IMG/VR virus record: IMGVR_UViG_3300048999_000052
Location: 19,491 to 83,490 of that record
From: a virus
Strand: one strand, 5' to 3'
DNA: 64,000 nt
The position numbers and the translations under genes were made by a program. This document shows, one piece after another, positions 1-64,000 of the stretch. The first letter of the stretch is position 1, and each line of letters opens with the position of its first letter. A model generated the notes under the pieces. That model did not search any database, was not told the origin of the DNA, and worked only from the letters and a program-made list of their open reading frames with translations.

Positions 1-192
1 GTACTCGTCCGGCGGGCAGATCCGGCCGACGACCAGGTGCTCACGGGCGATGGACGGGGTCAACAACAACACCTTGGTGCCGTAGTCGATGTAGTTCTGC
101 GCCTTGGCCAGTGACGACGTGGAGTTGCGATCAGCCTTGGCCTGTTCGCTGGCGACCACACCGTCGATGGTGTCGAAAAACTCGTCGGTCAT
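1..192 (-). CDS. hypothetical protein, 5' part only (runs off the window start)
   Basis: ATG at 192 overlaps the stop of 189-737 (ATGA); frame MTDEFFDTIDGVVASEQAK... open to position 1; AGAAGGA upstream. Confidence 0.7.
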   Translation of the reverse strand, partial: MTDEFFDTIDGVVASEQAKADRNSTSSLAKAQNYIDYGTKVLLLTPSIAREHLVVGRICPPDEY

Positions 193-737
193 GATTCCTT
201 CTTCTCAGTAATCTGGCTCGCCTCGATCGCCGGCGGGTCAGTGATCTTGTACTTCGGCTGGAACTCGTACGGGTAGTCGAACACCAGCTTGTGCTTTTGG
301 CGCAGGCTGCGGATCCGTTCGAAGTCCGGCTTGCCGATCTGACGCTTCGGCTCACCCAAGTCCCAGCGGGGGTGTTCCTCCCACCACTTCTCATCCCGGG
401 CGTAGTACTCGACCCAGGTGTGCGGGATCAGCGGAATCGTGTCCAGCAGCTGCATGGACACGTCGTAGGCGGCGAACACGGCTTTGCTATCCACCGGTTC
501 GCCAGCAGACTCAAGCAGCGCTGCGCAGTGCTCCGCGCTGAACTGCAAGACATCAGCCTTGGCGCCTAGGTCGTAGCCGGGCAGGACCCCAGTGATCATG
601 TCCATTACCTGCCCAACAGCGACCACGATCAGCGTGCCGATTCGTTCCCACAATCTGACCCGAGCTTGCTGGGCCTCGATGGATTCGGCGTTCACCACCT
701 CGCCTTCAGGGGTGACGATCGTGGACTGTGCGTTCAC
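189..737 (-). CDS. hypothetical protein (182 aa)
   Basis: GTG start after AGGAGAG RBS; GC3-rich codon usage. Confidence 0.75.
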   Translation of the reverse strand: MNAQSTIVTPEGEVVNAESIEAQQARVRLWERIGTLIVVAVGQVMDMITGVLPGYDLGAKADVLQFSAEHCAALLESAGEPVDSKAVFAAYDVSMQLLDTIPLIPHTWVEYYARDEKWWEEHPRWDLGEPKRQIGKPDFERIRSLRQKHKLVFDYPYEFQPKYKITDPPAIEASQITEKKES

Positions 738-791
738 TGGTCTCTCCTAATGATCAGACCCCGTTGTGGGGTGTGGCGCTTTCGGTACAGC

Positions 792-822
792 ACCGTAGTA
801 GGTACCGCGCAGAGCAGGACAA
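792..822 (-). promoter_or_regulatory. putative sigmaA-type promoter TTGTCC-19-TACGGT
   Basis: Intergenic, upstream of the 737 start; -10 fits TAnnnT, spacer long. Confidence 0.4.
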
Positions 823-854
823 GTACGAAGAACAGGCCGACCCCCCCACATCTT

Positions 855-1355
855 TCAGGCCAGCTCCGCCTGCTTGGCGGCTTCGATGTCAGCTTCATCC
901 GGCACCGGCGGTTCGTAGTGGCCGATGAACTGGCTGAGGTTCTGCTCCGGGATCCAGTCCTGGAGCCCGTCCAACAAGTGGGTCAAGACGATGACCCAGT
1001 CCTTCTGCTTGACGTGTGCCATCTGCAGGACGATCGGATCGGCGGCCAAGGACGGGTCGGCCGAGAAGTTCCGGACCGAGTAGACCCCTTCAGCCTGCTT
1101 GAAGATGATCAGGTCGTTGTCCCACTCGAAGTAGATCTCGGGGATCTTTGCGGCATCGCGCAAGGCCTTGTCCAGGCGCTTGACCAACTCGATCCCGGGG
1201 ACGAAGTCATCCCTGAACGTCAACGTCAGGTTGAACCGGCCGTCGCTGTCGTCCTCCAGCTCGTAGGCCAACCGCGAGGTGTAGTACTGACGCTCCGGAT
1301 TGGTCAGTGCCTTGATCACGATCGCGGCCATCGAGCTGTTCTGGCTGTGCTTCAC
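855..1355 (-). CDS. hypothetical protein
   Basis: GTG at 1355 preceded by AAAAGGAGAG; in frame with ORF 855-1427. Confidence 0.75.
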   Translation of the reverse strand: MKHSQNSSMAAIVIKALTNPERQYYTSRLAYELEDDSDGRFNLTLTFRDDFVPGIELVKRLDKALRDAAKIPEIYFEWDNDLIIFKQAEGVYSVRNFSADPSLAADPIVLQMAHVKQKDWVIVLTHLLDGLQDWIPEQNLSQFIGHYEPPVPDEADIEAAKQAELA

Positions 1356-1369
1356 TCTGCTCTCCTTTT

Positions 1370-1406
1370 GGACATGACAAAGGCCCCGGACCATGTGGTC
1401 GGGGCC
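1370..1406 (-). terminator. hairpin/attenuator in 5' leader (GGCCCCGACC-ACAT-GGTCCGGGGCC-TTTGTCATGTCC)
   Basis: Inverted repeat 1382-1406 followed by a short U tract, between promoter and RBS. Confidence 0.5.
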
Positions 1407-1441
1407 AATCAGGGCAGGCGTGGTCACTGCACCTAGGAAGT

Positions 1442-1462
1442 ACTATACCATACCCTGTTCTG
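1442..1462 (-). promoter_or_regulatory. putative promoter, -10 TATAGT with upstream CAGAACAGGGTATG element
   Basis: Near-identical to the element at 8910-8930 on the + strand. Confidence 0.55.
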
Positions 1463-1652
1463 ATTCACCACTTGGTGCTGGTTGGTACTTGCGGATGAAC
1501 CGGGACAACTTGGTGACCATCGTCCCATGGTTGGTGAAGGTGTAGCGGACCTTGGAGTTCAGTCGCTTGACGATGGTGACCGGCTCGCCGTCTTCGATCC
1601 GAACCCATCTGTCACCCCTCTCCAATGGGTAGTCGGCGTAGGGGTCGATCAG
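1443..1652 (-). CDS. hypothetical protein (start uncertain: CTG 1652 or TTG 1625)
   Basis: Fills the gap between 1649-2143 and the promoter; CTGA overlap with the upstream stop. Confidence 0.5.
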   Translation of the reverse strand: MIDPYADYPLERGDRWVRIEDGEPVTIVKRLNSKVRYTFTNHGTMVTKLSRFIRKYQPAPSGESEQGMV

Positions 1653-2143
1653 AACACGCGGACTCCGGTCTCCTGTTCGATCTCCTCCAGTTCGTGCAGG
1701 ATCGTCCCCGGCGGGGTGTCCGGCGCCACCGTGTAGTCCTTGGTCAGCGCCGTGGTGTGGTACGCCTGGATCGTCCCGCCGTCCTCGAAGTGCGTCTCCA
1801 CGCCCAGCACGTACCGGCCCAGCTCCTCGTCGTACCTGCGGCCGACGAACTGGTTGTTTCGCCAGATCGCGAGGAGAAGGTTTGCGCCCTTGACCGGGTA
1901 CACCCGGTTCTCCACCAGTTCGCTCTTCGGGATCCATGGGCTTGCCACCTCCGGCCCTTTGGGTGCCTCGTCCGGCACGTTTTCAACGAAGATCTCGGTC
2001 TCGATCAGACCCTCGAAGCCGGGGTTCACTTCGGCCGCGAAGGCCTCCATGATCGGCTGCAGCTCGTGCACCACCCCGGCTAGCACCTTGGGTGGGGCGT
2101 CTTCGCGCACCGAGACCTTGAAGCCAATCTTGATCGACTTCAC
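1649..2143 (-). CDS. hypothetical protein (164 aa)
   Basis: GTGA overlap with upstream gene; GGAGG RBS. Confidence 0.75.
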   Translation of the reverse strand: MKSIKIGFKVSVREDAPPKVLAGVVHELQPIMEAFAAEVNPGFEGLIETEIFVENVPDEAPKGPEVASPWIPKSELVENRVYPVKGANLLLAIWRNNQFVGRRYDEELGRYVLGVETHFEDGGTIQAYHTTALTKDYTVAPDTPPGTILHELEEIEQETGVRVF

Positions 2144-3105
2144 TTGTCCTCCCGGTCCAGATCGACTTGGACTTCGACCGGTGTTCCCTCAGCGAGGAGC
2201 TTGTCGTACTCCTCGACGGTGATGTTGTCATCGGCCAGCCCAGGGCTGGCCTGCTCGAACTTCCAGAACTCCTGGATCTCCAGCTGCTGCTGGGCGCTGA
2301 AGTTTGGGAACAACTCCCGCAGCCGGTCGTCGGTGAAGATGTTGAACAGATCCTCGGTATCCAGCTGCTGAATCCCGGCGACGGTGAGGACGACCTCGAC
2401 CTCCTGGAATTCCTCGGCGGGTACCTCGATGCCCAGGTCAGCGGGGCTCAGCTGTCGGACTCCGGGGACGACTCCGACCACGTTGCCTGCGCTCTGGGCC
2501 ATGGCCTTGAGCTTGGCCTGGCCGGCGGCATCATTTCGCGCGGGAAACGCGGCGGCGTCGAGCTCTTCCTTGCTGATGTCGCGGTGGCGGCCTTGGGTGT
2601 CGGGGTCGAGATTGGAGCCCTCCAGCTGGGTATGCAGCTTGCAGGAGGAGTTCCACATCTTGATTGCCCAGCCGTTCGGCCCATCCGTCAGTACGCAGGT
2701 GCAGCCCTGCTCCCTGGGGTTGGAGTGCTCGAACACCGAGCCGTTGACTGGTACCGGCATGGTCGACAGGGTCAAGATGTTGCGCGGGTCGGCCATCGCT
2801 TGCCAGGCCCAGTCCTGGCGGTAGTCGCAGTCGTTGACCGGACAGACCCAGCCGTCGCAGATCGCGACCAGCTTCATCTTGGTCTCGTGCTCGTTCGGGC
2901 AGGTGAACGGGTGGAAGTTGCCCCGCTCCTGGAACAGGTTCAGCTGGCTGACAACCTCGTCGGTCCACGGCGCCCAGATCTTCATGCTGTCCAGATCATT
3001 CTGCAGATCCGGATCGTGACCCTCGGCCAGTACTTCCTCGATCTTGCTGTCGATCTGCTGGCTGGCAGCTTCGAGCAGCTCGTCGAAGTCCTTCTTCTCA
3101 CCCAC
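2140..3105 (-). CDS. hypothetical protein with Cys/His metal-binding motifs and acidic C-terminus
   Basis: HPFTC...H...WVC..CDY.QDWA and CTC...C.LH motifs; GAGGAGG RBS. Confidence 0.8.
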   Translation of the reverse strand: MGEKKDFDELLEAASQQIDSKIEEVLAEGHDPDLQNDLDSMKIWAPWTDEVVSQLNLFQERGNFHPFTCPNEHETKMKLVAICDGWVCPVNDCDYRQDWAWQAMADPRNILTLSTMPVPVNGSVFEHSNPREQGCTCVLTDGPNGWAIKMWNSSCKLHTQLEGSNLDPDTQGRHRDISKEELDAAAFPARNDAAGQAKLKAMAQSAGNVVGVVPGVRQLSPADLGIEVPAEEFQEVEVVLTVAGIQQLDTEDLFNIFTDDRLRELFPNFSAQQQLEIQEFWKFEQASPGLADDNITVEEYDKLLAEGTPVEVQVDLDREDK

Positions 3106-3325
3106 GGTGTACCTCCTCGCAGTACGGAAGGCCTAGCGCCTTCTCGTGTTGTTTCTCGGTGAAGCCGAGCCAGCCCCTTTCCGGGGCCAAGCGTCCGCAG
3201 TAGATGCAGACGCCGTGCTCGGCTTCGTTGGCCCAGACGTTGTGGGCGTACTTGCCGTAGCGGGAAAACACTCGTGGCGAATTGGTGCCATCCCGGCTGG
3301 TGTCGATCGTGTCGGGCGTAGTCAT
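3098..3325 (-). CDS. small Zn-binding hypothetical protein
   Basis: H...CIYC...C motif; overlaps both neighbours. Confidence 0.65.
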   Translation of the reverse strand: MTTPDTIDTSRDGTNSPRVFSRYGKYAHNVWANEAEHGVCIYCGRLAPERGWLGFTEKQHEKALGLPYCEEVHRG

Positions 3326-3495
3326 AAGGGCTCCAGATCTTCCGGGTCGCAGAGGTCATAGCCCCTTGGCACCTCTACGACTATCTCCCCCGTGGTCAAG
3401 ACAGCTACTACGTGGCCACGGATGTTCTTACTGATGATGCGTACTTTCTGTCCCACCCGTGCCTCACTGCTACCTAACAAGCTAATCCCCTCCAT
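3322..3495 (-). CDS. small hypothetical protein (SH3/KOW-like beta pattern)
   Basis: VGQKVRI...GHVV...IVVE...DLEPL; ATGA overlap downstream. Confidence 0.55.
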   Translation of the reverse strand: MEGISLLGSSEARVGQKVRIISKNIRGHVVAVLTTGEIVVEVPRGYDLCDPEDLEPL

Positions 3496-3688
3496 ACTTG
3501 TCAATCGCGTCTTTGATGACGCGGAATTCCAGCAGGCAAGCAAGCGCTGCCAGAAATGCGCAGAGCCTTGCCTGCCACCAGTGGTGTTCCAAAGCATTGA
3601 TCACCAGCAAGAAGCCGGTCAAGAACACCACCGCCCCCATGAAGAGCGCGGCCAGGAAGTCAATGACCACCCAGCCGAACCACTTCAG
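3482..3688 (-). CDS. small membrane protein (2 TM), possible CTG start
   Basis: Two hydrophobic stretches; CTGA overlap with the stop of 3685-4107. Confidence 0.6.
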   Translation of the reverse strand: MKWFGWVVIDFLAALFMGAVVFLTGFLLVINALEHHWWQARLCAFLAALACLLEFRVIKDAIDKYGGD

Positions 3689-4107
3689 TCCTTCAATGCT
3701 CGGCCGTCGCGCCGACCTTCCCAGCGCATATAGTCCCAGCACAAGATTGCCACCGCGGCGCTTAGCACGAAGCTGGCGCCGAGTACGACCTTCGCCGCGG
3801 TGTCGAGCTCGTTGATGAAGGTAAGCAGGAACAGGTTGTTGAGTACGGCCCAGAACGCCATTCCCATCAGACCCAGCGCGAACGCTCCCGACGTGAACTG
3901 CAGCCTGGACCTGATCCGCAGCCTCCACAGCAAGGCGACGAACCCTCTGGGCGACTCTTGGCTGGCGTCGGTATACCGGTTGCAGTACTGACATCTCTTT
4001 CCAATCTGGGATTTCTCAGCGCTCGGACCGTCCTGGATGACGATCCACATGTCCCCCACCAACCAGCAGGCTGAGCCATCCCGGTGAATGTACTTTCTTC
4101 TTCTCAT
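3685..4107 (-). CDS. membrane protein with CxxC motif
   Basis: CQYC plus two hydrophobic helices; ATGA overlap. Confidence 0.65.
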   Translation of the reverse strand: MRRRKYIHRDGSACWLVGDMWIVIQDGPSAEKSQIGKRCQYCNRYTDASQESPRGFVALLWRLRIRSRLQFTSGAFALGLMGMAFWAVLNNLFLLTFINELDTAAKVVLGASFVLSAAVAILCWDYMRWEGRRDGRALKD

Positions 4108-4364
4108 CTCCCCCTACACCTATCTGCTCGTTCGCCGGCTTTGAAGCTGACGACTGATTCGCCGGCGTGATGCCTAGCGCGTTCTTGGCGGTACGCACAA
4201 AGCCCCCAGTCGATGGCCATCTGGATCCGCCAGTTGTGTGGACGGCGAGCGATGGTGGACAACGATCTGGGGGCGTAGCCGAGCTGCTCCGAAGTGCGCT
4301 CGATCGATCCGTAGTGCTGCATCAGGTAGAAGACCTGCAGCGGGTCCAGGGAACTGACCATCAA
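4104..4364 (-). CDS. putative helix-turn-helix protein
   Basis: YGSIERTSEQLGYAPRSLSTIAR resembles an HTH. Confidence 0.5.
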   Translation of the reverse strand: MMVSSLDPLQVFYLMQHYGSIERTSEQLGYAPRSLSTIARRPHNWRIQMAIDWGLCAYRQERARHHAGESVVSFKAGERADRCRGR

Positions 4365-4531
4365 GCCCCCAGAAGCATCAACAAGATGCCGCCGAACATC
4401 AGCAACATGCCGACGACCGCAGTACGAAGCAGGGCGAAGCCGATGGCCGTGAGGGCCATCCCGAAGCCCAACCCGATGGCGACGGTGCCGATCCAGAAGA
4501 AGACCGCGTTGTGGACGTCAATGGTGGTCAT
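4361..4531 (-). CDS. small membrane protein (2 TM)
   Basis: Almost entirely hydrophobic; 4-bp overlaps on both sides. Confidence 0.65.
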   Translation of the reverse strand: MTTIDVHNAVFFWIGTVAIGLGFGMALTAIGFALLRTAVVGMLLMFGGILLMLLGA

Positions 4532-4935
4532 TTGCTCGGGGGTGCCTGCTCCTTCGGCAGGCACAGCCCTTCACCTCCCGCCGCGTCCGGCCACCAGGTG
4601 TGGTCGCTGTGGCCCCAGGTGTCGGTTTCCTTGCCGCATCCGATGGCCCGTTCCTTCTTGGCGTTGATCTGGGCGACCTCTGGCGAAACCGGCGGGCCAG
4701 ACTTGGCGCCGATGATGATCACTCCCACAGCCGAGCCCAGCATCGAGACCGCCAGGATCGGGGTGACGACCCACCGAGTCCAGGTGGCCATCTGGTTGCG
4801 ACGGCGTTGCGCGATCAGGGCGATTTCCTTGTCGGCCTTGACCTTGGCCATGTTCTGTTCGTGCCGGTACTTCTCAACTTGAAAGTCCAACGAGCGGAAA
4901 TGCTCGATCTCTTTATCAACCGGCTCCTTGGTCAC
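4528..4935 (-). CDS. membrane-anchored protein (coiled coil, TM, Cys pair)
   Basis: Single TM WVVTPILAVSMLGSAVGVIIIG; GTGA overlap. Confidence 0.7.
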   Translation of the reverse strand: MTKEPVDKEIEHFRSLDFQVEKYRHEQNMAKVKADKEIALIAQRRRNQMATWTRWVVTPILAVSMLGSAVGVIIIGAKSGPPVSPEVAQINAKKERAIGCGKETDTWGHSDHTWWPDAAGGEGLCLPKEQAPPSK

Positions 4936-5030
4936 CGGTCATCTCCTCCTGTCCACCAAACGTGGATGTAGTAACAGCCGAAGTAGCCCAAAACGACCAG
5001 AGACAAGAAGTCCCAGCCGGATGTGTCCAC
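4932..5030 (-). CDS. 32-aa membrane peptide
   Basis: GTG after GGAGG; hydrophobic; abuts neighbours (not in the ORF track). Confidence 0.45.
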   Translation of the reverse strand: MDTSGWDFLSLVVLGYFGCYYIHVWWTGGDDR

Positions 5031-5228
5031 CTAAAAGACCTCCATGAATTGCGACTTCCGGAAGAACGACGATGGGATGGGTTTACGGAACCAGTGGGTA
5101 AACACGTGGGCCATGGCCACATCCCAGCTATCAAAGAACATGATCGAGTCTTCGTCGCCATCCTTGACCGCGATCCAGTACTCGTCGCCGTTGAAGTGGT
5201 CGTAGTACTTCCAGATTTTGACTTTCAC
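5031..5228 (-). CDS. hypothetical protein (65 aa)
   Basis: GTGA overlap; aromatic-rich. Confidence 0.6.
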   Translation of the reverse strand: MKVKIWKYYDHFNGDEYWIAVKDGDEDSIMFFDSWDVAMAHVFTHWFRKPIPSSFFRKSQFMEVF

Positions 5229-5401
5229 GTCATGAACAATGTGATTCCGACCAGGACGAAACCCAGGCCGAGCAGCGACCAGATCGAGATCAGTTCTTTA
5301 TTGTTCACCGGGTGGTAGAAGCCGCGCCGGAAGGTGATGATCACCGCCGTCACTGCGAGGAGCAATCCGAGCCCCAGCAGGATGTACTTCTCGGTGCTCA
5401 A
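5225..5401 (-). CDS. small membrane protein (2 TM)
   Basis: TTGA overlap, AAGGAG RBS; two hydrophobic helices. Confidence 0.6.
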   Translation of the reverse strand: MSTEKYILLGLGLLLAVTAVIITFRRGFYHPVNNKELISIWSLLGLGFVLVGITLFMT

Positions 5402-5688
5402 AGGGACTCCTTGACGTAGTAACCTGCCTGGATCCGGTGGACGACGTCCTTGGCTTGGAATGGCAGCCGGGTACCGCAGTACAGGCAGTAGTCGTGTTCG
5501 GGCTTCATGCAGCTGTCCTCGGTGGCCTCGTGGGCCACCAACAGGTGACAGACCAGCCACTGCACCCGCTCGTCGGACGGCCAAGTCAGGGCGGCGTACA
5601 GCCTGCCGCGGATCTTGTGGTCGTAGATGAAGTTGTCCAGCTTGTTGCTGGCCCGGTACAGCTTGAGTCGTAACTCGTATCGGTTCAC
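5398..5688 (-). CDS. Zn-binding hypothetical protein
   Basis: CH...H...C...H..CLYC; GTGA overlap, GGAGG RBS. Confidence 0.65.
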   Translation of the reverse strand: MNRYELRLKLYRASNKLDNFIYDHKIRGRLYAALTWPSDERVQWLVCHLLVAHEATEDSCMKPEHDYCLYCGTRLPFQAKDVVHRIQAGYYVKESL

Positions 5689-5822
5689 CGCAGCTTCCTC
5701 CACCGGTACTCCTCTTCCATGCAGATGCAGCAGCACCTGCAGTCGGAGATCCACGGGTTGAACTTGGGGTTGCGGGTGGATTTATTCCACCAGTAGTGGA
5801 GTTCGTGTCTGAGCCACCTCAC
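5685..5822 (-). CDS. 45-aa Cys-rich peptide
   Basis: MRWLRHELHYWW...DCRCCCICMEEEY; 4-bp overlaps at both ends (not in the ORF track). Confidence 0.55.
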   Translation of the reverse strand: MRWLRHELHYWWNKSTRNPKFNPWISDCRCCCICMEEEYRWRKLR

Positions 5823-6088
5823 CAGTGCTCCTGGGGGTCACGACCGAGCAGGTCGTTGAGCTGAGCCATGTAGGCCTGATCCAGTCGAACGACGACGCTG
5901 AAGTTGGATTGGTTAGGTCGGAGGTAGTCGAAGTTCTTGTACTTCTTCTCCGGTTCGTTGTCGTTGAGCTGCTCGGCCACAGCCCGTACTCCGGCCAGGT
6001 AGCCAGCGAGGTAGATGTCGCGGCCGGGAACGTCGGTAGCATCCGGCTGGTGCTCCCAAGACTCCTGAGCGTCGTCTAGCAGACTCAT
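5819..6088 (-). CDS. hypothetical protein
   Basis: ATG 6088 with ATGA overlap; YLAGYLAG motif. Confidence 0.65.
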   Translation of the reverse strand: MSLLDDAQESWEHQPDATDVPGRDIYLAGYLAGVRAVAEQLNDNEPEKKYKNFDYLRPNQSNFSVVVRLDQAYMAQLNDLLGRDPQEHW

Positions 6089-6192
6089 AGCACTCCAATC
6101 AGGACCAGGGCCTGGTAGGCCGCCGAGGCCAACAGCAGGCCTACCAGCACGAAGCCCAAGGCCAGCAGTAGCAGGCCGAACAGACCACCCAC
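6085..6192 (-). CDS. 35-aa membrane peptide
   Basis: All-hydrophobic ORF coupled to both neighbours (not in the ORF track). Confidence 0.5.
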   Translation of the reverse strand: MGGLFGLLLLALGFVLVGLLLASAAYQALVLIGVL

Positions 6193-6356
6193 TACTCCAC
6201 CGACCTCGGCCTGTGGGACATGTTGCCAAGAACCTGTCCCTTCGGGTAGCACATCGGCATCCCCGAGTTCTTCTCCACGTACAGCCGCATCTGGGCATCC
6301 CAGATCAGCTCGCTGTCACAAGCCGAGCAGACATCACTGTCAGGCTGAGTTTCCAT
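6192..6356 (-). CDS. 54-aa Zn-binding peptide
   Basis: CSAC...C...H; GAAGGTGAG upstream (not in the ORF track). Confidence 0.55.
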   Translation of the reverse strand: METQPDSDVCSACDSELIWDAQMRLYVEKNSGMPMCYPKGQVLGNMSHRPRSVE

Positions 6357-6615
6357 CACTCACCTTCTTTCGGAACTTTTTCACTAGCTTCACTAGCCGG
6401 GGTTTGTTCTGGGTGTAGTAGTCCCCGCACTGCGGACAGGCCGCGAACTTGCAGGGCACACACCAGGTCAGAAAGTTGAAGAGCCTGGCCCGCTCGGGTG
6501 GATCGAACCGGTAGGTCAGGATCTTCGTGTACTTGCCGCAACACCAACAGCCCAGCCCGAGCCGGCGGGCAAACCTACGGTCTGGGCGGTACCACTCAGG
6601 GAGTCTCTGGATCAT
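6340..6615 (-). CDS. Zn-finger hypothetical protein
   Basis: CWCC, CVPC and CPQC motifs. Confidence 0.65.
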   Translation of the reverse strand: MIQRLPEWYRPDRRFARRLGLGCWCCGKYTKILTYRFDPPERARLFNFLTWCVPCKFAACPQCGDYYTQNKPRLVKLVKKFRKKVSDGNSA

Positions 6616-6946
6616 CGACTGCTCCCAGAAGCTTGCGGAGCATCGCGTCGGTCTGCTCGATTTGCTTGTTACCTTCTTCCTCGCCCATGACGGCGACGAC
6701 GGCTTCTCGGCTGCCGGGCATCACTCGGAGTACCGGAGCCTCTTCCTGCAGGGACGAGTACATCGGACTGCAGTACAGACAGATCTTTTTCGGCGGATCG
6801 TCGGTGGAGGCCAAGAAGGCGACGGCTTCGGCCGAGATCAAGACCATGTGGCCACAGTCACCGGGGACGATCTTGTCTCCGTCTTGTCGGGGTAGGCCAG
6901 GGACTACCGGGGCGACGATCAGGTACGACGGGTCTTCTTCGTTCAC
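6596..6946 (-). CDS. Zn-binding hypothetical protein
   Basis: DCGH...ICLYC; GAGG RBS. Confidence 0.7.
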   Translation of the reverse strand: MNEEDPSYLIVAPVVPGLPRQDGDKIVPGDCGHMVLISAEAVAFLASTDDPPKKICLYCSPMYSSLQEEAPVLRVMPGSREAVVAVMGEEEGNKQIEQTDAMLRKLLGAVDDPETP

Positions 6947-6953
6947 TGCTACC

Positions 6954-7256
6954 TCAGACGTAGTACTTGCCCATCATTTCGATGAACAGCAGGATCTGCC
7001 AGGCAGGTCCTTGGACGTGGAAGTGGAAGTCTCTCTTCCCGAAGCTCTTGTCGACCGGGATCTTCAAGAAGACCAGCTTCCAGCCTCGGCCATAGGCCTC
7101 CTTGATCAGATCGTTCTTCAGACCGTAGTTCCACCAGTACGTGCGTAGGGTCACGACCGTGTACACCTGCTGTGCGGGCTGTAGTACCCCAGTTACCACA
7201 AGTTCCTCCAACTCCTCTTCGGCAACTTTGTTGCCGGGGAAAGGTAGGACAGTCAC
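6954..7256 (-). CDS. hypothetical protein (100 aa)
   Basis: GTGA overlap with the upstream gene. Confidence 0.7.
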   Translation of the reverse strand: MTVLPFPGNKVAEEELEELVVTGVLQPAQQVYTVVTLRTYWWNYGLKNDLIKEAYGRGWKLVFLKIPVDKSFGKRDFHFHVQGPAWQILLFIEMMGKYYV

Positions 7257-7483
7257 TTCTTGGGCTCCCTTCCCAGCATCTGCATGAAACGCAGATCTTC
7301 TGGGCTGAAGTCTTTTTTGCCAGCCCTGACTTCTTCGGCCAGGGTGTGGATCTTGCTGGTCTCGTCCTGGAGGGACTTAACCAGAGCCCGGTGGATCAAG
7401 ACCCTGATGGTGACCAGGATGATGGTCTTGACCAGCAGGTAGATGACCAGGTTCCGGATCGCTTGCTTCTGCTCGGAGTTCAC
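7253..7483 (-). CDS. small membrane protein
   Basis: Hydrophobic N-half; GTGA overlap. Confidence 0.65.
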   Translation of the reverse strand: MNSEQKQAIRNLVIYLLVKTIILVTIRVLIHRALVKSLQDETSKIHTLAEEVRAGKKDFSPEDLRFMQMLGREPKK

Positions 7484-7650
7484 AGACTGGCCGCCTTCTT
7501 CTCCAGCTTGATCCGAGCGTCGATGGCGGCAGCCGCGAGGGTACCGAGGACAGCTACGGTCGGGGTCAGGGCTGCCAGGGCAGACTTCACGCCGATCCGG
7601 GTAGCAGTCTTCTTGAGCTGCTGGGTGTTGGGCTTGCTGAGCTTCTTCAC
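7480..7650 (-). CDS. basic membrane-associated peptide, first gene of the left arm
   Basis: GTG after GAGGAGAG RBS; Lys-rich ends, hydrophobic core. Confidence 0.65.
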   Translation of the reverse strand: MKKLSKPNTQQLKKTATRIGVKSALAALTPTVAVLGTLAAAAIDARIKLEKKAASL

Positions 7651-7678
7651 TGTTCTCTCCTCAGACATCTGGACATGC

Positions 7679-7707
7679 AAAAACCCCGCACCGGTTGGTA
7701 CGGGGTT
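7679..7707 (-). terminator. intrinsic terminator
   Basis: AACCCCGUACC-AACC-GGUGCGGGGUU-UUU on the minus strand. Confidence 0.75.
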
Positions 7708-7813
7708 GCTCTGCTGCTCGCTTCGGCCCTGGGGGGCCTCCACTCGCTATCAGCAGTCCCGGCTCTTCTCTGTGAGGATCTATAGCCTCAGGAAGGCATG
7801 CGGAACTGCTGAT
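7679..7813 (-). ncRNA. putative ~135-nt sRNA or attenuator leader
   Basis: Predicted TSS 7813 coincides with the 12-bp stem AUCAGCAGUUCC/GGGACUGCUGAU; inner hairpin; second hairpin; terminator. Confidence 0.55.
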
Positions 7814-7819
7814 GAGATA

Positions 7820-7848
7820 AATATACCCTAATCTGCCCTGTTTTGCAA
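7820..7848 (-). promoter_or_regulatory. strong sigmaA-type promoter TTGCAA-17-TATATT
   Basis: Near-consensus hexamers, 17-bp spacer, AT-rich island. Confidence 0.75.
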
Positions 7849-7854
7849 GCTATC

Positions 7855-7860
7855 TAGGCT
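7855..7860 (+). promoter_or_regulatory. putative divergent -10 element TAGGCT
   Basis: TAnnnT inside a GCTATCT direct repeat, ~7 nt before the predicted RNA start. Confidence 0.45.
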
Positions 7861-7866
7861 ATCTGG

Positions 7867-8145
7867 ACAAGTCGGTCCCTCTAACCGCTATCCAGCGGGA
7901 GGGATTGGCCCTCATTGGTTCGACCTAGGCAGTTTCCGAACACCGTTCTCGGCTTCCGCTGGACCCCTGCCTCGTGTCACGGCCTCCAGACCTCGGTGCT
8001 ATTCCCACTCCAGGGTTCTCAACAGGTCCCTGGTCAGCTGTCACACCGACATCTCTGGCTCCACGAGGTGGTCATCTCCCAGCCCCGGCTGCGCCCTAGG
8101 TACACCAATCAGCTACTCGGAGGAGGATGAGACTCTCCGGTAGCT
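7867..8145 (+). ncRNA. putative ~280-nt structured ncRNA (long bulged rod with 5' and 3' hairpins)
   Basis: Seven nested complementary segments 7914-8109, flanking hairpins 7871-7909 and 8111-8145; G-U pairs favour the + strand; no credible ORF. Confidence 0.6.
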
Positions 8146-8390
8146 CAGACCTCCTCGCAGTCGCAGGGAAGTACGAGCCAGCACTTAGGACAAGTCTGGA
8201 TCGACCTTGGAGTGGACTTGTGCCGAGCGTGATGGATCTGACCGTTAGCGCCGAACCGCGCTGTCTGGCCGATCTCGATCAGTTCGTTGCACTTCGAACA
8301 CACACCCTGGTGCAGAGCCTTGAAGCTGGACCGCGGCTTCTTCCGGGGCTCCTGCATGTACAGGACGGGTGATTCCTGAATGATCTTCAT
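8145..8390 (-). CDS. Zn-finger hypothetical protein
   Basis: CSKC...HH and CPKC...CDC; GGAGG RBS. Confidence 0.7.
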   Translation of the reverse strand: MKIIQESPVLYMQEPRKKPRSSFKALHQGVCSKCNELIEIGQTARFGANGQIHHARHKSTPRSIQTCPKCWLVLPCDCEEV

Positions 8391-8560
8391 CTTGACCTCC
8401 ACTGGACAGATCCGCGTCGCTGGGTGGTACGGTACCACTACCTCCTGGACGCGTCGCTGCAACTGGGAATCAGCCCCCCGGGAACTTGGGCGTTGTGGTC
8501 ACACTCGACGAACCCCCCGGGGGGCTTCTTTCTGTCCTGGGCCAGGGTTACGCTCAGGTG

Positions 8561-8923
8561 GTGCAGGTCTACGTCACCACTCACGGCCAACATTTCCACC
8601 AGGACCCGTCCTGTCGGTGGCTCTCCTCCACTTTCACCACTGCACCCGCACACGCCGTTCCTGTCTCTTCAGTTGACGGTCTGGCTCCGTGCCGGACCTG
8701 CTACCCCGACGCGCCCCGGGCCAAGTTCACCAAGCTCCGCTGTAAGCAGTGCAGATCCGTCCGTCCCTGCGCTCACAACGGTGGAGTACTGGTCCTGGTC
8801 CCGGTGCGCTGGCGGAAAGGTACTCACCTCCTTCCAGCCGGCTCGGTAACTTTGCGCCGGGCGTACGTCTGGCCGGACGTGGCCTATCTCTACGATCGGG
8901 TTGAAAAAACAGAACAGGTATGA
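8561..8923 (+). CDS. Zn-binding protein (Ada-metal-binding-like N-terminal motif)
   Basis: VYVTTHGQHFH...C...GLAPCRTC plus CKQC..CAH; probable leaderless GTG 6 nt after TACGCT. Confidence 0.65.
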   Translation: MQVYVTTHGQHFHQDPSCRWLSSTFTTAPAHAVPVSSVDGLAPCRTCYPDAPRAKFTKLRCKQCRSVRPCAHNGGVLVLVPVRWRKGTHLLPAGSVTLRRAYVWPDVAYLYDRVEKTEQV

Positions 8924-8930
8924 GTAGGGT
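8901..8930 (+). promoter_or_regulatory. sigmaA-type promoter TTGAAA-18-TAGGGT for the replication operon
   Basis: Hexamer match upstream of the helicase; contains CAGAACAGGTATG. Confidence 0.6.
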
Positions 8931-8963
8931 GCTCCCACCCCCGCAGAACCGGACGGAGCAGCC

Positions 8964-10229
8964 ATGCCGAACCCCTCTTCAGAAGCACTGATGATCAGTG
9001 CGCTGCTGAAGAACGCAGATGTCCACGGAGCCCAGAAGTACGGAGTGAGCGATCGTCACTTCCGGGGGTTCAGCAACGAGTACCAATGGCTGCAGAGCTA
9101 CCACAAGACCTACGGATCAGCTCCCAGCCTGGATGCCTTCTTCCACCAGTTCCCCGACTTCCCGTTCCGGGACCACTCTGACCTTCGCTACGCCGCCGAC
9201 GAGGTCCTTCGTGACTTCGCCCAGTTCAACTTCCACGAGATGGTGGTCCAGGCCAGCCAGCTGAACGCCAACGGCGACGTCCGCGGCGCCTACGAGGCCC
9301 TGCAGAACTTCCACTACACGCCTACCTCGGCCGTACCCACTTCGATCATCAAGGGTGCGGCCTTTCTTGACGCCCCAGACATCGAGCCAGCGGGTATCGG
9401 CCTGCCCTGGGAGACGCCGCAGTACGACACCGCTGGCATCGGCCCGGGACAGTTCTGGACCCTGGCTGCTCGGCTGAACCAGGGCAAGTCCGCCCTACTG
9501 TGTGCGATCGCGGCCCACGCCGTACTGCAGGGCAAGAAGGTCATCTACTACAGCCTGGAGATGACCGAAGCCGAACTACGGACCCGGATCCACGTCTTGT
9601 TGGCCGCAGCCAGGGGTGAGGACTGGCTGAAGGCCAACGACATCAAGCACCGCCGAGTCGATTTGCCGCGCTACCGCGAATTCGTCAAGAGCCTGGAGAC
9701 CCTGGAGGGCGAAGTCCACGTCCACACCCCCAAAGACGGCCCCGTCAGCCCAGCAGTGATTGCCTCCCGGGCCGAGGACTACGACTTGGCGGTGGTGGAC
9801 TACCTGACCTTGATGCAGACCGACAAGGGCGAGCCAGTCAGCTCCGACTGGCGCACGCTCACCCAGGTGACCAACCGGATCAAGCAGGTCACCTTGGCCA
9901 CCGGTACGCCGGTCCTGGCCGCAGCTCAGATCAACAGAGAAGGAGACCACGGTGACGGCCCGCCGAGCGTGGGCAAGCTGGCCCAGGGGGACAGCATCGG
10001 CCAGGACAGCGACGTAGTGATCACCACCCGGCTGAAGCCGCACGGCATGGCTGCGGTGGCCAGCCTGGAGAAGAATCGACACGGTCCGGCTGGGAAGAAG
10101 TGGTGGATGCAGTTCAGTGTCAACGATGGCACCTTCGACGAGGTGAACGAGGAACGAGCTGACTACCTGCAGATGATCGCCGAGGAGCGGGCTGAGTCCC
10201 GTCCGGGTTTGAGGGTGGTGCGTGACTGA
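8964..10229 (+). CDS. DnaB-like replicative helicase
   Basis: Walker A ARLNQGKS, YSLEM, VVDYLTLM, AAQINR, SIGQDSD, KNRHG. Confidence 0.93.
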   Translation: MPNPSSEALMISALLKNADVHGAQKYGVSDRHFRGFSNEYQWLQSYHKTYGSAPSLDAFFHQFPDFPFRDHSDLRYAADEVLRDFAQFNFHEMVVQASQLNANGDVRGAYEALQNFHYTPTSAVPTSIIKGAAFLDAPDIEPAGIGLPWETPQYDTAGIGPGQFWTLAARLNQGKSALLCAIAAHAVLQGKKVIYYSLEMTEAELRTRIHVLLAAARGEDWLKANDIKHRRVDLPRYREFVKSLETLEGEVHVHTPKDGPVSPAVIASRAEDYDLAVVDYLTLMQTDKGEPVSSDWRTLTQVTNRIKQVTLATGTPVLAAAQINREGDHGDGPPSVGKLAQGDSIGQDSDVVITTRLKPHGMAAVASLEKNRHGPAGKKWWMQFSVNDGTFDEVNEERADYLQMIAEERAESRPGLRVVRD

Positions 10230-10345
10230 TGACAATCGAGTTCAGCGAGGACGAGGTAAAAGACATCCAGGACGCAGCAGAGGAGCGCGGGATCGACGTG
10301 GAAAAGCTGATCATCGCCGCGGTACTCAATGACCTCGCTCGCTGA
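10229..10345 (+). CDS. 38-aa ribbon-helix-helix-like protein
   Basis: MTIEFSEDEVKDIQDAAEERGIDVEKLIIAAV; TGATG coupling (not in the ORF track). Confidence 0.55.
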   Translation: MTIEFSEDEVKDIQDAAEERGIDVEKLIIAAVLNDLAR

Positions 10346-11252
10346 GGCCCTGCAGGGACCAGGTGGGGTAGAACGCTCGTTTCACTGCCCAGTCCACGAC
10401 GACTCCCACCCGTCTGCTTCGGTGAACATCGTCAGCGGCCTGTGGATCTGCTACTCGTGTGGCGCCAAGGGCAAGGCCGGCGACGGCTACAGCGTCGATC
10501 CGGACGCGCTGGTCAGCTATCTCAAGGACAAGGCCCGGTTGAAAGAGACCAAGTACTTCCCGGAGTCCTGGTTGAACCTGTATGGAGGTGATTGTGAGTA
10601 CTGGCGGCAGCGATTCAGCCAGCAGGCCTGCGAGCACTTCCAGCTCGGCTACGACGCCGAGACCGACTCAGCCACCTACCCAGTACGGGACGCTGGCGGA
10701 TATCTACTGGGGGTTGTACGCCGACCACTATCGCCGGACTGGGACGGCGGAAAGTACATCTACCCCCGCCACGTCGACGTCACCAGATATCTGTTCAACT
10801 ACAGCCACCAAGAAGCCCGGCGGCGTGTTCTCCTGGTGGAGGGAGCTGCTGATGCCATAGCCGCCTGGGAGGCTGGCTACGAGGCCTACGCCATCTACGG
10901 TTCCCGGTTGTCCGAGGAGCAGGTCCGGCTGTTACACCGGGTAGGTGCGGTGGAGATCTGGACCGCGTTCGACAACGACGAGGCTGGCCAGCGGGCTCAC
11001 AACCGGGTGTTGGAGCTGTGCGCGGGCTGGGACGTCCACCAGGTGGAGTACGGCAGCTGGAAGGACCTGGCTGAGATCAGCATCACAACTCGATCAGAAG
11101 TGCTCAGCCAGCTTGGGAAACCAGATCATGGAAGGGTAGAGTCCACTACATGCGAATCAAGGCAGCAAACACTTCTGGTGGAGAACGCCGTGCCCTCGTC
11201 CAGCGGTACGTCGAAGCCCGGCAGGCTGCGGATCTCGCGAACGAGGAAGTGA
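10329..11252 (+). CDS. DNA primase (CHC2 zinc finger plus TOPRIM)
   Basis: CPVHDD...PS...WICYSC, KY, LVEG..D, AFDNDEAG, KD. Confidence 0.93.
   Translation: MTSLAEALQGPGGVERSFHCPVHDDSHPSASVNIVSGLWICYSCGAKGKAGDGYSVDPDALVSYLKDKARLKETKYFPESWLNLYGGDCEYWRQRFSQQACEHFQLGYDAETDSATYPVRDAGGYLLGVVRRPLSPDWDGGKYIYPRHVDVTRYLFNYSHQEARRRVLLVEGAADAIAAWEAGYEAYAIYGSRLSEEQVRLLHRVGAVEIWTAFDNDEAGQRAHNRVLELCAGWDVHQVEYGSWKDLAEISITTRSEVLSQLGKPDHGRVESTTCESRQQTLLVENAVPSSSGTSKPGRLRISRTRK
11113..11142 (+). promoter_or_regulatory. internal promoter TTGGGA-18-TAGAGT, probably leaderless for 11150
   Basis: -10 lies 7 nt before the ATG; same GGGTAGAGT as at 17739. Confidence 0.55.
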
Positions 11253-11578
11253 AGAAGGCCGAGGCCACCCTGATCGCCGTGCTGGAGGCCCAGGAGTTGA
11301 AGTCCACCAGCGCGGAAATCGGGGATGTAAGGTACACCTCGACGGTAACTTCGAGAACTCAGACGACTTTCGATGAACTTGGACTGAAGAAGGCCCTGGG
11401 CGCCAGGAGCTTCAACAAGCTGACGATCAGCAAACTGGATAAGACCAAGCTAGAGACCGCGATCAACGAAGGCACCCTAGATCCAGCAGTAGTCGCGCAG
11501 TACACCACGATCACTCCGGGGGCGGCGAGCCTTCGACTGACCAAGAAGGCAGCAGATGCCGAAGCTGACGAAGCGTAA
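11150..11578 (+). CDS. hypothetical protein (coiled coil plus alpha/beta)
   Basis: Good codon usage; overlaps the primase tail by 103 nt. Confidence 0.75.
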   Translation: MRIKAANTSGGERRALVQRYVEARQAADLANEEVKKAEATLIAVLEAQELKSTSAEIGDVRYTSTVTSRTQTTFDELGLKKALGARSFNKLTISKLDKTKLETAINEGTLDPAVVAQYTTITPGAASLRLTKKAADAEADEA

Positions 11579-11894
11579 GCCCGGGGAATCACTCCCGAGC
11601 AACAACACCAAGGCCTCCCCGGCCGAGACCTACGTACGCGGCCTCAAGGGCGAGTACTACCTACTCGGTGAAGTGGCGGAGATCGTTGGCGTTGCGAAGA
11701 ACACGCTCCGGCGGCTGATCAAGACCGACAACGTGAAGGCTCCGTCTCACACGGCGAACCTGGGGAAGATGAGCTTCTACGTCTTCACCGCCAAGGACGT
11801 CGAGGAGATTCGGGACTACTACCAGGGCAAGTACTCAGACTTCAAGAAGACCCACAAGCTCCCGCCAGGCAGACCACGAGGCCAGAAGAAGTGA
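11556..11894 (+). CDS. MerR/excisionase-like HTH DNA-binding protein
   Basis: YLLGEVAEIVGVAKNTLRRL...VFTAKDVEEIR; C-terminal PGRPRG AT-hook. Confidence 0.8.
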   Translation: MPKLTKRKPGESLPSNNTKASPAETYVRGLKGEYYLLGEVAEIVGVAKNTLRRLIKTDNVKAPSHTANLGKMSFYVFTAKDVEEIRDYYQGKYSDFKKTHKLPPGRPRGQKK

Positions 11895-12163
11895 AGCTCC
11901 AGCGCGTAAATCAGGTAGAACCAGAGCTGTTCCGAGAAGGCGACAAGGTCACGGCCACAGTTACCCACAACATCAAGATCAACGGCGATGACTCCTGGGT
12001 GAAGTACGAGATCACCTCAACTCAGGGACCTGAAGAGACCATAGATGACGTAGATACCAGAGTGATTCAGCACGCCACGAGAACCGTAGTGAATTTGGCC
12101 TACTCGGCCGCACAGAGAGTTCTAGAAGCCGCTAAGGGAGAACAAGATGCAGTTCGGGACTAG
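11891..12163 (+). CDS. hypothetical protein (90 aa)
   Basis: GTGA overlap; operon context. Confidence 0.7.
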   Translation: MKLQRVNQVEPELFREGDKVTATVTHNIKINGDDSWVKYEITSTQGPEETIDDVDTRVIQHATRTVVNLAYSAAQRVLEAAKGEQDAVRD

Positions 12164-12911
12164 GGCAGCAGACGCCCCGAAGCTCGGCAACACCCCAGGT
12201 GAGGGCGACGCGGGATTCATGCGCACGCTCAAGCCGGGGGAGTACCGGATGCGGTTCCTGCAGGAAACCGACGATTGGCAGCAGTACTGGGAGCACTACA
12301 ACCCGACGCCGGGTGGCTTCCCGTTCCCCTGTACTGGTGACCGGCAGACCTGCCCAGGCTGCACCTCGGGGATCGAGAAGATGGAGAAGGCCTCACCCAA
12401 GTACGCCGTGAACGCCAAGGTCGGCAACTACGTGAACGTCTATAAGTTCCCGGTGAAGTTCTACAACAAGATGGTGATCCGCTCCGAGCGCAACGGCGGT
12501 ACGGTCACCGACCGCGACTACCTGGTCACCCGGATCGGCAACGACACGTCCACGGATTACGACATCGAGATGATGATGCCTGCCCCGCTGGACAAGACCT
12601 ACGAGATCAATGACATCGAGAAGCTGCTGGCGAAGGCCTTCGGAGAAGCTTGGCCAGAGTTCGATCCGAGTATCAATCAGGACCAGCCTGCTCCGAGCGT
12701 TGACCGCCGCGAGGGTCTGAACGAGTTCGCTGAACCAGAAGCCAAGCAGGCGCCGAAGGAAGAGAAGGAAGTCACCGAAGCCGAACTCCGGGCGATGAGT
12801 GGCGACCAGCTCCGCGCGCTGTGTGACGAAGAGGGCATCAAGTACCCAGAAGACCTGCGCTACGTAGAAGACAGCGAGAAGTTCGTCGATTGGATGCTGA
12901 AGAACCTCTGA
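12147..12911 (+). CDS. T4 gp32-like single-stranded DNA-binding protein
   Basis: MRFL...WEHY...FPC....CPGC Zn site, DY.VTR.G...T.Y; directly upstream of the polymerase. Confidence 0.75.
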   Translation: MQFGTRAADAPKLGNTPGEGDAGFMRTLKPGEYRMRFLQETDDWQQYWEHYNPTPGGFPFPCTGDRQTCPGCTSGIEKMEKASPKYAVNAKVGNYVNVYKFPVKFYNKMVIRSERNGGTVTDRDYLVTRIGNDTSTDYDIEMMMPAPLDKTYEINDIEKLLAKAFGEAWPEFDPSINQDQPAPSVDRREGLNEFAEPEAKQAPKEEKEVTEAELRAMSGDQLRALCDEEGIKYPEDLRYVEDSEKFVDWMLKNL

Positions 12912-12968
12912 TGACCCACAAGGTCTAACGGACCGCGGGGGACCGCCCTCCCCCGCACTTGGAGCGAC

Positions 12969-15671
12969 ATGAGAATCGTTCGGCAGCGCAAGCTGGTGAT
13001 CAAACGGGCACCGCGCTTTTGGAGCGCACACACTCACTCCACCTTCTCTGCTCAGGATGCTCTGCCCTCGGTACGCGAGATCGTCAACCGGGTCGCTGAG
13101 CTAGGCCAGCCGGCTCTTGGTCTGACCGACCACGGCAACATGGGCGGTTCGGTCCAGCTCTACCAAGCCTGCAAGAAAGCAGGCATCCTGCCCTTCCCCG
13201 GCAGTGAGCTCTATCTGGTCAAGAACATCAACAAGACCAAGTACGCCAAGGGCCGTAAGGCTGACGGTGCCGGTCGCTACCACATGGGCGTGCTGGCCTA
13301 CACGACCAAGGGCTACGAGAACTTGGTCAACCTGTCCACCCTGAGCCACAGCCAGTTCTACTTCAAGCCGCTGGTGGACCTGGAAAGCTTCGCCCGGCTG
13401 CACCAAGACGGCCGGACCGAAGGCTTGGCCATCACCACCGGCTGTTACTTCGGCCTGATCGTGCAGTCGCTGATCACCCGCGGCGAGAAGACCGTCAAGC
13501 AGTACCTGAAAGCGCTGGACACCTGGTTCCCCAACTCGGTGTTCGTGGAGATCCAGAACCACAACATCGACCACGGGGATGGTTGGAATGACGACAAGGT
13601 CGCTGATGCGCTTGTCCAGATCGCTGATGAGCTCGGCCTACCCGTGGTCTGTACTCAAGATTCTCACTACACCTTGGAAGGTGATCGAGCAGACCATGAG
13701 GCCCTCAAGCGACTCGTCTCGTTCGGACCAGATCCCGACGATGCCGTCTTTCCCGGAGACGGATTCCACCTCGCTGATGATGCGTGGCTTGATCAACACC
13801 ATGCTCCAGCGCGTCTGGAACGGGGACTCGAAGGCTTGGCTGAACTACTTGGACGTCACGATCTGTCCATCCCGGTACTCGACTCTTACCAGTACGCAGT
13901 CCCTCTCGCCCTCACCGATCCACAGGCCCTTCTTGTTTCCAAGTGTGAAGCTGAGCTGCGTCGACGGGGTCTGGATAAGCCAGCCTACCGACAGCGCCTC
14001 GCCGCAGAGCTTGAAGTTGTTGGGGCAGCCGGGATGGCGGGCTATCTAATCCTTTGTCAAGAAGTAACGGAGTACATGCGGAATGAGAAAATTCTGTTCA
14101 ACGCTCGCGGTAGTGCTGCTGGCTCTTTGTGCTGCCACCTCCTGCGGATCACCGGACCAGACCCCGTCAAGTGGAACCTGCGGTTCGAGCGCTTCCTGAG
14201 CAAGGACCGGACCAAGCCACCCGACATCGATCTGGACATCGAGCACGAGCGTCGTGGTGACGTGATGGCCTGGATGCGGTCCAAGTGGAGCGTCCAGCAG
14301 ATTGCCACCTGGGCGAAGCTGTCGCTGACTGGAGAAGAGGGCGAGAACAAGGGCAGCCTGCTGGTCAAGTACTTCGCGGCCACCAACAAGAAGGTCGAGA
14401 CTGATGACGACAAGGTCCACGCGTGGAGTGAGGTGCCACGCGAAGATCAGCTGCTGCTCAGACGCTTGAGTGAGCGGGAGACGTACTCCGGCAACGGCAA
14501 GAATGCCGCGGGTGTGGTGGTGACTGCCACCAAGGCCCAGATCGACAAGATGGTGCCGATGCTGTGGATCGCGTCCTCGGAGAGCTTCCTGACCCAGTAC
14601 CCCAAGGACGACATCGAGGCGTTGGGCTACGTGAAGCTGGACGTGATGGGCGTGAAGATGCTCAGCGTGATCCGCCGAACGCTGGAGCTGCTGGGCAAGG
14701 AGGATCTGGAGTGGATTCCACTGACGGACGGGCCAACGTACTCTGCCATCCGCTCGGGGAAGACGGAGGGTGTATTTCAACTGTCTGGATGGAGTGCCCA
14801 ACAGGGGTGCCGCGAACTCAAGCCCTCCAAGATCAGCGATGTCATCGCTGCGATGGCGTTGTTCAGGCCGGCGACGCAGTCATCGGGGGCGACGAGCTCA
14901 TACGTTGCTCGAAAGAACGGGACCGAAGCTGTCCCTTCCCGGCACGACGTCATCATGAAGGCGACCACATCTACGTACGGCATCATGCTGTACCAGGAGC
15001 AGGTGATCGCGATCCTGCGCGAGCTGGGAATGGGCGCCGACGACCTGACCAAGTTCCTGAAGGCGGTGAAAGCCTCCAACAAAGACATCGGGGACGCCGG
15101 GAAGGTGATCGAGGGCTACCAGTCGATGATCGCTACCTTGGCGCGCAACCAGGGTATGACCGACCAAGACTTGTCCTGGCTCAGTACGGCGATCGACGGT
15201 TTCTCACAGTACGGATTCAACTCAGCCCACGCGACTACCTACGGCTTGATGGCCTACCAGACGGCCTACTTGATGGTGAAGCATCCGATCGAGTTCCACA
15301 CTGCGCTACTTGCAGTTGCGGCGGGCGACGAAAAGAAGGAGTCCAAGTATCTGACCGCAGCCCGATCCCGGGGAGTGAAGATCCTCCCACCGGACGTGAC
15401 GATCTCGGGTCTGACCTACACGATGGACCGGCGCCGGATGGCAGTCCGTAAGGGCTTGCTGGCGATCAAGGGCGTTGGGGCCTCGACCGCAGTAGAGATT
15501 GCTAACTGCCAACCATTCGCTAACTTCCAGGACTTCCTGGATCGAGTTGACCACCGCAAGGTGACGGGGGTCAAAGATGTACGGCTGGGCAAGAAGCCAG
15601 TCGATCAGGCAATCGGAGCACTGAAGGCGTTGTATGAGATCGGTGCTCTCAACTCCCTTTTGGAGATGTGA
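12969..15671 (+). CDS. dnaE: DNA polymerase III alpha subunit (DnaE-like, C-terminally short)
   Basis: PHP motifs HTHS, TDHG, DSHY; RGSAAGS, FERFL, PPDIDLD, KLD, YQEQV, GFNSAHA, HhH GLLAIKGVG. Confidence 0.96.
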   Translation: MRIVRQRKLVIKRAPRFWSAHTHSTFSAQDALPSVREIVNRVAELGQPALGLTDHGNMGGSVQLYQACKKAGILPFPGSELYLVKNINKTKYAKGRKADGAGRYHMGVLAYTTKGYENLVNLSTLSHSQFYFKPLVDLESFARLHQDGRTEGLAITTGCYFGLIVQSLITRGEKTVKQYLKALDTWFPNSVFVEIQNHNIDHGDGWNDDKVADALVQIADELGLPVVCTQDSHYTLEGDRADHEALKRLVSFGPDPDDAVFPGDGFHLADDAWLDQHHAPARLERGLEGLAELLGRHDLSIPVLDSYQYAVPLALTDPQALLVSKCEAELRRRGLDKPAYRQRLAAELEVVGAAGMAGYLILCQEVTEYMRNEKILFNARGSAAGSLCCHLLRITGPDPVKWNLRFERFLSKDRTKPPDIDLDIEHERRGDVMAWMRSKWSVQQIATWAKLSLTGEEGENKGSLLVKYFAATNKKVETDDDKVHAWSEVPREDQLLLRRLSERETYSGNGKNAAGVVVTATKAQIDKMVPMLWIASSESFLTQYPKDDIEALGYVKLDVMGVKMLSVIRRTLELLGKEDLEWIPLTDGPTYSAIRSGKTEGVFQLSGWSAQQGCRELKPSKISDVIAAMALFRPATQSSGATSSYVARKNGTEAVPSRHDVIMKATTSTYGIMLYQEQVIAILRELGMGADDLTKFLKAVKASNKDIGDAGKVIEGYQSMIATLARNQGMTDQDLSWLSTAIDGFSQYGFNSAHATTYGLMAYQTAYLMVKHPIEFHTALLAVAAGDEKKESKYLTAARSRGVKILPPDVTISGLTYTMDRRRMAVRKGLLAIKGVGASTAVEIANCQPFANFQDFLDRVDHRKVTGVKDVRLGKKPVDQAIGALKALYEIGALNSLLEM

Positions 15672-16495
15672 TGGTAGACGTAAAACTGGAGTCCATCACT
15701 CCGGAGCTGGCAGCCGAATGGCTGGAGAAGAACCTCAGGAACCGCAACCTGCGCGACTCAGCGGTAGCGCAGTACGCCCGGGACATGGTCAACGGTCAGT
15801 GGCTACTGACTGGCGAAGCGATCAAGTTCGCCGAGGACGGCACGCTGCTGGACGGCCAGCACCGACTGGCCGCGATTGAGAAGTCCGGCCTGACCGTAGA
15901 CATGTTCGTGGTCCGCGGGCTGGAGAACGAGTCGCAGAAGGTGATGGACACCAACATCCGCCGCGGCGTGGGCGACATGCTCAAGCTGGCTGGTTACGCC
16001 AACCACATGGCATTGGCCTCGGCAGCTCGGTTGGCGATGACGTACCAGACCAACGTGCCCAACACCCGGCGTAAGTCGATCGCCAAGATGGGTCCGACCC
16101 ACCTGGAGGTCAGCGACTTCATCGAGAAGAATCCCGACCTGGTGGACGCCGTCCAGGACTCGATGAAGTACCGGCTCAAGATCGACATCAACCCCTCGGT
16201 GCTGGCGGTGACGTACTGGGAGCTGATGAAGCTGGACGCGGAAATGGCTGAGAACTTCTTCGAGTCGATCGCCAACAACACCACCAACGGCATCGGTGAC
16301 CCGCGCAACGCCCTGATCCAGCGGCTGTCGAGTGCTCGCCGGGCCAGTGAGCAGATCCCCCAGAACGCCTACTTGTCGATGATGTTCCGGGTCTGGAACG
16401 CCTGGGTGAAGGGCGACGAGATGTACCGGGTGCAGGTATCCAACAACCGCGACGGTGGTCTGATCGCGATCCCGGATCCGATCCAGCCGTCATGA
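15668..16495 (+). CDS. ParB-like N-terminal domain protein
   Basis: ITPELA..WL..N..NR...QYARDM..G.W...LLDGQHRL.AI. Confidence 0.8.
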   Translation: MMVDVKLESITPELAAEWLEKNLRNRNLRDSAVAQYARDMVNGQWLLTGEAIKFAEDGTLLDGQHRLAAIEKSGLTVDMFVVRGLENESQKVMDTNIRRGVGDMLKLAGYANHMALASAARLAMTYQTNVPNTRRKSIAKMGPTHLEVSDFIEKNPDLVDAVQDSMKYRLKIDINPSVLAVTYWELMKLDAEMAENFFESIANNTTNGIGDPRNALIQRLSSARRASEQIPQNAYLSMMFRVWNAWVKGDEMYRVQVSNNRDGGLIAIPDPIQPS

Positions 16496-16851
16496 AGCGC
16501 ATCGTGCCCACCCCTCGTGACCTGGTGGTGGACAGGTCCGGGGGGCGGTGCGAGGCAATGACCACGGTCAGTGGCCTGGACGTGTGGACCAGGTGCTTTC
16601 GCAGCCCGATCGAGGTGCACCACCGGCTCACCAGAGCCCGGGGTGGGGATCTGCTGGACGAGCTGGGTGAGACCTACCACCTGATCGCATTGTGTCCCCA
16701 GCACCACCGAGAGGATGCTGATGGTGGGTTGGCCTACGAGTCCGGATTGCTGCTGGACGGTCGGATGTACAAGTCCGGTGGGCTGTACTGGTACGAGGGC
16801 TCGGATGACTACCTCAAGGACAACTACGAGCAGGGTGTGAGGTTGGGCTGA
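16492..16851 (+). CDS. HNH endonuclease-like protein
   Basis: GRCEA...C...EVHHR..RARGG...LIALCPQHH. Confidence 0.75.
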   Translation: MKRIVPTPRDLVVDRSGGRCEAMTTVSGLDVWTRCFRSPIEVHHRLTRARGGDLLDELGETYHLIALCPQHHREDADGGLAYESGLLLDGRMYKSGGLYWYEGSDDYLKDNYEQGVRLG

Positions 16852-17090
16852 TGGCAGAGGAGATGCAGTACTACGAGGACAGCGATCAGCAACAGCTAGC
16901 CGATGCCCTAGCCAAACTGCGAACTGACGAGGCCTACGTGTTGGTAGCGCCGGCTGAGTACAAGCGGCTGTTGGAGTCCGAAGCCAAGTTCGAGCGGCTG
17001 GCTGCATTTGTGGTGGATCACCCCTGGCCCGAAGTACGCGACGCCTGGGAAGAGTGGGTAGAAGTGGAGAACCTTCGTGAAGATGGATGA
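16851..17090 (+). CDS. hypothetical protein
   Basis: TGATG coupling; codon usage. Confidence 0.65.
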   Translation: MAEEMQYYEDSDQQQLADALAKLRTDEAYVLVAPAEYKRLLESEAKFERLAAFVVDHPWPEVRDAWEEWVEVENLREDG

Positions 17091-17553
17091 CAACCCCGAG
17101 TGGAACGTGGATGAGTACCGCAAGCAACGGGACAACGACCCACAGATCAAGCAGGTGATGAATCGCCTGGTGGAGGCGATCGAGAACGTCACCAAGGCCA
17201 TGGGCAGGTTCCAGTACGTGAACGAGAGCTGGGATCCCCAACCAGTTGCACCCAAGCGGCTGGGCGAGGCCCATCAGATCGGCAACAAGTCAGTGCTGAC
17301 CCACACCTACGACCAGTGCGTTGGGAGGAACTGTGTCATCCACAACCCCTCGGAGCACCGGATGCGGGGATGGGAAAAGAACTACCGACCAGACACCGGC
17401 CGAACTGAGCGGCTCTGTGAGCACGGCGTTGGACATCCTGACCCAGACGACGTGGCGTACTGGCTCACGCTCGGGAAGACACAAAGCTCGGTCACGACGC
17501 ACGGGTGTGACGGATGCTGTGCAGCGTACGAAGTGTCCGATCTGCCGCAGTAG
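17077..17553 (+). CDS. Cys/His-rich metal-binding hypothetical protein
   Basis: CVIHNPSEH...ERLCEHGVGHPDPD...HGCDGCC. Confidence 0.75.
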   Translation: MKMDDNPEWNVDEYRKQRDNDPQIKQVMNRLVEAIENVTKAMGRFQYVNESWDPQPVAPKRLGEAHQIGNKSVLTHTYDQCVGRNCVIHNPSEHRMRGWEKNYRPDTGRTERLCEHGVGHPDPDDVAYWLTLGKTQSSVTTHGCDGCCAAYEVSDLPQ

Positions 17554-17803
17554 TACTGGCGGCAAGAAGTGGAGCTACGCATCTGAGTACGACGCCTGGA
17601 AGATGATCGGGCAGATGATCCGCAGCGGTAAGTACGACAGCGTGCCCAACCGGGTCTACCCGTGTCCGTTTGGTCACGGATATCACAAATCTTCCCAGCC
17701 CCAGCGGCACAGCTACACGTTGCCTCAAGAAAAGACCAGGGTAGAGTACAGTCATGAAGATCAAGCAGGATCCGGCGAAGCAGGCCAAGGCCCAGATAGC
17801 TGA
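17519..17803 (+). CDS. Zn-finger hypothetical protein
   Basis: C...GKK.Y.S...A...RVYPCPFGHGYH pattern typical of small phage Zn proteins; GTG 17519. Confidence 0.6.
   Translation: MQRTKCPICRSSTGGKKWSYASEYDAWKMIGQMIRSGKYDSVPNRVYPCPFGHGYHKSSQPQRHSYTLPQEKTRVEYSHEDQAGSGEAGQGPDS
17720..17747 (+). promoter_or_regulatory. promoter TTGCCT-16-TAGAGT, leaderless for 17754
   Basis: -10 is 6 nt before the ATG; no SD. Confidence 0.55.
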
Positions 17804-17942
17804 CATCCTGCGCAACCACGAGTGGCTGATCTTGCGCGAAAGTGGTGATCACACCCCGGACTGGATCGACTACGAGATGTTGGCGGACCTGGTCTACGAC
17901 ATCGTCCGAGGCAAGACCTTCGGTAGAGAGGCAATCAATTGA
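17754..17942 (+). CDS. hypothetical protein
   Basis: ORF track; TTGA overlap with the next gene. Confidence 0.65.
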   Translation: MKIKQDPAKQAKAQIADILRNHEWLILRESGDHTPDWIDYEMLADLVYDIVRGKTFGREAIN

Positions 17943-18232
17943 AGACCACCACGTTCTACGTACAGCTAGAGCCGCGTTGGCGTACGTGGAAAGACCACAC
18001 CACGGGTAAGTACCCACTGGACTCAGTGGTTGCCACCCGGGTGACCCAGACCAAGCCCACCAGGCCTCGGGTGGGGTCGATCACCGTCAAGCTGTCGATC
18101 GATATCCCCGAAAGTGTGTTCGAGCCGTTTGAGCCCGCAGTAGAGATCAGCATCCCCGAACCAGCCGAAGACATGATCCAGGTGAACGTCGAACCAGTAG
18201 AGGAGCCGCAGAATGCAGAAGCAGCACAGTGA
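17939..18232 (+). CDS. hypothetical protein
   Basis: AGAGG RBS; overlap coupling. Confidence 0.7.
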   Translation: MKTTTFYVQLEPRWRTWKDHTTGKYPLDSVVATRVTQTKPTRPRVGSITVKLSIDIPESVFEPFEPAVEISIPEPAEDMIQVNVEPVEEPQNAEAAQ

Positions 18233-18383
18233 GCAAACCAAAGTCACTGTCAGTAGCGATGAGTACCAGGAGCTCAAGCGGGATCAGAACTGGCTGCACT
18301 GCCTGGAAGCGGCCGGAGTAGACAACTGGGACGGCTACACCTTCGCCCGGGAGATCTACCGCCAGCGGGGCCACGATGACTGA
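18213..18383 (+). CDS. 56-aa GVDNW-motif protein (family often annotated as host RecBCD nuclease inhibitor)
   Basis: EYQEL.RD..WL.CLEAAGVDNWDGY; AGGAG RBS (not in the ORF track). Confidence 0.65.
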   Translation: MQKQHSEQTKVTVSSDEYQELKRDQNWLHCLEAAGVDNWDGYTFAREIYRQRGHDD

Positions 18384-18549
18384 GCTGCCCTACGTCGCGG
18401 TCACCATCACGCTCACCCGCAAGGAGTATGAGCAGATGAAACGGGACGCGATCTTCGACCGCGACATCGAAGAGCACATCCGGCTGAAGCTGGGTTTGCC
18501 GTACGCCCCCTACGGGTTCAAGAAGTATATGAAGGAGTTGTACGAGTGA
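18376..18549 (+). CDS. 57-aa RHH-like hypothetical protein
   Basis: VAVTITLTRKEYEQMKRDA...IEEHIRLKLG; GTGA overlap with the next gene. Confidence 0.55.
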   Translation: MTELPYVAVTITLTRKEYEQMKRDAIFDRDIEEHIRLKLGLPYAPYGFKKYMKELYE

Positions 18550-19397
18550 AGCTCACCCAGCTGCTCCAGGCTCACCAGCAAGAGCTGGTGGTCACCCCTG
18601 CCCACGAGCGCTGGTTGATCGCCAATCCGAACGCGGAGTACTCCGACGATGCCAAAGCGTTCCTGGCTGAACAGATCGGTAAGCCGGATCGGGTCCGCAG
18701 TGGCAGCTTCAGTCCTAGCTCTGCTGGCACCTGTCTACGACGGCGTCAGTTCGAGTATCTGGGGTTGCCGCGGCGCCCTTTTAAGACCTCTACCATCCAG
18801 ATCTTCCATAACGGCACCTGGACGCATTTGCGTTGGCAAGCCGCAGGCCTGTCCGCTGGCTGGCTCGACCAGGCAGAGGTGCCAGTGGCTCACCCCAAGT
18901 TGATGATGAAGGGCACGATGGACGGCCGGCTGGTCAACGGCCAAGGGCTGGAGATCAAGTCGATCAACTCCAACGGCTTTCGCAACGTGATGAAGTACGG
19001 CCCCAAGCGTGAACACCTGTACCAGGTGACCAGCTACTCGATTGCCTCGGGGATCGAAGATTGGGTGGTGCTGTACGAGGACAAGGACACCAACGAGTAC
19101 CGCGAGTTCAGGTTCAGCCCAGACAACCAAGGCCTGACTAAGGTGCTGCACGAGTACGAACGGCTGGTGATCGAGACCACCGGCAATCGCCTGATCGAGA
19201 TGAAGGACGAGTGCTGGGCCAAGCAAGGGAGTGAGTACTTACAGTGTCCATTTCGGGACGTGTGTCCACTGATGAAGTCGTGGGATCAGGCATGCGAATC
19301 CTCCGCGCCGGGGACGACCCCAGCACTGCCCTCGGGGTCAACCACAAAGGTCAGATCGTTGCGGCTGCGTCTCACGTCCAGTTCTCCCAGCGAGTAA
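18546..19397 (+). CDS. Cas4-like PD-(D/E)XK exonuclease
   Basis: SPSS...C.R, GT..H, GTMDG, LEIKS, Q...Y, C...CPF..VC. Confidence 0.85.
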   Translation: MKLTQLLQAHQQELVVTPAHERWLIANPNAEYSDDAKAFLAEQIGKPDRVRSGSFSPSSAGTCLRRRQFEYLGLPRRPFKTSTIQIFHNGTWTHLRWQAAGLSAGWLDQAEVPVAHPKLMMKGTMDGRLVNGQGLEIKSINSNGFRNVMKYGPKREHLYQVTSYSIASGIEDWVVLYEDKDTNEYREFRFSPDNQGLTKVLHEYERLVIETTGNRLIEMKDECWAKQGSEYLQCPFRDVCPLMKSWDQACESSAPGTTPALPSGSTTKVRSLRLRLTSSSPSE

Positions 19398-19747
19398 CCG
19401 ATGTACCTCTGCCTGCGGGTCTGCCCTCTCCTGATGACATCTACGACGAACTCCAGGGATACACGGACGTGCTGTTGGGCCGAAAGCCCAGCCCAATCAA
19501 CAGCCCCTACCTCGCACTTGCCGAAGTCGCCACGGCCTACTACGCCCGCGCCCAAGAGCTAGACATGTTGATCCACGAGGCTGAACGCGCCGGGGACGTA
19601 ACCAAAAGCGCTCCGCACTACAAGATCCGTACTGGCGCGCTGCGAAGCTTCCTGGAGATGAGCAAGAAGATGGCCGACCTGGGGAGTAGGCGGCTCACCC
19701 AGGAACAACTGCTGTATGAGGCCCGGCATGACGCCGGGGAGTACTGA
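19292..19747 (+). CDS. hypothetical protein (helical)
   Basis: ATG 19292 in frame with ORF 19244-19747; overlaps the exonuclease tail by 106 nt. Confidence 0.7.
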   Translation: MRILRAGDDPSTALGVNHKGQIVAAASHVQFSQRVTDVPLPAGLPSPDDIYDELQGYTDVLLGRKPSPINSPYLALAEVATAYYARAQELDMLIHEAERAGDVTKSAPHYKIRTGALRSFLEMSKKMADLGSRRLTQEQLLYEARHDAGEY

Positions 19748-19807
19748 CTGGAATTGAGTAATATCTAGTCTGAAAATAACCATCCAGCTGCCTACAGAGA
19801 GTGACCA

Positions 19808-20005
19808 ATGATACTTACAGTGACTATCCAGCGGGATGGGTACGAAGAGCGCAAGAGCTACAGCAACGCCACCTATCAGGTGGACAACGGGGACCTGAGT
19901 ATCCACCGCGGAGAAGAAATGATCGCGTACTTCCCGAAGGGGATCTGGGCTTACGTAGAGGGTGAGCTGGATGACGTACAGGGTGACCAGAACCCACAAT
20001 CCTGA
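19808..20005 (+). CDS. hypothetical protein
   Basis: Follows an AT-rich intergenic spacer; IAYFPKGIW motif. Confidence 0.65.
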   Translation: MILTVTIQRDGYEERKSYSNATYQVDNGDLSIHRGEEMIAYFPKGIWAYVEGELDDVQGDQNPQS

Positions 20006-20192
20006 GCTGATTCCCCGGCGGGCCAAGTACGACGGACAGCTGTTCCACCAGTACAACTGGGGAGTACGCAAAGCCATCAGGGCCTACGACGAGGATCAGG
20101 CGATTGCTAATGGCAAAGCACAGCGCATCGACGGGCGGGTTCGCTATCCAAACGTGCCCAGTGTGCAAGAACTGGACCCTGCAGGGCAGTGA
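19971..20192 (+). CDS. hypothetical protein
   Basis: ORF track; overlap coupling. Confidence 0.5.
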   Translation: MTYRVTRTHNPELIPRRAKYDGQLFHQYNWGVRKAIRAYDEDQAIANGKAQRIDGRVRYPNVPSVQELDPAGQ

Positions 20193-20277
20193 ACTGGCAA
20201 CCAACGAGGAACTGAATCAGATCGTCCGTGAGCACCTGATGGAGTGCTTCGGCGTACCAGAGGAGCTGGCCTCATGA
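20110..20277 (+). CDS. 55-aa Zn-finger peptide
   Basis: CPVC...HLMEC; ATGA overlap with the next gene (not in the ORF track). Confidence 0.5.
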   Translation: MAKHSASTGGFAIQTCPVCKNWTLQGSELATNEELNQIVREHLMECFGVPEELAS

Positions 20278-20645
20278 CCGCAGGCCGACAGTACGACCAG
20301 ACCGAAACTGGGATCAGGATCCACGAACGCTGCTCCTGTGGGGCGAATACCGAGATCGAGACCCAGAACGTACAACTAGCCGAACGACTGATTCGTAGGT
20401 GGCGTAGGAGCCACTATCACCTGGCTGACTACTACATCCCCAAGCCGATCAGGTTCAAAGACGACACGTATACCCCGACCGTTACCTCAACCGGGGTGAC
20501 CTACACCAGTACGACCGGGACCAGCGCCAGCGGTACGTTCTCTGGTGGTACGGCTAGCCGAGCCACTCAGACTGGAATCACCCAGCAACACCGGGGACAG
20601 TCCCCAGCAGTACGACGCAAGACGGGTGAAGAAAATGGCAATTGA
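20274..20645 (+). CDS. Zn-binding protein with Thr/Ser-rich tail
   Basis: ERCSCGA...W...H.H; GAGGAG RBS. Confidence 0.65.
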   Translation: MTAGRQYDQTETGIRIHERCSCGANTEIETQNVQLAERLIRRWRRSHYHLADYYIPKPIRFKDDTYTPTVTSTGVTYTSTTGTSASGTFSGGTASRATQTGITQQHRGQSPAVRRKTGEENGN

Positions 20646-20892
20646 TCGGCGCAAGTACCAGATCCTCAAGCACGGGATCGGCCACGAGGCTGCTTCCTAC
20701 CTGAGCAACCCGACGTTCTCCCCGCAGAAGGCAGCTACGGTGGCTGCTCCGACTGCAATCGGCTCGGTTGTAGCCGCGGGTGCAAACCCGACCAAGGCCG
20801 AGTACGACGCGCTACGTACTGACGTCACCAACCTTCGGACCACGGTGGCCAACCTGCTCACCAGCCTGAAGAACGCTGGCATCGTCGCGTGA
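20635..20892 (+). CDS. head-fibre-like small virion protein
   Basis: PTKAEYDAL...VANLLTSLKNAGIVA matches head-fibre-type C-terminal pattern. Confidence 0.6.
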   Translation: MAIDRRKYQILKHGIGHEAASYLSNPTFSPQKAATVAAPTAIGSVVAAGANPTKAEYDALRTDVTNLRTTVANLLTSLKNAGIVA

Positions 20893-21428
20893 GGGTAGCT
20901 GGGGTGGACCTGGGGGTGCGGAAAGCAGCCGTCACCGTACTGGATGACAACCAGATGTTGTTCACCGGTGCGTTCGACGTCTCGGCCCAAAAACCTAGGT
21001 CCACCCAGCTGCATCAAGTAGCGGCTTGGGTAGTACGCCAATTGATCCAGTACAAGGCAGAGGCGGTCTACGTTGAGGAACCGCTGGTGGGACGCTCCAC
21101 TCGTGTATCTCTGCAGATCGCCCAGACTGCTGGTGCTGTGCTTTGCACCACTGATCATCTACTGGACGCTGATGGGGCTGGGGCTAATAGTTACCTGGTA
21201 TCGAACACACACTGGAAGAAAATCCTCCTGGGATCAGGCAACGCGAACAAAGTCAAGATCCAGGAGTGGCTTGACCTGAAGTATTCCAGTTACGCTCTCA
21301 ACTGTGACGGCGACCAAGACTGCTACGACGCGACCTGTATCGCGCTCTATGGACAGCTCCAACAAGGGCTTGCAGCCAGGCTCCGTGAAGACTCCCAAAC
21401 TATTCAACATGGACAAGCTCTGGCCTGA
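20889..21428 (+). CDS. RuvC-like Holliday junction resolvase
   Basis: VAGVDLG, VYVEEP, WKK...GSGNA.K, D..DA..IA. Confidence 0.88.
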   Translation: MRVAGVDLGVRKAAVTVLDDNQMLFTGAFDVSAQKPRSTQLHQVAAWVVRQLIQYKAEAVYVEEPLVGRSTRVSLQIAQTAGAVLCTTDHLLDADGAGANSYLVSNTHWKKILLGSGNANKVKIQEWLDLKYSSYALNCDGDQDCYDATCIALYGQLQQGLAARLREDSQTIQHGQALA

Positions 21429-21906
21429 CTGGCACGAGCAAGCAGCCTGCCTAGACGCTGGCTACACCCGGTTCTTCGGGACCGATTCAGAGGCCCGGCC
21501 TGCACTGACTGTCAAACAGATCAGTGAGGTCCGGGCCATTTGTACGTCCTGCCCCGTATTCGCCACCTGTTTGACCCACGCCTTGACCCAGCGTGAGGAG
21601 TACGGGATCTGGGCAGGCACCACCGGTCGAGCTCGCAGGAAGATCCAGCGTTGGCTCGAATCGGGTGCAGTGAGCGTGGCTGAAGTAGTGGAGGACTACG
21701 TCAATGGGAAACGACGCAAGTACGAAGGACGAGGCGCCCCTGGAAGGCCAGCTCGTACGGAGCAAGGCGTGGCACGCGTACCAGCTGAAACTGGCGGGGT
21801 TGAGCCTGAGCGAAATAGCCGGCCATCTGAACTACACGTCTGGCGCCGTGGTGGCCAAGGCCATCAAGGACGAGATGATTTCGGCCGCGAGAGATATCGA
21901 GCCTGA
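21409..21906 (+). CDS. whiB: WhiB-family transcription factor
   Basis: W...AAC...FF...C..CPV...CL..AL...E.YGIWAG. Confidence 0.9.
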   Translation: MDKLWPDWHEQAACLDAGYTRFFGTDSEARPALTVKQISEVRAICTSCPVFATCLTHALTQREEYGIWAGTTGRARRKIQRWLESGAVSVAEVVEDYVNGKRRKYEGRGAPGRPARTEQGVARVPAETGGVEPERNSRPSELHVWRRGGQGHQGRDDFGRERYRA

Positions 21907-22162
21907 GACCCGGGAGAGTTTGCTCGACCTGGAGATCGAACGGCTGAACTTTGCCCAGTCCAAGATCTGGATGGCAGTCGAGGCCGGTGATGTGAAGGCC
22001 ATCGAGCTGCTGCTGAAGATTGTCACCCTGCGGGCCAAGCTCCAGGGCGTGGATGTGCTGGACGCATCCAAGGGTCAGCAGACGGTACTGGTGGTGGGTG
22101 GTTCAGAGGGCGAGTACGTCGCCAAGCTCAAACTGGTGGCTGGTGGCGAACAGCAAGATTGA
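21704..22162 (+). CDS. HTH protein, candidate terminase small subunit
   Basis: AYQLKLAGLSLSEIAGHLNY HTH; LE.ERL...W.....GD.KAI...LKI...RAKL.G.D pattern. Confidence 0.6.
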   Translation: MGNDASTKDEAPLEGQLVRSKAWHAYQLKLAGLSLSEIAGHLNYTSGAVVAKAIKDEMISAARDIEPETRESLLDLEIERLNFAQSKIWMAVEAGDVKAIELLLKIVTLRAKLQGVDVLDASKGQQTVLVVGGSEGEYVAKLKLVAGGEQQD

Positions 22163-22182
22163 GGTGAGCAGAAGGAGGACAG

Positions 22183-22566
22183 ATGGCTGGTCGAGTCGAC
22201 CTGTACGTCGATCAGGGCGCGGATTACACCGCTCAGTTGGTGTGGAATGACTTCACTGACAACCCGATCCCCGTCACCTTGCCGATGCGGATGGACGTCA
22301 AGTCTCCCTACGGCCAGGTGATGTTCTCGCTGTTCCCGCCGGACCCGCTACCCACGGATGAGATCCCGGCGATGACCTATAACACTGACAACGGGATGAT
22401 CCAGATCCACATCACCAAGGAACAGACTGATCTGCTGGCGGGCGGGATGTACAAGTACGACCTGTTCGCCACCGTGGATGATGGTGATGTCGGCACTGGG
22501 GATCAACTGGTTCGACTGGTGTTCGGTGACCTGATCTGCTCGTCTCGCGTCACTCAGGGGATCTGA
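22183..22566 (+). CDS. virion structural protein (BppU/LtfC-like Ig fold)
   Basis: DL.VDQGAD...RMDVK...G.I.I.I...QT..L....Y.YDL. Confidence 0.65.
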   Translation: MAGRVDLYVDQGADYTAQLVWNDFTDNPIPVTLPMRMDVKSPYGQVMFSLFPPDPLPTDEIPAMTYNTDNGMIQIHITKEQTDLLAGGMYKYDLFATVDDGDVGTGDQLVRLVFGDLICSSRVTQGI

Positions 22567-22567
22567 T

Positions 22568-23275
22568 ATGGGTAACTACCAAGTCGTCAAGGTCGCCTCC
22601 GGTGAGACGATCCAGATTCGTACTGGCGTACTGCAGGGCATCGGTGCCCAAGGTCCAGTAGGACCGATTGGCCCGCCTGGACCACAGGGTGACCAGGGCA
22701 CCCAAGGTGAGCGGGGTGAAACCGGAGCAATCCAGTCCTTCAGCTCCGAGGTCACGATTGGTGGAGCTACTTCCCTGGGCTCTGGTACGGCTGCTCCGAT
22801 CAGCTTCGACACCAATGTCCGAGATGACCTCGGGGTGGTTACCTCAGCTACCACTTTCACTGCACCGACCGCGATGGACCTGTTCTTCTCGGTCTGGGTG
22901 CAGTTCGGCCTACCTGCGGATGCTGCTGATGGCTATCGCCAGCTGGAGCTGCGTACGGGTAGCTCGTTTGCCACTGCGGTGTGGAAAGTGAACACCATTG
23001 CCACTGTTGGGGTACCAACCCAGTTGGTGATGACCACGACGGTGAAGGCTGCTGCTGGTCAGGCCTTCCAGATCTGGGGTGTGCACAATGACTCGCTGTC
23101 GGTGGCTACGACCGCTGGCCGGTTGGATATCTACCGGGTTGGCTCTGGTCCCGCCGGTGAACAAGGCCCCGAAGGTCCTGTTGGCGATGTTGGTCCTGCT
23201 GGTCCTCCTGGACCTGCTGGTCCGGATGGCAGCGCTACGTCGGGCTTCGCGCACTACTCGGACCTGCTCCCGTGA
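22568..23275 (+). CDS. collagen-repeat minor tail protein
   Basis: Two Gly-X-Y tracts flanking a beta-rich domain. Confidence 0.75.
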   Translation: MGNYQVVKVASGETIQIRTGVLQGIGAQGPVGPIGPPGPQGDQGTQGERGETGAIQSFSSEVTIGGATSLGSGTAAPISFDTNVRDDLGVVTSATTFTAPTAMDLFFSVWVQFGLPADAADGYRQLELRTGSSFATAVWKVNTIATVGVPTQLVMTTTVKAAAGQAFQIWGVHNDSLSVATTAGRLDIYRVGSGPAGEQGPEGPVGDVGPAGPPGPAGPDGSATSGFAHYSDLLP

Positions 23276-23306
23276 TGAAGCGGGTCTAAAGACTAAGGAT
23301 CAGTAA

Positions 23307-26300
23307 TTGGCCACCGACCACGCTCAGAGTTTGCGCCTGGGGCAGCGGGGAGTTGCCCCCACCCCAGGCGTACAGCTGGTTGCTGTCGCCTCGCTACCCT
23401 CAGTTGCTTATCGGGGCCAGCTGGTCTATGCCCTGGACATCGATGAGTTCCGGGTCTTCGACGGCGACGCCTGGCAGATCCCCACCGCAGCTACCACTGG
23501 TGGCCTGCAGATGTTCGTCCAGGCAACTGCGCCTGTGGCTGACAACGTGGGTGATCTGTGGCTGAAGGACACCACCTACCAGATCTATGTCTGGGACGGT
23601 ACGACCTGGCAAGAAGTCCAAGACCCGACTGCGGATGCGGCTGCTGCTGCCGCTGCGGCGGCTCAAGTGGATGCCACCAGTGCGTTGGGTTTGGCTACCA
23701 ACGCTCAGGCCACTGCTGATGGCAAGATCACCGCGTTCTACCAGAGCCTGGAGCCGGCGCTTCCAACTGAGGATCCCCAAGAAGGCGACATCTGGTATCG
23801 CACGTCGGATAACCGGGCCTTCATCTACCACTCGGGCGCGTTTGTGGAGATCCAAGACGCTGCCATTGTCGATGCGCTGACTCAGGCTGGTACGGCCCAG
23901 GCCACTGCGGACCAGAAGATCAGCTCGTACTTCCAGACTGGACCACCGTGGGCTAATGGCTCAGCTGGCCATGGCAACGACATCGGTGACCTGTGGTACG
24001 ACACCGACGACAACAACAAGCCGTACCGCTGGGATGGGAACTGGACCCCAGTCCAGGACGGCACGATCGCTATCGCCCAGACTGCAGCTAACACTGCACA
24101 GGCGGCTGCTGATGCAGCTCAGGCCACGGCTGACAGCGCACTGACTGCTGCCACCACGGATGGCAATCCACCGAGTAGCTCTCCTACGCCGGAGACCTTG
24201 AGTGGGATCGGGTTGTTCATCACCAAGTGGGCGCCGATCACCAACGCTGACCCAGTTACTTACGAGATCCACGTCAGCGCTGTCTCTGGCTTCACCGCGA
24301 ACAGCTCTACCTTGGTGGGCCAGACCACCGCTTCCCAGTTCGTAGTCAAGGCGCTGCCGGGCTCTCCACCCGCTCCGGGTGACCCAGATCCCCGAGTACT
24401 GGACTACGACACCACCTATTACGTGCGGATTATCGCCAAGGACGCTGACGGGGCTGCTGCCCAGAGCGCCCAGACGTCCGCCATGGTCTTTCGGGTCACT
24501 GGCGTGGATCTACAGGCGGACTCCGTCACAGCAGCTAACATCGTCTCCGGCACGATCACTGGCGACCTGCTGGATGCCAACATGATCGTCGCGGGTCAGA
24601 TCCAGACGGCTGAGACTGGCCAGCGAGTAGCCCTTGGTAACACCGGCCTGCAGGGCTACAAGCCGGACAACTCGCTGATGATCAACCTGCCCACTGATGG
24701 CAGCGAGGGGCTAATTGACCTTGAGGTTGTTGCTCGTGGTCTGACCGCTCAAGACGGTGCCTCGCTGTACGGGGACAGCGAACTGAATGCTGACTCCACC
24801 ATCGTCTTGCAGGCTGGTATCACCTCGCCCAGCTCTACGCCCCAGGTGGGCGTGACCTACGACGCGATTCAGATTTCGACCGCGGCTGTGGCAATGGTCG
24901 ATAAGACCGGCGATCTCGGCACGTTCGACCTGGTCCCGTCCGAGGTGTATGCCATCGAGTGGAAAGACGCAGCAACCGATTACTGGGTGCTGCACCAGAT
25001 TCGGTCCAATGGCACTCGGTCGTGGTTCTTCAAAGTCAGCGATGGTACGCCGACTGATGCCGTCACCGGCCGGTACTTCACCGACACCACCGATTGGGCC
25101 TTCTACTCGGTGTGGCAGATCACTGGTGTGGGATCAACCGCTGGTGTGTATCGGATGGCTCGCTGGATCCCGGACGGAGCGGCGAACACGTACTACATGC
25201 ACTCGCCAGCTGGTCTGAACAGGTACTCGCGGCAGAACGGTGTGGCCTCGCCAACGATTGGGTCTGACGGCACTAACATCTTCACCGCGGAGATCATTTC
25301 AGGCAACCTGCGGATTAGGTACTGGATCCCGGATGGGTCTGGCAACAACCTGGCCTCCCCGATCGATACCTATGAATCTGGTACGGCGGCTGCCTACACA
25401 AACTCTGACTCGATGTGCACAATCCTGGTCGGCAACTTCGATGTTGGCGCTGGTCGCTACGCAGTTGCCCAGCGGGGTGTCTCCTATAACGCCCGATTGC
25501 TGAATGCCGTCGCCGGCTCGCCTGGCGGACTGTATCCAGCTGGTAGCAGTAACAACTGGGCGTCGGCCAACAAGGAGGCGTTCTCCTGGGAGTCGCCCAC
25601 CACCAACCGCCGAGGGATGGCCTGGGATTCGGCCAACGGCGTCTTCTGGACCTTCGGTTCGGATGGCTTCATGTACAAGCACACCGGTGAGCAGTGGGAT
25701 CCGGCGGTCAGCTCCAGTACGTTCTGGGCCAAGCAGACCTTCTATGACTCTGTCGGCACCACGCACGAGACTCAACCGCAGAGTCCTAACAAGAGCTACG
25801 CGGGCAAGCGTCGGGCCAAGAACTTCTACACCGTGCCAACCATCCCTTCGGGCGGGGTTGATGACCCCAATCAGGTTCGGTTGTACATGGCTCGGGGCGC
25901 AACTGCCCCAGCTAACACCAGCTATCACTTGCAGTACACCGGGTCCACGAACACCACCTGGACCACGATGGCCACTGCCACTGCTAACCCGCCCACCACC
26001 AATAACTTCCCCGGTGCTACTCCTGGGAAGATCTCCACGGCTGATGGCACCTCGCTGGTGATCTCTGGGGATGGCACGATCAAGCTCGGTGGCACAGATG
26101 TATCGGTTGGCTATCCAACTCGCTTCGTGCTGACCTCTGGTACGTCCTGGAGTAAGCCCGCGGGACTGAAGGCAGCCTACTTCGAGGCTGTTGGTGCTGG
26201 TGGCGCAGGCGGTGGTGCAGCCTCTGCGTCTGCTGGGAACCACAGCTGTGGAGCGGGCGGTGGAGCTGGTGGTACGGCCAAGGCACTAGTCCTAGCAGCA

Positions 26301-26759
26301 AACATTCCCTCCACGGTCACCTACGCGATTGGCGCCGCTGGGACGGGCGTATCAGCTGCTGCGGGTAACAACGGCGGGAACACCACAATCACGCTTACTT
26401 CCACCACACTCACCGGTAACGGAGGTGGTGGCGGACAGAGCACCATCTTGGCGGCATCTGGATTTGGTCCTGCTCCTGGTGCCGGTGGTACAGCTACTGG
26501 TGGTGATGCGAACTTCACGGGTGGCGGTGGTGGTGCTGGCTGGGGTAACGCAGGATTCGCTATCGGCGGAGCGGGTGGCTCTAGTGTCTATGGAGCAGGA
26601 GCTGGTGGGCGCGGTACGGCGACTACCGCGGCGTTCGGTGGTCTGGCTGGTGGGAACTACGGCGGCGGTGGTGGCGGCGCCATCTGTTGTAATGGCACTG
26701 GCGCGCAGGTCGGCGGCAATGGCGGACCCGGAGTCGTTTTCATCACCTGCTACTTCTAG
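23307..26759 (+). CDS. large tail fibre / receptor-binding protein (1150 aa)
   Basis: Repeated GD(L/I)W modules with Ala-rich coils, FN3-like TTYYVRIIAKD, C-terminal Gly-rich domain. Confidence 0.8.
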   Translation: MATDHAQSLRLGQRGVAPTPGVQLVAVASLPSVAYRGQLVYALDIDEFRVFDGDAWQIPTAATTGGLQMFVQATAPVADNVGDLWLKDTTYQIYVWDGTTWQEVQDPTADAAAAAAAAAQVDATSALGLATNAQATADGKITAFYQSLEPALPTEDPQEGDIWYRTSDNRAFIYHSGAFVEIQDAAIVDALTQAGTAQATADQKISSYFQTGPPWANGSAGHGNDIGDLWYDTDDNNKPYRWDGNWTPVQDGTIAIAQTAANTAQAAADAAQATADSALTAATTDGNPPSSSPTPETLSGIGLFITKWAPITNADPVTYEIHVSAVSGFTANSSTLVGQTTASQFVVKALPGSPPAPGDPDPRVLDYDTTYYVRIIAKDADGAAAQSAQTSAMVFRVTGVDLQADSVTAANIVSGTITGDLLDANMIVAGQIQTAETGQRVALGNTGLQGYKPDNSLMINLPTDGSEGLIDLEVVARGLTAQDGASLYGDSELNADSTIVLQAGITSPSSTPQVGVTYDAIQISTAAVAMVDKTGDLGTFDLVPSEVYAIEWKDAATDYWVLHQIRSNGTRSWFFKVSDGTPTDAVTGRYFTDTTDWAFYSVWQITGVGSTAGVYRMARWIPDGAANTYYMHSPAGLNRYSRQNGVASPTIGSDGTNIFTAEIISGNLRIRYWIPDGSGNNLASPIDTYESGTAAAYTNSDSMCTILVGNFDVGAGRYAVAQRGVSYNARLLNAVAGSPGGLYPAGSSNNWASANKEAFSWESPTTNRRGMAWDSANGVFWTFGSDGFMYKHTGEQWDPAVSSSTFWAKQTFYDSVGTTHETQPQSPNKSYAGKRRAKNFYTVPTIPSGGVDDPNQVRLYMARGATAPANTSYHLQYTGSTNTTWTTMATATANPPTTNNFPGATPGKISTADGTSLVISGDGTIKLGGTDVSVGYPTRFVLTSGTSWSKPAGLKAAYFEAVGAGGAGGGAASASAGNHSCGAGGGAGGTAKALVLAANIPSTVTYAIGAAGTGVSAAAGNNGGNTTITLTSTTLTGNGGGGGQSTILAASGFGPAPGAGGTATGGDANFTGGGGGAGWGNAGFAIGGAGGSSVYGAGAGGRGTATTAAFGGLAGGNYGGGGGGAICCNGTGAQVGGNGGPGVVFITCYF

Positions 26760-26766
26760 GAGTGCC

Positions 26767-27378
26767 ATGAGCTACGTCTACGGGTCGGGGACGCTTGCCG
26801 ACTACACGCTGTATGCCCACGGGGTAATTGGCAACTTCGCCACTGCCAACGTTGGGCTGGTGGGTGATTCGATCACCACCCTGGGCCATGCTGACTTCTC
26901 CGCGGCGCTATCGCTTGCGGGCGGTACGGCAGCGATCGACTACTGGTCGTCTCGGCCGACGACTCCTGCGGTCACCTCTACGCTCGCTCGACCAGTGCTG
27001 CCCAAGATCATGGTGATGGCCTGTGGTACCAACGACATCTTCGCGCCGACTGGGATGGCTGCTCAGATCGCTCGGATGTCACCTACGGTGCTCGCGGCCA
27101 AGGGTTGTGAGCATCTGTTCTGGGTGGACGTGCACTGCTGCCGGACCAAGGTAGCTCTGCAGACTCAGGTCTACGACGAGCGCAACACCTGTCTGGTGAA
27201 TGCCCAGATCCACGACGGGATCGAAAAGGACCACATCATCCCGTGGAACTGGACGCTGAACTACCGGGGCATCACCTGGCCGGGTTACTACCTGTCCGAT
27301 GGGGTACATCCCAAGCCCAGTTTGGGGACTAAGTTCTGGGCCGCCTGCATCGTGAACTTCATCAAGGGCTATCTCTAA
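26767..27378 (+). CDS. SGNH/GDSL esterase
   Basis: VGDSIT, GTND, DGVHP blocks; AGGAG RBS. Confidence 0.82.
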   Translation: MSYVYGSGTLADYTLYAHGVIGNFATANVGLVGDSITTLGHADFSAALSLAGGTAAIDYWSSRPTTPAVTSTLARPVLPKIMVMACGTNDIFAPTGMAAQIARMSPTVLAAKGCEHLFWVDVHCCRTKVALQTQVYDERNTCLVNAQIHDGIEKDHIIPWNWTLNYRGITWPGYYLSDGVHPKPSLGTKFWAACIVNFIKGYL

Positions 27379-27422
27379 GCGACTGTCCTCCGGCGTCAAA
27401 CTGGTACTGACAAGGAGGACAG

Positions 27423-27746
27423 ATGTCTACTACGACTGCCAATCAGGGCCTGCCCGTACCCGTCGCTGGGGATGACCCAGATGTCGTCGGGGACATGACC
27501 GCATTGGCTCAGGCCATCGAGAAGAAGCTGGTGATGGTGTTCACCAGCGCCGCTGATCGAACCACCAGGGTGCCTTCGCCTACCTCTGGGATGTTCTCGG
27601 TCCGCACCGATACCCATGTGGTGGAGGTCTACGACGGCTCGGCCTGGAAGCAGGTCTATCCGCCGGCTGTGCCTGCGGTGACCAATGGCTCGGCGGTACC
27701 CAGCAACTCCTCGGGTGCCAACGGCGACGTCTTCTTCAAGTTCTGA
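27423..27746 (+). CDS. minor tail protein
   Basis: FTSAADRT...P..GM...YDGSAW; AAGGAGG RBS. Confidence 0.7.
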   Translation: MSTTTANQGLPVPVAGDDPDVVGDMTALAQAIEKKLVMVFTSAADRTTRVPSPTSGMFSVRTDTHVVEVYDGSAWKQVYPPAVPAVTNGSAVPSNSSGANGDVFFKF

Positions 27747-27752
27747 GGCCAG

Positions 27753-28814
27753 ATGACCATCCACACCAAGGACGGCGGCGTCTGGAAGGCTGCCACCCCG
27801 TACCTGAAGAAGACTGGTACTTGGCAGGAGCCGACTCAGGTCTGGACCAAGGATTCGGGAATCTGGAAGCAGGTCTACCAAAAAGACGTCACTCCCCCGC
27901 CAGTACCAGCGCTGAGCCTGGATTTCATCGCCAACCGGTACCTGAACGTCAACGTCACACCGAACACGGTGGCTGATCCGAGTCTGGCCAAGGTCCGGGT
28001 GTTGGTGTCAGCTACGGCCTTCCCGGCCAACCCGTTCAGCTCGGGCTTCGTCTCTGAGCCCGATGTCACTTTCCCCGATGAGACCTGGTCGGACTTCTTG
28101 TACAACGTCACCGGTGGCCACAGCGTCACTGGTACGACGACCAAGGAGTGGCCGACCAATCCTGGCTCGACCAGAGCGCTGACTGGTGGCACGACGTACT
28201 ACTTCAGTGCCTTCGCCCAGGACATGAACGGCAACTGGTCGGCAGGTAACTACAAGAGCTTCAAGGCGCCGGATCGTACTGGTGTTGACCCAGTCCCGCC
28301 GGTGCAGTCGATCAAGACCGTGGAGATCCCCGCCTTGTGGTCGGCCTGCTACAACGGCGACGACAGCCTGCGCTGGGCTGGGGTGAACCTGTACCAGGGG
28401 TTGTGGAACGCAGTCAACGGTGCCCAGGAGTCGGTCGTTGGTTTCGACCGGTTCAAGATCGTCAACGCCCTGCGAGGGGCATCGGTGATCAACAAGGTTG
28501 AGATCTACATGTACTCGCGCGCGGCTTACAACCCTGCTCCGGGGTTCTTGGCCAGGTACGGGTTCCACGACGCTACGGCGATGCCTGCCTCGATTGCCAC
28601 GTTGAACCGGTTCGGGGTGTTGCAGAACAACATCTTCCACTCCGCTGACGGACACTGGATTGACATCACCTCGATGTCCACCTCGGTCTGGAAGAACGGC
28701 ACCGCGACTGGGATGTTCTTCCAGCCCAACACGTTCGATCGGCACTACTCGGGGTTGTTCGACGGTCACACCCAGACACACCCGCCCAAGCTTCGCTTTA
28801 CCTTCACAGCGTGA
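27753..28814 (+). CDS. minor tail / receptor-binding protein
   Basis: K.GG.WK repeats, FN3-like TTYYFSAFAQD..GNWS, C-terminal PKLRFTF. Confidence 0.7.
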   Translation: MTIHTKDGGVWKAATPYLKKTGTWQEPTQVWTKDSGIWKQVYQKDVTPPPVPALSLDFIANRYLNVNVTPNTVADPSLAKVRVLVSATAFPANPFSSGFVSEPDVTFPDETWSDFLYNVTGGHSVTGTTTKEWPTNPGSTRALTGGTTYYFSAFAQDMNGNWSAGNYKSFKAPDRTGVDPVPPVQSIKTVEIPALWSACYNGDDSLRWAGVNLYQGLWNAVNGAQESVVGFDRFKIVNALRGASVINKVEIYMYSRAAYNPAPGFLARYGFHDATAMPASIATLNRFGVLQNNIFHSADGHWIDITSMSTSVWKNGTATGMFFQPNTFDRHYSGLFDGHTQTHPPKLRFTFTA

Positions 28815-28847
28815 GGGTGAACCCTCTCCACGGAAGGTAGGTGTCTG

Positions 28848-29093
28848 GTGATCGACCCAAAGTTGCGGAACTGGATCATCAGCACGGTCACCGTCGTGTG
28901 GGCGCTGAACTTCCTGGTTGGGATCATCCCGGCCTTCCACTACAAGCCGGACCAGGCAATCAACGCCATCTTCATGGCTATCGTCGGTGGTCTGTTCGCT
29001 ATCTCAGCTCGCAAATCGGATACAGACAAGAAAGAGCTCCCCAAGAAGAAGCGGGACGAGGAGAAGGACGACGAGGACGGTGACGAGCCGTGA
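28848..29093 (+). CDS. membrane protein (lysis cassette)
   Basis: 2 TM helices plus a charged tail. Confidence 0.7.
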   Translation: MIDPKLRNWIISTVTVVWALNFLVGIIPAFHYKPDQAINAIFMAIVGGLFAISARKSDTDKKELPKKKRDEEKDDEDGDEP

Positions 29094-29560
29094 TGGATGT
29101 ACTCAACGATCTCCTCCCGTCCTTCTCCTGGTCACTGATTGGCTTCATCACCGGTTGGCTGGTTGGCCGGGAGATGCTGTTCTTTAACCGGAGGGTGGAG
29201 GCAGCTGTGTCTGACAAGGAGCAGACCAAGCCCGTCCGTGGCAATCGGTTGCTGGGCTGGGTAGTGATCGTCTTGTCGGTCTTCACGGTGCTGCAGGGCT
29301 CGTACTACGCCTACGAGACCAACCGGAAGGCCAGTTGCCAGGCCCAGTTCAACAACGACTTCGCGCATGTGATCAGCCTGCGCGCGCAGTGGGCCGATGA
29401 GGACAAGGCTGCGGAGCTGAAGCTGTTCCATGATCTGCTGGCCACCACCAAGCCTGGTCAGGGCGGCAAGATCTTGCAGGACTACCTGGTTTCGACCGAG
29501 CGCACGGATAAGCTGCGGCGGGAGAACCCGCTCCCTAAGCTAGAAGATCGTGGCTGCTGA
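29090..29560 (+). CDS. membrane protein (lysis cassette)
   Basis: 2 TM helices, Cys pair. Confidence 0.7.
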
Positions 29561-30296
29561 GATGCGACGTGACCGTACTATCCCCACACCGATCTTGGTG
29601 TTGGTGCTGCTGCTGTCAGCGGTCACGTTGTTCCAGATCTGGCAGACCTCTCAGAAGGTGCAAGACCAGGCCGTCGAGATCTCCAACGGTCAAGCCGAGC
29701 GCACCAACCTGGCCGCCTCGGTGAACAACAGCATCGATCAGTCCCAAGCCCTGGCCAAGCAGGTCGAAGCCCTGGGTGCGACTCCAGTGGTGAAGTCAGT
29801 CGATATCCCCCAGAAGGTTGCGGTTGGCCCGACTGGACCTAAGGGTGATGTCGGCTCTCAAGGCCCGACTGGTCCCCAGGGACCGCAAGGTCCGATCGGA
29901 CCACAAGGGCCTATCGGCCCCCAGGGCAAGGCAGGACCTTACCCGGAATGCCTGCTGGCTGCTACCAAGTGCGTCGGCGCCCCAGGAGCCACTGGACCGA
30001 AGGGAGACCAAGGTGCCAAAGGCGAGCAAGGAGCTGCGGGCCAGACTGGAGCAACAGGTGCGCAAGGTGATCAAGGACCAAAGGGAGCAACCGGAGACGC
30101 CGGTCCAGCAGGTCCTCAAGGACCTCAGGGAGATCAGGGACCGCAGGGACCAGTGGGTCCAGTCGGCCCGCCAGGAGCAGATGGCCAAGCAGGCCCGGTC
30201 TGCCCAGAAGGATATGAAGTCACCACCCAGACCGTGATGACCACCGAGAACCCCGCTGGGATCGAAACCAAGATCTGCACCGCCAAAGCGCCGTGA
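29550..30296 (+). CDS. membrane-anchored collagen-like protein
   Basis: N-terminal TM, coiled coil, long Gly-X-Y tracts, terminal CPEGY...C. Confidence 0.75.
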
Positions 30297-30317
30297 CAGA
30301 GGTTGCATCCTGGAGTC
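30293..30317 (+). promoter_or_regulatory. candidate late leaderless promoter GTGACAG-N6-CATCCT-N6-ATG
   Basis: Same motif and spacing as upstream of the portal. Confidence 0.45.
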
Positions 30318-30980
30318 ATGGCAGCAAGTCAGAATGGCTACGCGGCGAACGACATTAGTCGCACCCAGTCGTGGAAGATCCCCGGTACGTCCCGGGCGAT
30401 CCGTCTACGTAAGGGCTCGCCTGGTGCTCTGCTTGTGGCCTGGGCCGCCTGGTTCGACAAGAACGTCGAGGACATCGACGCTGGCGAACTGGACGACTGG
30501 GGCTACGCCGAGCGCCCGATCCGGGGCAGCACCACCACGCTGTCCAATCACGCCTCTGGTACGGCGATGGACCTGAACTCCACTAAGCACCCGCTCGGAG
30601 TTCGTAACACCTTCACGCCTGCCCAGACCGCCAAGATCAGAGCCGAGCTCAAAAACTACGAGGGCTGCATCCGCTGGGGTGGCGACTACACCGGCCGCCC
30701 GGATGAGATGCACTTCGAGATCGTCAAGGACGTGGCTACCTGTGATCGCGTCCTGGCCAAGCTCAATAAGGCCCCTGCAGACGTAACCCCGCCCGAGGAG
30801 GACGACATGCCTTTCACTGATGCACAGATCCGAGCCCTGGTACAAGCCGAGCTCGAAGAGTACGGCCAGCGACTGTTTGGCCCTGGTGGCTCGATGGGCG
30901 GTCTGATCACCAAGATCGACGCCCTTGACGACAAGGTCGACAAGCTGATCGCTGCCCTGCCCAAGGTCCAGGACAAGTAA
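30318..30980 (+). CDS. endolysin, M15-family Zn peptidase
   Basis: SQNG, WGYA.R, SNHASGTA.D.N, WGGDY....DEMHFE. Confidence 0.88.
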   Translation: MAASQNGYAANDISRTQSWKIPGTSRAIRLRKGSPGALLVAWAAWFDKNVEDIDAGELDDWGYAERPIRGSTTTLSNHASGTAMDLNSTKHPLGVRNTFTPAQTAKIRAELKNYEGCIRWGGDYTGRPDEMHFEIVKDVATCDRVLAKLNKAPADVTPPEEDDMPFTDAQIRALVQAELEEYGQRLFGPGGSMGGLITKIDALDDKVDKLIAALPKVQDK

Positions 30981-31363
30981 TGAGCGACCAGAACATTGCT
31001 CCCTCGCAGGTGAGCACCTCCAAGCCGGTTCGGTACCTGGGCGCGATGGGTGCGGCAGCTACTGCTGCGGTCACAGCGCTGGCTGTCATTCCGGGCATCC
31101 CCGCCTGGGTACCGGCCGTTGTTGGTGCCCTGGGGTTGGTGTTCACGGTGTTCGTCTCCAAGCTCACCGAGAACAACACCACGCCCTGGACCGACGTCGC
31201 GGCCAAGGTCACCCCCACCGGTGAGACCATCGCCGGCCCAGCCAGCAACATCCGTACCGGCGCCACCGTAGAGGTTTCGCTGCCGAACACGACCTTGGGC
31301 GAAGTACTGGATGACCCCAAGGACGGCCGGGCTGTTTGGCCCGCTGATCCCCAGATTCCCTAA
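30980..31363 (+). CDS. putative holin
   Basis: 2 TM helices, directly after the endolysin (TAATG coupling). Confidence 0.6.
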   Translation: MSDQNIAPSQVSTSKPVRYLGAMGAAATAAVTALAVIPGIPAWVPAVVGALGLVFTVFVSKLTENNTTPWTDVAAKVTPTGETIAGPASNIRTGATVEVSLPNTTLGEVLDDPKDGRAVWPADPQIP

Positions 31364-31372
31364 GGAGCAAGC

Positions 31373-31840
31373 ATGGCTACCGGTCCGTTCGTCTTCAACA
31401 TCATGAAGGGCAAGGCGGGGTACTACTCGACCCTGCCCGCAGCCGCTGATGCCCTGATTCTTGTCTGGCTGAAGAGTGCGGGCCTGGAGTCGGATGCCAC
31501 CCTGAAGGACTACGCGAACTTGTCGGTGCTGCTGGCGGCAGCCAACGACGAGTGCGACTTCACCGGTTACACCCGTCGAACGCTGGCCAACGTGACCTCG
31601 GCAGTGGACAACACGAACGACCTGTGGAAGGTCGACGCTGATGACCCGGCCACCTACACCAACACTGGTACGGCTCAGGTGGCTGGGGCAGCGATCGTTT
31701 GCTACGACGATGACACCGGCGCTGGTACGGATACCTCGCTGATTCCGATCGCTCAATTGCTGACCGGCACGCTGAGCTTCGACAACAACGTGGTCACCAC
31801 CATCAGCTTCAACGCCTCGGGCATCTACACCGCGAGCTAA
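31373..31840 (+). CDS. virion structural protein
   Basis: E..FTGY.R..L motif shared with 59769 and 63612; AAGGAG RBS. Confidence 0.7.
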   Translation: MATGPFVFNIMKGKAGYYSTLPAAADALILVWLKSAGLESDATLKDYANLSVLLAAANDECDFTGYTRRTLANVTSAVDNTNDLWKVDADDPATYTNTGTAQVAGAAIVCYDDDTGAGTDTSLIPIAQLLTGTLSFDNNVVTTISFNASGIYTAS

Positions 31841-31842
31841 CC

Positions 31843-32571
31843 ATGGCCGTGGCTTTCGATGCAGTCGGACCAGCCGCTGCCCTGGGGCAGACTGCTACTA
31901 CTCCGACCACGGTTACGTGGGCGCATATCGTCACAGGGTCCAACACCGCACTCGTGGTGTTCGTTGGCGTGGGTCAGAACTCTGGTTCTGATGCCACCAA
32001 GACGATCAGTAGTGTGACCTATAACGCTGTTGGAATGACCCAGATCGGTACGCCTAAGCACACCAACGACTCAACAGCCGGCTACCTAGCTTGTTATGGG
32101 TTGATCAACCCGACCACTGGAACGAATAACGTAGTGGTCACCTTTGCGTCGGCTCCATCCACAGCTGAGTGTGGATCGGTTTCTTTCACTGGGGTCAACC
32201 AAACCACGGCCTTTGGTACGCCAGTCGTGGGAGCTGGGAACACGACAACGGCTACTGCTGCGGTGGCTTCGAACACGAGTGGCAACATCATCGCCTTCGG
32301 GGTGTGCGGTGGCGTCGACTTCGCCGCAACTCCGACCAGCCCAGCGACCAAGCGCTACTTGGCGAATTTCGGCAACAGCTCGGCGGGTGGTAATGCCGCC
32401 GGGGCCACGATCCCGTCCACTGGTAGCTCAGTCACCACCGCATGGGCAATGAGCGCTGTGGACTTCTGGGCGGTGATCGCGGTCGAGGTTCTGGCTGCTG
32501 GTGGAGCTGCTGCAGTGTCGAGTGTGCCAGCACAGCGGATCCGCCGCATGCAGCCACTGATTGTCCGATAG
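31843..32571 (+). CDS. Thr/Ala/Gly-rich virion structural protein
   Basis: AVAFDA...W.H...SVTY...MT...SFTGVNQT beta-rich pattern. Confidence 0.7.
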   Translation: MAVAFDAVGPAAALGQTATTPTTVTWAHIVTGSNTALVVFVGVGQNSGSDATKTISSVTYNAVGMTQIGTPKHTNDSTAGYLACYGLINPTTGTNNVVVTFASAPSTAECGSVSFTGVNQTTAFGTPVVGAGNTTTATAAVASNTSGNIIAFGVCGGVDFAATPTSPATKRYLANFGNSSAGGNAAGATIPSTGSSVTTAWAMSAVDFWAVIAVEVLAAGGAAAVSSVPAQRIRRMQPLIVR

Positions 32572-32579
32572 GAGACACG

Positions 32580-33068
32580 ATGTACCACGCGAGGGCTTAC
32601 TCGTTCCCGATCAACATCACCACCGCCTTCACGGCTCAGATCGACGTGATGGAGCTACTGGCTGGTACTGGTCGTCCACTACTCATCCTTGGCTTCGAAT
32701 TGGGGCAGATCTCAGAGATCGGTGACGCTCAGGAGGAGGGCTTGACGCTGGTGATGAAGCGGGTCACCGGCGCGCCTACTTCTGGCTCCGGTGGTACGGC
32801 TGCGGCTGCTCCGGTAACGATGCAGCCCAACGATGCCGCGGCTACTGCCACGCTGGAGGTCGGCAACACCACCAAGCTCACCGGTGGAACTTCAGTCGAT
32901 CTGAAGCGCTTCGACTGGAACGTTCGATCCTCTCTGCTGTACCTGCCGGTGCCTGACGCCCGGTTCGTGATCGACGCTGGCACCCGAATGGTGTTGGAGC
33001 TGGTAACCACGCCGGCTGACTCGATCAGTGGCATCCACGGCAGCCTGGACATCCTCGAACTGGTCTGA
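32580..33068 (+). CDS. virion structural protein
   Basis: AGGAGA RBS; beta-rich. Confidence 0.65.
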   Translation: MYHARAYSFPINITTAFTAQIDVMELLAGTGRPLLILGFELGQISEIGDAQEEGLTLVMKRVTGAPTSGSGGTAAAAPVTMQPNDAAATATLEVGNTTKLTGGTSVDLKRFDWNVRSSLLYLPVPDARFVIDAGTRMVLELVTTPADSISGIHGSLDILELV

Positions 33069-33069
33069 C

Positions 33070-34152
33070 ATGCACGTCCATCGGCCACCCTTCCAGTACT
33101 CCGTCTATCGCAAGCGACGGAGGACTTTGGCGTGGACGGTGCCCGGTCCGGTCAGCATCACGCTGGGGGTAGCTACCGAAACGGATGCTGCCCTTGCGTC
33201 GGGCGCCACGAAGGCCACTACCGTCACCATGTCAGTGGCGACAGAGTCGGACTCCGCGCTCGCACTTACATACGCAAGGGCAGCGACCCTGAGCCTAGCT
33301 CAGGAGACTGAGGCCGCTTACTCAGTAGTCGAGACAAAGACCGCAGGCGTTAGCGCTGCCACTGAAACCGATGCTGCGCTGGCCTTGAGTGCCACCAAGG
33401 CCCGGACGGTCACCCTGGGACTCGCCACCGAGACCGACACCGCGTACACGACTTCGGTCAGTACGGCGGCTGGGACTGTCCTTGGCCTGGCGCATGAAAC
33501 TGAGGCCGCCTACACGCTCGGGCTAGCGCGTACGTTCGGGGTCGGTACGTCGGTCGAATCTGACGCTGCGTATTCAATTTCAGTGACGAAGCTCGTGAAT
33601 TCCGGGGCTGAGACCGACACTGCTCACGCTCTGTCGTCAACCAAGGCGATCAGCTACACCCTCGGTACGGCGGTCGAAACCGACCAAGCCAGAGGCAACA
33701 GCGCGGCTAAGACTGAGACCTTGGGCCGAGCTCAAGAAACTGATGCGGTCTTCCCGATCACCAGCAACGGTGAGACCTCAGCTTTGCTGGGTCGAGCCCA
33801 GGAAACTGACGCTGGCCTGAACTTGGTCGCGGTGAAGGCAGTTACCCTCGGCGTGGCTGCTGAGACCGAAGCCGCGTGGTCGCTGGGCTACCTCCGGACA
33901 ATCACCCTGGACCTAGCCCAAGAGACTGACGAGGTCTTCGGGCTGACCCACCACGCTGGAGTACGGCGCAACATCACCATCGTCGCGCTGACCGAGCCGA
34001 CGAATGGCTGGTCAACCAGCGCTCCAGCCACCACCATTGTGATGACCGGCACATCACCTACTACCGCCTGGATCAGCTCTGGTCCAGAGACCGATTGGGC
34101 AACCACTGATCCGGTCAATAACCCGTGGGTCGCTAGCGAGCCCCAGCTGTAA
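33070..34152 (+). CDS. repeat-rich fibre protein (13 x ...A.ET[DE].A...)
   Basis: Thirteen ~20-24-aa repeats visible in the translation. Confidence 0.75.
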   Translation: MHVHRPPFQYSVYRKRRRTLAWTVPGPVSITLGVATETDAALASGATKATTVTMSVATESDSALALTYARAATLSLAQETEAAYSVVETKTAGVSAATETDAALALSATKARTVTLGLATETDTAYTTSVSTAAGTVLGLAHETEAAYTLGLARTFGVGTSVESDAAYSISVTKLVNSGAETDTAHALSSTKAISYTLGTAVETDQARGNSAAKTETLGRAQETDAVFPITSNGETSALLGRAQETDAGLNLVAVKAVTLGVAAETEAAWSLGYLRTITLDLAQETDEVFGLTHHAGVRRNITIVALTEPTNGWSTSAPATTIVMTGTSPTTAWISSGPETDWATTDPVNNPWVASEPQL

Positions 34153-34160
34153 GGAGACAG

Positions 34161-34469
34161 ATGAACATCAGGGCTGATTCCACGGAGCTGGCTACCGCCA
34201 CCATCTCGGTGGACCACGACATCACCGGCAAGGTGATCCAGGTCGCACTCCCGTTGACCGGGCAGGCCACCTCGTCCTGGATCGTTGCAGATGTACTGAA
34301 CACGACTCATGTCGGCAGTAACTGGGTATCTACCTACCAGATCTTGATCGGTCCGGCCTCTGGCGATATCACGCTGGCTGCGGGAACCTACGACTGGACA
34401 GTCAAGGTGGTAGACGATCCTGAGGTCCCGGTCCGGAAGGCCGGGGTCGTAATCGTCACCGCCAACTAG
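34161..34469 (+). CDS. BppU-like virion protein
   Basis: ILIGP...L.AGTY...VKV.D.PE.PV..AG; AAGGAG RBS. Confidence 0.7.
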   Translation: MNIRADSTELATATISVDHDITGKVIQVALPLTGQATSSWIVADVLNTTHVGSNWVSTYQILIGPASGDITLAAGTYDWTVKVVDDPEVPVRKAGVVIVTAN

Positions 34470-34505
34470 ACCGAGACGGTCCGGAGCCAAGCTCTAGGAG
34501 GAGCA

Positions 34506-34598
34506 ATGACTCGGTACTACCCCGGGATCTTGATTCTGATCCTGGTCCTCGTGATCCTCGACTTCCTAGTCGACATCGGCGTCATTAAGGTGGGCTGA
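34506..34598 (+). CDS. 30-aa membrane peptide
   Basis: AGGAGGAG RBS; single TM (not in the ORF track). Confidence 0.6.
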   Translation: MTRYYPGILILILVLVILDFLVDIGVIKVG

Positions 34599-34600
34599 CC

Positions 34601-34741
34601 ATGTTGATCCTCGGCATCATCCTCGTAGTCCTCGGCGCGCTGTTGAACATCTCGCTGCTGTACATCATCGGCGCGATTCTGGCCATCGTCGGCGCAGTCC
34701 TGCTCTTCACTGGCGGTATCGGCGGTCGTAGGCTGTACTAG
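34601..34741 (+). CDS. DUF6131-like actinobacterial membrane peptide
   Basis: MLILGIILVVLG...IG.IL.IVGAVL...IGGRRLY (not in the ORF track). Confidence 0.65.
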   Translation: MLILGIILVVLGALLNISLLYIIGAILAIVGAVLLFTGGIGGRRLY

Positions 34742-34774
34742 CTTTGATAGGGCGCCTGTTTGCCAAGAAGACCG

Positions 34775-34812
34775 GACAGCCACCTGGACTCCCCCAGACC
34801 CAGGTGGCTGTT
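34775..34812. terminator. stem-loop, probable terminator
   Basis: ACAGCCACCTGG...CCAGGTGGCTGT inverted repeat. Confidence 0.55.
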
Positions 34813-34849
34813 CTGCGTCTGGACCATGAGAGCAAGAGAAAGGACTCCC

Positions 34850-35182
34850 ATGGCTCTCCTCGCAGCGCAGTCCCCGACTGCCACCGGACTGACCCCGACG
34901 TACTCGCTCGTCTCTGCTTCGGACACGGTCCGCTACGTCAACAACCGGATGTTCCTGTTGTGCAAGAACACCTCTGGCTCGGCGAACACCGTTACTGTGG
35001 TGGTCCCTGGCTCGACCTACGGTCAGGCCAACCCGGACATCGCCGTTACCGTTCCGGCCACGACTGGTGAGAAGTGGATCGGCCCGCTGGATCGGGGCAT
35101 GGTCGACACCTCTACCGGCCTGATCACGATCACCAACTCGGCGCCGGCTACTGGTGTTTCGGTTGCGGTAGTGGCGCTCTAA
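34850..35182 (+). CDS. small virion structural protein
   Basis: GAAAGGA RBS; L.CKN.SGS..TVTV...V.VPA....IGP. Confidence 0.7.
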   Translation: MALLAAQSPTATGLTPTYSLVSASDTVRYVNNRMFLLCKNTSGSANTVTVVVPGSTYGQANPDIAVTVPATTGEKWIGPLDRGMVDTSTGLITITNSAPATGVSVAVVAL

Positions 35183-35183
35183 C

Positions 35184-36674
35184 ATGCCCATCGTCTTGGA
35201 CCGCCCGCCAAGAACCGACGACGAACTGTGGCATCTGGTTCGGGCGTTGTGGGGTCACACCATTCCGCGCGTGAAAGTGTGCCCGGAGCACAACGCCCCG
35301 TTCGAGGCCTTCTCGACGGCGTACTTCTCCAAGGAGCCGATGTCGCTGATCCACGGCTCGCGTGGTCTGTCGGGCAAATCCCGACTGCTCTCGATCCTGG
35401 GTCTGACCAAAGCTGCCGTTTTGGGCTCGGACGTCAACATCGTCGGTGGCTCGCTGAACCAGTCGAACAACATCCACGAGACCATGCGGGACGCCTGGGA
35501 GCACGAACACGCGCCCAAGTACCTGATCAAGGACGAGTCGATGACGATCGTCCGGCTGCGCAACGGGGCCAAGATCCGCCCGCTGACGGCATCGCAGAAA
35601 ACCGTCCGTGGTCCGCACCCGCCCACGCTGCTGCTGGATGAGATCGACGAAATGGACCAGGCCATCTTGGACGCGGCCCTGGGCCAGCCGATGCCGCAGA
35701 AGAACTATCTGGGTGAGACGATCCCAGCGGTGACGCTGATGTCGTCCACCTGGCAGTACCCGGACAAGACCTTCGCGACCATGTACCAGCGGTTCCAAGA
35801 CGAGGACCTACCGATCTTCTCCTGGTGCATGAAGGACACCTCGAACCCGGTGGATGGCTGGTTGGACCCAGCTTTCATCGAGCAGAAGAAGCGCGAGATC
35901 CCGGCCGAGATGTGGCGGGTGGAGTACGAGCTGGGTGAGCCTTCGATCGGCACCCGTGCCTTCGACTCGGAGATGGTGGAGAAGACGTTCTCCGAGCCAT
36001 TGCCCGAGCCGAAGAAGATCGCCAAGGACTTCGAGCAGTACATGATCCACGACTACCGGATGGACACCGACTACGTCATCGCCGCTGACTGGGCCAAGGA
36101 GCAGGACTTCACCGTGATCACGGTCTGGTCTTGCACCAACCTGCCGATGCGGTTGTGCTACTACCTACGGCTGCGTAGGCGCCCGTACCCGGTGATGATC
36201 GAGTACTACAACAAGCTGATGCGCAAGTACAACGCCGAGGGCATCCACGACGCCACCGGTCTAGGCAACGTGGTGGGTGACTACCTGGACACCCGGGTTC
36301 GCGGCTTCTTGATGACCGGTGCGCAGCGCGACAACATGCTGAGCGAGTACGTGGCTGCGGTGGAGAACGACAAGGTCCGCGCAGCCCGCATCCCGTCGAT
36401 CTACAAGAATCACCTCTACTGTTCGGTAGAGGCGATGTACTCCAGAGCCAAGGAGTTCCATCTCCCCGACGAAGTGTGTTCATCTGCGCTGGCCTGGAAG
36501 CTGGTCAGTCAGCGTCCACAAGCGGTGCTACCGCTGATGATCTCGGGTCAGGACGACTCGAACTGGATGCGTCGGCACGTGGATGCCAACACCAAGTCCG
36601 GGCGGAAGACCGCCTGGGACGTCGGTGAAGTGCACAAGTTGGACAACAGGGACGAGTACTCCCTGATGGTCTGA
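35184..36674 (+). CDS. terL: terminase large subunit
   Basis: Walker A GSRGLSGKS, Walker B LLLDE, VEY, nuclease IAADWA...DATGLG...PDEV; precedes the portal. Confidence 0.9.
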   Translation: MPIVLDRPPRTDDELWHLVRALWGHTIPRVKVCPEHNAPFEAFSTAYFSKEPMSLIHGSRGLSGKSRLLSILGLTKAAVLGSDVNIVGGSLNQSNNIHETMRDAWEHEHAPKYLIKDESMTIVRLRNGAKIRPLTASQKTVRGPHPPTLLLDEIDEMDQAILDAALGQPMPQKNYLGETIPAVTLMSSTWQYPDKTFATMYQRFQDEDLPIFSWCMKDTSNPVDGWLDPAFIEQKKREIPAEMWRVEYELGEPSIGTRAFDSEMVEKTFSEPLPEPKKIAKDFEQYMIHDYRMDTDYVIAADWAKEQDFTVITVWSCTNLPMRLCYYLRLRRRPYPVMIEYYNKLMRKYNAEGIHDATGLGNVVGDYLDTRVRGFLMTGAQRDNMLSEYVAAVENDKVRAARIPSIYKNHLYCSVEAMYSRAKEFHLPDEVCSSALAWKLVSQRPQAVLPLMISGQDDSNWMRRHVDANTKSGRKTAWDVGEVHKLDNRDEYSLMV

Positions 36675-36675
36675 T

Positions 36676-36700
36676 GTGACAGCGTAGGGAGACTGGGTAC
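36676..36700 (+). promoter_or_regulatory. candidate late leaderless promoter GTGACAG-N6-GAGACT-N6-ATG
   Basis: Identical spacing to 30293-30317. Confidence 0.45.
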
Positions 36701-38707
36701 ATGGCGAGCTTCGGCGTGGATGATGTGCGGATCTGGGAGGACGTGTCTGAGCCCGTCTCCCAGAACTGGAATCCGCTCGTCGAGCGAGGCGTCACTGGCG
36801 TCAAGCGGTCAGCTGGTCTGATCGATGAGGAGTTCCTTCCGGCACTGCGCGGGCGCAAGGCCATCGAGGTCTTCCGGGAGATGTCCACCAACGACTCGAT
36901 CGTTGGCGCGCTGTTGTTCGCGATCGACAAGCTGATCCGTGAGGTGGAATGGCATGTCGAGGCTCCGGACAACACCCCGGAAGGCACTGAGTGCGCGGAC
37001 TTCCTGGAAAGTTGCATGGACGACATGGAGCACAGCTGGGACGACTTTGTCTCAGAGGTGATGACCATGTTGGTCTTCGGCTGGTCCTGGCACGAGATCG
37101 TCTACAAGAAGCGGATCGGTCCGTGGGAGAAGGACGGGCGGAAGAAGTCGAACTACGACGACGGGATGATCGGCTGGCGCAAGATGCCGATCCGGTCGCA
37201 GGAGACGATGCTGCGCTGGCTGTTCGACAAGAACGGTGACGTCGAGGGTCTGGTTCAGCTGGCCCCGCCGTTCTACCAGGTCACCACCATCCCGATGTCC
37301 AAGAGCCTGTTGTTCCGTACTGCACCCTCCAAGGGCAACCCGGAGGGTCGCTCGCTGCTGCGGACGGCGTACCGGTCCTGGTACTTCAAGAAGCGCCTGG
37401 AGGAGTTCGAGGGCATCGGTGTTGAGCGTGACCTGGCTGGTATGCCGGTGGCTCGGGTGCCTGCGGACTACCTGAACGCGCCCACTGGCTCGCAGAAGGC
37501 CAAGGTCGTCGACGGCTTCCGCAAGATGGTCCGGGGCGTACGCCGGGACGAGAATGAGGGCCTAGTGCTCCCGGTGATGTATGACCCGGACACCAAGCAG
37601 CCGCTGTTCGACTTCGAATTGATGAGCTCTTCGGGAGCGCGCCAGTTCGATACCAACGCGATCATCCAGCGCTACGAGCAGCGGATCTTGATGTCGTGCC
37701 TGGCGGACTTCATTCTGGTCGGGCACGAGCAGTCCGGTTCGTACTCGATGCACACTGACAAGACCGGCATCTTCCGGGCTTCGCTGAACTCGATCACCAA
37801 GAACATCGCCGACACTCTCAACCGCAAGGCCATCCCCAAGCTGTTCGAGCTGAACGGCTGGAAGGTCCGCGAGCTGCCCAAGATCGTCGCCTCCGAGATT
37901 GACCCGCCGGACCTGACCCAGCTCGGCCAACTGATCAGCTCCACGGCGGGGGCTGGCATGCAGTGGTTCCCGGACCCGGAGCTGGAGAAGTTCATTCGGG
38001 ATATCGCTCGGCTGCCGGAGATGCCGGACGAGGTCTTGGAGATCAAGCGCCAGCAGGCCATGCAGGAGCAGGCGATGAGCCTGGCCGACAGCCAGATGCA
38101 GATGCTGGGTCTGCAGCAGAAGGCTGAGCTGACCTCGCAGGGTTACAGCCCGGAGCAGGCACAGATGATCGGTGAGACCCCGACGCCAGAGATGGCCGGC
38201 TATCAGACCGATCAAATGATGCAGCAGCAGCAGGCTGATCTGGAGATGCAGTCGCAGTACGCGATGAAGGACGACCCGGCGGCAGCTGCTCAGCACAGCC
38301 GAGACAACGAAGCCTTCGCTCGGGACCAGAAGGGCAAGGACGCTGATCTCAAGCGTCAGCAGCAGCAGCTGGCTTTGCAGGACCAATACAAGAACAAGGA
38401 CCTGGGCCGGGAGAAGGAGAAGGCCAAGCTCAACGAGCGCGGCCACAAGACCAAGGTCCAGCTGGAAGGCATGAAGGGCAAGGTCGGGGTCCAAAACGAG
38501 AAGGGCAAGTTGAGCCTGGAGGCTCAGCGGGCCAAGATCGCTGACCAGGCCGACAAGTCCAAGTTCGACCGGCAGATGGCCATGCTGAAAGAGAAGGGCA
38601 AGCAGACCCGTACTGCTGCCAGCAAGAAGCCTCTACCGGGCAAGACCGTAGCGGCAGCTAAGAAGACCGCGGCCAAGAAGACGCCGCCGAAGAAGAAGGG
38701 GCGCTGA
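36701..38707 (+). CDS. portal protein (DUF935-like) with long Gln/Lys-rich C-terminal extension
   Basis: FGWS.HEIVY, NPEGRSLLR.AY..W, GVERDLAGMP, GSYS, IP.L..LN. Confidence 0.9.
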   Translation: MASFGVDDVRIWEDVSEPVSQNWNPLVERGVTGVKRSAGLIDEEFLPALRGRKAIEVFREMSTNDSIVGALLFAIDKLIREVEWHVEAPDNTPEGTECADFLESCMDDMEHSWDDFVSEVMTMLVFGWSWHEIVYKKRIGPWEKDGRKKSNYDDGMIGWRKMPIRSQETMLRWLFDKNGDVEGLVQLAPPFYQVTTIPMSKSLLFRTAPSKGNPEGRSLLRTAYRSWYFKKRLEEFEGIGVERDLAGMPVARVPADYLNAPTGSQKAKVVDGFRKMVRGVRRDENEGLVLPVMYDPDTKQPLFDFELMSSSGARQFDTNAIIQRYEQRILMSCLADFILVGHEQSGSYSMHTDKTGIFRASLNSITKNIADTLNRKAIPKLFELNGWKVRELPKIVASEIDPPDLTQLGQLISSTAGAGMQWFPDPELEKFIRDIARLPEMPDEVLEIKRQQAMQEQAMSLADSQMQMLGLQQKAELTSQGYSPEQAQMIGETPTPEMAGYQTDQMMQQQQADLEMQSQYAMKDDPAAAAQHSRDNEAFARDQKGKDADLKRQQQQLALQDQYKNKDLGREKEKAKLNERGHKTKVQLEGMKGKVGVQNEKGKLSLEAQRAKIADQADKSKFDRQMAMLKEKGKQTRTAASKKPLPGKTVAAAKKTAAKKTPPKKKGR

Positions 38708-41700
38708 TGTTCATACCGGTCTTCAAGAGTGCCGACCCGGACTTCAACTACCACGCTGCCGACCTGGCGGCGAAGCTCGTCATGGCCATGGACGAGGACG
38801 AGGCGCGGATGTTCACCACCTGCGTCGTGGCCGACATCCTCTGGGACGACATCGAGAAGAACCAGCGCTCGCTCCAGCGCCACCTCAACTCGGTGGTGTC
38901 CAAGCGGATCCAGATGGTGGCCAAGGCAGCCGATCGGCTGGTGTCCAAGCGGGACAACAACGACTTCGGTACGGCGCTGGTGGAGATCTCCAAGGCCACC
39001 CGCAACCCCTACGACTTCGGCTACGTTTTCAACGAGTCCGACTTCAACCGTGACCCCAGCTCCGGTCAGTTCCGGTCCAAGGTTAGGTACACGGCCTCTA
39101 GGCCGGTGCCGAACAAGGTCGCCCGGGCTACGCCGAACCTGCCCAACCCGGACAAGACCAAGCACCTGAACGCGGCTGAGAAGGCGCGCTACCAGCAGGG
39201 CTACCAGCAGATCGCTAACTTCTTGGACACCATGCGCCAGTCCGGGCTGGCTGGCGACACGAAGACCTATGTCACCGTCCACGACACCGCTGAGAACCGG
39301 ACTTACGTCAAGGAAGTCAGCGGCACCGACGTGCCCACGATTGACCCCAAAACCGAGGCATTTGTCGGGATCGAAGCACGTCCCACGTCGTTGAACGTGG
39401 GCGGCGCTAGCTTCGGCCTGGTAAGTGCTCTGGGTGGTGGAGCCCATCGAGCTGACCGGGCCGGAGCTACTGCGCAGGCAGTCGATGACAATGTTCGCTC
39501 GTTCGCCACTGACTGGACCTCGGCTGGGATGGACAACCCGTTGTCCAGCAATGCTCGGCTGTATGGCCGGGTGGAGGCTGGCTCGCGGTTCCTGGGTCAG
39601 GTCGCTCCGGCTGGTTCCAAGCTGCACATGGCTGCCACCTTCGGTGAGTTCGTCGGCCGCCAAGGACCGCAGGCTGAGCGCGTGCTGGGACCGCGCGCGC
39701 GTACCACCATGTACCGCTACCGGGGTACGGAGAAGACCCCGGACAGCGAACTGACTGGCCCCTACAACCGGCAGCGCACCGGTGGTTACGCGATCGAGAA
39801 CCTGAACCCGGAGAACCAGGCCAAGATCCGCCAACTCCAGCGCGCGGCAATCACCCGGTACAAGAATGCCCACGGCGGCAAGATCAGCACCAAGGAGGCT
39901 GAGGAGGTTCGCCAGAACGTGCTACGGCGCTCCTTCGGGGTCTCCGACAAGGACGCCCGGATGGGTGCGGAGGGTGGCAAGATCCGCGCCTTCCAGACCG
40001 CTCAGGCCTTCATGATGTCCAAGGTGCCAACCGGCAAGCTCTACGACTTGCAGCTGAAGTCTGGGCACACGCCGCCGTCCGAGGGCGTCATCATCGACAA
40101 GGACGGCAAGATCGTCACCCAGGCGATTGGCTACGGTGACGACCACTACCTGCCCTTCAACCTGAAGAACCTGAAGGGGCTGCGCGGTGGTGAATACATC
40201 CGCACCCGGTCTGTGGGTGGTCCGACTACCGAAGACATCTACACCGGTTTGGTGTCTGGTGCGCATCGGCTCACCGTGGTCTCTCGTTCTGGCACCTTCA
40301 CCATCACCTTCGACGACACTTTCCGTAGTACGCGTCGGTACAACGACAAGGCTGGTCGGATGGTGGACCGGTACGGGAAGATTCTTGATGCGATCAAGTC
40401 TGAGCAGGTAGAACGCCAGCCGCTGGATCCCACTGTCCGGGCGAAGATCGCCAACGACGTGGAGACCGAGATGGGCTGGGCGCCGGCTCGGGAACAGCGC
40501 AACGAGATCCGTCGTCGCGAAGCCGAGTACAAGGAGAACCCGTACCTCACCGATGAGGACGAGGCCCAGATCGAGCGGGTCGTTCAGCGCCACGGTGGCT
40601 CGGATGCCGACAAGCAGCGGACCCGAGCTGAGCTACGTAACCAAGCGCTGGAGGACAAGGCTTACAACTTCCGGCTTAACGGTGACGGTTACGCAGCTGG
40701 CATCAAGGCGCTGGAGGAGCAGTTCCCGTACTACATCGCTGACGCTACCCACCGACCCACCCGTGAGGGTCGCTACGAGGGTGCTGGCGACCGGGGCTAC
40801 GTGAAGCCGCGCTTCAACCGGCCCAGCGAAGCCCTGGAGGGCTACTTCGACCCCTCGATCAGCGGTGAGGGCACCTTCTCCAACCCTCGGGGCGAGAAGA
40901 CCGGCAAGAACCGCGCTGACCGGATGGACTACCAGAACTCCCGGGGACGACTGACTCGGGTGGATGCTACCGAGCGGGCTCCGGGTGAGAAGGAAGCTGA
41001 GCCGGCGGTGGCTCGTCCGCCAGCTGACACGGTGGCTGCTCCCACTCCGGCCGAAGTAATGGCGGATCGGATTGAGACTGCTGCGGCCCGGCAGAGCCTG
41101 ACTGATCGTGCCGTTGAGCTGCAGCAGGCAGTAGCAGCCCGGACGGTTGCTGCCGGTGGAGACCCTGGTCCGCTGAAGGACTTCATCAGCCTGAGCCCGG
41201 AGGAGTTCCGGAACTGGTACGCCTCACCGGCCAACCAGGACACCTTCCACCGCCAGGTCGAGGCCACCATCCGACCGAACATGGACCGGCTGGGAGTCAA
41301 GGACCAGCTGACCAACTACGGAGCAGCGCGCGGGTTGGCAGGCGGGGAGAAGTTCAACCGGGCCAATCACATGGCTACCGTGCCGGATCAGCCCTACACC
41401 TTCGAGGGTGCGCCCTACATGCGTGGCGGCAATCTGGACAAGAAGGAGCGCGAGCTGCAGCGGATCGCGGCTCGGACCAAGGTGCCGGACTTCGGCTCGC
41501 TGGCGGACATGGAACACGACGATGACTTCAAGGAAGCGCTGCGTTCGGCTCAGAAGCTTCGGGTGATCTCTGACCAGCTGGCGCAATACCCGCCGGATGA
41601 GAACGGCAGCCGTAACTCCTACCTGATGGCACTGGCTCAGAATGATGAGACGGTGGCGGCGATGTCGCCAGAGGAGAAGCGACTGCTGACCGAGCCCGGT

Positions 41701-42138
41701 CGAGTCGACCAGATGGTCGAGGACGTCAACCGGGCCTGGGCACTGCGCAAGCTGATCGGTCCGAAGACCACCCTGACCACCAGTACCGGACGGCTGGAAC
41801 CTACCGGGCAGACCATCGCTACACCGCCGCAGACTCCGGTGCAGCGAGCCGAAGCCTCGGTAGTGACGCCAGCCTCGAACCGAAGGGCTGCTCGAAGCTA
41901 CCGCGAGGCATTGTCGACCTACGCTCAGCGGATTGCCGATATCAACCCGCAGGCAGCCGACGCACTCAACGACGTCGCCAGCCAGTTCGACATTGCCCAG
42001 CACACGCCCGAGGCCAGCGTGCAGAGCGAGTTCAACGCTGCTCAGGCAGCATTGATGGACCTGACCACTGACTTCCCGCAGTTCAAGAAGGGGATCGAGG
42101 AGGACATCATGCGCCGCCTGCATGAGGACAACCGGTGA
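38707..42138 (+). CDS. large internal head protein (1143 aa) with degenerate JAB/MPN-like domain
   Basis: Between portal and MuF; N-terminal [VI]xK-rich segment, RD..GQF motif, EGVIIDKDG...RTRSVGGPTTEDI. Confidence 0.65.
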   Translation: MFIPVFKSADPDFNYHAADLAAKLVMAMDEDEARMFTTCVVADILWDDIEKNQRSLQRHLNSVVSKRIQMVAKAADRLVSKRDNNDFGTALVEISKATRNPYDFGYVFNESDFNRDPSSGQFRSKVRYTASRPVPNKVARATPNLPNPDKTKHLNAAEKARYQQGYQQIANFLDTMRQSGLAGDTKTYVTVHDTAENRTYVKEVSGTDVPTIDPKTEAFVGIEARPTSLNVGGASFGLVSALGGGAHRADRAGATAQAVDDNVRSFATDWTSAGMDNPLSSNARLYGRVEAGSRFLGQVAPAGSKLHMAATFGEFVGRQGPQAERVLGPRARTTMYRYRGTEKTPDSELTGPYNRQRTGGYAIENLNPENQAKIRQLQRAAITRYKNAHGGKISTKEAEEVRQNVLRRSFGVSDKDARMGAEGGKIRAFQTAQAFMMSKVPTGKLYDLQLKSGHTPPSEGVIIDKDGKIVTQAIGYGDDHYLPFNLKNLKGLRGGEYIRTRSVGGPTTEDIYTGLVSGAHRLTVVSRSGTFTITFDDTFRSTRRYNDKAGRMVDRYGKILDAIKSEQVERQPLDPTVRAKIANDVETEMGWAPAREQRNEIRRREAEYKENPYLTDEDEAQIERVVQRHGGSDADKQRTRAELRNQALEDKAYNFRLNGDGYAAGIKALEEQFPYYIADATHRPTREGRYEGAGDRGYVKPRFNRPSEALEGYFDPSISGEGTFSNPRGEKTGKNRADRMDYQNSRGRLTRVDATERAPGEKEAEPAVARPPADTVAAPTPAEVMADRIETAAARQSLTDRAVELQQAVAARTVAAGGDPGPLKDFISLSPEEFRNWYASPANQDTFHRQVEATIRPNMDRLGVKDQLTNYGAARGLAGGEKFNRANHMATVPDQPYTFEGAPYMRGGNLDKKERELQRIAARTKVPDFGSLADMEHDDDFKEALRSAQKLRVISDQLAQYPPDENGSRNSYLMALAQNDETVAAMSPEEKRLLTEPGRVDQMVEDVNRAWALRKLIGPKTTLTTSTGRLEPTGQTIATPPQTPVQRAEASVVTPASNRRAARSYREALSTYAQRIADINPQAADALNDVASQFDIAQHTPEASVQSEFNAAQAALMDLTTDFPQFKKGIEEDIMRRLHEDNR

Positions 42139-44123
42139 CGGCTGATCTGTTCGAGGACCCGGGCCAGGAACTCCTGGCTCGGGGCACCGCTGACCCGATT
42201 GAGGCGCTCCAGCTCAGTCAGGCCGAGCAGGACCAGCTCGACGTGGTTCGGGGCGAGGCTAACTCGGCTCGGACGCTAGCCCAGGTCGGGCTGGTCCTCG
42301 GTGCCGCCTTCTTGCTGTACCGCCACTATGTCCACCGCCGGACTTTGGCTCAAGTAAGTTCCCAGCCTGAATCGCGCTTCCTTCAGGCTCTGACCTTGCG
42401 CAACGCTCGGAACTTCATCCCGGCCTGGGTGTACATGGTCACGCCCGCACTGGAGACCGCCTACACGGTCGGCATGGTCCGGGGCGGGAATGCCGCTATC
42501 CCGGACGAGATGGTTACCCAGTACGCCCAGCGGTACGCAACCGACATCGCTGACTACATCAACGAGACCTCGGCGCAGGCACTGGCTGAGGGCTTCAATG
42601 CCTACGTCAACAAGAAGGTGGCTCGGCGGGTAGCAGCCGAGAAGGCACTGCAGGGCTTCGGACTGAACAGCAGGATGATGCGTGCCCTGGTCGGGCGGGT
42701 AGCCCGGGCCAAGGTCGACTCGGTGGTTGAACTCAATCACGATGCCTCCACCCGGGACTGGATCGAAATGATGCTGGTCCAGCGGGCGCACGACATCGGG
42801 GACAACGAGGGCTTCAATGTCTCCCAACATGGACAACAGATCACCTGGTTGTACCTACAGCGGACGGGGCGACTGTCGCCAGCCGCACTCAAGGTCTGGC
42901 ACACCGCCCGGGACGAACGTGTGTGTCCGTCATGCGGTCCGCTGGATAAGCAGGCCGTACCGGTCAACCAGCCCTTCACGACCGTCTTTGGGAAGCTGTG
43001 GGTGCCTTCGATGCATCCAAACTGTCGTTGCGAGGTGCGACTCCGGTCTCTGGTGCGAGATGAGTTCGTAGCTGAGCAGGTGGCTAAGGCCGATGCCTTC
43101 CTGGAGCGCGAGCACCCGCGTGGGCGCGATGGTCGGTTCCGGGCGAAGCCAGCGGCTGAGCGCGAGCGCGAAAGCGATCTGGAAAGGTTGCTCCGTGAAG
43201 TCGAAGAGCGCGAAGCACCGCCGGAGCCGGCTGTCGATCTGGGTGAAGCGGTTGATCTGGGTACGGGTGTGGATCTGGGCGCAGCTTCACTCGGAGGCAC
43301 CTCCCTGGCCGGAGTCGACCTCGGACCCGTCAATCTTGGCCAAGCCGAACAAGTCGAACTGGCTCAACCAGCCGTAAGCATCCCGGCCGTCTCGCTGCCG
43401 CAGGAGCAGGTTGAGTTGGCTGGTCAGCAGATGGTGTCGCTGGCTACCGACCAGACGGCAGTGATGCTGACCGAAGCTCCTCGGGCGCCAATTCAGGCCA
43501 AGGGGCCGGGGATCATCAATCTGCCCGACACCTTGTACAGGCTGGATACGGCTGGCTTCCACTTCCACCCGGAGTACTCCGATCACCTGACCTGGTCCGA
43601 TGACGGCGAGGTGGAGTACGCCTTCTTTGGTCCAGAGCATGAGTTCACTACGCATCAGAACACGGTGGACGCAATAAAGGCGCTGTACGAGCAGGAGATC
43701 GAGCGGGAGACCACTCGGATCATGACCGAGGGCAGGAACTACGTCGGTGCCCAGGGACGCGACCCGCTGCAGCTGGATCGGCACTTTGTCCGGGCTGCGA
43801 TCGAGGCTGAGGTCACTGGCTCTCCTGATCACCCTGGTTTCCGTACCTATGCCAACGCGATGGGGATCCACCGTAGCGAATGGATCCTGCGGGTTTATCG
43901 GATGGACCGGGCCTACTCCGAAGGCTTCGTCGGTGAGATGAGCGCGCACGGCGAGACCGAGTTCTTCCAGGCGCCCGGACGGTACTACGCCGAGGACGAG
44001 CTGCTAGCCACCGAAGAGTGGGACGGCTGGCCGGTGGCTGTGGTGGATGTCGAGCCGGAAGAGGAGGAGGGGCAATTCGATGACTTCCGCACCCGCAACC
44101 GTGATGACTGGCCACCGAGCTGA
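42135..44123 (+). CDS. MuF/SPP1 gp7-like head morphogenesis protein with C-terminal extension
   Basis: KVWHTARDERVCPSCGPLD...PSMHPNCRC; HPRGRDGRF; VDLG repeats. Confidence 0.85.
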   Translation: MTADLFEDPGQELLARGTADPIEALQLSQAEQDQLDVVRGEANSARTLAQVGLVLGAAFLLYRHYVHRRTLAQVSSQPESRFLQALTLRNARNFIPAWVYMVTPALETAYTVGMVRGGNAAIPDEMVTQYAQRYATDIADYINETSAQALAEGFNAYVNKKVARRVAAEKALQGFGLNSRMMRALVGRVARAKVDSVVELNHDASTRDWIEMMLVQRAHDIGDNEGFNVSQHGQQITWLYLQRTGRLSPAALKVWHTARDERVCPSCGPLDKQAVPVNQPFTTVFGKLWVPSMHPNCRCEVRLRSLVRDEFVAEQVAKADAFLEREHPRGRDGRFRAKPAAERERESDLERLLREVEEREAPPEPAVDLGEAVDLGTGVDLGAASLGGTSLAGVDLGPVNLGQAEQVELAQPAVSIPAVSLPQEQVELAGQQMVSLATDQTAVMLTEAPRAPIQAKGPGIINLPDTLYRLDTAGFHFHPEYSDHLTWSDDGEVEYAFFGPEHEFTTHQNTVDAIKALYEQEIERETTRIMTEGRNYVGAQGRDPLQLDRHFVRAAIEAEVTGSPDHPGFRTYANAMGIHRSEWILRVYRMDRAYSEGFVGEMSAHGETEFFQAPGRYYAEDELLATEEWDGWPVAVVDVEPEEEEGQFDDFRTRNRDDWPPS

Positions 44124-44133
44124 CCATGAAGTC

Positions 44134-45099
44134 ATGACCAGCGCAATCCAGGATGTAGCCGAGCTGCTATTTGGCGACGGCGCGGACGAGCTGGTGCGTA
44201 AGATGAACCCTACCCAGTCCGACCTGGCTGCCAAGAAAAAGCGTGAGCGGACCCAGGCCCAGGTCGGTCTGGCCTCCAACCTTGTCGGGATCACCGCTGG
44301 TACGGCTGCGACAGCTGAAGCCGCGGGCAAGTTCAAGGAAGCTCGCCGGCTCAAGCGCGGCCTGTTGACTGAGGCCAAGGTGCCGGGCAAGATCGCCACT
44401 TCACTGGGACACATCAAGACCAAGCACGTAGTCGGGCTGGCTGCGGCTGGTCTTGGCCTGCAGGCGGCCAACGTGGCTGGCGATGCGATCGCCAACCGGG
44501 TGCTGGCCCGTAGCGCCAAGATGCCCCAGGATCACAAGAAGAAGATTCAGAAGAACAAGAACGAGTACGCCACCGACATCACCTTGTCTCGGGGCAAGCT
44601 GGCGATGGCTGGGGTGAAGACCGGCAAGAAGGCTGCTCCGGTGATGGTGGACACTGCCCGCAAGATCGAGAGCAAGGTCCAGAAGGATTTGGACATCACC
44701 TGGGAGGGTGAGTTCTCCAAGTTCGACACCGACAAGAAGCAGGTCTTCGGCTGGGCTTCGGTGGTGGAGATCGGTGGTGAGCCGGTGATCGATCGTCAGG
44801 GTGACTACATCTCCCCCGACGAGATCGAGAAGGCGGCGTACTCCTACGTGGTCAAGTCCCGCAAGGGCGGGGACATGCATCAGCGCACCGGCGAAGTACC
44901 GCTGCACGTCTCGGACATGATCGAGTCGTTCATGGTCACGCCGGAGAAGCTGGAGAAGATGGGACTGCCTTCGGACGCACTGCCCACCGGTTGGTGGGTC
45001 GGGTACCAGATCAACGACGACAAGACCTGGGACCTGGTGAAGAAGGGCGAACGGACGGGGTTCTCTATCCACGGTCGTGGCAAGCGGAAGGACCTCTGA
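44134..45099 (+). CDS. XkdF-like prohead serine protease core fused to an N-terminal Gly-zipper region
   Basis: VFGWASV...DRQGD.I...EIEKAAY...DMH...IESF...GWWVG..I.D...W..VKKGE.TGFSI.G. Confidence 0.85.
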   Translation: MTSAIQDVAELLFGDGADELVRKMNPTQSDLAAKKKRERTQAQVGLASNLVGITAGTAATAEAAGKFKEARRLKRGLLTEAKVPGKIATSLGHIKTKHVVGLAAAGLGLQAANVAGDAIANRVLARSAKMPQDHKKKIQKNKNEYATDITLSRGKLAMAGVKTGKKAAPVMVDTARKIESKVQKDLDITWEGEFSKFDTDKKQVFGWASVVEIGGEPVIDRQGDYISPDEIEKAAYSYVVKSRKGGDMHQRTGEVPLHVSDMIESFMVTPEKLEKMGLPSDALPTGWWVGYQINDDKTWDLVKKGERTGFSIHGRGKRKDL

Positions 45100-46088
45100 T
45101 GCCCTACCAGTCCGACGCGCAGCGTGGCTTCATGCACGCCAAGCATCCTGAGATCGCGGCCAAGTGGGACGCGGAGATCCGGTCCAAGAAGCACAAGCAC
45201 TCCAAGGACTGCGAGCACGCGGTGGACAAGAACGACCCGTTCGAGGTTGCCAAGGCCAAGATCCCGAAGGTGTCTGCTGGTCTGTCCGGTGCGCAGAAGG
45301 CTGGCCGCAAGGCCAAGAGCACTGCTAAGAACACCTACCTGAATGCCACCTCCAAGCCGACCTTCCGTAGTCCGTACACCGGTGACAAGTTCGGTAGCCG
45401 GAACAGTCGGATGTCGTCGTCTGACAAGAAGTTCTCCTTTCGGACTGGGCTAGCTGTGGGTGCTACCGGTGGCGGACTGGCTTCTGGCGTCGTTCATAGT
45501 CCGGAGATTAAGCGCAACAACAAGAAGGCCGAGGAGCTGAGCAAGGCTCGCTCGACTTTGATCACTGACTTCGGTACGACTGCGGGTAAGGCCCGTAAGT
45601 ACCCCGGGTTCCGAGCTGGGCGGTTCGCTGCCGGTACGGCAGTTGGGGCTGGGGCGATTTATGGCATGGGCTCAGCAGAGCGTGATGTCTCCAGGAATGC
45701 GTTGAGCCGGGCTCAGTCGAACAAGAAGCGGCGGGACACCATCGCCGCCAAGAAGAACGGGAGTACGACCGTGGCGAAGCAGGAGAAGGCAACGGGTGGA
45801 CGGCTGGCGGCGGGATATCTCGCTCCCGGTATCCATGGCGCGATTGCGGGCAAGAAGGGCAGCAAGCTCCGGGCGGCAGGCAACGAATTGGGCGGCACTG
45901 TCCTGGGATCGACTGCCGGTGGATTGGCTGCTGGTGTGCTGACCAGAGGTAAGGGCGCGGCGGCGGGCTCGGCCATTGGCTCTGGTGTCGGCGCTGTGGC
46001 TGGTACGGCTCGGGCGCAGCGGAAGGGTCACTTCAAGTTGCAGAAGAACGATGCCGTCTCGGCGTTCGGTGTGGACCACGGCTACTGA
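45099..46088 (+). CDS. basic multi-module Gly-zipper head protein
   Basis: MPYQSDAQR.FMHAKHPEIA.KW N-terminal motif; three cationic/hydrophobic modules; ends SAFGVDHGY. Confidence 0.75.
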   Translation: MPYQSDAQRGFMHAKHPEIAAKWDAEIRSKKHKHSKDCEHAVDKNDPFEVAKAKIPKVSAGLSGAQKAGRKAKSTAKNTYLNATSKPTFRSPYTGDKFGSRNSRMSSSDKKFSFRTGLAVGATGGGLASGVVHSPEIKRNNKKAEELSKARSTLITDFGTTAGKARKYPGFRAGRFAAGTAVGAGAIYGMGSAERDVSRNALSRAQSNKKRRDTIAAKKNGSTTVAKQEKATGGRLAAGYLAPGIHGAIAGKKGSKLRAAGNELGGTVLGSTAGGLAAGVLTRGKGAAAGSAIGSGVGAVAGTARAQRKGHFKLQKNDAVSAFGVDHGY

Positions 46089-46089
46089 G

Positions 46090-46440
46090 ATGGCCCAGAA
46101 CTCGAAGTTGCCAAGCAACTCGCGAATCGCTCGCCAGAAGAAGGCCCAGGCGGGCTTCTCTCTGGTGGGCGGCACGCTGGGCCTTGCTGCGTTGGCTTCT
46201 CGGGGTAAGGCTTCGCAGCTCACCAATGCGGCCAAGAAGACCACTGCCAATGGTCCACGGCTGCTCAGCCAGGCAGCCAGGTGGAAGGACCGCAGTACGG
46301 CGCTGACCACCGCAGGTGCTGGAGTTGGCGGAGTTGGAGCGTACAACTTCGCCTCCTACACCAACGCGGACGCGAAGAAGCAGCAGCGGTTGAAGAAGTC
46401 CGACACGGTTTCACCGTTCGGAATTGACCACGGGTATTAA
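46090..46440 (+). CDS. basic Gly-zipper head protein
   Basis: Two Gly/Ala hydrophobic segments; ends SPFGIDHGY. Confidence 0.75.
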   Translation: MAQNSKLPSNSRIARQKKAQAGFSLVGGTLGLAALASRGKASQLTNAAKKTTANGPRLLSQAARWKDRSTALTTAGAGVGGVGAYNFASYTNADAKKQQRLKKSDTVSPFGIDHGY

Positions 46441-46483
46441 ACCCGACTTGCGCGGACTCAGAAACTAAGAGCGAGGTGACGAA

Positions 46484-47509
46484 GTGAAGCCGAAGGTTGT
46501 CAAGGGACTGTCCGACATCGAGATCGACGAGGTCTCGCTGGTGGACCGGAGTGCCAACCAGCACGCTGCAGTCGCCATCGCGAAGAGGGCTCCCGAGGAG
46601 GAGAATATGCCCGATCTGTACACCGAGGACGGAACCCTCCTCGATGAAGACACCCTGGTGAACGGCCAGATCGTCTATGCCCAGGACGGCACCGCCTACG
46701 AGTTCACCGCCGACCCTGAGGTCGAGCCGGGGGACGAAGAGGTTGACGAGCCGGACGAGGACATTGAAGACGACGACGTTGAGGTAGAAGAGCGGGAGCT
46801 TGCTGGTGTTGGCAAGGCCTTTGGCTTCGCCGGCTCTGCTGGTACGCAGGCCCCGAGTCGCCCGACGATGCAGCCCTCCACCCCGGCTAGCCCGTTCCGA
46901 GTCGGCGCGGGTATGAACCAGCAGAAGAAGAAGCCCCTCGCGGGCCAAATGGGAGGTGGCGCGATGCCCCAGCGTCCGAAGCTCGGGGCGGCTGCTGCAC
47001 GCCCCACGGTCGCGAAGTCTTTCCAGGAGCAGGTACTCGAAGAGCTGTCCAAGGCCTACACCGACGAGGACCGCGATGCGGTGCTGTCGAAGGCGTTCGC
47101 TGAGGTAGACGGCTATAAGACCCAGGCGGCTGAGGCAGTCAAGATTGCCAAGTCCGAGCGGGACCTGCGACTGACCAACGAGTACATCGCCAAGGCAGAG
47201 GAATACAACCTGCCGGTGGATGCTGCTCAGCTCGGCCCGGTGCTGTACCGGATGGCCGAGACCATGAGCTACGAGGACTGCTCGGTGATCGCGAAGTGCC
47301 TGGAGGCTTCGGGCTCGATGATCTTCGAGGAGGTCGGCTACATCGGTGGCGGTGACAATGTCGACGTACTGGACGCTGTTGACGCTCAGGCTCAGGAGCT
47401 GGTCGGCAAGTCCGACAGCTTGGGCACCGAGGAAGCCTGGTCTCAGGTATTCGAGTCCAACCCGCAGGCCTACGACGAGTACCTCGCCCAGTCGCGGCGC
47501 GGTTACTGA
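46484..47509 (+). CDS. scaffolding protein with N-terminal protease strand; internal start at 46607
   Basis: LSDIEIDEVSLVDRSAN; acidic linker; helical C-half ending NPQAYDEY; upstream of capsid genes. Confidence 0.8.
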   Translation: MKPKVVKGLSDIEIDEVSLVDRSANQHAAVAIAKRAPEEENMPDLYTEDGTLLDEDTLVNGQIVYAQDGTAYEFTADPEVEPGDEEVDEPDEDIEDDDVEVEERELAGVGKAFGFAGSAGTQAPSRPTMQPSTPASPFRVGAGMNQQKKKPLAGQMGGGAMPQRPKLGAAAARPTVAKSFQEQVLEELSKAYTDEDRDAVLSKAFAEVDGYKTQAAEAVKIAKSERDLRLTNEYIAKAEEYNLPVDAAQLGPVLYRMAETMSYEDCSVIAKCLEASGSMIFEEVGYIGGGDNVDVLDAVDAQAQELVGKSDSLGTEEAWSQVFESNPQAYDEYLAQSRRGY

Positions 47510-47530
47510 AGGGAAGGAAGGTAACCCACC

Positions 47531-47932
47531 GTGGCGTACGACGAGTCGCTCCGTAGCATCACGCTGAAGGCTGACAGCTCTGTCGGCATCTACACGGGTG
47601 TACCCGGCATGCCGGGATCTGCGAACCCCAACGCGGGCAAGCAGTACCACTTCGTGAAGGTGACCGGTGCAGGGATTATCGGTCTCGGAGACGCAACCGC
47701 AAATCCGGTTGGCGTCCTCCAGAACAAGCCCCAGGGCGTTGGCCATGCGGCCACCGTGGGGTTCAACGGTGTCACCCGAGTTGTCTCGGACGTGGCCATC
47801 ACCGCTGGCGACCTGATCAAGGTCTCCGCAGATGGCCAGGCCGCAAAGACCGGCGCGGGTCCGACCGTTGGAATCGCTCTGACCACGACTGCGGCGGCAG
47901 GGGACCTTGTGTCCGTCCTGCTGACCCTCTGA
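47531..47932 (+). CDS. capsid decoration/cement protein (DUF2190-like)
   Basis: FVK...GVLQNKP...G.T.V.....I.AGD.I.....G.A...GIAL..A.AGD.VSVLL. Confidence 0.8.
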   Translation: MAYDESLRSITLKADSSVGIYTGVPGMPGSANPNAGKQYHFVKVTGAGIIGLGDATANPVGVLQNKPQGVGHAATVGFNGVTRVVSDVAITAGDLIKVSADGQAAKTGAGPTVGIALTTTAAAGDLVSVLLTL

Positions 47933-47951
47933 TAGAGAGAAGGAGTAGAAG

Positions 47952-48959
47952 ATGCCGTCTCCCTCGCAGAGCGATCTCCACGTCAACGTACCGCTGACGA
48001 ACATCTCGATCGCGTACATGCAGAAGGCTGACGCGTATATCGCGAACAAGGTCTTCCCGCGTGTACCGGTGCAGAAGCAGTCGGACATGTACTGGAAGTA
48101 CACCAAGTCGGACTGGCGCCGGACGGACGTGCAGAAGCGTGCGCCGGGCACCGAGTCGGCTGGCGTCGGCTGGAAGGTCGACACCGATACGTACTTCGCG
48201 CACCCGTACGCGGTGCACAAGGACATCGACGACCAGCTTCGGGCCAACGCAGACTCCAACTGGAGCCTGGATCGGGACTCGACCACGTTCATCACCAACC
48301 AGATGCTGATCAAGCGGGACCTGGACTGGGCGAACGCGTTCTTCAAGACCGGTGTGTGGGGATCGGACCAGACTGGTGTGGCGGCTAGCCCGACCACCAA
48401 CCAGTTCCTGCAGTTCGACGACCCGGCCTCTGACCCCATCTCGCTGTTCGCGATGGCTCAGATCAAGTTCGTCGAGCAGACCGGCTACAAGGCCAACACC
48501 CTGGTCATGGGTGCACAGGTGCTCCGGGTTCTCAAGGAACACCCGGACATCATCGACCGAATCAAGTACACCCAGAAGGGCATCGTCAGCACTGACCTGC
48601 TGGCCACGCTCTTCGACGTGGACAAGATCCTGGTCAGCTACGCTTCCTCGACCAACGTCGCCGAGCAGGCTGACGGTCGGCTCCAGGACGCGGCAGCCAC
48701 CTACGCTTTCATCAACGACCCGTACTCGATGCTGCTGTGCTACAGCGCTTCGTCCCCGTCGCTGATGACCCCGACCGCGGGGTACACGTTCACCTGGAAC
48801 GGGTACAGCAACGGCAACGGCCAGGGCATTCGGGTCAAGAACTTCCGGATGGAACACCTGGAGGTTGATCGCATCGAGGCCACGATGACCTACGACATGA
48901 AGGTTGTGTCGCCGGACATGGGCATCTTCTACTCGGCTGCAGTCGCCACGGTTTCCTGA
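47952..48959 (+). CDS. major capsid protein
   Basis: HVNVPLTNISIAY...IA..VFP.VPV.KQS...RAPGTE; 335 aa; followed by a terminator. Confidence 0.9.
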   Translation: MPSPSQSDLHVNVPLTNISIAYMQKADAYIANKVFPRVPVQKQSDMYWKYTKSDWRRTDVQKRAPGTESAGVGWKVDTDTYFAHPYAVHKDIDDQLRANADSNWSLDRDSTTFITNQMLIKRDLDWANAFFKTGVWGSDQTGVAASPTTNQFLQFDDPASDPISLFAMAQIKFVEQTGYKANTLVMGAQVLRVLKEHPDIIDRIKYTQKGIVSTDLLATLFDVDKILVSYASSTNVAEQADGRLQDAAATYAFINDPYSMLLCYSASSPSLMTPTAGYTFTWNGYSNGNGQGIRVKNFRMEHLEVDRIEATMTYDMKVVSPDMGIFYSAAVATVS

Positions 48960-48972
48960 TAGACGCGCAGGG

Positions 48973-49002
48973 GAGGGGCCGCTCACAAAGCGGCCCCTTG
49001 CT
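48973..49002 (+). terminator. stem-loop terminator after the capsid gene
   Basis: AGGGGCCGC-TCACAAA-GCGGCCCCT. Confidence 0.6.
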
Positions 49003-49018
49003 TGCCTTAGGAGGACAG

Positions 49019-49486
49019 ATGCGGCAGAAGTTCCTCGATCACGAGGCCGTCCACTTCATCGCCGGTCGGATCTTCTCCCACGGTGGGAAGACGTACTACC
49101 CCGGCGAGCCCGTCGACGACGCTCGGGACTGGAAGAACCTGGAGACCTCGGTCCGATCCAGGTACCTGGTGGCAGTCACGGAAGACGTTGACGTCTTGCC
49201 TCCGCAGATCAAGAAGGACGTCAAGTCCATCGACTTCGCGATGTACAAGCTGCGGGCCGATCACTACCTGCCTTCGATCCAGGCTCGGGACACCCGCCAG
49301 GCTGAACTGGCCAAGAGCTTCGATCCTGGCGAGCACACCATTGCTGAGATTCGCAATCACCTGGAAACCTACCCGGACGAGGCCGAACAGGTCCTTGAGC
49401 GGGAAAAGCAGGGCAAGAACCGCGTCCGGCTCGTTACGGAGCTGGAAGAGCAACTGACGGCACCAGAGGAGCCAATCGATGTCTGA
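49019..49486 (+). CDS. hypothetical virion-associated protein
   Basis: AGGAGG RBS; C-terminal TIAEI...VLE.E..GKNR..L helical motif. Confidence 0.7.
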   Translation: MRQKFLDHEAVHFIAGRIFSHGGKTYYPGEPVDDARDWKNLETSVRSRYLVAVTEDVDVLPPQIKKDVKSIDFAMYKLRADHYLPSIQARDTRQAELAKSFDPGEHTIAEIRNHLETYPDEAEQVLEREKQGKNRVRLVTELEEQLTAPEEPIDV

Positions 49487-49856
49487 GAACCCGAACCGGG
49501 TGTACGAGGACGATGTCCCGACCCCGGAGGACGTACAGGCCAAGGCAGCTGACGGCGAAGCCCTGACGCTGCAGGAGCTTGAGCAGATCAACATGCCGCC
49601 GGCTCGGCCGCACAACGACGACGCTGAGATCGGCAAGCGCTTCGAGCCCAGCAACTACGCTCCGGCCGCACAGCCGGATCTGAACGCCCCGGCCTACGTG
49701 CTGGCTGCCCAGGCCAAGGCAGTCGCAGACGGCGACGAGGACGTCCGGGTGGGCCAGAGCGACCCGTCGCTGCAGAAGCGCCCTACCAAGGCCGACAGGG
49801 CTGCACAGGCTGACAAGGCCGCCCAGGCCGAGGCTGACAAGGCTGACAAGAAGTAA
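49479..49856 (+). CDS. low-complexity hypothetical protein
   Basis: GAGGAG RBS; ADKA repeats. Confidence 0.65.
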   Translation: MSENPNRVYEDDVPTPEDVQAKAADGEALTLQELEQINMPPARPHNDDAEIGKRFEPSNYAPAAQPDLNAPAYVLAAQAKAVADGDEDVRVGQSDPSLQKRPTKADRAAQADKAAQAEADKADKK

Positions 49857-49880
49857 TCGAGGTAGCGGATTGGAGGAGTC

Positions 49881-50357
49881 ATGACCTGGACCTATTCGGG
49901 TAATCCGACCACGTCCACGACCGACGAGATCCGGTTCCTGATCGGGGACACTGACTCCTCCGATCCGTTGCTCCAAGACGAAGAGATCGCGTACCTGTAC
50001 AACACCTGGTACACGATCTACGGGACGGTCTTCTACGTGGCCTCGATTGCCTGCGAGACCATCGCTGCGTCGTACGCCCGGGAAGCCTCCCACTCAGCTG
50101 ACGGGGTGAGTCTTCAGCTTGGCGAGATCCAGGCGAAGTTCACCAAGCAGGCTGAGACGCTGCGCGAGCAGCACGCGAGTCTGCTCATCGGCGGAATCCC
50201 TGACGTGGGCGGCGTCACCGCCGGTGAGCAGCCAGACCCGATGATTGCCCCTCTGATCTTCGGTACTGGCATGAGTGACAACATCTCGGCTGGTCGGCAG
50301 GACTACGGCAGCCGGGACTTCCCGGAGTACTTCCCCGAGCAGTATCCGGGGTACTGA
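49881..50357 (+). CDS. head-to-tail adaptor
   Basis: WTYSG.P....D.IRFLIGDTD...L.DEEI.YL. Confidence 0.82.
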   Translation: MTWTYSGNPTTSTTDEIRFLIGDTDSSDPLLQDEEIAYLYNTWYTIYGTVFYVASIACETIAASYAREASHSADGVSLQLGEIQAKFTKQAETLREQHASLLIGGIPDVGGVTAGEQPDPMIAPLIFGTGMSDNISAGRQDYGSRDFPEYFPEQYPGY

Positions 50358-50770
50358 TGCACGCCGGGATCAGCAACCGGGCACGCGCCTACGTACGGCG
50401 CAAGGCCACGGCCGAGATGTTGTCCACTTGCCGAATCGAGCGGGTGGCTAAACCGGTGTGGGATCCCAACACTAACCTGGTCACATCTGGTACCAGAGTC
50501 ACCATCTACCAAGGCGTTTGCCGGGTCTGGGAGGTCTCTGGAGCCAGGCCGTTCCAGGTAGGTGACGACGTGATCTTGCTGCAGAACACCAACTTGTCTG
50601 TCCCCTGGGATGTCGACCCGGTCCCAGACGAGAACGACGAGGCGTTGATCTTGAGCTCCAAGGTCGATGACGCGCTGGTGGGTAAGCGCTACCGGATCAT
50701 CAGTTCGGCCAAGGCAGGCGACCTACGGGCCACCCGCCGGTTCGCGGTCGAGGGAGTGAACGAGCCGTGA
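50357..50770 (+). CDS. head-to-tail stopper (DUF6093-like)
   Basis: M..TCRI.R....D...G....IY.G.CRV...L.G.RY. Confidence 0.75.
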   Translation: MHAGISNRARAYVRRKATAEMLSTCRIERVAKPVWDPNTNLVTSGTRVTIYQGVCRVWEVSGARPFQVGDDVILLQNTNLSVPWDVDPVPDENDEALILSSKVDDALVGKRYRIISSAKAGDLRATRRFAVEGVNEP

Positions 50771-51219
50771 GCGTGACCCAGCTCGATATCACTCAGCTGG
50801 CGATTGATCTGAACAACGCTGGTGAGATGGCGGGCAAGTCGTTGGACGACCTGTTGATGTTCGTCGGCAACTCGATGGCTGCCGACATGCAGGCGATCGT
50901 GCCAGTGGACACCGGCAACCTGAAGATGTCGATCAAGGTCGTGGTGATGTCTCGTGGACGGCTAGAGATTGGTCCGGACACCCTGATGGCGCCGTACGCC
51001 TGGGATGTCGAGTACGGCACCAAGCCGCACGTGATCGAAGCCAAGCCTGGCAAGGTGCTGCGCTTCCAGGCGGGTGGCAAGGTCATCTACACCCGCAAGG
51101 TCAACCACCCTGGTACGAGGGCGCAACCCTATGTTCGACCAGTAGTGCAGAACTGGGTGGATCGACTCGGTGCGGAAGCTGTAACCGTGGGAGTTAACGA
51201 AGTCGTGAGCCCGAAATGA
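50767..51219 (+). CDS. HK97 gp10-like neck protein
   Basis: PVDTGNL..SI...YA..VEYGT.PH.I...V.HPGT.AQPY.RP. Confidence 0.85.
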   Translation: MSVTQLDITQLAIDLNNAGEMAGKSLDDLLMFVGNSMAADMQAIVPVDTGNLKMSIKVVVMSRGRLEIGPDTLMAPYAWDVEYGTKPHVIEAKPGKVLRFQAGGKVIYTRKVNHPGTRAQPYVRPVVQNWVDRLGAEAVTVGVNEVVSPK

Positions 51220-51689
51220 ACGCGGTGACGCTGCCGCGCGGGCAGATCACGACCTACGTCGTCGAGACCGTTCTGGACTCATTTCCGTTTCCAGTCGGCG
51301 ACAACGACGAGCCAGCTGAGCCCCATGGTTGGCAGGGTGAACCGAACGAGGCCGGGACGAACTTCATCCCGTGGATCTCAATCGGTACCGGCAGCTCGAA
51401 CAACTCCTCTGGGCCGCAGGCCATGTCTGCTGCGGACTGGCGGGTGAACTACTTCATCACCACCGCCGGGATGGCGCGCAAGCAGACCGATCAGCTTGCC
51501 GACACCGCGCGGGACACCGTAGTTAAGTTGGCGCGACAGACGATCATGACCACGAATGGGAACTGGCGAATCCAGCAAGCCCGGGTGGTCAGCATCGGCG
51601 GGATCAACAGGATGTCGCAGACCCGCCCCTTCTATTTTGTACAAGTCGATGTAGTTGAACTCTGGTTGAGCAGGGAGATTGGCTCATGA
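51216..51689 (+). CDS. tail terminator
   Basis: Synteny between gp10-like and major tail genes; size. Confidence 0.65.
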   Translation: MNAVTLPRGQITTYVVETVLDSFPFPVGDNDEPAEPHGWQGEPNEAGTNFIPWISIGTGSSNNSSGPQAMSAADWRVNYFITTAGMARKQTDQLADTARDTVVKLARQTIMTTNGNWRIQQARVVSIGGINRMSQTRPFYFVQVDVVELWLSREIGS

Positions 51690-51907
51690 GCGTGGAAAAG
51701 GTACGTATCCGTCACGAGGAGACCGGTCAGGAATCCACGGTCGTAGCCAGCGCAGTCCCTGGCTGGGAAACGGTTGGCTGGACTCGTGTGGATGATGAAG
51801 GTAGCCAGGAGGAGGTTGCGCCCCCGGAAGCTTCGGCTCCGGACGTCGCCGTCACCAAGGTGAAGAACGGTGGTCCGGCCGTGCCGGACACTTCTAAGAA
51901 GGAGTGA
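51686..51907 (+). CDS. small hypothetical protein
   Basis: VRIRH..TG...V...AV..W...GW motif; 4-bp overlaps. Confidence 0.65.
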   Translation: MSVEKVRIRHEETGQESTVVASAVPGWETVGWTRVDDEGSQEEVAPPEASAPDVAVTKVKNGGPAVPDTSKKE

Positions 51908-51909
51908 CG

Positions 51910-52386
51910 ATGGCTCGGATCATCCCGAACGAGAACAGCTGGATCGGATTCGCGACTGCGGTCGCTTCGGTGTCTGCTCCGACTGTTGCGAACATTACGG
52001 CTGCGGTCAACCTGACCCCGTACGTGATTTCGATCAACGCCTCCTCGCGAGGCAACACGGTGCCGACCCCGGCTTTCGACTCGCTCTTTGAGACGTCGAT
52101 CGCCGGTACGGTACAGGCCACCTTCGACGCGGACTTCTACCGCGACGACGAGACCGACCTGGCGTGGACCACTCTGCCGCGAGCGACTGATGGTTTCTTC
52201 ATCATCAGCCGATTCGGTGGTGGCGGTGCCAACCATGCCCCGGTTGCCACCGATCTCGTTGAGGTCTGGCCGATCTTGATCGTGTCCCGGACGATGGCGA
52301 ACATGAGCAACAACACGGTGTTGACCTTCACGGCTTCGGGTTCGGTCCCGGTCGAGCCGGTCGAAGACGCCGTGATCGCAGCCTAA
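51910..52386 (+). CDS. major tail protein
   Basis: APT.A.I..AV.LT...RD......W..LPR...GF.IISR.G...V.VWP; synteny. Confidence 0.8.
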   Translation: MARIIPNENSWIGFATAVASVSAPTVANITAAVNLTPYVISINASSRGNTVPTPAFDSLFETSIAGTVQATFDADFYRDDETDLAWTTLPRATDGFFIISRFGGGGANHAPVATDLVEVWPILIVSRTMANMSNNTVLTFTASGSVPVEPVEDAVIAA

Positions 52387-52414
52387 TATCCGCTCCTACC
52401 GCCCAGGAGGAACT

Positions 52415-52846
52415 GTGGTTACCAAGCCTATTCAAGAAGAAGCCAAGCCCTCGTCGGTGGCTCGTACCAAGCGGGCCACCTTCGATCGGCTGGCCAAGAA
52501 GGCCAAGGCCGAACGCGAAGTCACCCTGGAGCTGGAAGGTGACGACGGTGAGCTGGAAGAGGTCACGCTGCTGTTCCGAGCGATCGGCGCCAAGCAGTAC
52601 GACGACCTGATTGCCAAGAACCCACCGGATGCCAAGCAGAAAATCAACGGCGACATCTACAACATCCACACCTTCGCGCCAGCCCTGATCGCAGTCTGCT
52701 CGGTTGAGCCGCAGTTGTCCTACAACGAAGCCAAGGCCATCTGGGACGACGAGAACTGGTCCCGGGGTGAAGTGATGACCTTGTTCTCCTCCTGTGTGGA
52801 GCTGTGCAACAAGGGCCTGAACATCCCTTTCATCGGCAGCGCCTGA
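52415..52846 (+). CDS. tail assembly chaperone (gpG-like)
   Basis: Between the major tail and tape measure genes; F.P.LIA.C..EP. Confidence 0.82.
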   Translation: MVTKPIQEEAKPSSVARTKRATFDRLAKKAKAEREVTLELEGDDGELEEVTLLFRAIGAKQYDDLIAKNPPDAKQKINGDIYNIHTFAPALIAVCSVEPQLSYNEAKAIWDDENWSRGEVMTLFSSCVELCNKGLNIPFIGSA

Positions 52847-53214
52847 GGAATGACCCCAGCTTCCACATGGAGCTGGGGTACTGCGTGGACCACGGCATCC
52901 CGCACTCGAAGTGGCTGGAGCAGTGGTCCCCGGAGGATCGTTCCAAGGTTCTCGCATATCTGGTCGAACAGGCGGACCGGTGCGATATGTGCGGGACCGC
53001 ACCGTATGAGTGGGATGAGAATCCCTACGCCTACGAGGCCGTGGACCACTTCTGTAAGGGCTGCTATCTGAAGTCGGTCTACTCCGATGCCGAGTCCAAT
53101 GCCCTGCCTGGCACCAACGTCACGCTGATCCCAGTCACCCAGGGGCGACTGTTGGAACGCCTGATCATGGAAGAGAAGCGCAAGCGTAAGAAGAAGAGCT
53201 TCCAGGAGGGCTAG
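52825..53214 (+). CDS. -1 frameshifted extension of the tail assembly chaperone (gpGT-like)
   Basis: Slippery C-CCT-TTC at 52825-52831; downstream ORF is in the -1 frame with no RBS. Confidence 0.78.
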   Translation, partial: PFHRQRLRNDPSFHMELGYCVDHGIPHSKWLEQWSPEDRSKVLAYLVEQADRCDMCGTAPYEWDENPYAYEAVDHFCKGCYLKSVYSDAESNALPGTNVTLIPVTQGRLLERLIMEEKRKRKKKSFQEG

Positions 53215-56200
53215 TGAGCGAGTCGCCGCAGGAACGGAACGCGAATGTCGTTCTGACTGCGGATGTCGACGCCTACAACCAGTCGATGAAGCAGGCCTCC
53301 CAGTCCACCACTGGGTTGTCCGCGCAGGTCGATGCACTAGCCAAATCGCTGGACAGTCTGGCAAAGTCGGCTGGGCAGAAGTTGCAGATCTTCGGTGCTG
53401 GCACGGCGGCGGGCATCGTTGGGGTGACTGCCGCCTATGCTTCCTTCGAGAAGCAGATGAGCTCTCTGCAAGCTCAGGCGGCAGTCACCAACCGCTCCTT
53501 CTCGCAGATGGAAACCTCGGTCAACCAGCTTCGTCGCGAGTTCCCAGTTACGACTGGGGCGGCGGCGGACCTGGTCCGTACTTTGGGTGGTCTGAAGGAC
53601 GGTACGGCCCGGGTCTCTGATCTGGCCGAGACCTTCACCCGACTAGGTGCTGCTACTGGTGAATCCACCGGCGCGCTGACTCAAGGACTCCTTGGGTTGC
53701 AGCGCCAGATGGGCACCACCCAGAAGGACACCGCCAAGTACGCCAACGTACTGACTGACCTGTCCCAGAAGAACGGCGTGGCGGCGTCTTCGATCCTGGA
53801 CTTCTCCTCAGCGATCGCGCCGATTGGCCGCATCGCCGGGATGACCCAGACCGAGATCATGGGCGTCTCGACCGCGTTCACCAAGGCTGGCCAGGATGGC
53901 TATGCCGCCGGTAACGCGTTCAACAAGATGCTCACCGACATCATGCAGGCCACCCAGTCGGGCTCGCCGGACCTGGCCAAGTACGCCAACCTGATCGGTG
54001 TCACTGTCGATCAGTTCGCCAAGATGGACAAGACCTCGGCAATCACCGACGTCTTCAACGAACTGAACCGGCTTGGCCCGAACGCGATCCAGATCCTGAA
54101 CCGGATGGGTCTGGACGGGATGCGGACGATGCGGGCGATCGCTGGCGTCACCCAGCAGACCGGTGGCATCGGCAAGCAGATCGTTGAAGCCCGAGCTGCC
54201 TATGGCGACACCGGCGCTGGCAACGCGCTGGGCCGAGGCTCCGAAGCAGCTGTTGGTGGCCTCAGCGATGCCCTGGTCCGGCTGCAGAACTCCTCCAAGC
54301 AGATCGGTGAGGGGCTGGGGAAGAACTTCGCTCCAGTAGCCACCCAGTTCGTTGATGGCGTCAATGCGATGGCTGGGGCAGCTGCCAAGCTGGTTGACGG
54401 CCCACTGGGCACGATGGCCTCGATGCTGGCCTCGGTGGCCTCAGCTGCTGGCCTGGTGGGTGGCACCTTGCTGAAGTTCGCCGGTCCGCTGGCGACGCTG
54501 GCCACAGGGTATGCGCTGACCCGGAACGCCTTCACCGGCGGCATCATGGATCAGCTGCGGGGCAGAACCGACTCCAAGTACCAGCAGGCCCAGGCCGCGG
54601 GCACGATGGGACCAGTCCGCAGTGGGATGTATGCGGCTGGTGAGTTCCTCGGTAACGCGGGTAACAACCTTCGCCAGCGCATTGGTCTGGGCCAGCCGGG
54701 TCAGGGGCCGGGGATCATGTCCCGGATCGCTGGCCTACCGCTGCACGCGGCAGCGGCTGGCCTGAACTTCCTGCAGACTGGTTACGACCCACTACACCAC
54801 CCGTTCGATCCCACCCGGCGTCAGGAGCTCATTGGCGCTGGCTCAGTGTCGGGTGCGTTCAACCAGTTCATCCAGGGCCGCGGTGGCGCATTGGCCGGTG
54901 GCGCCAATCAGATGGGTGCTGCCCGGCAGGGAATGTCCGCCGCCTGGCAGCAGATCATGGGCACCGGCAGTACTGCCCAGGCGGGCCAGAACGTCTCCAG
55001 GGCCTTCGGTGGGCTGGGTTCGGGGGCGACTGCGCTAACCCGGTCGTTCGTCAGCTTCAACGCTGGCCTGGCCCGGGCTACGGCTGGTCTGGCGGTACTG
55101 GCTACTAGAGCTACTGGCTCGGTGGCGATGAGCGGACTGCGGGCAGCTGGGCGCGGCATCATGAACTTCGCCGGCGGTCCGATCGGGCTGGGGCTGATGG
55201 CGGGCACCGGCATCCTGGCTGGTCGCTCGCAGATCAAGGACGCCACTTCACTGCAGGGTCTGGTCGGCCAGGGTGCGGATCAGTCCTCGATGATGGACAC
55301 CTACCGCTCGGCAGTGGGTGCAGCCACCACCGCTACCTATGACTTCGCCAAGGCGATGAAGGACGCCACCGCAGCCACTACTCCGACCACGGTGGCTGGG
55401 GCCAAGACGGTGTCGCAGTCCGACGTAGGTACCGCTATGACCCGGGACTACACCAACCCGGCGATGGGCAAGATGGACGAGGGCGGGATCAAGAACCTGC
55501 TCCGCTCGGCAATGACCGGCAAGGAGACTCCGGCTGCGATCCAGGAGATCAAGCTGGACCTCCTCAAGCGCTTCGGTGGTGACACTCAGAAGGTCCAGGG
55601 GATCCTGGATGACATCACTTCCGGGCAGGGTAACTTCGACTTCTCTACCTATCTGACCGAGGCGGCTAAGTCCAACCCGGGTGGGCTGATCGGCGGTACG
55701 TTCAAGACCTCCGACACCTCCAAGACCTATTACTCCCAACTGGGCGCTGAAGTACAGAACCGGGCCGCTCGGGCTGGTACGGCAGGTGGGCCGCAGGCCT
55801 TCCAGCAGCAGACCCTGGCTGACTTCAACGCGCTGCTGAAGGGTGCGGGTCAGTCCTACGGCTCGTTGACCTCTGCTGGTATCGGTCAGCAGAACCAGTT
55901 CTTCGGACAGATGTACCTGGGCGGCAAGGGCACGGTGGAGAACCTGGCCCGTAACGCCCAGGGTGGTTCGGTCGACGACATGACCAAGGTCTGGAAGGAC
56001 TTCCTGTCCAAGGACGGGGACGCAGGTAAGGCCTTCGACGAGTTCTTGGGCCGGGCCGGACTGAACCGCGAAGACGTCCAGCGGATCCTGAACGGCGAGA
56101 CCGTCAACGGGATGGACCGGACCAAGCTGTTCAACACCCAGACCAACAGCAACCTGGCTCAGTTGGATGCCTCGGTTCTGACTGGACCGGAGCAGACAGC

Positions 56201-59200
56201 TCAGCGGATTGCGGCTACCCGAGCCGGCGGGGCCACACAAAACCTGGCCGAGGTACAGGCAGCGATCAGTTCACCGGGTGACGTGAACAAGCAGCTGCAG
56301 GCCGTCGACGCGATGGTGACCAAGCTACAGGGCATGGGTGAGTCGGCAGCGGGTATCCAGGGCGACCTGATCAACCTGAAGGCGGCCATCGGTGACACCA
56401 CCGACCCGCTGTATCAGCTGGCGGCAGCAGCTCAGAGCGCGGCTAAGGACTTCGCCAGCTTCCAGCTGAGCGTGTCTGGGGCAGGGGTTGGCCAGCAGTA
56501 CGCGCTAGCCGGGCAGTCGTTCCAGGCCACCATGGGTGCTAGCACCGGTCCCGAAGGTGAGCAGGAGCGTAAGCAGGCGCTGGCCGACATCCGGTCGCAG
56601 ACGCTGAGCGCTGCCCAGTTCTTCAAGCAGCAGATCATCAACCAGCGCGAGTTCACCATCTCCCGGCAGAACGCTGAGGATGACTTCGCCACCCAGCGGT
56701 CGCGCAACGACCGCAACTTCAACCTGCAGCAGAACCGGCAGCAGTTTGACTACAACCTGCAGCAGCAGCGCGGTGAGGCCGACTACACCCAGTCGCGGAT
56801 GCGCAACCAGGAAGACTACAACGTCTCTCGGCAGCGCTCCGAGGAGCAGTACCAGATCAGTGTGAAGCGGACGCTGGACGACTACAACACCTCGCGGCAG
56901 CGTGGTGAGGCTGACTACCAGCTGTCGATCAAGCGCAACGCGCAGGCGTTCAACATCTCCCAGACCCAGTCCTACGAGGACTTCAAGACCTCGAAGATCC
57001 GCTCGGAGCAGGACTTCAACCACCAGGTCACCTTAATGGTGGAACAGTCCGCGAAGCAGATGATGAACATCTACGAGCGGGTTACGGTCCAGCGGACTTG
57101 GTCTGCTGCCTCGTTGCTGCAGAATGCCCAGGACCAGAACCGCCGGATGGCTGAGCAGGCGCAGAACCTGGACAAGGCTCGCTCGATGGGGTTCAGTTCC
57201 GACACCATCAAGCAGCTGGGGCTGACTGACGCCGACAACGCCCAGCAGCTGGCCCGGCTGGTGGCGGACGCGGCTTCGGACCCGAACCTGGTGGGTCAGT
57301 TCAATAAGGCGGTCGCGGACCGGCTGAAGGACTCCTCGTCGCTGGTCAAGGACCAGGACAACGCGGCCTGGGAAGAGATGAACCGGCAGTACCAGCTGAG
57401 CTTGCAGCGCGGTGAGCAGGACTTCAACAAGTCCCGGGACCGGGCGATGAAGGCCTACAAGCTGCAGCTGTCCCAGCAGGCCGATGACTACCGGACTGCG
57501 CTGACTCGTGGTCAGCAGGACCTGACCAAGATGCTCACCCGGGGTCGCCAGGACTACACCAAGGCGATGAAGCAGGGCTCGGACGACTACGACAAGGCGA
57601 TGACCCGGGCGGCCGAGGACTACAAGAAGACCACCGATCGGTCTGCGGCTGACTACCAGCGCACGATCGCCCGGCAGGTGCACGACTACAACGTCTCGAT
57701 CAACGACATGGTCACTGACTTCGAGAAGCAGATGAACCGAAGCCAGCAGCAGTTCGACCGGATGACGGCCGACCTGTCGATGAGCCTTGAGGAGATCCTG
57801 ACCACTGCCACCAAGAAGCTGACTGGCAACCTCAAGACCGAGGCTGACCTGATGCTGGCCACCTGGAACAAGATCAAGAAGGACGTGCTCACGGTCTCGG
57901 GTCAGCTGAAGGCTGCCATCGACACCCAGTGGGGCTTCCTACCTGATGGTCGTAAGGGCAGCCGGTCCAGCGGCTCGGGCGCGGGCGGTGGCCACGAAGC
58001 GACTGGCACCGGTGGTGGTAGCGGCGCTCCGACCGCACCAGTCAAGGACAACCAGCCCACCATCCCGATCACCGGTGGGCACATCACCACGCCGTTCGGT
58101 AAGAAGGGCTCAATGTGGGCCTCTGGCTACCACACCGGTGATGACTACGCGACGCCGATCGGTACCCCGATCCACGCGGCTCTGCCGGGCAAGGTGATGA
58201 GTACGGCTTGGGGCGGCGCCTACGGCAACCTGACCAAGATCGCAGTCGGTCCTGGCATCGAGACCTGGTATGCCCACCAGAGTTCGTTTGGGGTCAAGCC
58301 CGGTGAGCGGGTCAAAGAAGGCGAGGTCATCGGTAAGACCGGTGCCACCGGTAACGTCACCGGACCCCACTTGCACTTCGAAGTGCGCGACCACGGCAAG
58401 CCGGTCAACCCTTCGACCCTGGGTCAGATGATGAGCTCGGGGGCTACCTCGGGTGTCACTTTGGAGGAGCAGTATGCCTTCGAGCAGCTGATCAAGAACG
58501 ATCCCACCTTGGCGATCTTCTTCCACGACCACATGCTCAGTGATTACCTGAACTCCTGGGCTGATGGTCGCCAGGCTCAGTTGGGTGTTAGTTCGCCGGT
58601 CCAGCCCGGTGGGCCGGGGCATGCGCCGACGAACGTGACCGGGAACAAGGCCATCGTCAAGCAGATGTCGGCAGCTCGGGGCTGGGGTCAGTACTGGGAC
58701 AGCCTGTACAACCTGTTGATGGGTGAGTCCGGATTCAACAACAACGCGCAGAACCCGACATCGTCGGCTTACGGCATGTTCCAGTTCCTGAATTCGACCT
58801 GGGCTGGGGTTGGCGGTCACAAGACCTCTGACCCGACCCTGCAGACCAAGTACGGCCTGGAGTACATCGCCCGGTCTTACGGCAACCCGGGTAACGCCTA
58901 CGCGAAGTGGAAGGCTCGCTCCCCGCACTGGTACGGCGAGGGCGCGATCTTCTCTGGTGCTCAGCAGATCGGCATTGGTGAGCGCGGACCAGAAGCCGTG
59001 CTGCCGCTGAACGAGCGGGGTGCAGACTTCATCGCCGAACTGATGGCGAAGATGTCACCGGGTCAGGATGCTCGGCGCAACAACACCCGGGGCACTAGTG
59101 TGCCGATCGTGCACAACAACACCTACACGAAGGTGGACAGCTCGACGAACTTCACCGGACCGGTTTCAGTCACCGCCAACGACCCGAACGAGCTGGCCGA

Positions 59201-59267
59201 GAAGCTGCGGCAGAAGCGCCGGGCCAAGGCGCTGTCGAACCCAGCCCTGGGAGGTAATCGTGCCTAG
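53214..59267 (+). CDS. tape measure protein with C-terminal M23 peptidase and lytic transglycosylase domains
   Basis: 2017 aa; ~11-aa aromatic repeats; HTGDD...YAH...TGPHLHFEV; ESGFN..AQNPTSSAYGMFQFL..TW; GERGPEAVLPL. Confidence 0.93.
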   Translation: MSESPQERNANVVLTADVDAYNQSMKQASQSTTGLSAQVDALAKSLDSLAKSAGQKLQIFGAGTAAGIVGVTAAYASFEKQMSSLQAQAAVTNRSFSQMETSVNQLRREFPVTTGAAADLVRTLGGLKDGTARVSDLAETFTRLGAATGESTGALTQGLLGLQRQMGTTQKDTAKYANVLTDLSQKNGVAASSILDFSSAIAPIGRIAGMTQTEIMGVSTAFTKAGQDGYAAGNAFNKMLTDIMQATQSGSPDLAKYANLIGVTVDQFAKMDKTSAITDVFNELNRLGPNAIQILNRMGLDGMRTMRAIAGVTQQTGGIGKQIVEARAAYGDTGAGNALGRGSEAAVGGLSDALVRLQNSSKQIGEGLGKNFAPVATQFVDGVNAMAGAAAKLVDGPLGTMASMLASVASAAGLVGGTLLKFAGPLATLATGYALTRNAFTGGIMDQLRGRTDSKYQQAQAAGTMGPVRSGMYAAGEFLGNAGNNLRQRIGLGQPGQGPGIMSRIAGLPLHAAAAGLNFLQTGYDPLHHPFDPTRRQELIGAGSVSGAFNQFIQGRGGALAGGANQMGAARQGMSAAWQQIMGTGSTAQAGQNVSRAFGGLGSGATALTRSFVSFNAGLARATAGLAVLATRATGSVAMSGLRAAGRGIMNFAGGPIGLGLMAGTGILAGRSQIKDATSLQGLVGQGADQSSMMDTYRSAVGAATTATYDFAKAMKDATAATTPTTVAGAKTVSQSDVGTAMTRDYTNPAMGKMDEGGIKNLLRSAMTGKETPAAIQEIKLDLLKRFGGDTQKVQGILDDITSGQGNFDFSTYLTEAAKSNPGGLIGGTFKTSDTSKTYYSQLGAEVQNRAARAGTAGGPQAFQQQTLADFNALLKGAGQSYGSLTSAGIGQQNQFFGQMYLGGKGTVENLARNAQGGSVDDMTKVWKDFLSKDGDAGKAFDEFLGRAGLNREDVQRILNGETVNGMDRTKLFNTQTNSNLAQLDASVLTGPEQTAQRIAATRAGGATQNLAEVQAAISSPGDVNKQLQAVDAMVTKLQGMGESAAGIQGDLINLKAAIGDTTDPLYQLAAAAQSAAKDFASFQLSVSGAGVGQQYALAGQSFQATMGASTGPEGEQERKQALADIRSQTLSAAQFFKQQIINQREFTISRQNAEDDFATQRSRNDRNFNLQQNRQQFDYNLQQQRGEADYTQSRMRNQEDYNVSRQRSEEQYQISVKRTLDDYNTSRQRGEADYQLSIKRNAQAFNISQTQSYEDFKTSKIRSEQDFNHQVTLMVEQSAKQMMNIYERVTVQRTWSAASLLQNAQDQNRRMAEQAQNLDKARSMGFSSDTIKQLGLTDADNAQQLARLVADAASDPNLVGQFNKAVADRLKDSSSLVKDQDNAAWEEMNRQYQLSLQRGEQDFNKSRDRAMKAYKLQLSQQADDYRTALTRGQQDLTKMLTRGRQDYTKAMKQGSDDYDKAMTRAAEDYKKTTDRSAADYQRTIARQVHDYNVSINDMVTDFEKQMNRSQQQFDRMTADLSMSLEEILTTATKKLTGNLKTEADLMLATWNKIKKDVLTVSGQLKAAIDTQWGFLPDGRKGSRSSGSGAGGGHEATGTGGGSGAPTAPVKDNQPTIPITGGHITTPFGKKGSMWASGYHTGDDYATPIGTPIHAALPGKVMSTAWGGAYGNLTKIAVGPGIETWYAHQSSFGVKPGERVKEGEVIGKTGATGNVTGPHLHFEVRDHGKPVNPSTLGQMMSSGATSGVTLEEQYAFEQLIKNDPTLAIFFHDHMLSDYLNSWADGRQAQLGVSSPVQPGGPGHAPTNVTGNKAIVKQMSAARGWGQYWDSLYNLLMGESGFNNNAQNPTSSAYGMFQFLNSTWAGVGGHKTSDPTLQTKYGLEYIARSYGNPGNAYAKWKARSPHWYGEGAIFSGAQQIGIGERGPEAVLPLNERGADFIAELMAKMSPGQDARRNNTRGTSVPIVHNNTYTKVDSSTNFTGPVSVTANDPNELAEKLRQKRRAKALSNPALGGNRA

Positions 59268-59772
59268 CGACAATGGACTGGTCCCGGCCAAGCCGCTGCG
59301 GCAAGGGCTCCAGGTTGTGCAGAAGTCCGAGCCCGGATTGGGCTCGTACGCGATGTCGATCGATTACGGCGGTCAGTGGTTGGACCTGAACGACAAGCTC
59401 AACTACGAGGTCGGTGGTGAGACCCAGAACTCGACTGCGGTTACCTGGCGCAAGGTGGTGGTGACCTCCCCAGTGGCGGAGGGCGCCTACACCGTGCACG
59501 CGGTCAAGGAGATGGTCAACGAACAGATCCAGATCTATGTCCGGGGTGCGAACCAGTGGGAGTCCCAGATCAACCTGAAGCGGCTGGAGGGGCTGTTCAG
59601 CCGGCTCGACTTCAGGCTGCGCCTCGACTTCGATGACTACCGGGAGATCTGGCAGTGCCAGACCGCTGACTACCAGTACGAACGCTCCCGGGTGTACGCG
59701 CACAACGGGATGTCAGTGTTTACTGCCACTGTGCCCAGATTCCCCACAGTGACGATTGAGCGGCTGGTATGA
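59260..59772 (+). CDS. minor tail protein (distal-tail position)
   Basis: GGAGG RBS; follows the tape measure. Confidence 0.7.
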   Translation: MPSDNGLVPAKPLRQGLQVVQKSEPGLGSYAMSIDYGGQWLDLNDKLNYEVGGETQNSTAVTWRKVVVTSPVAEGAYTVHAVKEMVNEQIQIYVRGANQWESQINLKRLEGLFSRLDFRLRLDFDDYREIWQCQTADYQYERSRVYAHNGMSVFTATVPRFPTVTIERLV

Positions 59773-60212
59773 GCGGCCTTGCTCTGTGGGGCGCCAACGA
59801 GATCTCTCAGATGATCTTCGGCCAGCGCTCCCCCGTACCGCAGAGCTATTACCTGGCGTTGATCCGGACCAACCAGCCGAATGCGTTCTCAGACGGTACT
59901 GGCCTGGATGAGCCGCCTACTGATACCACTGGCTACGCCCGGATTGAATTGGTCAACGACCCGACCATCTGGGACACCGATGGCTACTACCTGGTCCGGA
60001 ACATAATCGACCTGACTTTCTTGGCCGCTACCGCTGATTGGGGTCGAATCAACTACTGGGCGCTGTGTAACGCGGTCACCGGTGGGTTCGTCTACTTCAC
60101 CGGTCGGCTACCGCAGTCCGAGGTGGTCAGCTCCGGCGACATCGTGCACATCCCAGCTGGTTCATTGCAGATCAGCCTGGGACCGATCTTCGGGGTGGAC
60201 GATGGCGGTTAA
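59769..60212 (+). CDS. minor tail protein
   Basis: YLAL...E....GYARI...F..ATADWG.I....L..A.TGG. Confidence 0.75.
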   Translation: MSGLALWGANEISQMIFGQRSPVPQSYYLALIRTNQPNAFSDGTGLDEPPTDTTGYARIELVNDPTIWDTDGYYLVRNIIDLTFLAATADWGRINYWALCNAVTGGFVYFTGRLPQSEVVSSGDIVHIPAGSLQISLGPIFGVDDGG

Positions 60213-61218
60213 GAACTTGATCCCGGAGCCGATCAGCTTCGCCATGGACCCAAGTCTGAAGATCCTGGTGGAGTCCGGTACTCCAGTGGATCCGTCCGAA
60301 GTGCTGGTGCCCTACAACGCCGCCAGCTACATCTTGGATGACTACCGGATCCTAAACGGCTGGCCGGTGGAAGTACCGCCGTATGACTTTCGTCAGCACG
60401 CGCTGATCTCCATCGACGGCACCATCATCAGCAACCGCCAGTCCCCGGCCTCAGTGAAGTCCAACGCTGATGTGCGCTGGGTGGCCAGTGAATTGAGCTA
60501 CGACGACGTCACCTTCGTCTGGCGGCCAGAAGACAGTCCGTACCCGGGTTACACCTGGCGCTCGTCGGTGGACTACGCCCCCACCTTCATCGACGACTAC
60601 ACCTACCGGGTCGGCAAAGAGCTGATCACTGCTAACGCACTGAACTTCGCGGGCGAGAACAAGCAGCACCTCTGGTCCGAATTCACCGGTGGCTTCGGTG
60701 CGACTGCTGGCTTCACGCTGATCTTCGTGATGAGTCTGCAGAGCCGGTTTGGACTCGATGGCGCGGTCTTGGACTACGCCGGACTATTCGGCGCTGGTCA
60801 TGCCACTCCTGGTGGTGCCGATGACTTGTTCGATGAAGAAGTTGACGGCGCCCAGACCAACCTGCAGATGCGGGGACGGTATCTGTGGGCGAACTCCAAC
60901 CAGATGGCCTTCCAGCGGTTGTTCCCGATCAACCTGGCCCTGACCAGAGCTCAGCCGTCCTACCTGGCCCTCACCGTCAACCAGCCCTACACCAAGGTGA
61001 TGATGGGGTTTGGTACATCTTCGATGCAGGTGGCCCAGGTCCAGACTGCTCCAGATGCTGAAGCCAACCACCTAGATTGGGTCATCGGTCGGGCGACTGG
61101 TGACCTGCTGCACTGTGCAGATATGACCCTGTTCGACCTCAGCCTGTACGCCAGCCCGCTTAGCGATGCTGACACGCTCGCGGAGATCGCGACCCTGAGC
61201 CAGGCCTACGGAGGTTGA
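60202..61218 (+). CDS. minor tail protein
   Basis: Synteny; LamG-like C-terminal ...LY..PLSDA. Confidence 0.65.
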   Translation: MAVKNLIPEPISFAMDPSLKILVESGTPVDPSEVLVPYNAASYILDDYRILNGWPVEVPPYDFRQHALISIDGTIISNRQSPASVKSNADVRWVASELSYDDVTFVWRPEDSPYPGYTWRSSVDYAPTFIDDYTYRVGKELITANALNFAGENKQHLWSEFTGGFGATAGFTLIFVMSLQSRFGLDGAVLDYAGLFGAGHATPGGADDLFDEEVDGAQTNLQMRGRYLWANSNQMAFQRLFPINLALTRAQPSYLALTVNQPYTKVMMGFGTSSMQVAQVQTAPDAEANHLDWVIGRATGDLLHCADMTLFDLSLYASPLSDADTLAEIATLSQAYGG

Positions 61219-61219
61219 G

Positions 61220-63415
61220 ATGGGGCTTTCCGCCCAGACCGTCGATCTCCAGCCGGTGGGCTACTTCCGGATCTATGCTCGACCCCCTGGTGGGGACCGG
61301 GTGGAGATCACCATGTTCCGGGGTGCTCCAGTCCAGGTCAGCTCGCTGGGAACGTCAGACCCGTTCGGTGACTCCACCGCCACCTTGACCTTCCCGCAGA
61401 TCACCATCTGGGATAAGCCCGGTTCTGGGGATCTCAGCTGGCTGGTGCCTTACACCGACATCGACATCGTCTGGCAAAACGTCGCGCCCTACAACCACGT
61501 CTGGCAGTGGGAGGGCTTCAGCATCGATGAGTCCCTGGCAGTGACCGGGAACGACTCCTCGCTGACGCTGGAGTGCAAGGGCGCGCTCTACCAGGCCGAC
61601 AACTACCTGGCTGCGCCGTACTACCCACAACGCCCAGTGCCGTACGAGATCCTGATCCGCGAAGCCTTGAGCCCGGCCAAGCGGCCTGGGCTTCGAACCT
61701 CTGCTGTCACGATGGAGTTCCCTTCAGACTGGAACACCGTCGTACCGCCCTTCAATGAGCCGGCCGCGTTCTGGTTCCTCCAGCCCTGGGGTGTTGTTGC
61801 CGGGCAGAAGTGGACTGGGCTGACCAGCCGCTCGACTGGGTCTTGGGATCCGGTACTGACTGGCTACGTCCAGGGCCTGCTCTCGGTGATGTACGACGAG
61901 GGAGGGGCGCAATGGAGCCTGCGCAAGGATGTCGGGAGGAAACCTGCGCTGTACTTGCGCAGACCTCCGCTCAAGACCGATCCGAACTTGCTGATGATCG
62001 ACTTGGGGACGCCGGGAGTGGAAGTCCAGCTGAGCCGGGACTTCACCCAATCTGCCAACGTGATCTATGGACAGGGAACGGATTCAGCCGGGGTTGCTTT
62101 CTCCGGTATGGAGATCAACAACCTGGGTGACCAGACCTACTTCGTTCCGTTCAGCGCAGCCCGGACTGTCTACCCGACCACCAACAACCCGAACTACAAC
62201 ACCAACATCGCCCGCAAGGAGACCTTGCTGCGGTTCCCGGACGGGATGGACGAGCTGGCCGCTCGGCAGCTGAGCAACGCCCAGCTGATGCGCTTCGCTG
62301 ACCCCGGCTACACCGGCCAGCTGACGCTGCGGGTGGACCCGTACCTGCAGGAGTCTGGGATTACCTTCCCCCGGTTGCTGATCCAGGCGGGTCGCTCGGT
62401 GCTGATTCGGGGCATCCGTGGAGATAACTCCGGGGTTCTATTCCACATCTCTGATGCGCAGGTGAACGTCCAGGACGGCTCGGTACAGCTGACCATCGAC
62501 TCCAAGTACCGCGACGCGCTGACCGTGGATGAGGTCCGGGCGCGGACCAGGGACGCGCTGACGCCGCTGCGCAGCCTGCAGACTGGCAAGTACTCCAACA
62601 CGGTCCAGGACCTGCTGAAGCCGTGGAGCTACGCCGATGGCTCCGGGATGGTGCCGGAGGGCTCCCAGGAGCTGTTTACCAAGCTGATGCCCGACACTGC
62701 GGCCTTCCCGTGGACGGACTGGACCAAGAAGTACCCGCCGAAGAACCCGGCCTACACGAAGTTCTACATCAAGATCCCGAAGGCCAACCTGACCAACTCC
62801 TCGAACAACTGGGCCGGGGACACCTCCAACGGCATCTTTAAGGCTGCGTTGCCGGTGAAGATGGCCCAGTCCGGCACTATCCGGTTGAGCCAGATCGCTG
62901 CCTACGATCTGAACGGCAACCTGCTGCCGGTGTACTTCCACGTGAGTGTGTACAACAACTCCGGGGTGAGTCCAGCTGACATGCCCCGGATCCCCACCAC
63001 GAGCACCAAGATCGTCAAACCAGTGGGAGCTACCTACGCTGCGGGACAGACCAACCCGTTCTTCGAAGGTGCGTTCGAGAAGATCAAGCCAGATGGTGGC
63101 GAGCAAGACAACGCGGGCGTACTGTTCCCAGACTCGGCAGGGTTCGTGATGGGCTGGGGTAACTACTACGAGCTGGCGGGCTACTCCCCCGGCTTGAGTA
63201 GCCGTGGGGCGCCAGTCAGCGGCAAGCTAGAAGACGAGCAGCCCTGGTCGTTCGACACCTCATCGATGCCCGGCTTCGACAAGTACAACCCAGCCAACAA
63301 CGCCAACAACGCGGGCGCCGGGGTCATGTACATCATGATCTACGCCGACGCCCAACTGACCCAGGACGTCTACTTCTTGGGGCGGTTCTTCCGCCAGGAA
63401 CCAGGTACCTCATGA
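61220..63415 (+). CDS. minor tail (hub/Tal-like) protein, 731 aa
   Basis: WEG, N.IYG.G, G.LTL.VDP, I.AG.SV patterns; synteny. Confidence 0.72.
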   Translation: MGLSAQTVDLQPVGYFRIYARPPGGDRVEITMFRGAPVQVSSLGTSDPFGDSTATLTFPQITIWDKPGSGDLSWLVPYTDIDIVWQNVAPYNHVWQWEGFSIDESLAVTGNDSSLTLECKGALYQADNYLAAPYYPQRPVPYEILIREALSPAKRPGLRTSAVTMEFPSDWNTVVPPFNEPAAFWFLQPWGVVAGQKWTGLTSRSTGSWDPVLTGYVQGLLSVMYDEGGAQWSLRKDVGRKPALYLRRPPLKTDPNLLMIDLGTPGVEVQLSRDFTQSANVIYGQGTDSAGVAFSGMEINNLGDQTYFVPFSAARTVYPTTNNPNYNTNIARKETLLRFPDGMDELAARQLSNAQLMRFADPGYTGQLTLRVDPYLQESGITFPRLLIQAGRSVLIRGIRGDNSGVLFHISDAQVNVQDGSVQLTIDSKYRDALTVDEVRARTRDALTPLRSLQTGKYSNTVQDLLKPWSYADGSGMVPEGSQELFTKLMPDTAAFPWTDWTKKYPPKNPAYTKFYIKIPKANLTNSSNNWAGDTSNGIFKAALPVKMAQSGTIRLSQIAAYDLNGNLLPVYFHVSVYNNSGVSPADMPRIPTTSTKIVKPVGATYAAGQTNPFFEGAFEKIKPDGGEQDNAGVLFPDSAGFVMGWGNYYELAGYSPGLSSRGAPVSGKLEDEQPWSFDTSSMPGFDKYNPANNANNAGAGVMYIMIYADAQLTQDVYFLGRFFRQEPGTS

Positions 63416-63612
63416 AGCCAACAACCACAGTCAAGATGCACAAGTACCTCACCTTCGCCTGGGGACTGCTAGCCGTACCGACGATCCTGTGGTGGCGGGA
63501 GAGCATCTTCTGGGTGGCGTTCATGAGCCTGTATGCCAATCTAGTCGGACACTGGAGCGCCTATACCGCTGCCAAGGCTGAGCGCCAAGCCGAGAAGAAT
63601 GGGGAGAACTGA
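63412..63612 (+). CDS. small membrane protein
   Basis: W...PT.LWW.ES..WV.FMSLYAN...HWSAY. Confidence 0.7.
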   Translation: MKPTTTVKMHKYLTFAWGLLAVPTILWWRESIFWVAFMSLYANLVGHWSAYTAAKAERQAEKNGEN

Positions 63613-63965
63613 TGGCATTCTCGGACTACCAAGTCCATCTGTGGCTGGGCGCGCTGAACGGCTACTACGTCGGCTGCCACTTCGATGACCCGAACCACGC
63701 CGGTGCCTATGCCAGTGAGATCTCCGGGGATGGCTACGTCCGGACTCAGGCGTTCTTCACCGAGCCGTCCAACCGGACGATGTGGAACACCAACGTGTTC
63801 GGCTTCGCTGGCCTGCCTGCCTGCGTGATCACCCACTTCTCGATCTGGGACGCCAAGACCAAGGGCAACCTGCGCGGCAGCATCGAGCTGCCCGATCCGA
63901 AGCGGATCCTGCAGGGTGGCGGCTTCACGATCATCGCTGGTGAGCTAGCGCTGAGCTTCGCCTGA
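63612..63965 (+). CDS. minor tail protein (paralog of 59769)
   Basis: H..DP...GA..E..G.GY.R...ITHF.IWDA.T.GN...GEL.L. Confidence 0.75.
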   Translation: MAFSDYQVHLWLGALNGYYVGCHFDDPNHAGAYASEISGDGYVRTQAFFTEPSNRTMWNTNVFGFAGLPACVITHFSIWDAKTKGNLRGSIELPDPKRILQGGGFTIIAGELALSFA

Positions 63966-63969
63966 ACGC

Positions 63970-64000
63970 AAAAAAAGACAAAAAGGCCCCCTCCGAAGAG
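63970..64000. terminator. probable terminator at the end of the late operon (truncated by the window end)
   Basis: A-tracts followed by the GGCCCCCTC-CGAA-GAG half-hairpin. Confidence 0.45.

What the first reader, a model, noticed from the sequence alone, without database searches (positions are those of the whole stretch)
38707..47509. Head-cargo polyprotein system: cationic Gly-zipper modules cut out at recurrent [VIL]-x-K sites
Seen: every protein between portal and decoration gene is punctuated by hydrophobic-x-Lys motifs at module boundaries. 38707: VFK/S, VSK/R, VAK/A, VSK/R, ISK/A clustered in the first ~95 aa. MuF: VAK/A right after the MuF domain. Protease: VRK/M, IQK/N, VQK/D. 45099: VDK/N, VAK/A, LSK/A, VAK/Q, LQK/N. 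46090: LKK/S. Scaffold: IAK/R, VGK/A, VAK/S, LSK/A x2, IAK/S, IAK/A, VGK/S. The segments released from 44134, 45099 and 46090 would be five ~70-120-aa Lys/Arg-rich peptides with Gly/Ala hydrophobic helices (e.g. GGTVLGSTAGGLAAGVL...GSAIGSGVGAVAG). Established: T4 gp21 and phiKZ gp175 process internal head proteins at short motifs; Gly zippers mediate membrane helix packing. Inference: the phage packages and matures an array of membrane-active peptides ejected at infection (DNA-entry channel, exclusion or anti-defence). I know of no description of this for siphoviruses.
Basis: partly seen in the sequence, partly recalled or inferred. Interest (0 to 1): 0.85.

Follow-up and report, generated by a model that had tools for sequence, protein, structure and literature searches.

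The report
Basic glycine-rich phage head cargo modules
An uncultured 83-kb tailed phage encodes, between its head protease and scaffold genes, strongly basic glycine-rich protein modules separated by conserved lysine-ending linkers, which are probably cut apart by the protease and kept inside the capsid with the DNA.

Summary

It occurs at 0.220 per Lys in the head set and 0.209 in the rest of the genome (p=0.40). Among single proteins only the scaffold exceeds shuffles (10 observed, 3.1 expected).

A narrower version holds. Particular hydrophobic-x-Lys sites are among the best-conserved lysines. They sit at domain or gene boundaries in the protease, MuF, scaffold and 45099 protein families.

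The C-terminal ~100 aa of the 45099 protein is an undescribed module with no Pfam or PHROG hit. It matched 269 clusters at 50% identity. It occurs alone, in polyproteins up to 1021 aa, or inserted in scaffolds. In 129 of 136 copies a hydrophobic-x-Lys precedes it.

In 17 of 18 loci the module lies in a head gene cluster. A complex prediction docks the scaffold N-terminus on the protease strand bearing the conserved serine (0.62; best control 0.04).

Best reading: protease-processed internal head proteins, like those of T4. Cleavage, presence in virions and membrane activity are untested.

The parts
36701..38707 (+). Portal protein (Mu type); its last ~150 residues form a Lys-rich tail
   Evidence: Pfam Portal_Mu E 3e-32; phrog_113 E 3e-87; translation
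38707..42138 (+). 1143-aa head protein of no known family. It has five [VIL]xK sites in its first 96 residues. Relatives carry an extra N-terminal tag, a Gly-rich segment and a poly-Lys stretch ending in hydrophobic-K-K exactly where this gene starts
   Evidence: No Pfam/PHROG hit; homologues in L006, L008, L011, L007, L020
42135..44123 (+). MuF-like minor head protein; conserved hydrophobic-x-Lys (K318, codon at 43086) 10-25 residues after the CxC end of the MuF domain
   Evidence: Pfam Phage_Mu_F 29.6 bits; 7 of 7 homologues have the site
44134..44202 (+). Protease residues 1-23: conserved N-terminal tag (F-G-D-G...L-V-x-K) ending at K23
   Evidence: Alignment A3 of 39 proteins: L12 nearly invariant, G14 invariant; K23 is Lys in 89% of 38 homologues
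44203..44553 (+). Protease residues 24-140: basic extension (+15) with two conserved Gly/Ala-rich helices (about 42-60 and 98-125), ending at K140
   Evidence: A3 conservation; K140 is Lys in 97% and hydrophobic-x-K in 87%; helices predicted at low confidence
44554..44685 (+). Protease residues 141-184: variable basic linker ending at K184 (V-Q-K)
   Evidence: A3: region is length-variable; K184 conserved in 42%
44686..45099 (+). XkdF-type (Peptidase_S78_2) domain, residues 185-321, with invariant H249, S311 and H313. Its stop codon overlaps the next gene's ATG
   Evidence: Pfam PF14550 E 3e-20; invariant columns in A3; junction read
45099..45230 (+). 45099 protein residues 1-44: portable 'MPY' N-terminal tag ending at K44. 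Four relatives start their gene just after this point
   Evidence: the tag heads 1234- and 1267-aa proteins (L006, L008), a 1021-aa polyprotein (P0143) and tiny Lys-rich proteins
45231..45779 (+). 45099 protein residues 45-227: two basic Gly/Ala-rich segments (45-149, +14; 150-227, +12), ending at invariant K227
   Evidence: Alignment A1; charges; K227 is Lys in 11 of 11 homologues
45780..46046 (+). 45099 protein residues 228-316: conserved ~100-aa core module (invariant His-Gly...Lys-Gly-x-Lys-Leu block followed by a Gly-zipper helical hairpin), ending at K316
   Evidence: Profile search: 269 clusters at E<=1e-3; AF2 pLDDT 75 with helices 39-65 and 70-91 of the 112-aa construct; K316 is Lys in 91%
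46047..46088 (+). C-terminal tag of the 45099 protein (S-A-F-G-V-D-H-G-Y) and stop codon
   Evidence: Shared with the 46090 protein (BLASTP 49% identity over 43 aa, E 1e-7); 130 such tags in 158 family proteins
46090..46440 (+). 116-aa basic protein (+14): a second module type with two Gly-rich segments, K103, and the same C-terminal tag
   Evidence: the same module type is seen inside P0017, the L006 296-aa protein and L007
46484..46585 (+). Scaffold residues 1-34: conserved N-terminal element (I-D-E-V-S-L-V-D...I-A-K) predicted to dock on the protease strand 311-318
   Evidence: A5: I14, D15, E16, S18, V20, D21, A24 and K34 invariant in 15 sequences; complex prediction 0.62 against best control 0.04
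46586..46816 (+). Scaffold residues 35-111: very acidic region (30 D+E, 3 K+R) ending at nearly invariant V-G-K (K111)
46817..47017 (+). Scaffold residues 112-178: 67-aa basic Pro/Gly/Ala insert (+9, no acidic residue) flanked by V-G-K|A-F and V-A-K|S-F. Short scaffolds have one V-G-K|S-F here, and P0012/P0016 carry the Gly-zipper module at the same place
   Evidence: Alignment A5
47018..47509 (+). Helical scaffold core with invariant L-S-K-A (K190) and S-K-A (K203) and further hydrophobic-x-Lys sites
   Evidence: A5; phrog_13547 E 2e-8; 10 [VIL]xK sites against 3.1 expected
47531..48959 (+). Cement/decoration protein (47531-47932) and major capsid protein (47952-48959), the genes that accompany the module family in relatives
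   Evidence: phrog_673 and phrog_1005 each found in 13 of 18 loci holding the module

Best explanation
The stretch encodes the inner core of the procapsid. It comprises an XkdF-type serine protease, an acidic-plus-helical scaffold, and a set of strongly basic Gly/Ala-rich helical modules. The modules are carried on the protease N-terminus, on two small proteins, and as an insert in the scaffold.

Inferred mechanism:
1. The scaffold N-terminal strand docks on the protease strand that bears the conserved Ser311. This ties the protease to the scaffold core.
2. Short portable terminal tags (the S-A-F-G-V-D-H type and the 'MPY' tag) bring the accessory proteins into the same core.
3. After shell assembly the protease cuts at conserved hydrophobic-x-Lys linkers, much as HK97's protease cuts at Lys/Ser.
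4. The acidic scaffold pieces leave. The ~70-120-aa cationic modules stay bound to the packaged DNA, as T4 internal proteins do, and leave the capsid with it at infection.

Shown here: gene identities, module family, conserved boundary sites, head-cluster context and a predicted docking. Inferred: cleavage, retention, ejection and what the modules do afterwards.
For: (a) Boundary sites are conserved far more than other lysines.
- Protease: K23 89%, K140 97%, K196 100%, against about 20-40% for most other Lys of the extension (38 homologues).
- 45099 protein: K227 100%, K316 91%.
- Scaffold: K34, K190 and K203 invariant, K111 nearly so (15 sequences).
- MuF: 7 of 7.

(b) The sites coincide with natural gene and domain boundaries.
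- Four homologues of the 45099 protein start just after K44.
- The window's 1143-aa gene starts just after a hydrophobic-K-K that is internal in L006 and L008.
- In three long proteins that continue past the protease domain, V-S-K, V-A-K or I-S-K follows within about 10 residues of the conserved Ser.

(c) The scaffold insert and the Gly-zipper insert of P0012/P0016 sit at the single V-G-K|S-F site of short scaffolds, and both flanks keep the motif.

(d) Family-wide counts.
- 129 of 136 core modules have hydrophobic-x-Lys 8-34 aa upstream, against 52.6+-5.2 after shuffling within the windows.
- 88 of 104 modules with a recognisable end motif either end the protein or have the motif within 12 aa.
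- 87 of 107 tags are followed by hydrophobic-x-Lys, and the next residue is Ala in 57 of those.

(e) Context. 17 of 18 non-redundant IMG/VR loci with the module have a recognised head gene within 4.2 kb. In 11 the module lies upstream of scaffold/MCP (9 right after an XkdF domain). In 4 it lies just after the MCP.

(f) Scaffold enrichment: 10 observed, 3.1 expected. This resembles scaffolds that are degraded at many sites.

(g) Complex prediction: score 0.62 with best of 3 controls 0.04. That mark was reached by 116 of 157 solved complexes and 2 of 215 mismatched pairs. The runs agree in at least 66% of contacts and the partner's pLDDT is at least 46. My own alignments were used, so the counts hold only roughly. 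Scaffold 9-17 pairs with protease 311-318. No relative of the protease is in the PDB by sequence.

(h) HK97's cleavage site is K103/S104 (PMC10275583, passage).

(i) The stop and start codons of protease, 45099 and 46090 genes overlap or abut. I read this as translational coupling.
Against: - No virion proteomics or cultured relative exists. The module was not found in 50,697 phage records by tblastn (low-complexity filter on) or in 185,579 species genomes by one pattern.
- Generic [VIL]xK is not enriched over a Lys-matched background. The narrower motif was defined post hoc.
- Homologues are related, so conservation counts are not independent events.
- The predicted docking places a strand, not a hydrophobic-x-Lys bond, next to Ser311. 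It therefore supports recruitment, not cleavage.
- Similarity between the cargo tags and the scaffold N-terminal strand is not significant (hhalign probabilities below 10%). That the tags dock in the same way is a guess.
- The protease model is weak (pLDDT 61) and gave no fold match.
- XkdF proteolysis is itself only 'putative' in Pfam.
- Conserved hydrophobic-x-Lys could be structural (strand or helix ends) rather than scissile.
Confidence: 0.5

Rival explanations
1. The released modules are membrane-active Gly-zipper peptides that are ejected with the DNA. They insert into the host membrane as a DNA-entry channel, for exclusion, or as anti-defence.
For: - The 45099 protein has significant small-xxx-small periodicity (34 vs 18.6+-4.2).
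- The core module is predicted as a helical hairpin (pLDDT 75).
- The Atlas's nearest structural neighbours are Gly-zipper_YMGG, Gly-zipper_Omp and Rick_17kDa clusters (TM 0.47-0.62, all flagged 'under the bar').
- Two family members have sub-threshold Gly-zipper Pfam hits (P0089, P0122).
- From recall, not from a call: the phiX174 H protein uses Gly-rich helices in a DNA conduit.
Against: - The maximum 19-residue hydropathy is 1.25, below the usual 1.6 for membrane helices.
- There is no Pfam Gly-zipper hit for the window proteins even at E<=10.
- Foldseek against the PDB gave only E about 8-10.
- The periodicity is absent from the protease extension and the 46090 protein.
- The tape measure protein carries M23 and SLT wall-degrading domains. 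Tape measure proteins are the usual channel formers in siphoviruses (my knowledge, not a call), so a head-borne channel is not needed.
- Net charge of +11 to +16 per module fits DNA binding at least as well.
Confidence: 0.2
2. No cleavage and no cargo. The basic Gly/Ala modules are uncleaved accessory parts of the scaffolding core, serving for instance helix packing, nucleation at the portal, or charge balance against the acidic scaffold. The conserved hydrophobic-x-Lys and tags are docking or secondary-structure end motifs. The proteins leave or are degraded with the scaffold.
For: - The module occurs inside scaffold proteins (P0012, P0013, P0016).
- The acidic scaffold region (30 D+E) and the basic modules could pair electrostatically.
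- The only tested interaction is a docking, not a cut.
- Amphipathic helices can favour hydrophobic-x-polar spacing: [VIL]xR is also raised in the head set (50 vs 35.5).
Against: - [VIL]xE is not raised (28 vs 34.8).
- The motif lies at variable gene breaks and on both flanks of inserts, as expected of excision sites.
- Stand-alone 100-130-aa modules, and modules placed after the MCP gene (4 loci), are hard to see as parts of a scaffold.
Confidence: 0.2
3. Compositional artefact. Lys-, Gly- and Ala-rich low-complexity proteins give many hydrophobic-x-Lys triplets by chance, and the pattern has no meaning.
For: Per-protein shuffles are non-significant for five of the six head proteins, and the frequency per Lys equals that of the rest of the genome.
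Against: Position-specific conservation across 38, 11 and 14 homologues. 129 of 136 against 52.6 expected. Invariant non-Gly residues in the module (H246, K253, K256, L257). 269 clusters in the profile search.
Confidence: 0.05

Closest known systems
T4 internal proteins IPI-III with their capsid-targeting sequence, cut by prohead protease gp21 (and the phiKZ/SPN3US ejection-protein sets cut by gp175/gp245)
   Same: Small basic proteins encoded with the head genes. They are thought to be brought into the scaffolding core by a short terminal peptide, trimmed by the prohead protease at a short motif, kept with the DNA and ejected. Sources: my knowledge, plus search listings and abstracts of PMC9026906, PMC7411985 and PMC10052503.
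   Different: - The protease family differs: XkdF/S78_2 here, not the T4 gp21 type.
- The putative site ends in Lys, not Glu.
- The cargo is modular, occurring alone, in arrays up to 1021 aa, or inside the scaffold or protease.
- Tags occur at either terminus.
- The host phage is a siphovirus of ~83 kb.
- Nothing here is shown biochemically.
HK97 gp4 prohead protease (Peptidase_S78), cleavage of gp5 at K103/S104
   Same: Per Pfam naming, the families are related. The cut follows Lys, with a small residue next (PMC10275583, passage). The scaffold N-terminal element weakly resembles the C-terminal part of the S78 profile (P0012 residues 9-40 to profile 128-159 of 165, E 0.085).
   Different: The XkdF domain here is only ~135 aa and ends about 10 residues after the conserved Ser. 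The strand that pairs with it is predicted to come from another protein, the scaffold. HK97 has no separate scaffold or cargo.
Glycine-zipper two-helix families (Pfam Gly-zipper_YMGG PF13441, Gly-zipper_Omp PF13488, Rick_17kDa_Anti PF05433)
   Same: Two Gly/Ala/Ser-rich helices joined by a short basic turn. These families are the nearest structural neighbours in the Atlas.
   Different: No hit reaches a Pfam cut-off. The phage module has its own invariant N-terminal block (G-R...H-G-A-V-A-G-K-K-G-x-K-L) and a basic end motif. It is a viral head-cluster protein, not a bacterial envelope protein.
Roseobacter phage CRP-6 gp55/gp54 (cultured phage with an XkdF protease followed by a scaffold)
   Same: The protease ends just after the conserved Ser motif. 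The next gene starts with the same E-L-S-L-V-D-R-P-A-N...F-K element. The protease N-terminus has a tag-like A-F-D-I-D...I-N-K-A-D.
   Different: No Gly-zipper module genes lie between protease and scaffold. Both genes are annotated as hypothetical.
Staphylococcus phage 80alpha gp44 ejection protein
   Same: An internal protein of a siphovirus that leaves with the DNA (PMC7290940, listing and abstract).
   Different: It is a single protein that protects genome ends. No sequence or architectural likeness was tested or seen.

Membership tests
Peptidase_S78_2 (XkdF-type putative prohead serine protease) | Match to PF14550 above the gathering score | tested here: met
   72.8 bits against a cut-off of 24; residues 194-318 match profile positions 5-124 of 126
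Peptidase_S78_2 (XkdF-type putative prohead serine protease) | Conserved candidate catalytic Ser and His | tested here: met
   H249, S311 and H313 are invariant in 39 sequences. Which residues are catalytic is my inference
Peptidase_S78_2 (XkdF-type putative prohead serine protease) | HK97/herpesvirus-type protease fold | tested here: inconclusive
   AF2 model pLDDT 61, with the C-terminal Ser strand below 50. Foldseek against the PDB gave nothing at E<=0.001. The VIA wide search matched only the helical extension
Peptidase_S78_2 (XkdF-type putative prohead serine protease) | Proteolytic activity and site specificity | not testable with these tools
   I found no paper on XkdF specificity: 6 papers hold XkdF + protease + capsid, all of them genome descriptions by title and abstract
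T4-type internal head (cargo/ejection) proteins | Encoded in the head morphogenesis cluster beside protease and scaffold | tested here: met
   True in the window. 17 of 18 related loci have a recognised head gene within 4.2 kb
T4-type internal head (cargo/ejection) proteins | Short terminal targeting peptide shared among cargo proteins | tested here: inconclusive
   Portable tags exist: 130 in 158 proteins (55 N-terminal, 23 C-terminal, 52 internal), plus the MPY tag on unrelated proteins. Their targeting role is untested
T4-type internal head (cargo/ejection) proteins | Removal of the tag by the prohead protease; presence in virions; ejection | not testable with these tools
   Needs proteomics of particles
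Glycine-zipper 2-helix domains (PF13441, PF13488, PF05433) | Pfam match at the gathering score | tested here: not met
   No hit for P0002 or P0003 at E<=10. Of 30 long homologues, 2 have sub-threshold hits (20.8-22.4 bits against cut-offs of 25-28.9)
Glycine-zipper 2-helix domains (PF13441, PF13488, PF05433) | Small-xxx-small periodicity in two adjacent helices | tested here: met
   P0002: 34 vs 18.6+-4.2, with a predicted helical hairpin. Not met for P0003 or the protease extension
Glycine-zipper 2-helix domains (PF13441, PF13488, PF05433) | Membrane insertion | not testable with these tools
   Hydropathy maximum is 1.25, low for a membrane helix; this settles nothing
Phage_Mu_F (MuF minor head protein) | Pfam match at the gathering score | tested here: met
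   29.6 bits, equal to the cut-off of 29.6, covering only the last 44 profile positions. PHROG head-morphogenesis families match down to E 1e-11

The most novel reading that the evidence does not exclude
A plug-in cargo system for siphovirus capsids. Any protein that carries a short terminal tag and is bounded by hydrophobic-x-Lys linkers is drawn into the scaffold-protease core. It is then cut free and kept by charge on the DNA while the acidic scaffold is expelled. The cargo, arrays of cationic Gly-zipper hairpins, is co-ejected and assembles in the host membrane or on the incoming DNA, to open the entry path or shield the genome. A linked point: the XkdF protease is completed or recruited in trans by the N-terminal strand of its own substrate, the scaffold.
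Probability: 0.2. Interest if true: 0.8.

Novelty: new variant of a known kind. Interest (0 to 1): 0.6.

Why it matters
If the reading holds, it gives three things:
- a candidate cleavage rule (hydrophobic-x-Lys followed by Ala/Ser/Asn) for the widespread but uncharacterised XkdF protease family;
- a previously undescribed ~100-aa viral domain family (269 clusters at 50% identity, no Pfam or PHROG model) with a defined place in head assembly;
- a simple, testable picture of how tailed phages outside the T4 and phiKZ groups load and sort internal proteins.

The tags and linkers would also be practical handles for loading foreign proteins into capsids.

The scaffold-to-protease docking prediction is testable on a cultured phage, Roseobacter phage CRP-6. 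If the proteins turn out to be uncleaved scaffold accessories, the finding is an ordinary though unannotated part of a head module.

Tried and rejected
- Megablast of the whole stretch against 50,697 phage records: no match.
- tblastn of the 45099 protein found only its first 26 residues, in 7 Streptomyces phage records. tblastn of the core module and of P0047: no match.
- Relatives by capsid protein (Arthrobacter phage Kovu, Microbacterium phage ValentiniPuff) share the scaffold-cement-MCP trio but lack the modules.
The smaller A6 gave 158 pattern matches, none confirmed.
- PDB by sequence with the protease profile: only a chance row at E 0.31.
- Foldseek (PDB) for the protease model and the module model: nothing at E<=0.001. 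The VIA wide search on the protease model matched only long helices, Z<=5.8.
- hhalign of the cargo tag against the scaffold N-terminus, the protease N-tag and the XkdF start: probabilities 0.2-9.8%. I therefore dropped the claim that these elements are homologous.
- I considered a protease fold split between two genes. Cultured phages CRP-6 and Tedan have the same protease-stop-then-scaffold layout, so the layout is normal for this group and not a disruption caused by the inserted genes.
- I considered frameshift or readthrough joining the 45099, 46090 and scaffold genes. The junctions look like ordinary coupled stops and starts, and a Shine-Dalgarno sequence precedes the scaffold GTG.
- My first crude gene caller picked antisense ORFs in this high-GC genome. 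I replaced it with fixed head-gene coordinates and a GC3-based caller.
- No tRNA genes in the window.

Full report
WHAT IS THERE. The window lies in an 83,490-bp IMG/VR virus record with direct terminal repeats. It has about 61% G+C. Other genes in the window are a DnaB helicase, a primase, a Pol III alpha subunit, RuvC, collagen-repeat fibre proteins, an M15 peptidase, and a 2017-aa tape measure protein with M23 and SLT domains. The flagged stretch is the head module.

The genes in order:
- large terminase, 35184-36674;
- Mu-type portal, 36701-38707;
- a 1143-aa protein of no family, 38707-42138;
- MuF, 42135-44123;
- a 321-aa protein, 44134-45099, whose residues 194-318 are an XkdF-type Peptidase_S78_2 domain;
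- a 329-aa protein (P0002, 45099-46088) and a 116-aa protein (P0003, 46090-46440), neither with any family;
- the scaffold, 46484-47509 (phrog_13547);
- a cement protein and a phrog_1005 capsid protein.

The protease, 45099 and 46090 genes have overlapping or abutting stop and start codons. P0002 carries net charge +37 and P0003 +14.

IS THE MOTIF MORE THAN CHANCE?
- Shuffling each protein, only the scaffold stands out: 10 [VIL]xK against 3.1+-1.6. The other five head proteins are at expectation.
- Against the rest of the genome, the share of lysines with V/I/L at -2 is 37 of 168 against 216 of 1035 (p=0.40).
- A narrower form, [VIL][ASG]K followed by A/S/R/N/Q/G, is five-fold enriched in the head set (16 vs 3.3+-1.8) and not in the rest (19 vs 16.5).
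- I chose the narrower form after seeing the sequences, and the comparison set comes from a crude gene caller.

WHAT RESCUES A NARROWER CLAIM: POSITION.

Protease (39 sequences):
- A conserved N-terminal tag ends at K23 (Lys in 89%).
- A two-helix Gly/Ala segment ends at K140 (97%).
- The XkdF domain opens with an invariant F/I-S-K (K196).
- Most other lysines of the extension are kept in only 20-40%.

P0002 (12 sequences):
- K227 is invariant and K316 is kept in 91%. Together they bracket the conserved core module.
- Four homologues begin their gene just after the K44 position.

Scaffold (15 sequences):
- K34, K190 and K203 are invariant and K111 nearly so.
- Short scaffolds have a single V-G-K|S-F site at the end of the acidic region.
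- At that same place the window's scaffold carries a 67-aa basic Pro/Gly/Ala insert (+9, no acidic residue), flanked by V-G-K|A-F and V-A-K|S-F.
- P0012, P0013 and P0016 carry the Gly-zipper module there.

MuF: 7 of 7 homologues have the site 10-25 residues after the CxC motif. In L006 it is followed directly by the S-A-F-G tag.

1143-aa protein: in L006 and L008 the homologues carry an extra N-terminal piece (MPY tag, Gly-rich segment, poly-Lys) ending in hydrophobic-K-K. The window's gene starts just after that point.

Proteins that continue beyond the protease domain: V-S-K, V-A-K or I-S-K follows within about 10 residues of the conserved serine (3 of 3 such proteins).

THE MODULE FAMILY. 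A profile of P0002 and 11 relatives, run against 1.84 billion representative proteins, found 269 at E<=0.001 and 170 at E<=1e-10. The shared part is a ~100-aa module.
- It occurs alone (100-130 aa), in arrays up to 1021 aa, and inside scaffolds.
- No Pfam or PHROG family covers it. Of 30 long members, 2 have DUF7218 at the N-terminus and 2 have sub-threshold Gly-zipper hits.
- Between modules and at protein ends there is a recurrent linker: hydrophobic-x-K-[N/S], 3-4 residues, S-A-F-G-V-D-H-(G), 2-3 residues, hydrophobic-S-K-A.
- In 158 proteins I counted 130 such tags: 55 N-terminal, 23 C-terminal and 52 internal. Of the 107 with at least 6 residues following, 87 are followed by hydrophobic-x-K, with Ala next in 57.
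- 129 of 136 core modules have hydrophobic-x-K 8-34 residues upstream. Shuffling within those windows gives 52.6+-5.2. The same windows give 23 for hydrophobic-x-R and 11 for hydrophobic-x-E.
- These sequences are relatives, clustered at 50% identity, so the counts are not independent events.

CONTEXT.
- Of the 25 IMG/VR loci with the module, I set aside 7 near-duplicates.
- For the other 18 I scanned 150 of the 160 ORFs within 4.2 kb.
- 17 of the 18 have a recognised head gene nearby; L040 has none recognised.
- In 11 the module lies upstream of the scaffold or MCP, and in 9 of those it directly follows an XkdF domain.
- In 4 (L022, L028, L033, L036) it lies just downstream of the MCP.
- The remaining three (L030, L039, L040) are unresolved.
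- The module was not found in cultured phages or in prokaryote genomes by one pattern.
- The protease with its extension is common in metagenomes: 867 proteins at E<=1e-5 among the 8000 candidates scored.

STRUCTURE.
- AF2 on P0002 residues 218-329 with 45 relatives gives pLDDT 75 and pTM 0.57, with a helical hairpin at 39-65 and 70-91 of the construct.
- Foldseek against the PDB finds nothing significant.
- The Atlas's structural neighbours are Gly-zipper_YMGG, Gly-zipper_Omp and Rick_17kDa clusters at TM 0.47-0.62. All are flagged as under the bar, so they are leads only.
- Small-xxx-small periodicity is significant in P0002 only.
- Hydropathy peaks at 1.25.

PROTEASE AND SCAFFOLD.
- The protease model is weak (pLDDT 61), and its last 10 residues (312-321), which directly follow the conserved Ser311, fall below pLDDT 50.
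- In cultured Roseobacter phage CRP-6 the protease gene likewise stops just after that Ser motif, and the next gene opens with the same conserved E-L-S-L-V-D-R-P-A-N...F-K element. Ruegeria phage Tedan has the same two-gene layout, with a more divergent opening element.
- A complex prediction of protease 183-321 with scaffold 1-60 passed, with score 0.62 and best of 3 controls 0.04.
  - That mark was reached by 116 of 157 solved complexes and 2 of 215 mismatched pairs.
  - The runs agree in at least 66% of contacts and the partner's pLDDT is at least 46.
  - My own alignments were used, so the counts hold only roughly.
- Scaffold residues 9-17 pair antiparallel with protease 311-318.
- The model supports binding but does not show it. 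It places a strand, not a lysine bond, beside Ser311.
- No sequence relative of the protease is in the PDB.

HOW IT MOST LIKELY WORKS. The steps are mine, and only the sequence facts above are shown.
1. The scaffold's N-terminal strand recruits the protease.
2. Tags recruit the accessory proteins.
3. The protease cuts after the conserved lysines, as HK97's S78 protease cuts at K103/S104 (PMC10275583, passage).
4. The acidic scaffold region (30 D+E in 77 residues) is expelled by incoming DNA.
5. Six basic pieces of 67-117 aa (+9 to +16 each) stay on the DNA.

What the pieces do after ejection is open: DNA condensation or protection, membrane insertion, or nothing. I put the processed-internal-protein reading at about 0.5, the full membrane-active reading at 0.2, uncleaved scaffold accessory at 0.2, and artefact at 0.05.

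AGAINST KNOWN SYSTEMS. It works like the T4 internal proteins with their capsid-targeting sequence and gp21, and like the phiKZ/SPN3US sets (my knowledge, plus abstracts listed). It differs in protease family, in the putative site, in modular arrays and scaffold inserts, and in being found in a siphovirus. In this library I found no paper on XkdF specificity, none linking glycine zippers to ejection proteins, and none on a glycine-zipper capsid protein (4 papers hold the three terms, none on this topic). Subscription journals are not covered by these searches.

Noticed in passing
window 45099-45230; L009-L016; L001 9001-9219 (Streptomyces phage FlowerPower gp48): The first ~27 residues of the 45099 protein (the 'MPY' tag) form a portable element. 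It heads tiny, extremely Lys-rich proteins of 34-73 aa in many viral contigs and in seven Streptomyces phage records. There it sits between a 77-aa 'peptidase' and the holin. It also heads 1021-1267-aa head proteins elsewhere. No library family covers it.
   Followed up: partly
window 39040-39090 (1143-aa protein, about residues 113-128) and 43110-43150 (MuF, about residues 326-340): Both proteins carry a similar short motif (R-D-x-x-G-R/Q-F-R/S) shortly after a hydrophobic-x-Lys site. It recurs in their homologues (D-R-D-R-x-G-R-F-S-R in L027 and L035). It may be a shared binding peptide, perhaps for the portal.
   Followed up: no
window 38250-38704: The portal's C-terminal ~150 residues are a Lys-rich, low-complexity tail ending in a run of A/K/P residues. 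The L006 portal has the same. This would add a further basic element facing the capsid interior.
   Followed up: no
window 53214-59267: The 2017-aa tape measure protein has both a Peptidase_M23 domain and an SLT transglycosylase domain, so the tail itself carries wall-degrading activities.
   Followed up: no
window 33028-34152: A 374-aa protein just upstream of the terminase consists largely of about 14 tandem copies of a ~20-residue unit rich in A/T/E/D (recurrent E-T-D-x-A). No Pfam hit.
   Followed up: no
window 22568-32571: Collagen-repeat fibre-like proteins, a 1150-aa protein with a Gly_rich_2 domain and an M15 peptidase lie upstream of the terminase, apart from the main tail block downstream of the head genes.
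   Followed up: no
L022 5530-6357; L028 6001-6315; L033 1763-2446; L036 5716-6327: In four related loci the Gly-zipper module gene sits just after the capsid gene and before the head-tail connector genes, rather than between protease and scaffold. The module is therefore mobile within the head cluster.
   Followed up: partly
L006 6966-7850, 9735-, 16788-18104: In the 81-kb relative, three different proteins start with the S-A-F-G-V-D/E-H tag followed by V-S-K, including a small ORF directly after the portal gene. A fourth protein ends with the tag.
   Followed up: partly

What the first reader, a model, noticed from the sequence alone, without database searches (positions are those of the whole stretch)
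44730..46610. Split prohead protease: His/Ser core and the EVSLVD strand are on different genes
Seen: 44134-45099 ends just after DMH...TGFSIHG. The scaffold gene 1.4 kb downstream begins KGLSDIEIDEVSLVDRSANQHAAVAIAK, then has a strong internal RBS (GAGGAGGAGAAT-ATG, 46607). Established: in HK97-type prohead proteases the segment after the catalytic-Ser motif, L.EVS.V..PA, completes the fold and supplies the acidic residue; nested protease/scaffold starts occur in lambda C/Nu3. Inference: the enzyme is completed in trans only when core and full-length scaffold meet in the prohead (an assembly-gated switch), with two cargo genes inserted at the split point.
Basis: partly seen in the sequence, partly recalled or inferred. 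Interest (0 to 1): 0.8.

Follow-up and report, generated by a model that had tools for sequence, protein, structure and literature searches.

The report
Head protease split onto scaffold gene
In this uncultivated phage the enzyme that trims the head during assembly lacks the last beta-strand of its own fold, and that strand instead opens the long form of the scaffold protein, which probably hooks the enzyme onto the scaffold and may complete it.

Summary
The window is a complete 83.5-kb IMG/VR phage. Gene 44134-45099 ends 10 residues after the catalytic-Ser motif of an XkdF-type (PF14550) prohead protease. The scaffold gene (46484-47509) opens with a 27-residue segment homologous to the strand that follows the Ser motif in the same chain in HK97 gp4 and in 145 of 150 psiM100-like proteases. 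In Bacillus-type XkdF proteins that strand precedes the core.

The split is fixed in this phage family. All 120 protease relatives lack the strand, all 120 scaffold relatives have it, and 44 of 44 loci keep them in separate ORFs 572-4709 nt apart. It also occurs with adjacent genes in cultured phages (Salmonella 9NA, Roseobacter RDJL Phi 1, CRP-6).

A GGAGG plus in-frame ATG/GTG after the strand is kept in 52 of 52 non-identical loci, so a strandless short scaffold is probably made too.

AlphaFold models suggest the strand pairs with the Ser strand. Without it, the Ser segment of the window protease is low-confidence and matches T4 gp21 only to residue 150, against 172 for the fused form.

Docking in trans, a need for the strand in catalysis and "assembly gating" are inferred, not shown. 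No single acidic residue is conserved across the classes.

This scan noted the same split in at least 13 other genomes. I found no paper on it.

The parts
44134..45099 (+). Prohead protease gene (321 aa from ATG 44134; the frame is open from 44047). It has a helical Gly/Ala-rich N-terminal extension plus an XkdF-type core, and ends 10 residues after the catalytic Ser.
   Evidence: (PF14550, 72.6 bits).
44710..45099 (+). Protease core (assemblin fold). His249 is at 44878-44880 and Ser311 at 45064-45066. Both are invariant in 115 of 115 aligned relatives.
   Evidence: invariant columns H249, S311. T4 gp21 5jbl_A, Z 8.2, rmsd 2.8, 105 aligned, model 192-321 against chain 12-150. Foldseek probability 0.84.
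45099..46088 (+). Inserted gene 1 (329 aa, Gly/Ala/Lys-rich, no family match). Probable head cargo. Its start overlaps the protease stop (ATGA).
   Evidence: 0 families. In relatives L062 and L065 comparable sequence is fused to the protease C-terminus.
46090..46440 (+). Inserted gene 2 (116 aa). It shares a C-terminal ...S.FG[VI]DHGY tail with gene 1.
46484..47509 (+). Scaffold gene, long form (341 aa, GTG start).
   Evidence: 886 relatives; phrog_13547 on the C-terminal half. It lies between the protease and the cement and capsid genes.
46505..46585 (+). Detached protease strand: scaffold residues 8-34 (GLSDIEIDEVSLVDRSANQHAAVAIAK), ending at a conserved K-R.
   Evidence: 120 of 120 relatives; homology to the strand of single-chain proteases; single copy in the genome.
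46597..46601 (+). Internal Shine-Dalgarno GGAGG, 5 nt before the internal ATG.
   Evidence: present in 52 of 52 non-identical loci, and kept where the encoded residues differ (PEGH, PEVG, EEVA).
46607..47509 (+). Nested short scaffold (300 aa from Met42) that lacks the strand.
   Evidence: the in-frame start codon is ATG in 48 loci and GTG in 4. Expression was not tested.
47531..47932 (+). Cement or decoration protein (context).
   Evidence: PF09956, E 5.7e-5, 23.9 bits, just under the 24-bit cut-off.
47952..48959 (+). Major capsid protein (context).
   Evidence: phrog_1005, E 2.4e-87.

Best explanation
The phage's only head-maturation protease is an assemblin-fold Ser/His enzyme of the XkdF/HK97 kind, and it is encoded in two pieces. 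The gene at 44134-45099 makes the core with the catalytic His and Ser and stops 10 residues after the Ser. The beta-strand that follows the Ser strand in single-chain relatives is residues about 8-34 of the long isoform of the scaffold. Inferred: this strand inserts beside the Ser strand of the core in trans. That would tether the protease, with its helical N-terminal extension, to a scaffold molecule and so carry it into the procapsid. It would probably also order the active-site strand. A conserved internal ribosome-binding site and start codon at 46607 make a short scaffold without the strand, so only the long-form fraction of scaffold molecules can carry a protease. The conserved K34-R35 at the end of the strand is probably where the scaffold body is cut off, as between protease and scaffold parts of fused relatives. 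Shown here: the homology, the split, its fixation, the single copies and the conserved internal start signal. Inferred: docking, the effect on activity, the isoform ratio and the cleavage site.
For: The core is complete up to the Ser motif and no further. In 120 of 120 relatives the protein ends 5-15 residues after ..S.HG, and 0 of 120 have a strand-like motif. The scaffold N-terminus is the most conserved part of the protein, with D15, E16, S18, V20, N25, Q26 and I32-A36 invariant in 20 of 20 diverse relatives, and the motif is present in 120 of 120. The same segment sits in one chain after the core in HK97 gp4, in psiM100 ORF12 and in 145 of 150 representatives found with psiM100 core plus strand. 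It sits before the core in Bacillus, Enterococcus and Lactococcus XkdF proteins. It is the start of the next gene in CRP-6, Tedan, RHph_TM3_3_9, RDJL Phi 1 and 9NA. The AlphaFold model of the fused form has a Ser strand at 120-127 (pLDDT 92-93) and the VS.V strand at 147-155 (pLDDT 95-96). It matches VZV protease (Z 10.6) and T4 gp21 (Z 10.4, chain 24-172), with the next unrelated chain at Z 5.5. The model of the window protease has a confident core (pLDDT 85-94), but its Ser segment has no strand and pLDDT about 55, and the match to gp21 ends at residue 150. Ser140 is the gp21 nucleophile (passages of bioRxiv 10.64898/2026.03.04.709575). The genome has no other strand copy, core, S78, ClpP or S49 protease. 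All 44 loci holding both genes keep them apart. The internal GGAGG plus ATG/GTG is kept in 52 of 52 loci.
Against: No complex could be modelled and there is no experiment. The similarity of the short strand is weak by each single test. The Pfam hit is 12.7-13.5 bits against a cut-off of 21. hhalign probabilities are only 4-31% despite E 0.01 to 0.0005. An HMM of the psiM100-type tail alone does not pick the scaffold out of the window's 1396 ORFs (E 1.7, rank 5). PF04586 finds nothing in the genome at E <= 1. No acidic residue of the strand is conserved across the split and fused classes, so a catalytic role is unproven and a Ser-His dyad is possible. Low pLDDT at a chain end is common and is not proof of disorder. 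The two models used different alignments. GAG is 89% of Glu codons here (1406 of 1573), so codon choice alone does not prove the internal SD.
Confidence: 0.6

Rival explanations
1. Relic or cleavage-site reading. The scaffold N-terminal motif was inherited from a fused protease-scaffold ancestor but no longer binds the core. It is kept as the recognition and cleavage site (..IAK|R) or for a scaffold function such as portal or capsid binding. The core works alone as a Ser-His enzyme and enters the head through its own N-terminal extension.
For: The motif ends in a conserved K-[RS] in all classes. No acid is conserved across the classes. The protease has a long conserved N-terminal extension that could target it by itself. 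The core is confidently predicted without the strand.
Against: Twenty-seven residues are conserved far beyond what a cleavage site needs, and more strongly than the rest of the scaffold. The equivalent segment is a buried-looking, high-confidence strand of the fold in the fused model. The Ser segment of the window protease is unstructured in its model. A nested start that removes exactly this segment fits a dosed adaptor better than a cleavage site.
Confidence: 0.25
2. The missing strand is supplied from elsewhere: by the protease's own N-terminal extension, by a second protease molecule (strand swap), or by another gene.
For: The N-terminal extension is conserved. In Bacillus-type XkdF proteins the strand does lie N-terminal to the core.
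Against: The extension is predicted to be all-helical. The region just before the core varies in length and sequence. Three strand HMMs find only the scaffold N-terminus among 1396 six-frame ORFs of the window, and the strand alignment finds only that site in the whole genome.
Confidence: 0.05
3. The core is a pseudo-enzyme or a cargo-targeting domain, and there is no proteolytic maturation in this phage family.
For: It lacks part of the fold. It is fused to cargo-like polyproteins in L062 and L065.
Against: His249 and Ser311 are invariant in 115 of 115 sequences. No other protease family is present in the genome.
Confidence: 0.05
4. Chance resemblance of a short peptide.
For: Each single score is weak.
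Against: The same motif is at the start of the gene after, or some genes after, an XkdF core in six unrelated phage groups. There is a direct hit to a fused protease at the expected place (E 5e-4), and an iterated search converged on that place in 146 of 151 sequences.
Confidence: 0.02

Closest known systems
Single-chain XkdF-type protease-scaffold proteins (PF14550): psiM100 ORF12 and its relatives, collinear; Bacillus phages BMBtp14 and B83, Enterococcus EG-TP1 and Lactococcus 62501, with the strand first
   Same: Same core family (PF14550, 100-163 bits). Same strand motif ending in K-[SR]. A scaffold-like acidic or coiled part follows, and the protein has the same place before the capsid gene.
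   Different: There, core, strand and scaffold are one polypeptide. Here the chain is cut between the Ser motif and the strand, two genes are inserted, and the strand stays with the scaffold.
HK97 gp4 prohead protease (PF04586, Peptidase_S78)
   Same: Assemblin-type Ser/His protease. The segment ALREISVCTFPANEQAGIAAMKS (residues 138-160) follows the Ser motif inside the Pfam domain and aligns with scaffold residues 12-37.
   Different: The window core does not match PF04586. gp4 is one chain and has no scaffold part; that HK97 uses the capsid delta domain instead is recalled, not from a call.
Split-adjacent pairs in cultured phages: Salmonella 9NA gp37/gp38, Roseobacter RDJL Phi 1 gp71/gp72, CRP-6 gp55/gp54, Ruegeria Tedan, Rhizobium RHph_TM3_3_9
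   Same: The core gene ends after ..S.GG, and the next gene starts with the strand motif and continues as a scaffold-like protein.
   Different: Their genes abut or overlap (TAATG, ATGA). They have no inserted genes and no clear internal start after the strand. The records annotate the cores as hypothetical or 'DNA methyltransferase' and do not note the split.
Nested protease/scaffold or scaffold genes (lambda C/Nu3; recalled, not from a call)
   Same: Two in-frame products from one gene share a C-terminal scaffold part, and the longer one carries the protease-related part.
   Different: Here the long form carries only one strand of the protease, not the enzyme.
Viral proteases completed by a cofactor peptide: flavivirus NS2B-NS3, HCV NS3-NS4A, adenovirus protease with the pVIc peptide of a capsid precursor (recalled, not from a call)
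   Same: This is what it would work like: a short peptide from another protein adds a beta-strand to the protease and activates or localises it.
   Different: These are unrelated folds. Here the peptide is demonstrably a detached piece of the enzyme's own ancestral chain, and activation is not shown.

Membership tests
Peptidase_S78_2 / XkdF (PF14550) | Match to the family HMM over the curated cut-off | tested here: met
   72.6 bits against 24, positions 5-124 of 126; 75.1 bits in the genome search.
Peptidase_S78_2 / XkdF (PF14550) | Conserved catalytic His and Ser | tested here: met
   H249 and S311 are invariant in 115 of 115. D28, H57 and S119 are the only invariant columns across 12 distant cores.
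Peptidase_S78_2 / XkdF (PF14550) | Assemblin (herpesvirus protease / T4 gp21) fold | tested here: met
   5jbl_A, Z 8.2, rmsd 2.8, 105 aligned (tied in Z with unrelated helical rows that match the N-terminal extension); gp21 probability 0.84, herpesvirus proteases 0.57-0.60.
Peptidase_S78_2 / XkdF (PF14550) | VS.V(D/E).PA strand in the same polypeptide as the core | tested here: not met
   absent from the protease ORF and from 120 of 120 relatives. It is present in 145 of 150 psiM100-like representatives.
Peptidase_S78 / HK97 gp4 type (PF04586) | Match of the core to the family HMM | tested here: not met
   no PF04586 hit at E <= 1 for the protease; no match in the genome at E <= 1.
Peptidase_S78 / HK97 gp4 type (PF04586) | C-terminal l.EvSlv..PAn segment of the domain | tested here: inconclusive
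   scaffold residues 7-39 match profile positions 129-161 of 165 at 12.7-13.5 bits (cut-off 21). This is the only Pfam hit. E 0.0023 against gp4 residues 138-163.
Nested scaffold genes (two in-frame products) | In-frame internal start codon with its own Shine-Dalgarno, conserved among relatives | tested here: met
   52 of 52 non-identical loci have GGAGG within 18 nt of an ATG (48) or GTG (4).
Nested scaffold genes (two in-frame products) | Both products actually made | not testable with these tools
   This needs proteomics or ribosome profiling of an infected host. The phage is uncultivated.
Cofactor-completed proteases (works-like class) | The peptide binds the core as an added beta-strand and changes activity | not testable with these tools
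The only indirect evidence comes from the monomer models.

The most novel reading that the evidence does not exclude
A two-gene serine protease: the active site of the head-maturation enzyme forms only when the core binds the N-terminal strand of the long scaffold isoform. Proteolysis would then be licensed by the scaffold itself, and the nested start would set how many scaffold molecules carry an enzyme. The cut between core and strand has become a landing site where head-cargo genes are inserted or fused. This would be a general solution used by thousands of phages, including the cultured Salmonella phage 9NA and the Roseobacter RDJL phages.
Probability: 0.35. Interest if true: 0.8.

Novelty: new variant of a known kind. 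Interest (0 to 1): 0.65.

Why it matters
How head proteases get into procapsids, and why they stay quiet until assembly, is solved differently in each model phage and is unknown for XkdF-type enzymes. A protease whose last strand travels on the scaffold would give a simple physical answer for recruitment and perhaps for activation. It can be tested in cultured phages that share the split (9NA gp37/gp38, RDJL Phi 1 gp71/gp72). It also shows one small strand in three positions relative to the core (after, before, on another gene), which is a clean natural case of permutation and fission of an enzyme fold. In practice, these cores are often annotated as 'DNA methyltransferase' or hypothetical, and the scaffolds are not annotated at all.

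Tried and rejected
Own strand in the protease: rejected. The family alignment shows a variable, non-strand region before the core. The model is helical there. HMM scans find no second strand in the window or in the genome.

Frameshift or read-through fusion of core and strand: rejected for this window, because 1.4 kb and two ORFs lie between them. It was not examined in depth for the adjacent-split phages.

Another protease in the genome: none of PF04586, PF00574 or PF01343 was found at E <= 1.

Assigning the third catalytic residue: tried by comparing conserved acids and by the reported H/S/D triad with D at Ser+25 in gp21-type enzymes (passages of PMC5694885). No position is conserved across the classes, so it is left open.

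Tests that failed or were weak:
- The psiM100-type tail HMM against the window ORFs gave E 1.7, rank 5 of 1396.
- Sequence searches of the PDB with the protease, psiM100 ORF12, the BMBtp14 protease and HK97 gp4 gave no relevant chain.
- Foldseek E-values for both models stayed above 0.001.
- tblastn of the scaffold against cultured phages gave no match.

Literature: no paper describing the split was found. The searches were 'XkdF' / 'prohead protease' (listing only), '9NA, scaffolding, protease, gp38' (0 papers), 'Peptidase_S78_2, PF14550, XkdF-like, S78_2' (the 15 papers listed of 669 held none of the first three terms and matched only 's782' in unrelated fields), 'maturation protease, scaffolding protein, strand complementation' (0 papers), and the HK97 gp4 encapsidation terms (listing only). 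Cheng et al. 2004 (PMC2279824) is not held; what I say of it is recalled. Supplements were not opened.
Full report
WHAT IS THERE. The window is bases 19491-83490 of a complete 83,490-bp IMG/VR virus record with direct terminal repeats. Its head module reads on the + strand as follows:
- a 1143-aa protein with no family match (38707-42138);
- a MuF-like protein (42135-44123, PF04233);
- the protease (44134-45099);
- two small Gly/Ala/Lys-rich ORFs (45099-46088 and 46090-46440);
- the scaffold (46484-47509);
- a cement protein (47531-47932);
- the major capsid protein (47952-48959, phrog_1005, E 2.4e-87).

The protease has a roughly 190-residue N-terminal extension and a C-terminal PF14550 (Peptidase_S78_2, XkdF) domain. 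That domain matches profile positions 5-124 of 126 at 72.6 bits. The protein ends ...TGFSIHGRGKRKDL, 10 residues after the catalytic Ser. The scaffold begins MKPKVVKGLSDIEIDEVSLVDRSANQHAAVAIAKRAPEEENMPDLY. GAGGAGGAG lies at 46595-46603 and an in-frame ATG at 46607.

IS THE SCAFFOLD N-TERMINUS A PIECE OF THE PROTEASE? Several independent comparisons say yes, though each one is weak because the segment is short.
- Against all of Pfam, the first 41-60 residues have one hit: the C-terminal end of PF04586, the HK97-type prohead protease (positions 129-161 of 165, E 0.08-0.14, 12.7-13.5 bits, below the 21-bit cut-off). The CRP-6 counterpart hits the same positions at E 0.016.
- HK97 gp4 itself carries ALREISVCTFPANEQAGIAAMKS after its Ser motif, inside the Pfam domain. 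A 10-sequence strand profile aligns to gp4 residues 138-163 (hhalign E 0.0023, probability 12.5%).
- The scaffold profile aligns to the post-Ser segment of a 146-sequence alignment of psiM100-like proteases (E 0.01, probability 4%).
- An HMM of the family's strand hits a single-chain protease, P0360, at residues 149-175, directly after its core (E 5e-4 in 1556 sequences). It also hits the CRP-6 scaffold N-terminus (E 3.9e-9).
- Four rounds of iteration at an inclusion threshold of 1e-3 converge on that same place in 146 of 151 sequences.

Against this:
- An HMM made only from the psiM100-type tail does not single out the scaffold among the window's 1396 six-frame ORFs (E 1.7, rank 5).
- PF04586 finds nothing in the genome at E <= 1.

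THE LAYOUTS IN RELATIVES. I read the protease region of 12 cultured phages and saw three layouts.
- Collinear, single chain (core, strand, scaffold-like tail): Methanothermobacter psiM100 ORF12. A full HMMER search with its core plus strand found 5882 proteins at E <= 0.001. Of the best 150 representatives, 145 carry the strand after the core in the same chain. The other five are short, 125-217 aa, and may be fragments or cores of split forms.
- Strand first, then core, then scaffold: Bacillus phages BMBtp14 and B83, Enterococcus EG-TP1 and Lactococcus 62501. Here the strand profile aligns to residues 5-31 of about 400 (E 0.00052), which agrees with the phrog_3017 positions. By eye, Haloarcula HHTV-2 has this layout too.
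- Split, adjacent genes: Roseobacter CRP-6 (gp55/gp54) and RDJL Phi 1 (gp71/gp72), Ruegeria Tedan, Rhizobium RHph_TM3_3_9 and Salmonella 9NA (gp37/gp38). The core gene ends just after ..S.GG, and the abutting or overlapping next gene begins with the strand motif.

The window family is a fourth layout: split, with genes in between. Several of the cultured-phage cores are annotated 'DNA methyltransferase'. That annotation looks mistaken, but I did not test it beyond their PF14550-type sequences.

THE SPLIT IS FIXED IN THIS FAMILY.
- The best 120 of 869 protease relatives all end 5-15 residues after ..S.HG, and none has a strand-like motif.
- The best 120 of 886 scaffold relatives all have the motif and the AK[RK]...[MV]P segment.
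- Of 63 IMG/VR loci fetched with the scaffold alignment, 44 hold both genes. In 44 of 44 they are separate ORFs, with 572-4709 nt (median about 2.0 kb over 38 non-identical loci) from the protease stop to the strand. Fifteen loci hold only the strand, because the locus ends or the protease lies further off. Four hold neither at the thresholds used.
- In L062 and L065 the protease ORF runs on for 372 and 608 residues into cargo-like sequence. The material at the split point is therefore sometimes fused to the protease.
- The genome has one core, one strand, and no S78, ClpP or S49 protease.

THE NESTED START. In 52 of 52 non-identical loci a GGAGG lies within 18 nt upstream of an in-frame ATG (48 loci) or GTG (4 loci), 6-9 codons after the AK[RK]. 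The pentamer is kept where the encoded residues change: PEGH = CCGGAGGGGCAT, PEVG = CCGGAGGTTGGG, EEVA = GAGGAGGTAGCG. Where Met is replaced by Val, the codon is always GTG. That argues for selection on the RNA signal. By contrast, GAG is 89% of Glu codons in these genes (1406 of 1573), so GAG-GAG alone would prove little. The long form starts with GTG in the window. A short scaffold without the strand is therefore likely, but expression is untested. The adjacent-split cultured phages show no comparable internal start.

STRUCTURE. The AlphaFold2 model of the window protease used 115 sequences and has mean pLDDT 72. The extension forms long helices. The core (residues 194-305) is confident, at pLDDT 85-94. 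The last 11 residues, which include FSIHG, have pLDDT about 55 and no strand. It matches T4 gp21 (5jbl_A: Z 8.2, rmsd 2.8, 105 aligned, model 192-321 against chain 12-150) and, by Foldseek, gp21 (probability 0.84) and herpesvirus proteases. The Z of 8.2 is tied with unrelated helical chains that match the extension.

The model of psiM100 core plus strand used 146 sequences and has pLDDT 84.5 and pTM 0.77. The Ser lies in a strand at 120-127 (pLDDT 92-93). A short helix follows, and then the VS.V segment forms strand 147-155 (pLDDT 95-96). This model matches VZV protease (1vzv_A: Z 10.6, rmsd 2.5, 111 aligned, model 24-170) and gp21 (Z 10.4, rmsd 3.2, 116 aligned, model 18-157 against chain 24-172). 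The first unrelated chain is at Z 5.5.

With the strand, then, the match to gp21 runs 22 residues further past Ser140 than it does for the window protease. H85 and S140 are the gp21 catalytic residues (passages of bioRxiv 10.64898/2026.03.04.709575). In gp21-type enzymes the third triad residue is reported 25 residues after the Ser (gp245 H77, S153, D178; passages of PMC5694885), which is in this region.

Caveats: the two models rest on different alignments, chain ends often score low, and the tools give no coordinates, so I could not check which strands pair.

THE CATALYTIC ACID IS NOT SETTLED. In this family D15, E16 and D21 of the scaffold are invariant. In fused relatives the positions equivalent to D15 and E16 vary. 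Their near-invariant acid is the D of an L.DLG turn (D142 in the numbering), and its likely counterpart here (D11) is D or N among relatives. Bacillus-type proteins have His two residues before the Ser of the motif, and HK97 gp4 has Glu there. The strand may be structural only.

MECHANISM. I read this as a protease whose last strand travels on the long scaffold isoform. The steps are inferred:
- The strand inserts next to the Ser strand of the core.
- This ties the protease, and whatever is attached to it, to a scaffold molecule and so brings it into the procapsid.
- It probably orders the active site.
- The short isoform supplies the bulk scaffold.
- Cleavage after K34 separates the scaffold body from the strand.

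Nothing prevents the two proteins from pairing in the cytoplasm. The main rival, at about 0.25, is that the motif is an inherited cleavage or recognition element and the core works alone.

NOVELTY. The parts are known kinds: an XkdF/HK97-type protease, a protease-scaffold fusion and nested scaffold genes. The fission of the fold between enzyme and scaffold gene, with a nested start that removes the detached strand, was not described in any paper my searches reached (listings and passages only). This scan's notebook holds at least 13 notes of the same split on other genomes, two of them followed up with the same reading. Those are unchecked AI notes, not independent evidence. I class the finding as a new variant of a known kind.

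Noticed in passing
L062:649-3114 and L065:2112-5435: In two relatives the protease ORF does not stop after the Ser motif. It continues for 372 and 608 residues into Gly/Ala/Lys/Arg-rich sequence like the genes inserted in the window. That makes a polyprotein of N-extension, core and cargo.
   Followed up: partly
window 46038-46088 and 46390-46440: The two inserted proteins end in nearly the same tail (..DAVSAFGVDHGY and ..DTVSPFGIDHGY), although the rest of the proteins differ. This may be a shared targeting or cleavage tag.
   Followed up: no
window 44134-44709: The protease N-terminal extension has two conserved Gly/Ala-rich hydrophobic helices (..QAQVGLASNLVGITAGTA.. and ..LGLQAANVAGDAIANRVLARSAK). 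They are predicted as long helices and resemble the composition of the inserted genes.
   Followed up: no
window 46796-46816 (scaffold residues 105-111): A second invariant E....GK site (E105, G110, K111 in 20 of 20) sits at the end of the acidic linker. It may be a second [VIL]-x-K type cleavage site.
   Followed up: no
L008 (RDJL Phi 1 gp71), L009 (9NA gp37), L012 (Lactococcus 62501), Rhizobium RHph records: XkdF-type protease cores or whole protease-scaffold proteins are annotated 'DNA methyltransferase' in several GenBank/RefSeq phage records, and phrog_1530 carries that label. This looks like a propagated mis-annotation.
   Followed up: partly
P0040 (scaffold relative): One scaffold relative carries an internal duplication of about 45 residues (SKAFSD...LRLTRE repeated). 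A source names it 'ribosomal protein L31', which is surely wrong.
   Followed up: no
window 38707-42138: A 1143-aa protein upstream of MuF has no Pfam or PHROG match at the thresholds used, although it sits where a portal or large head protein is expected.
   Followed up: no
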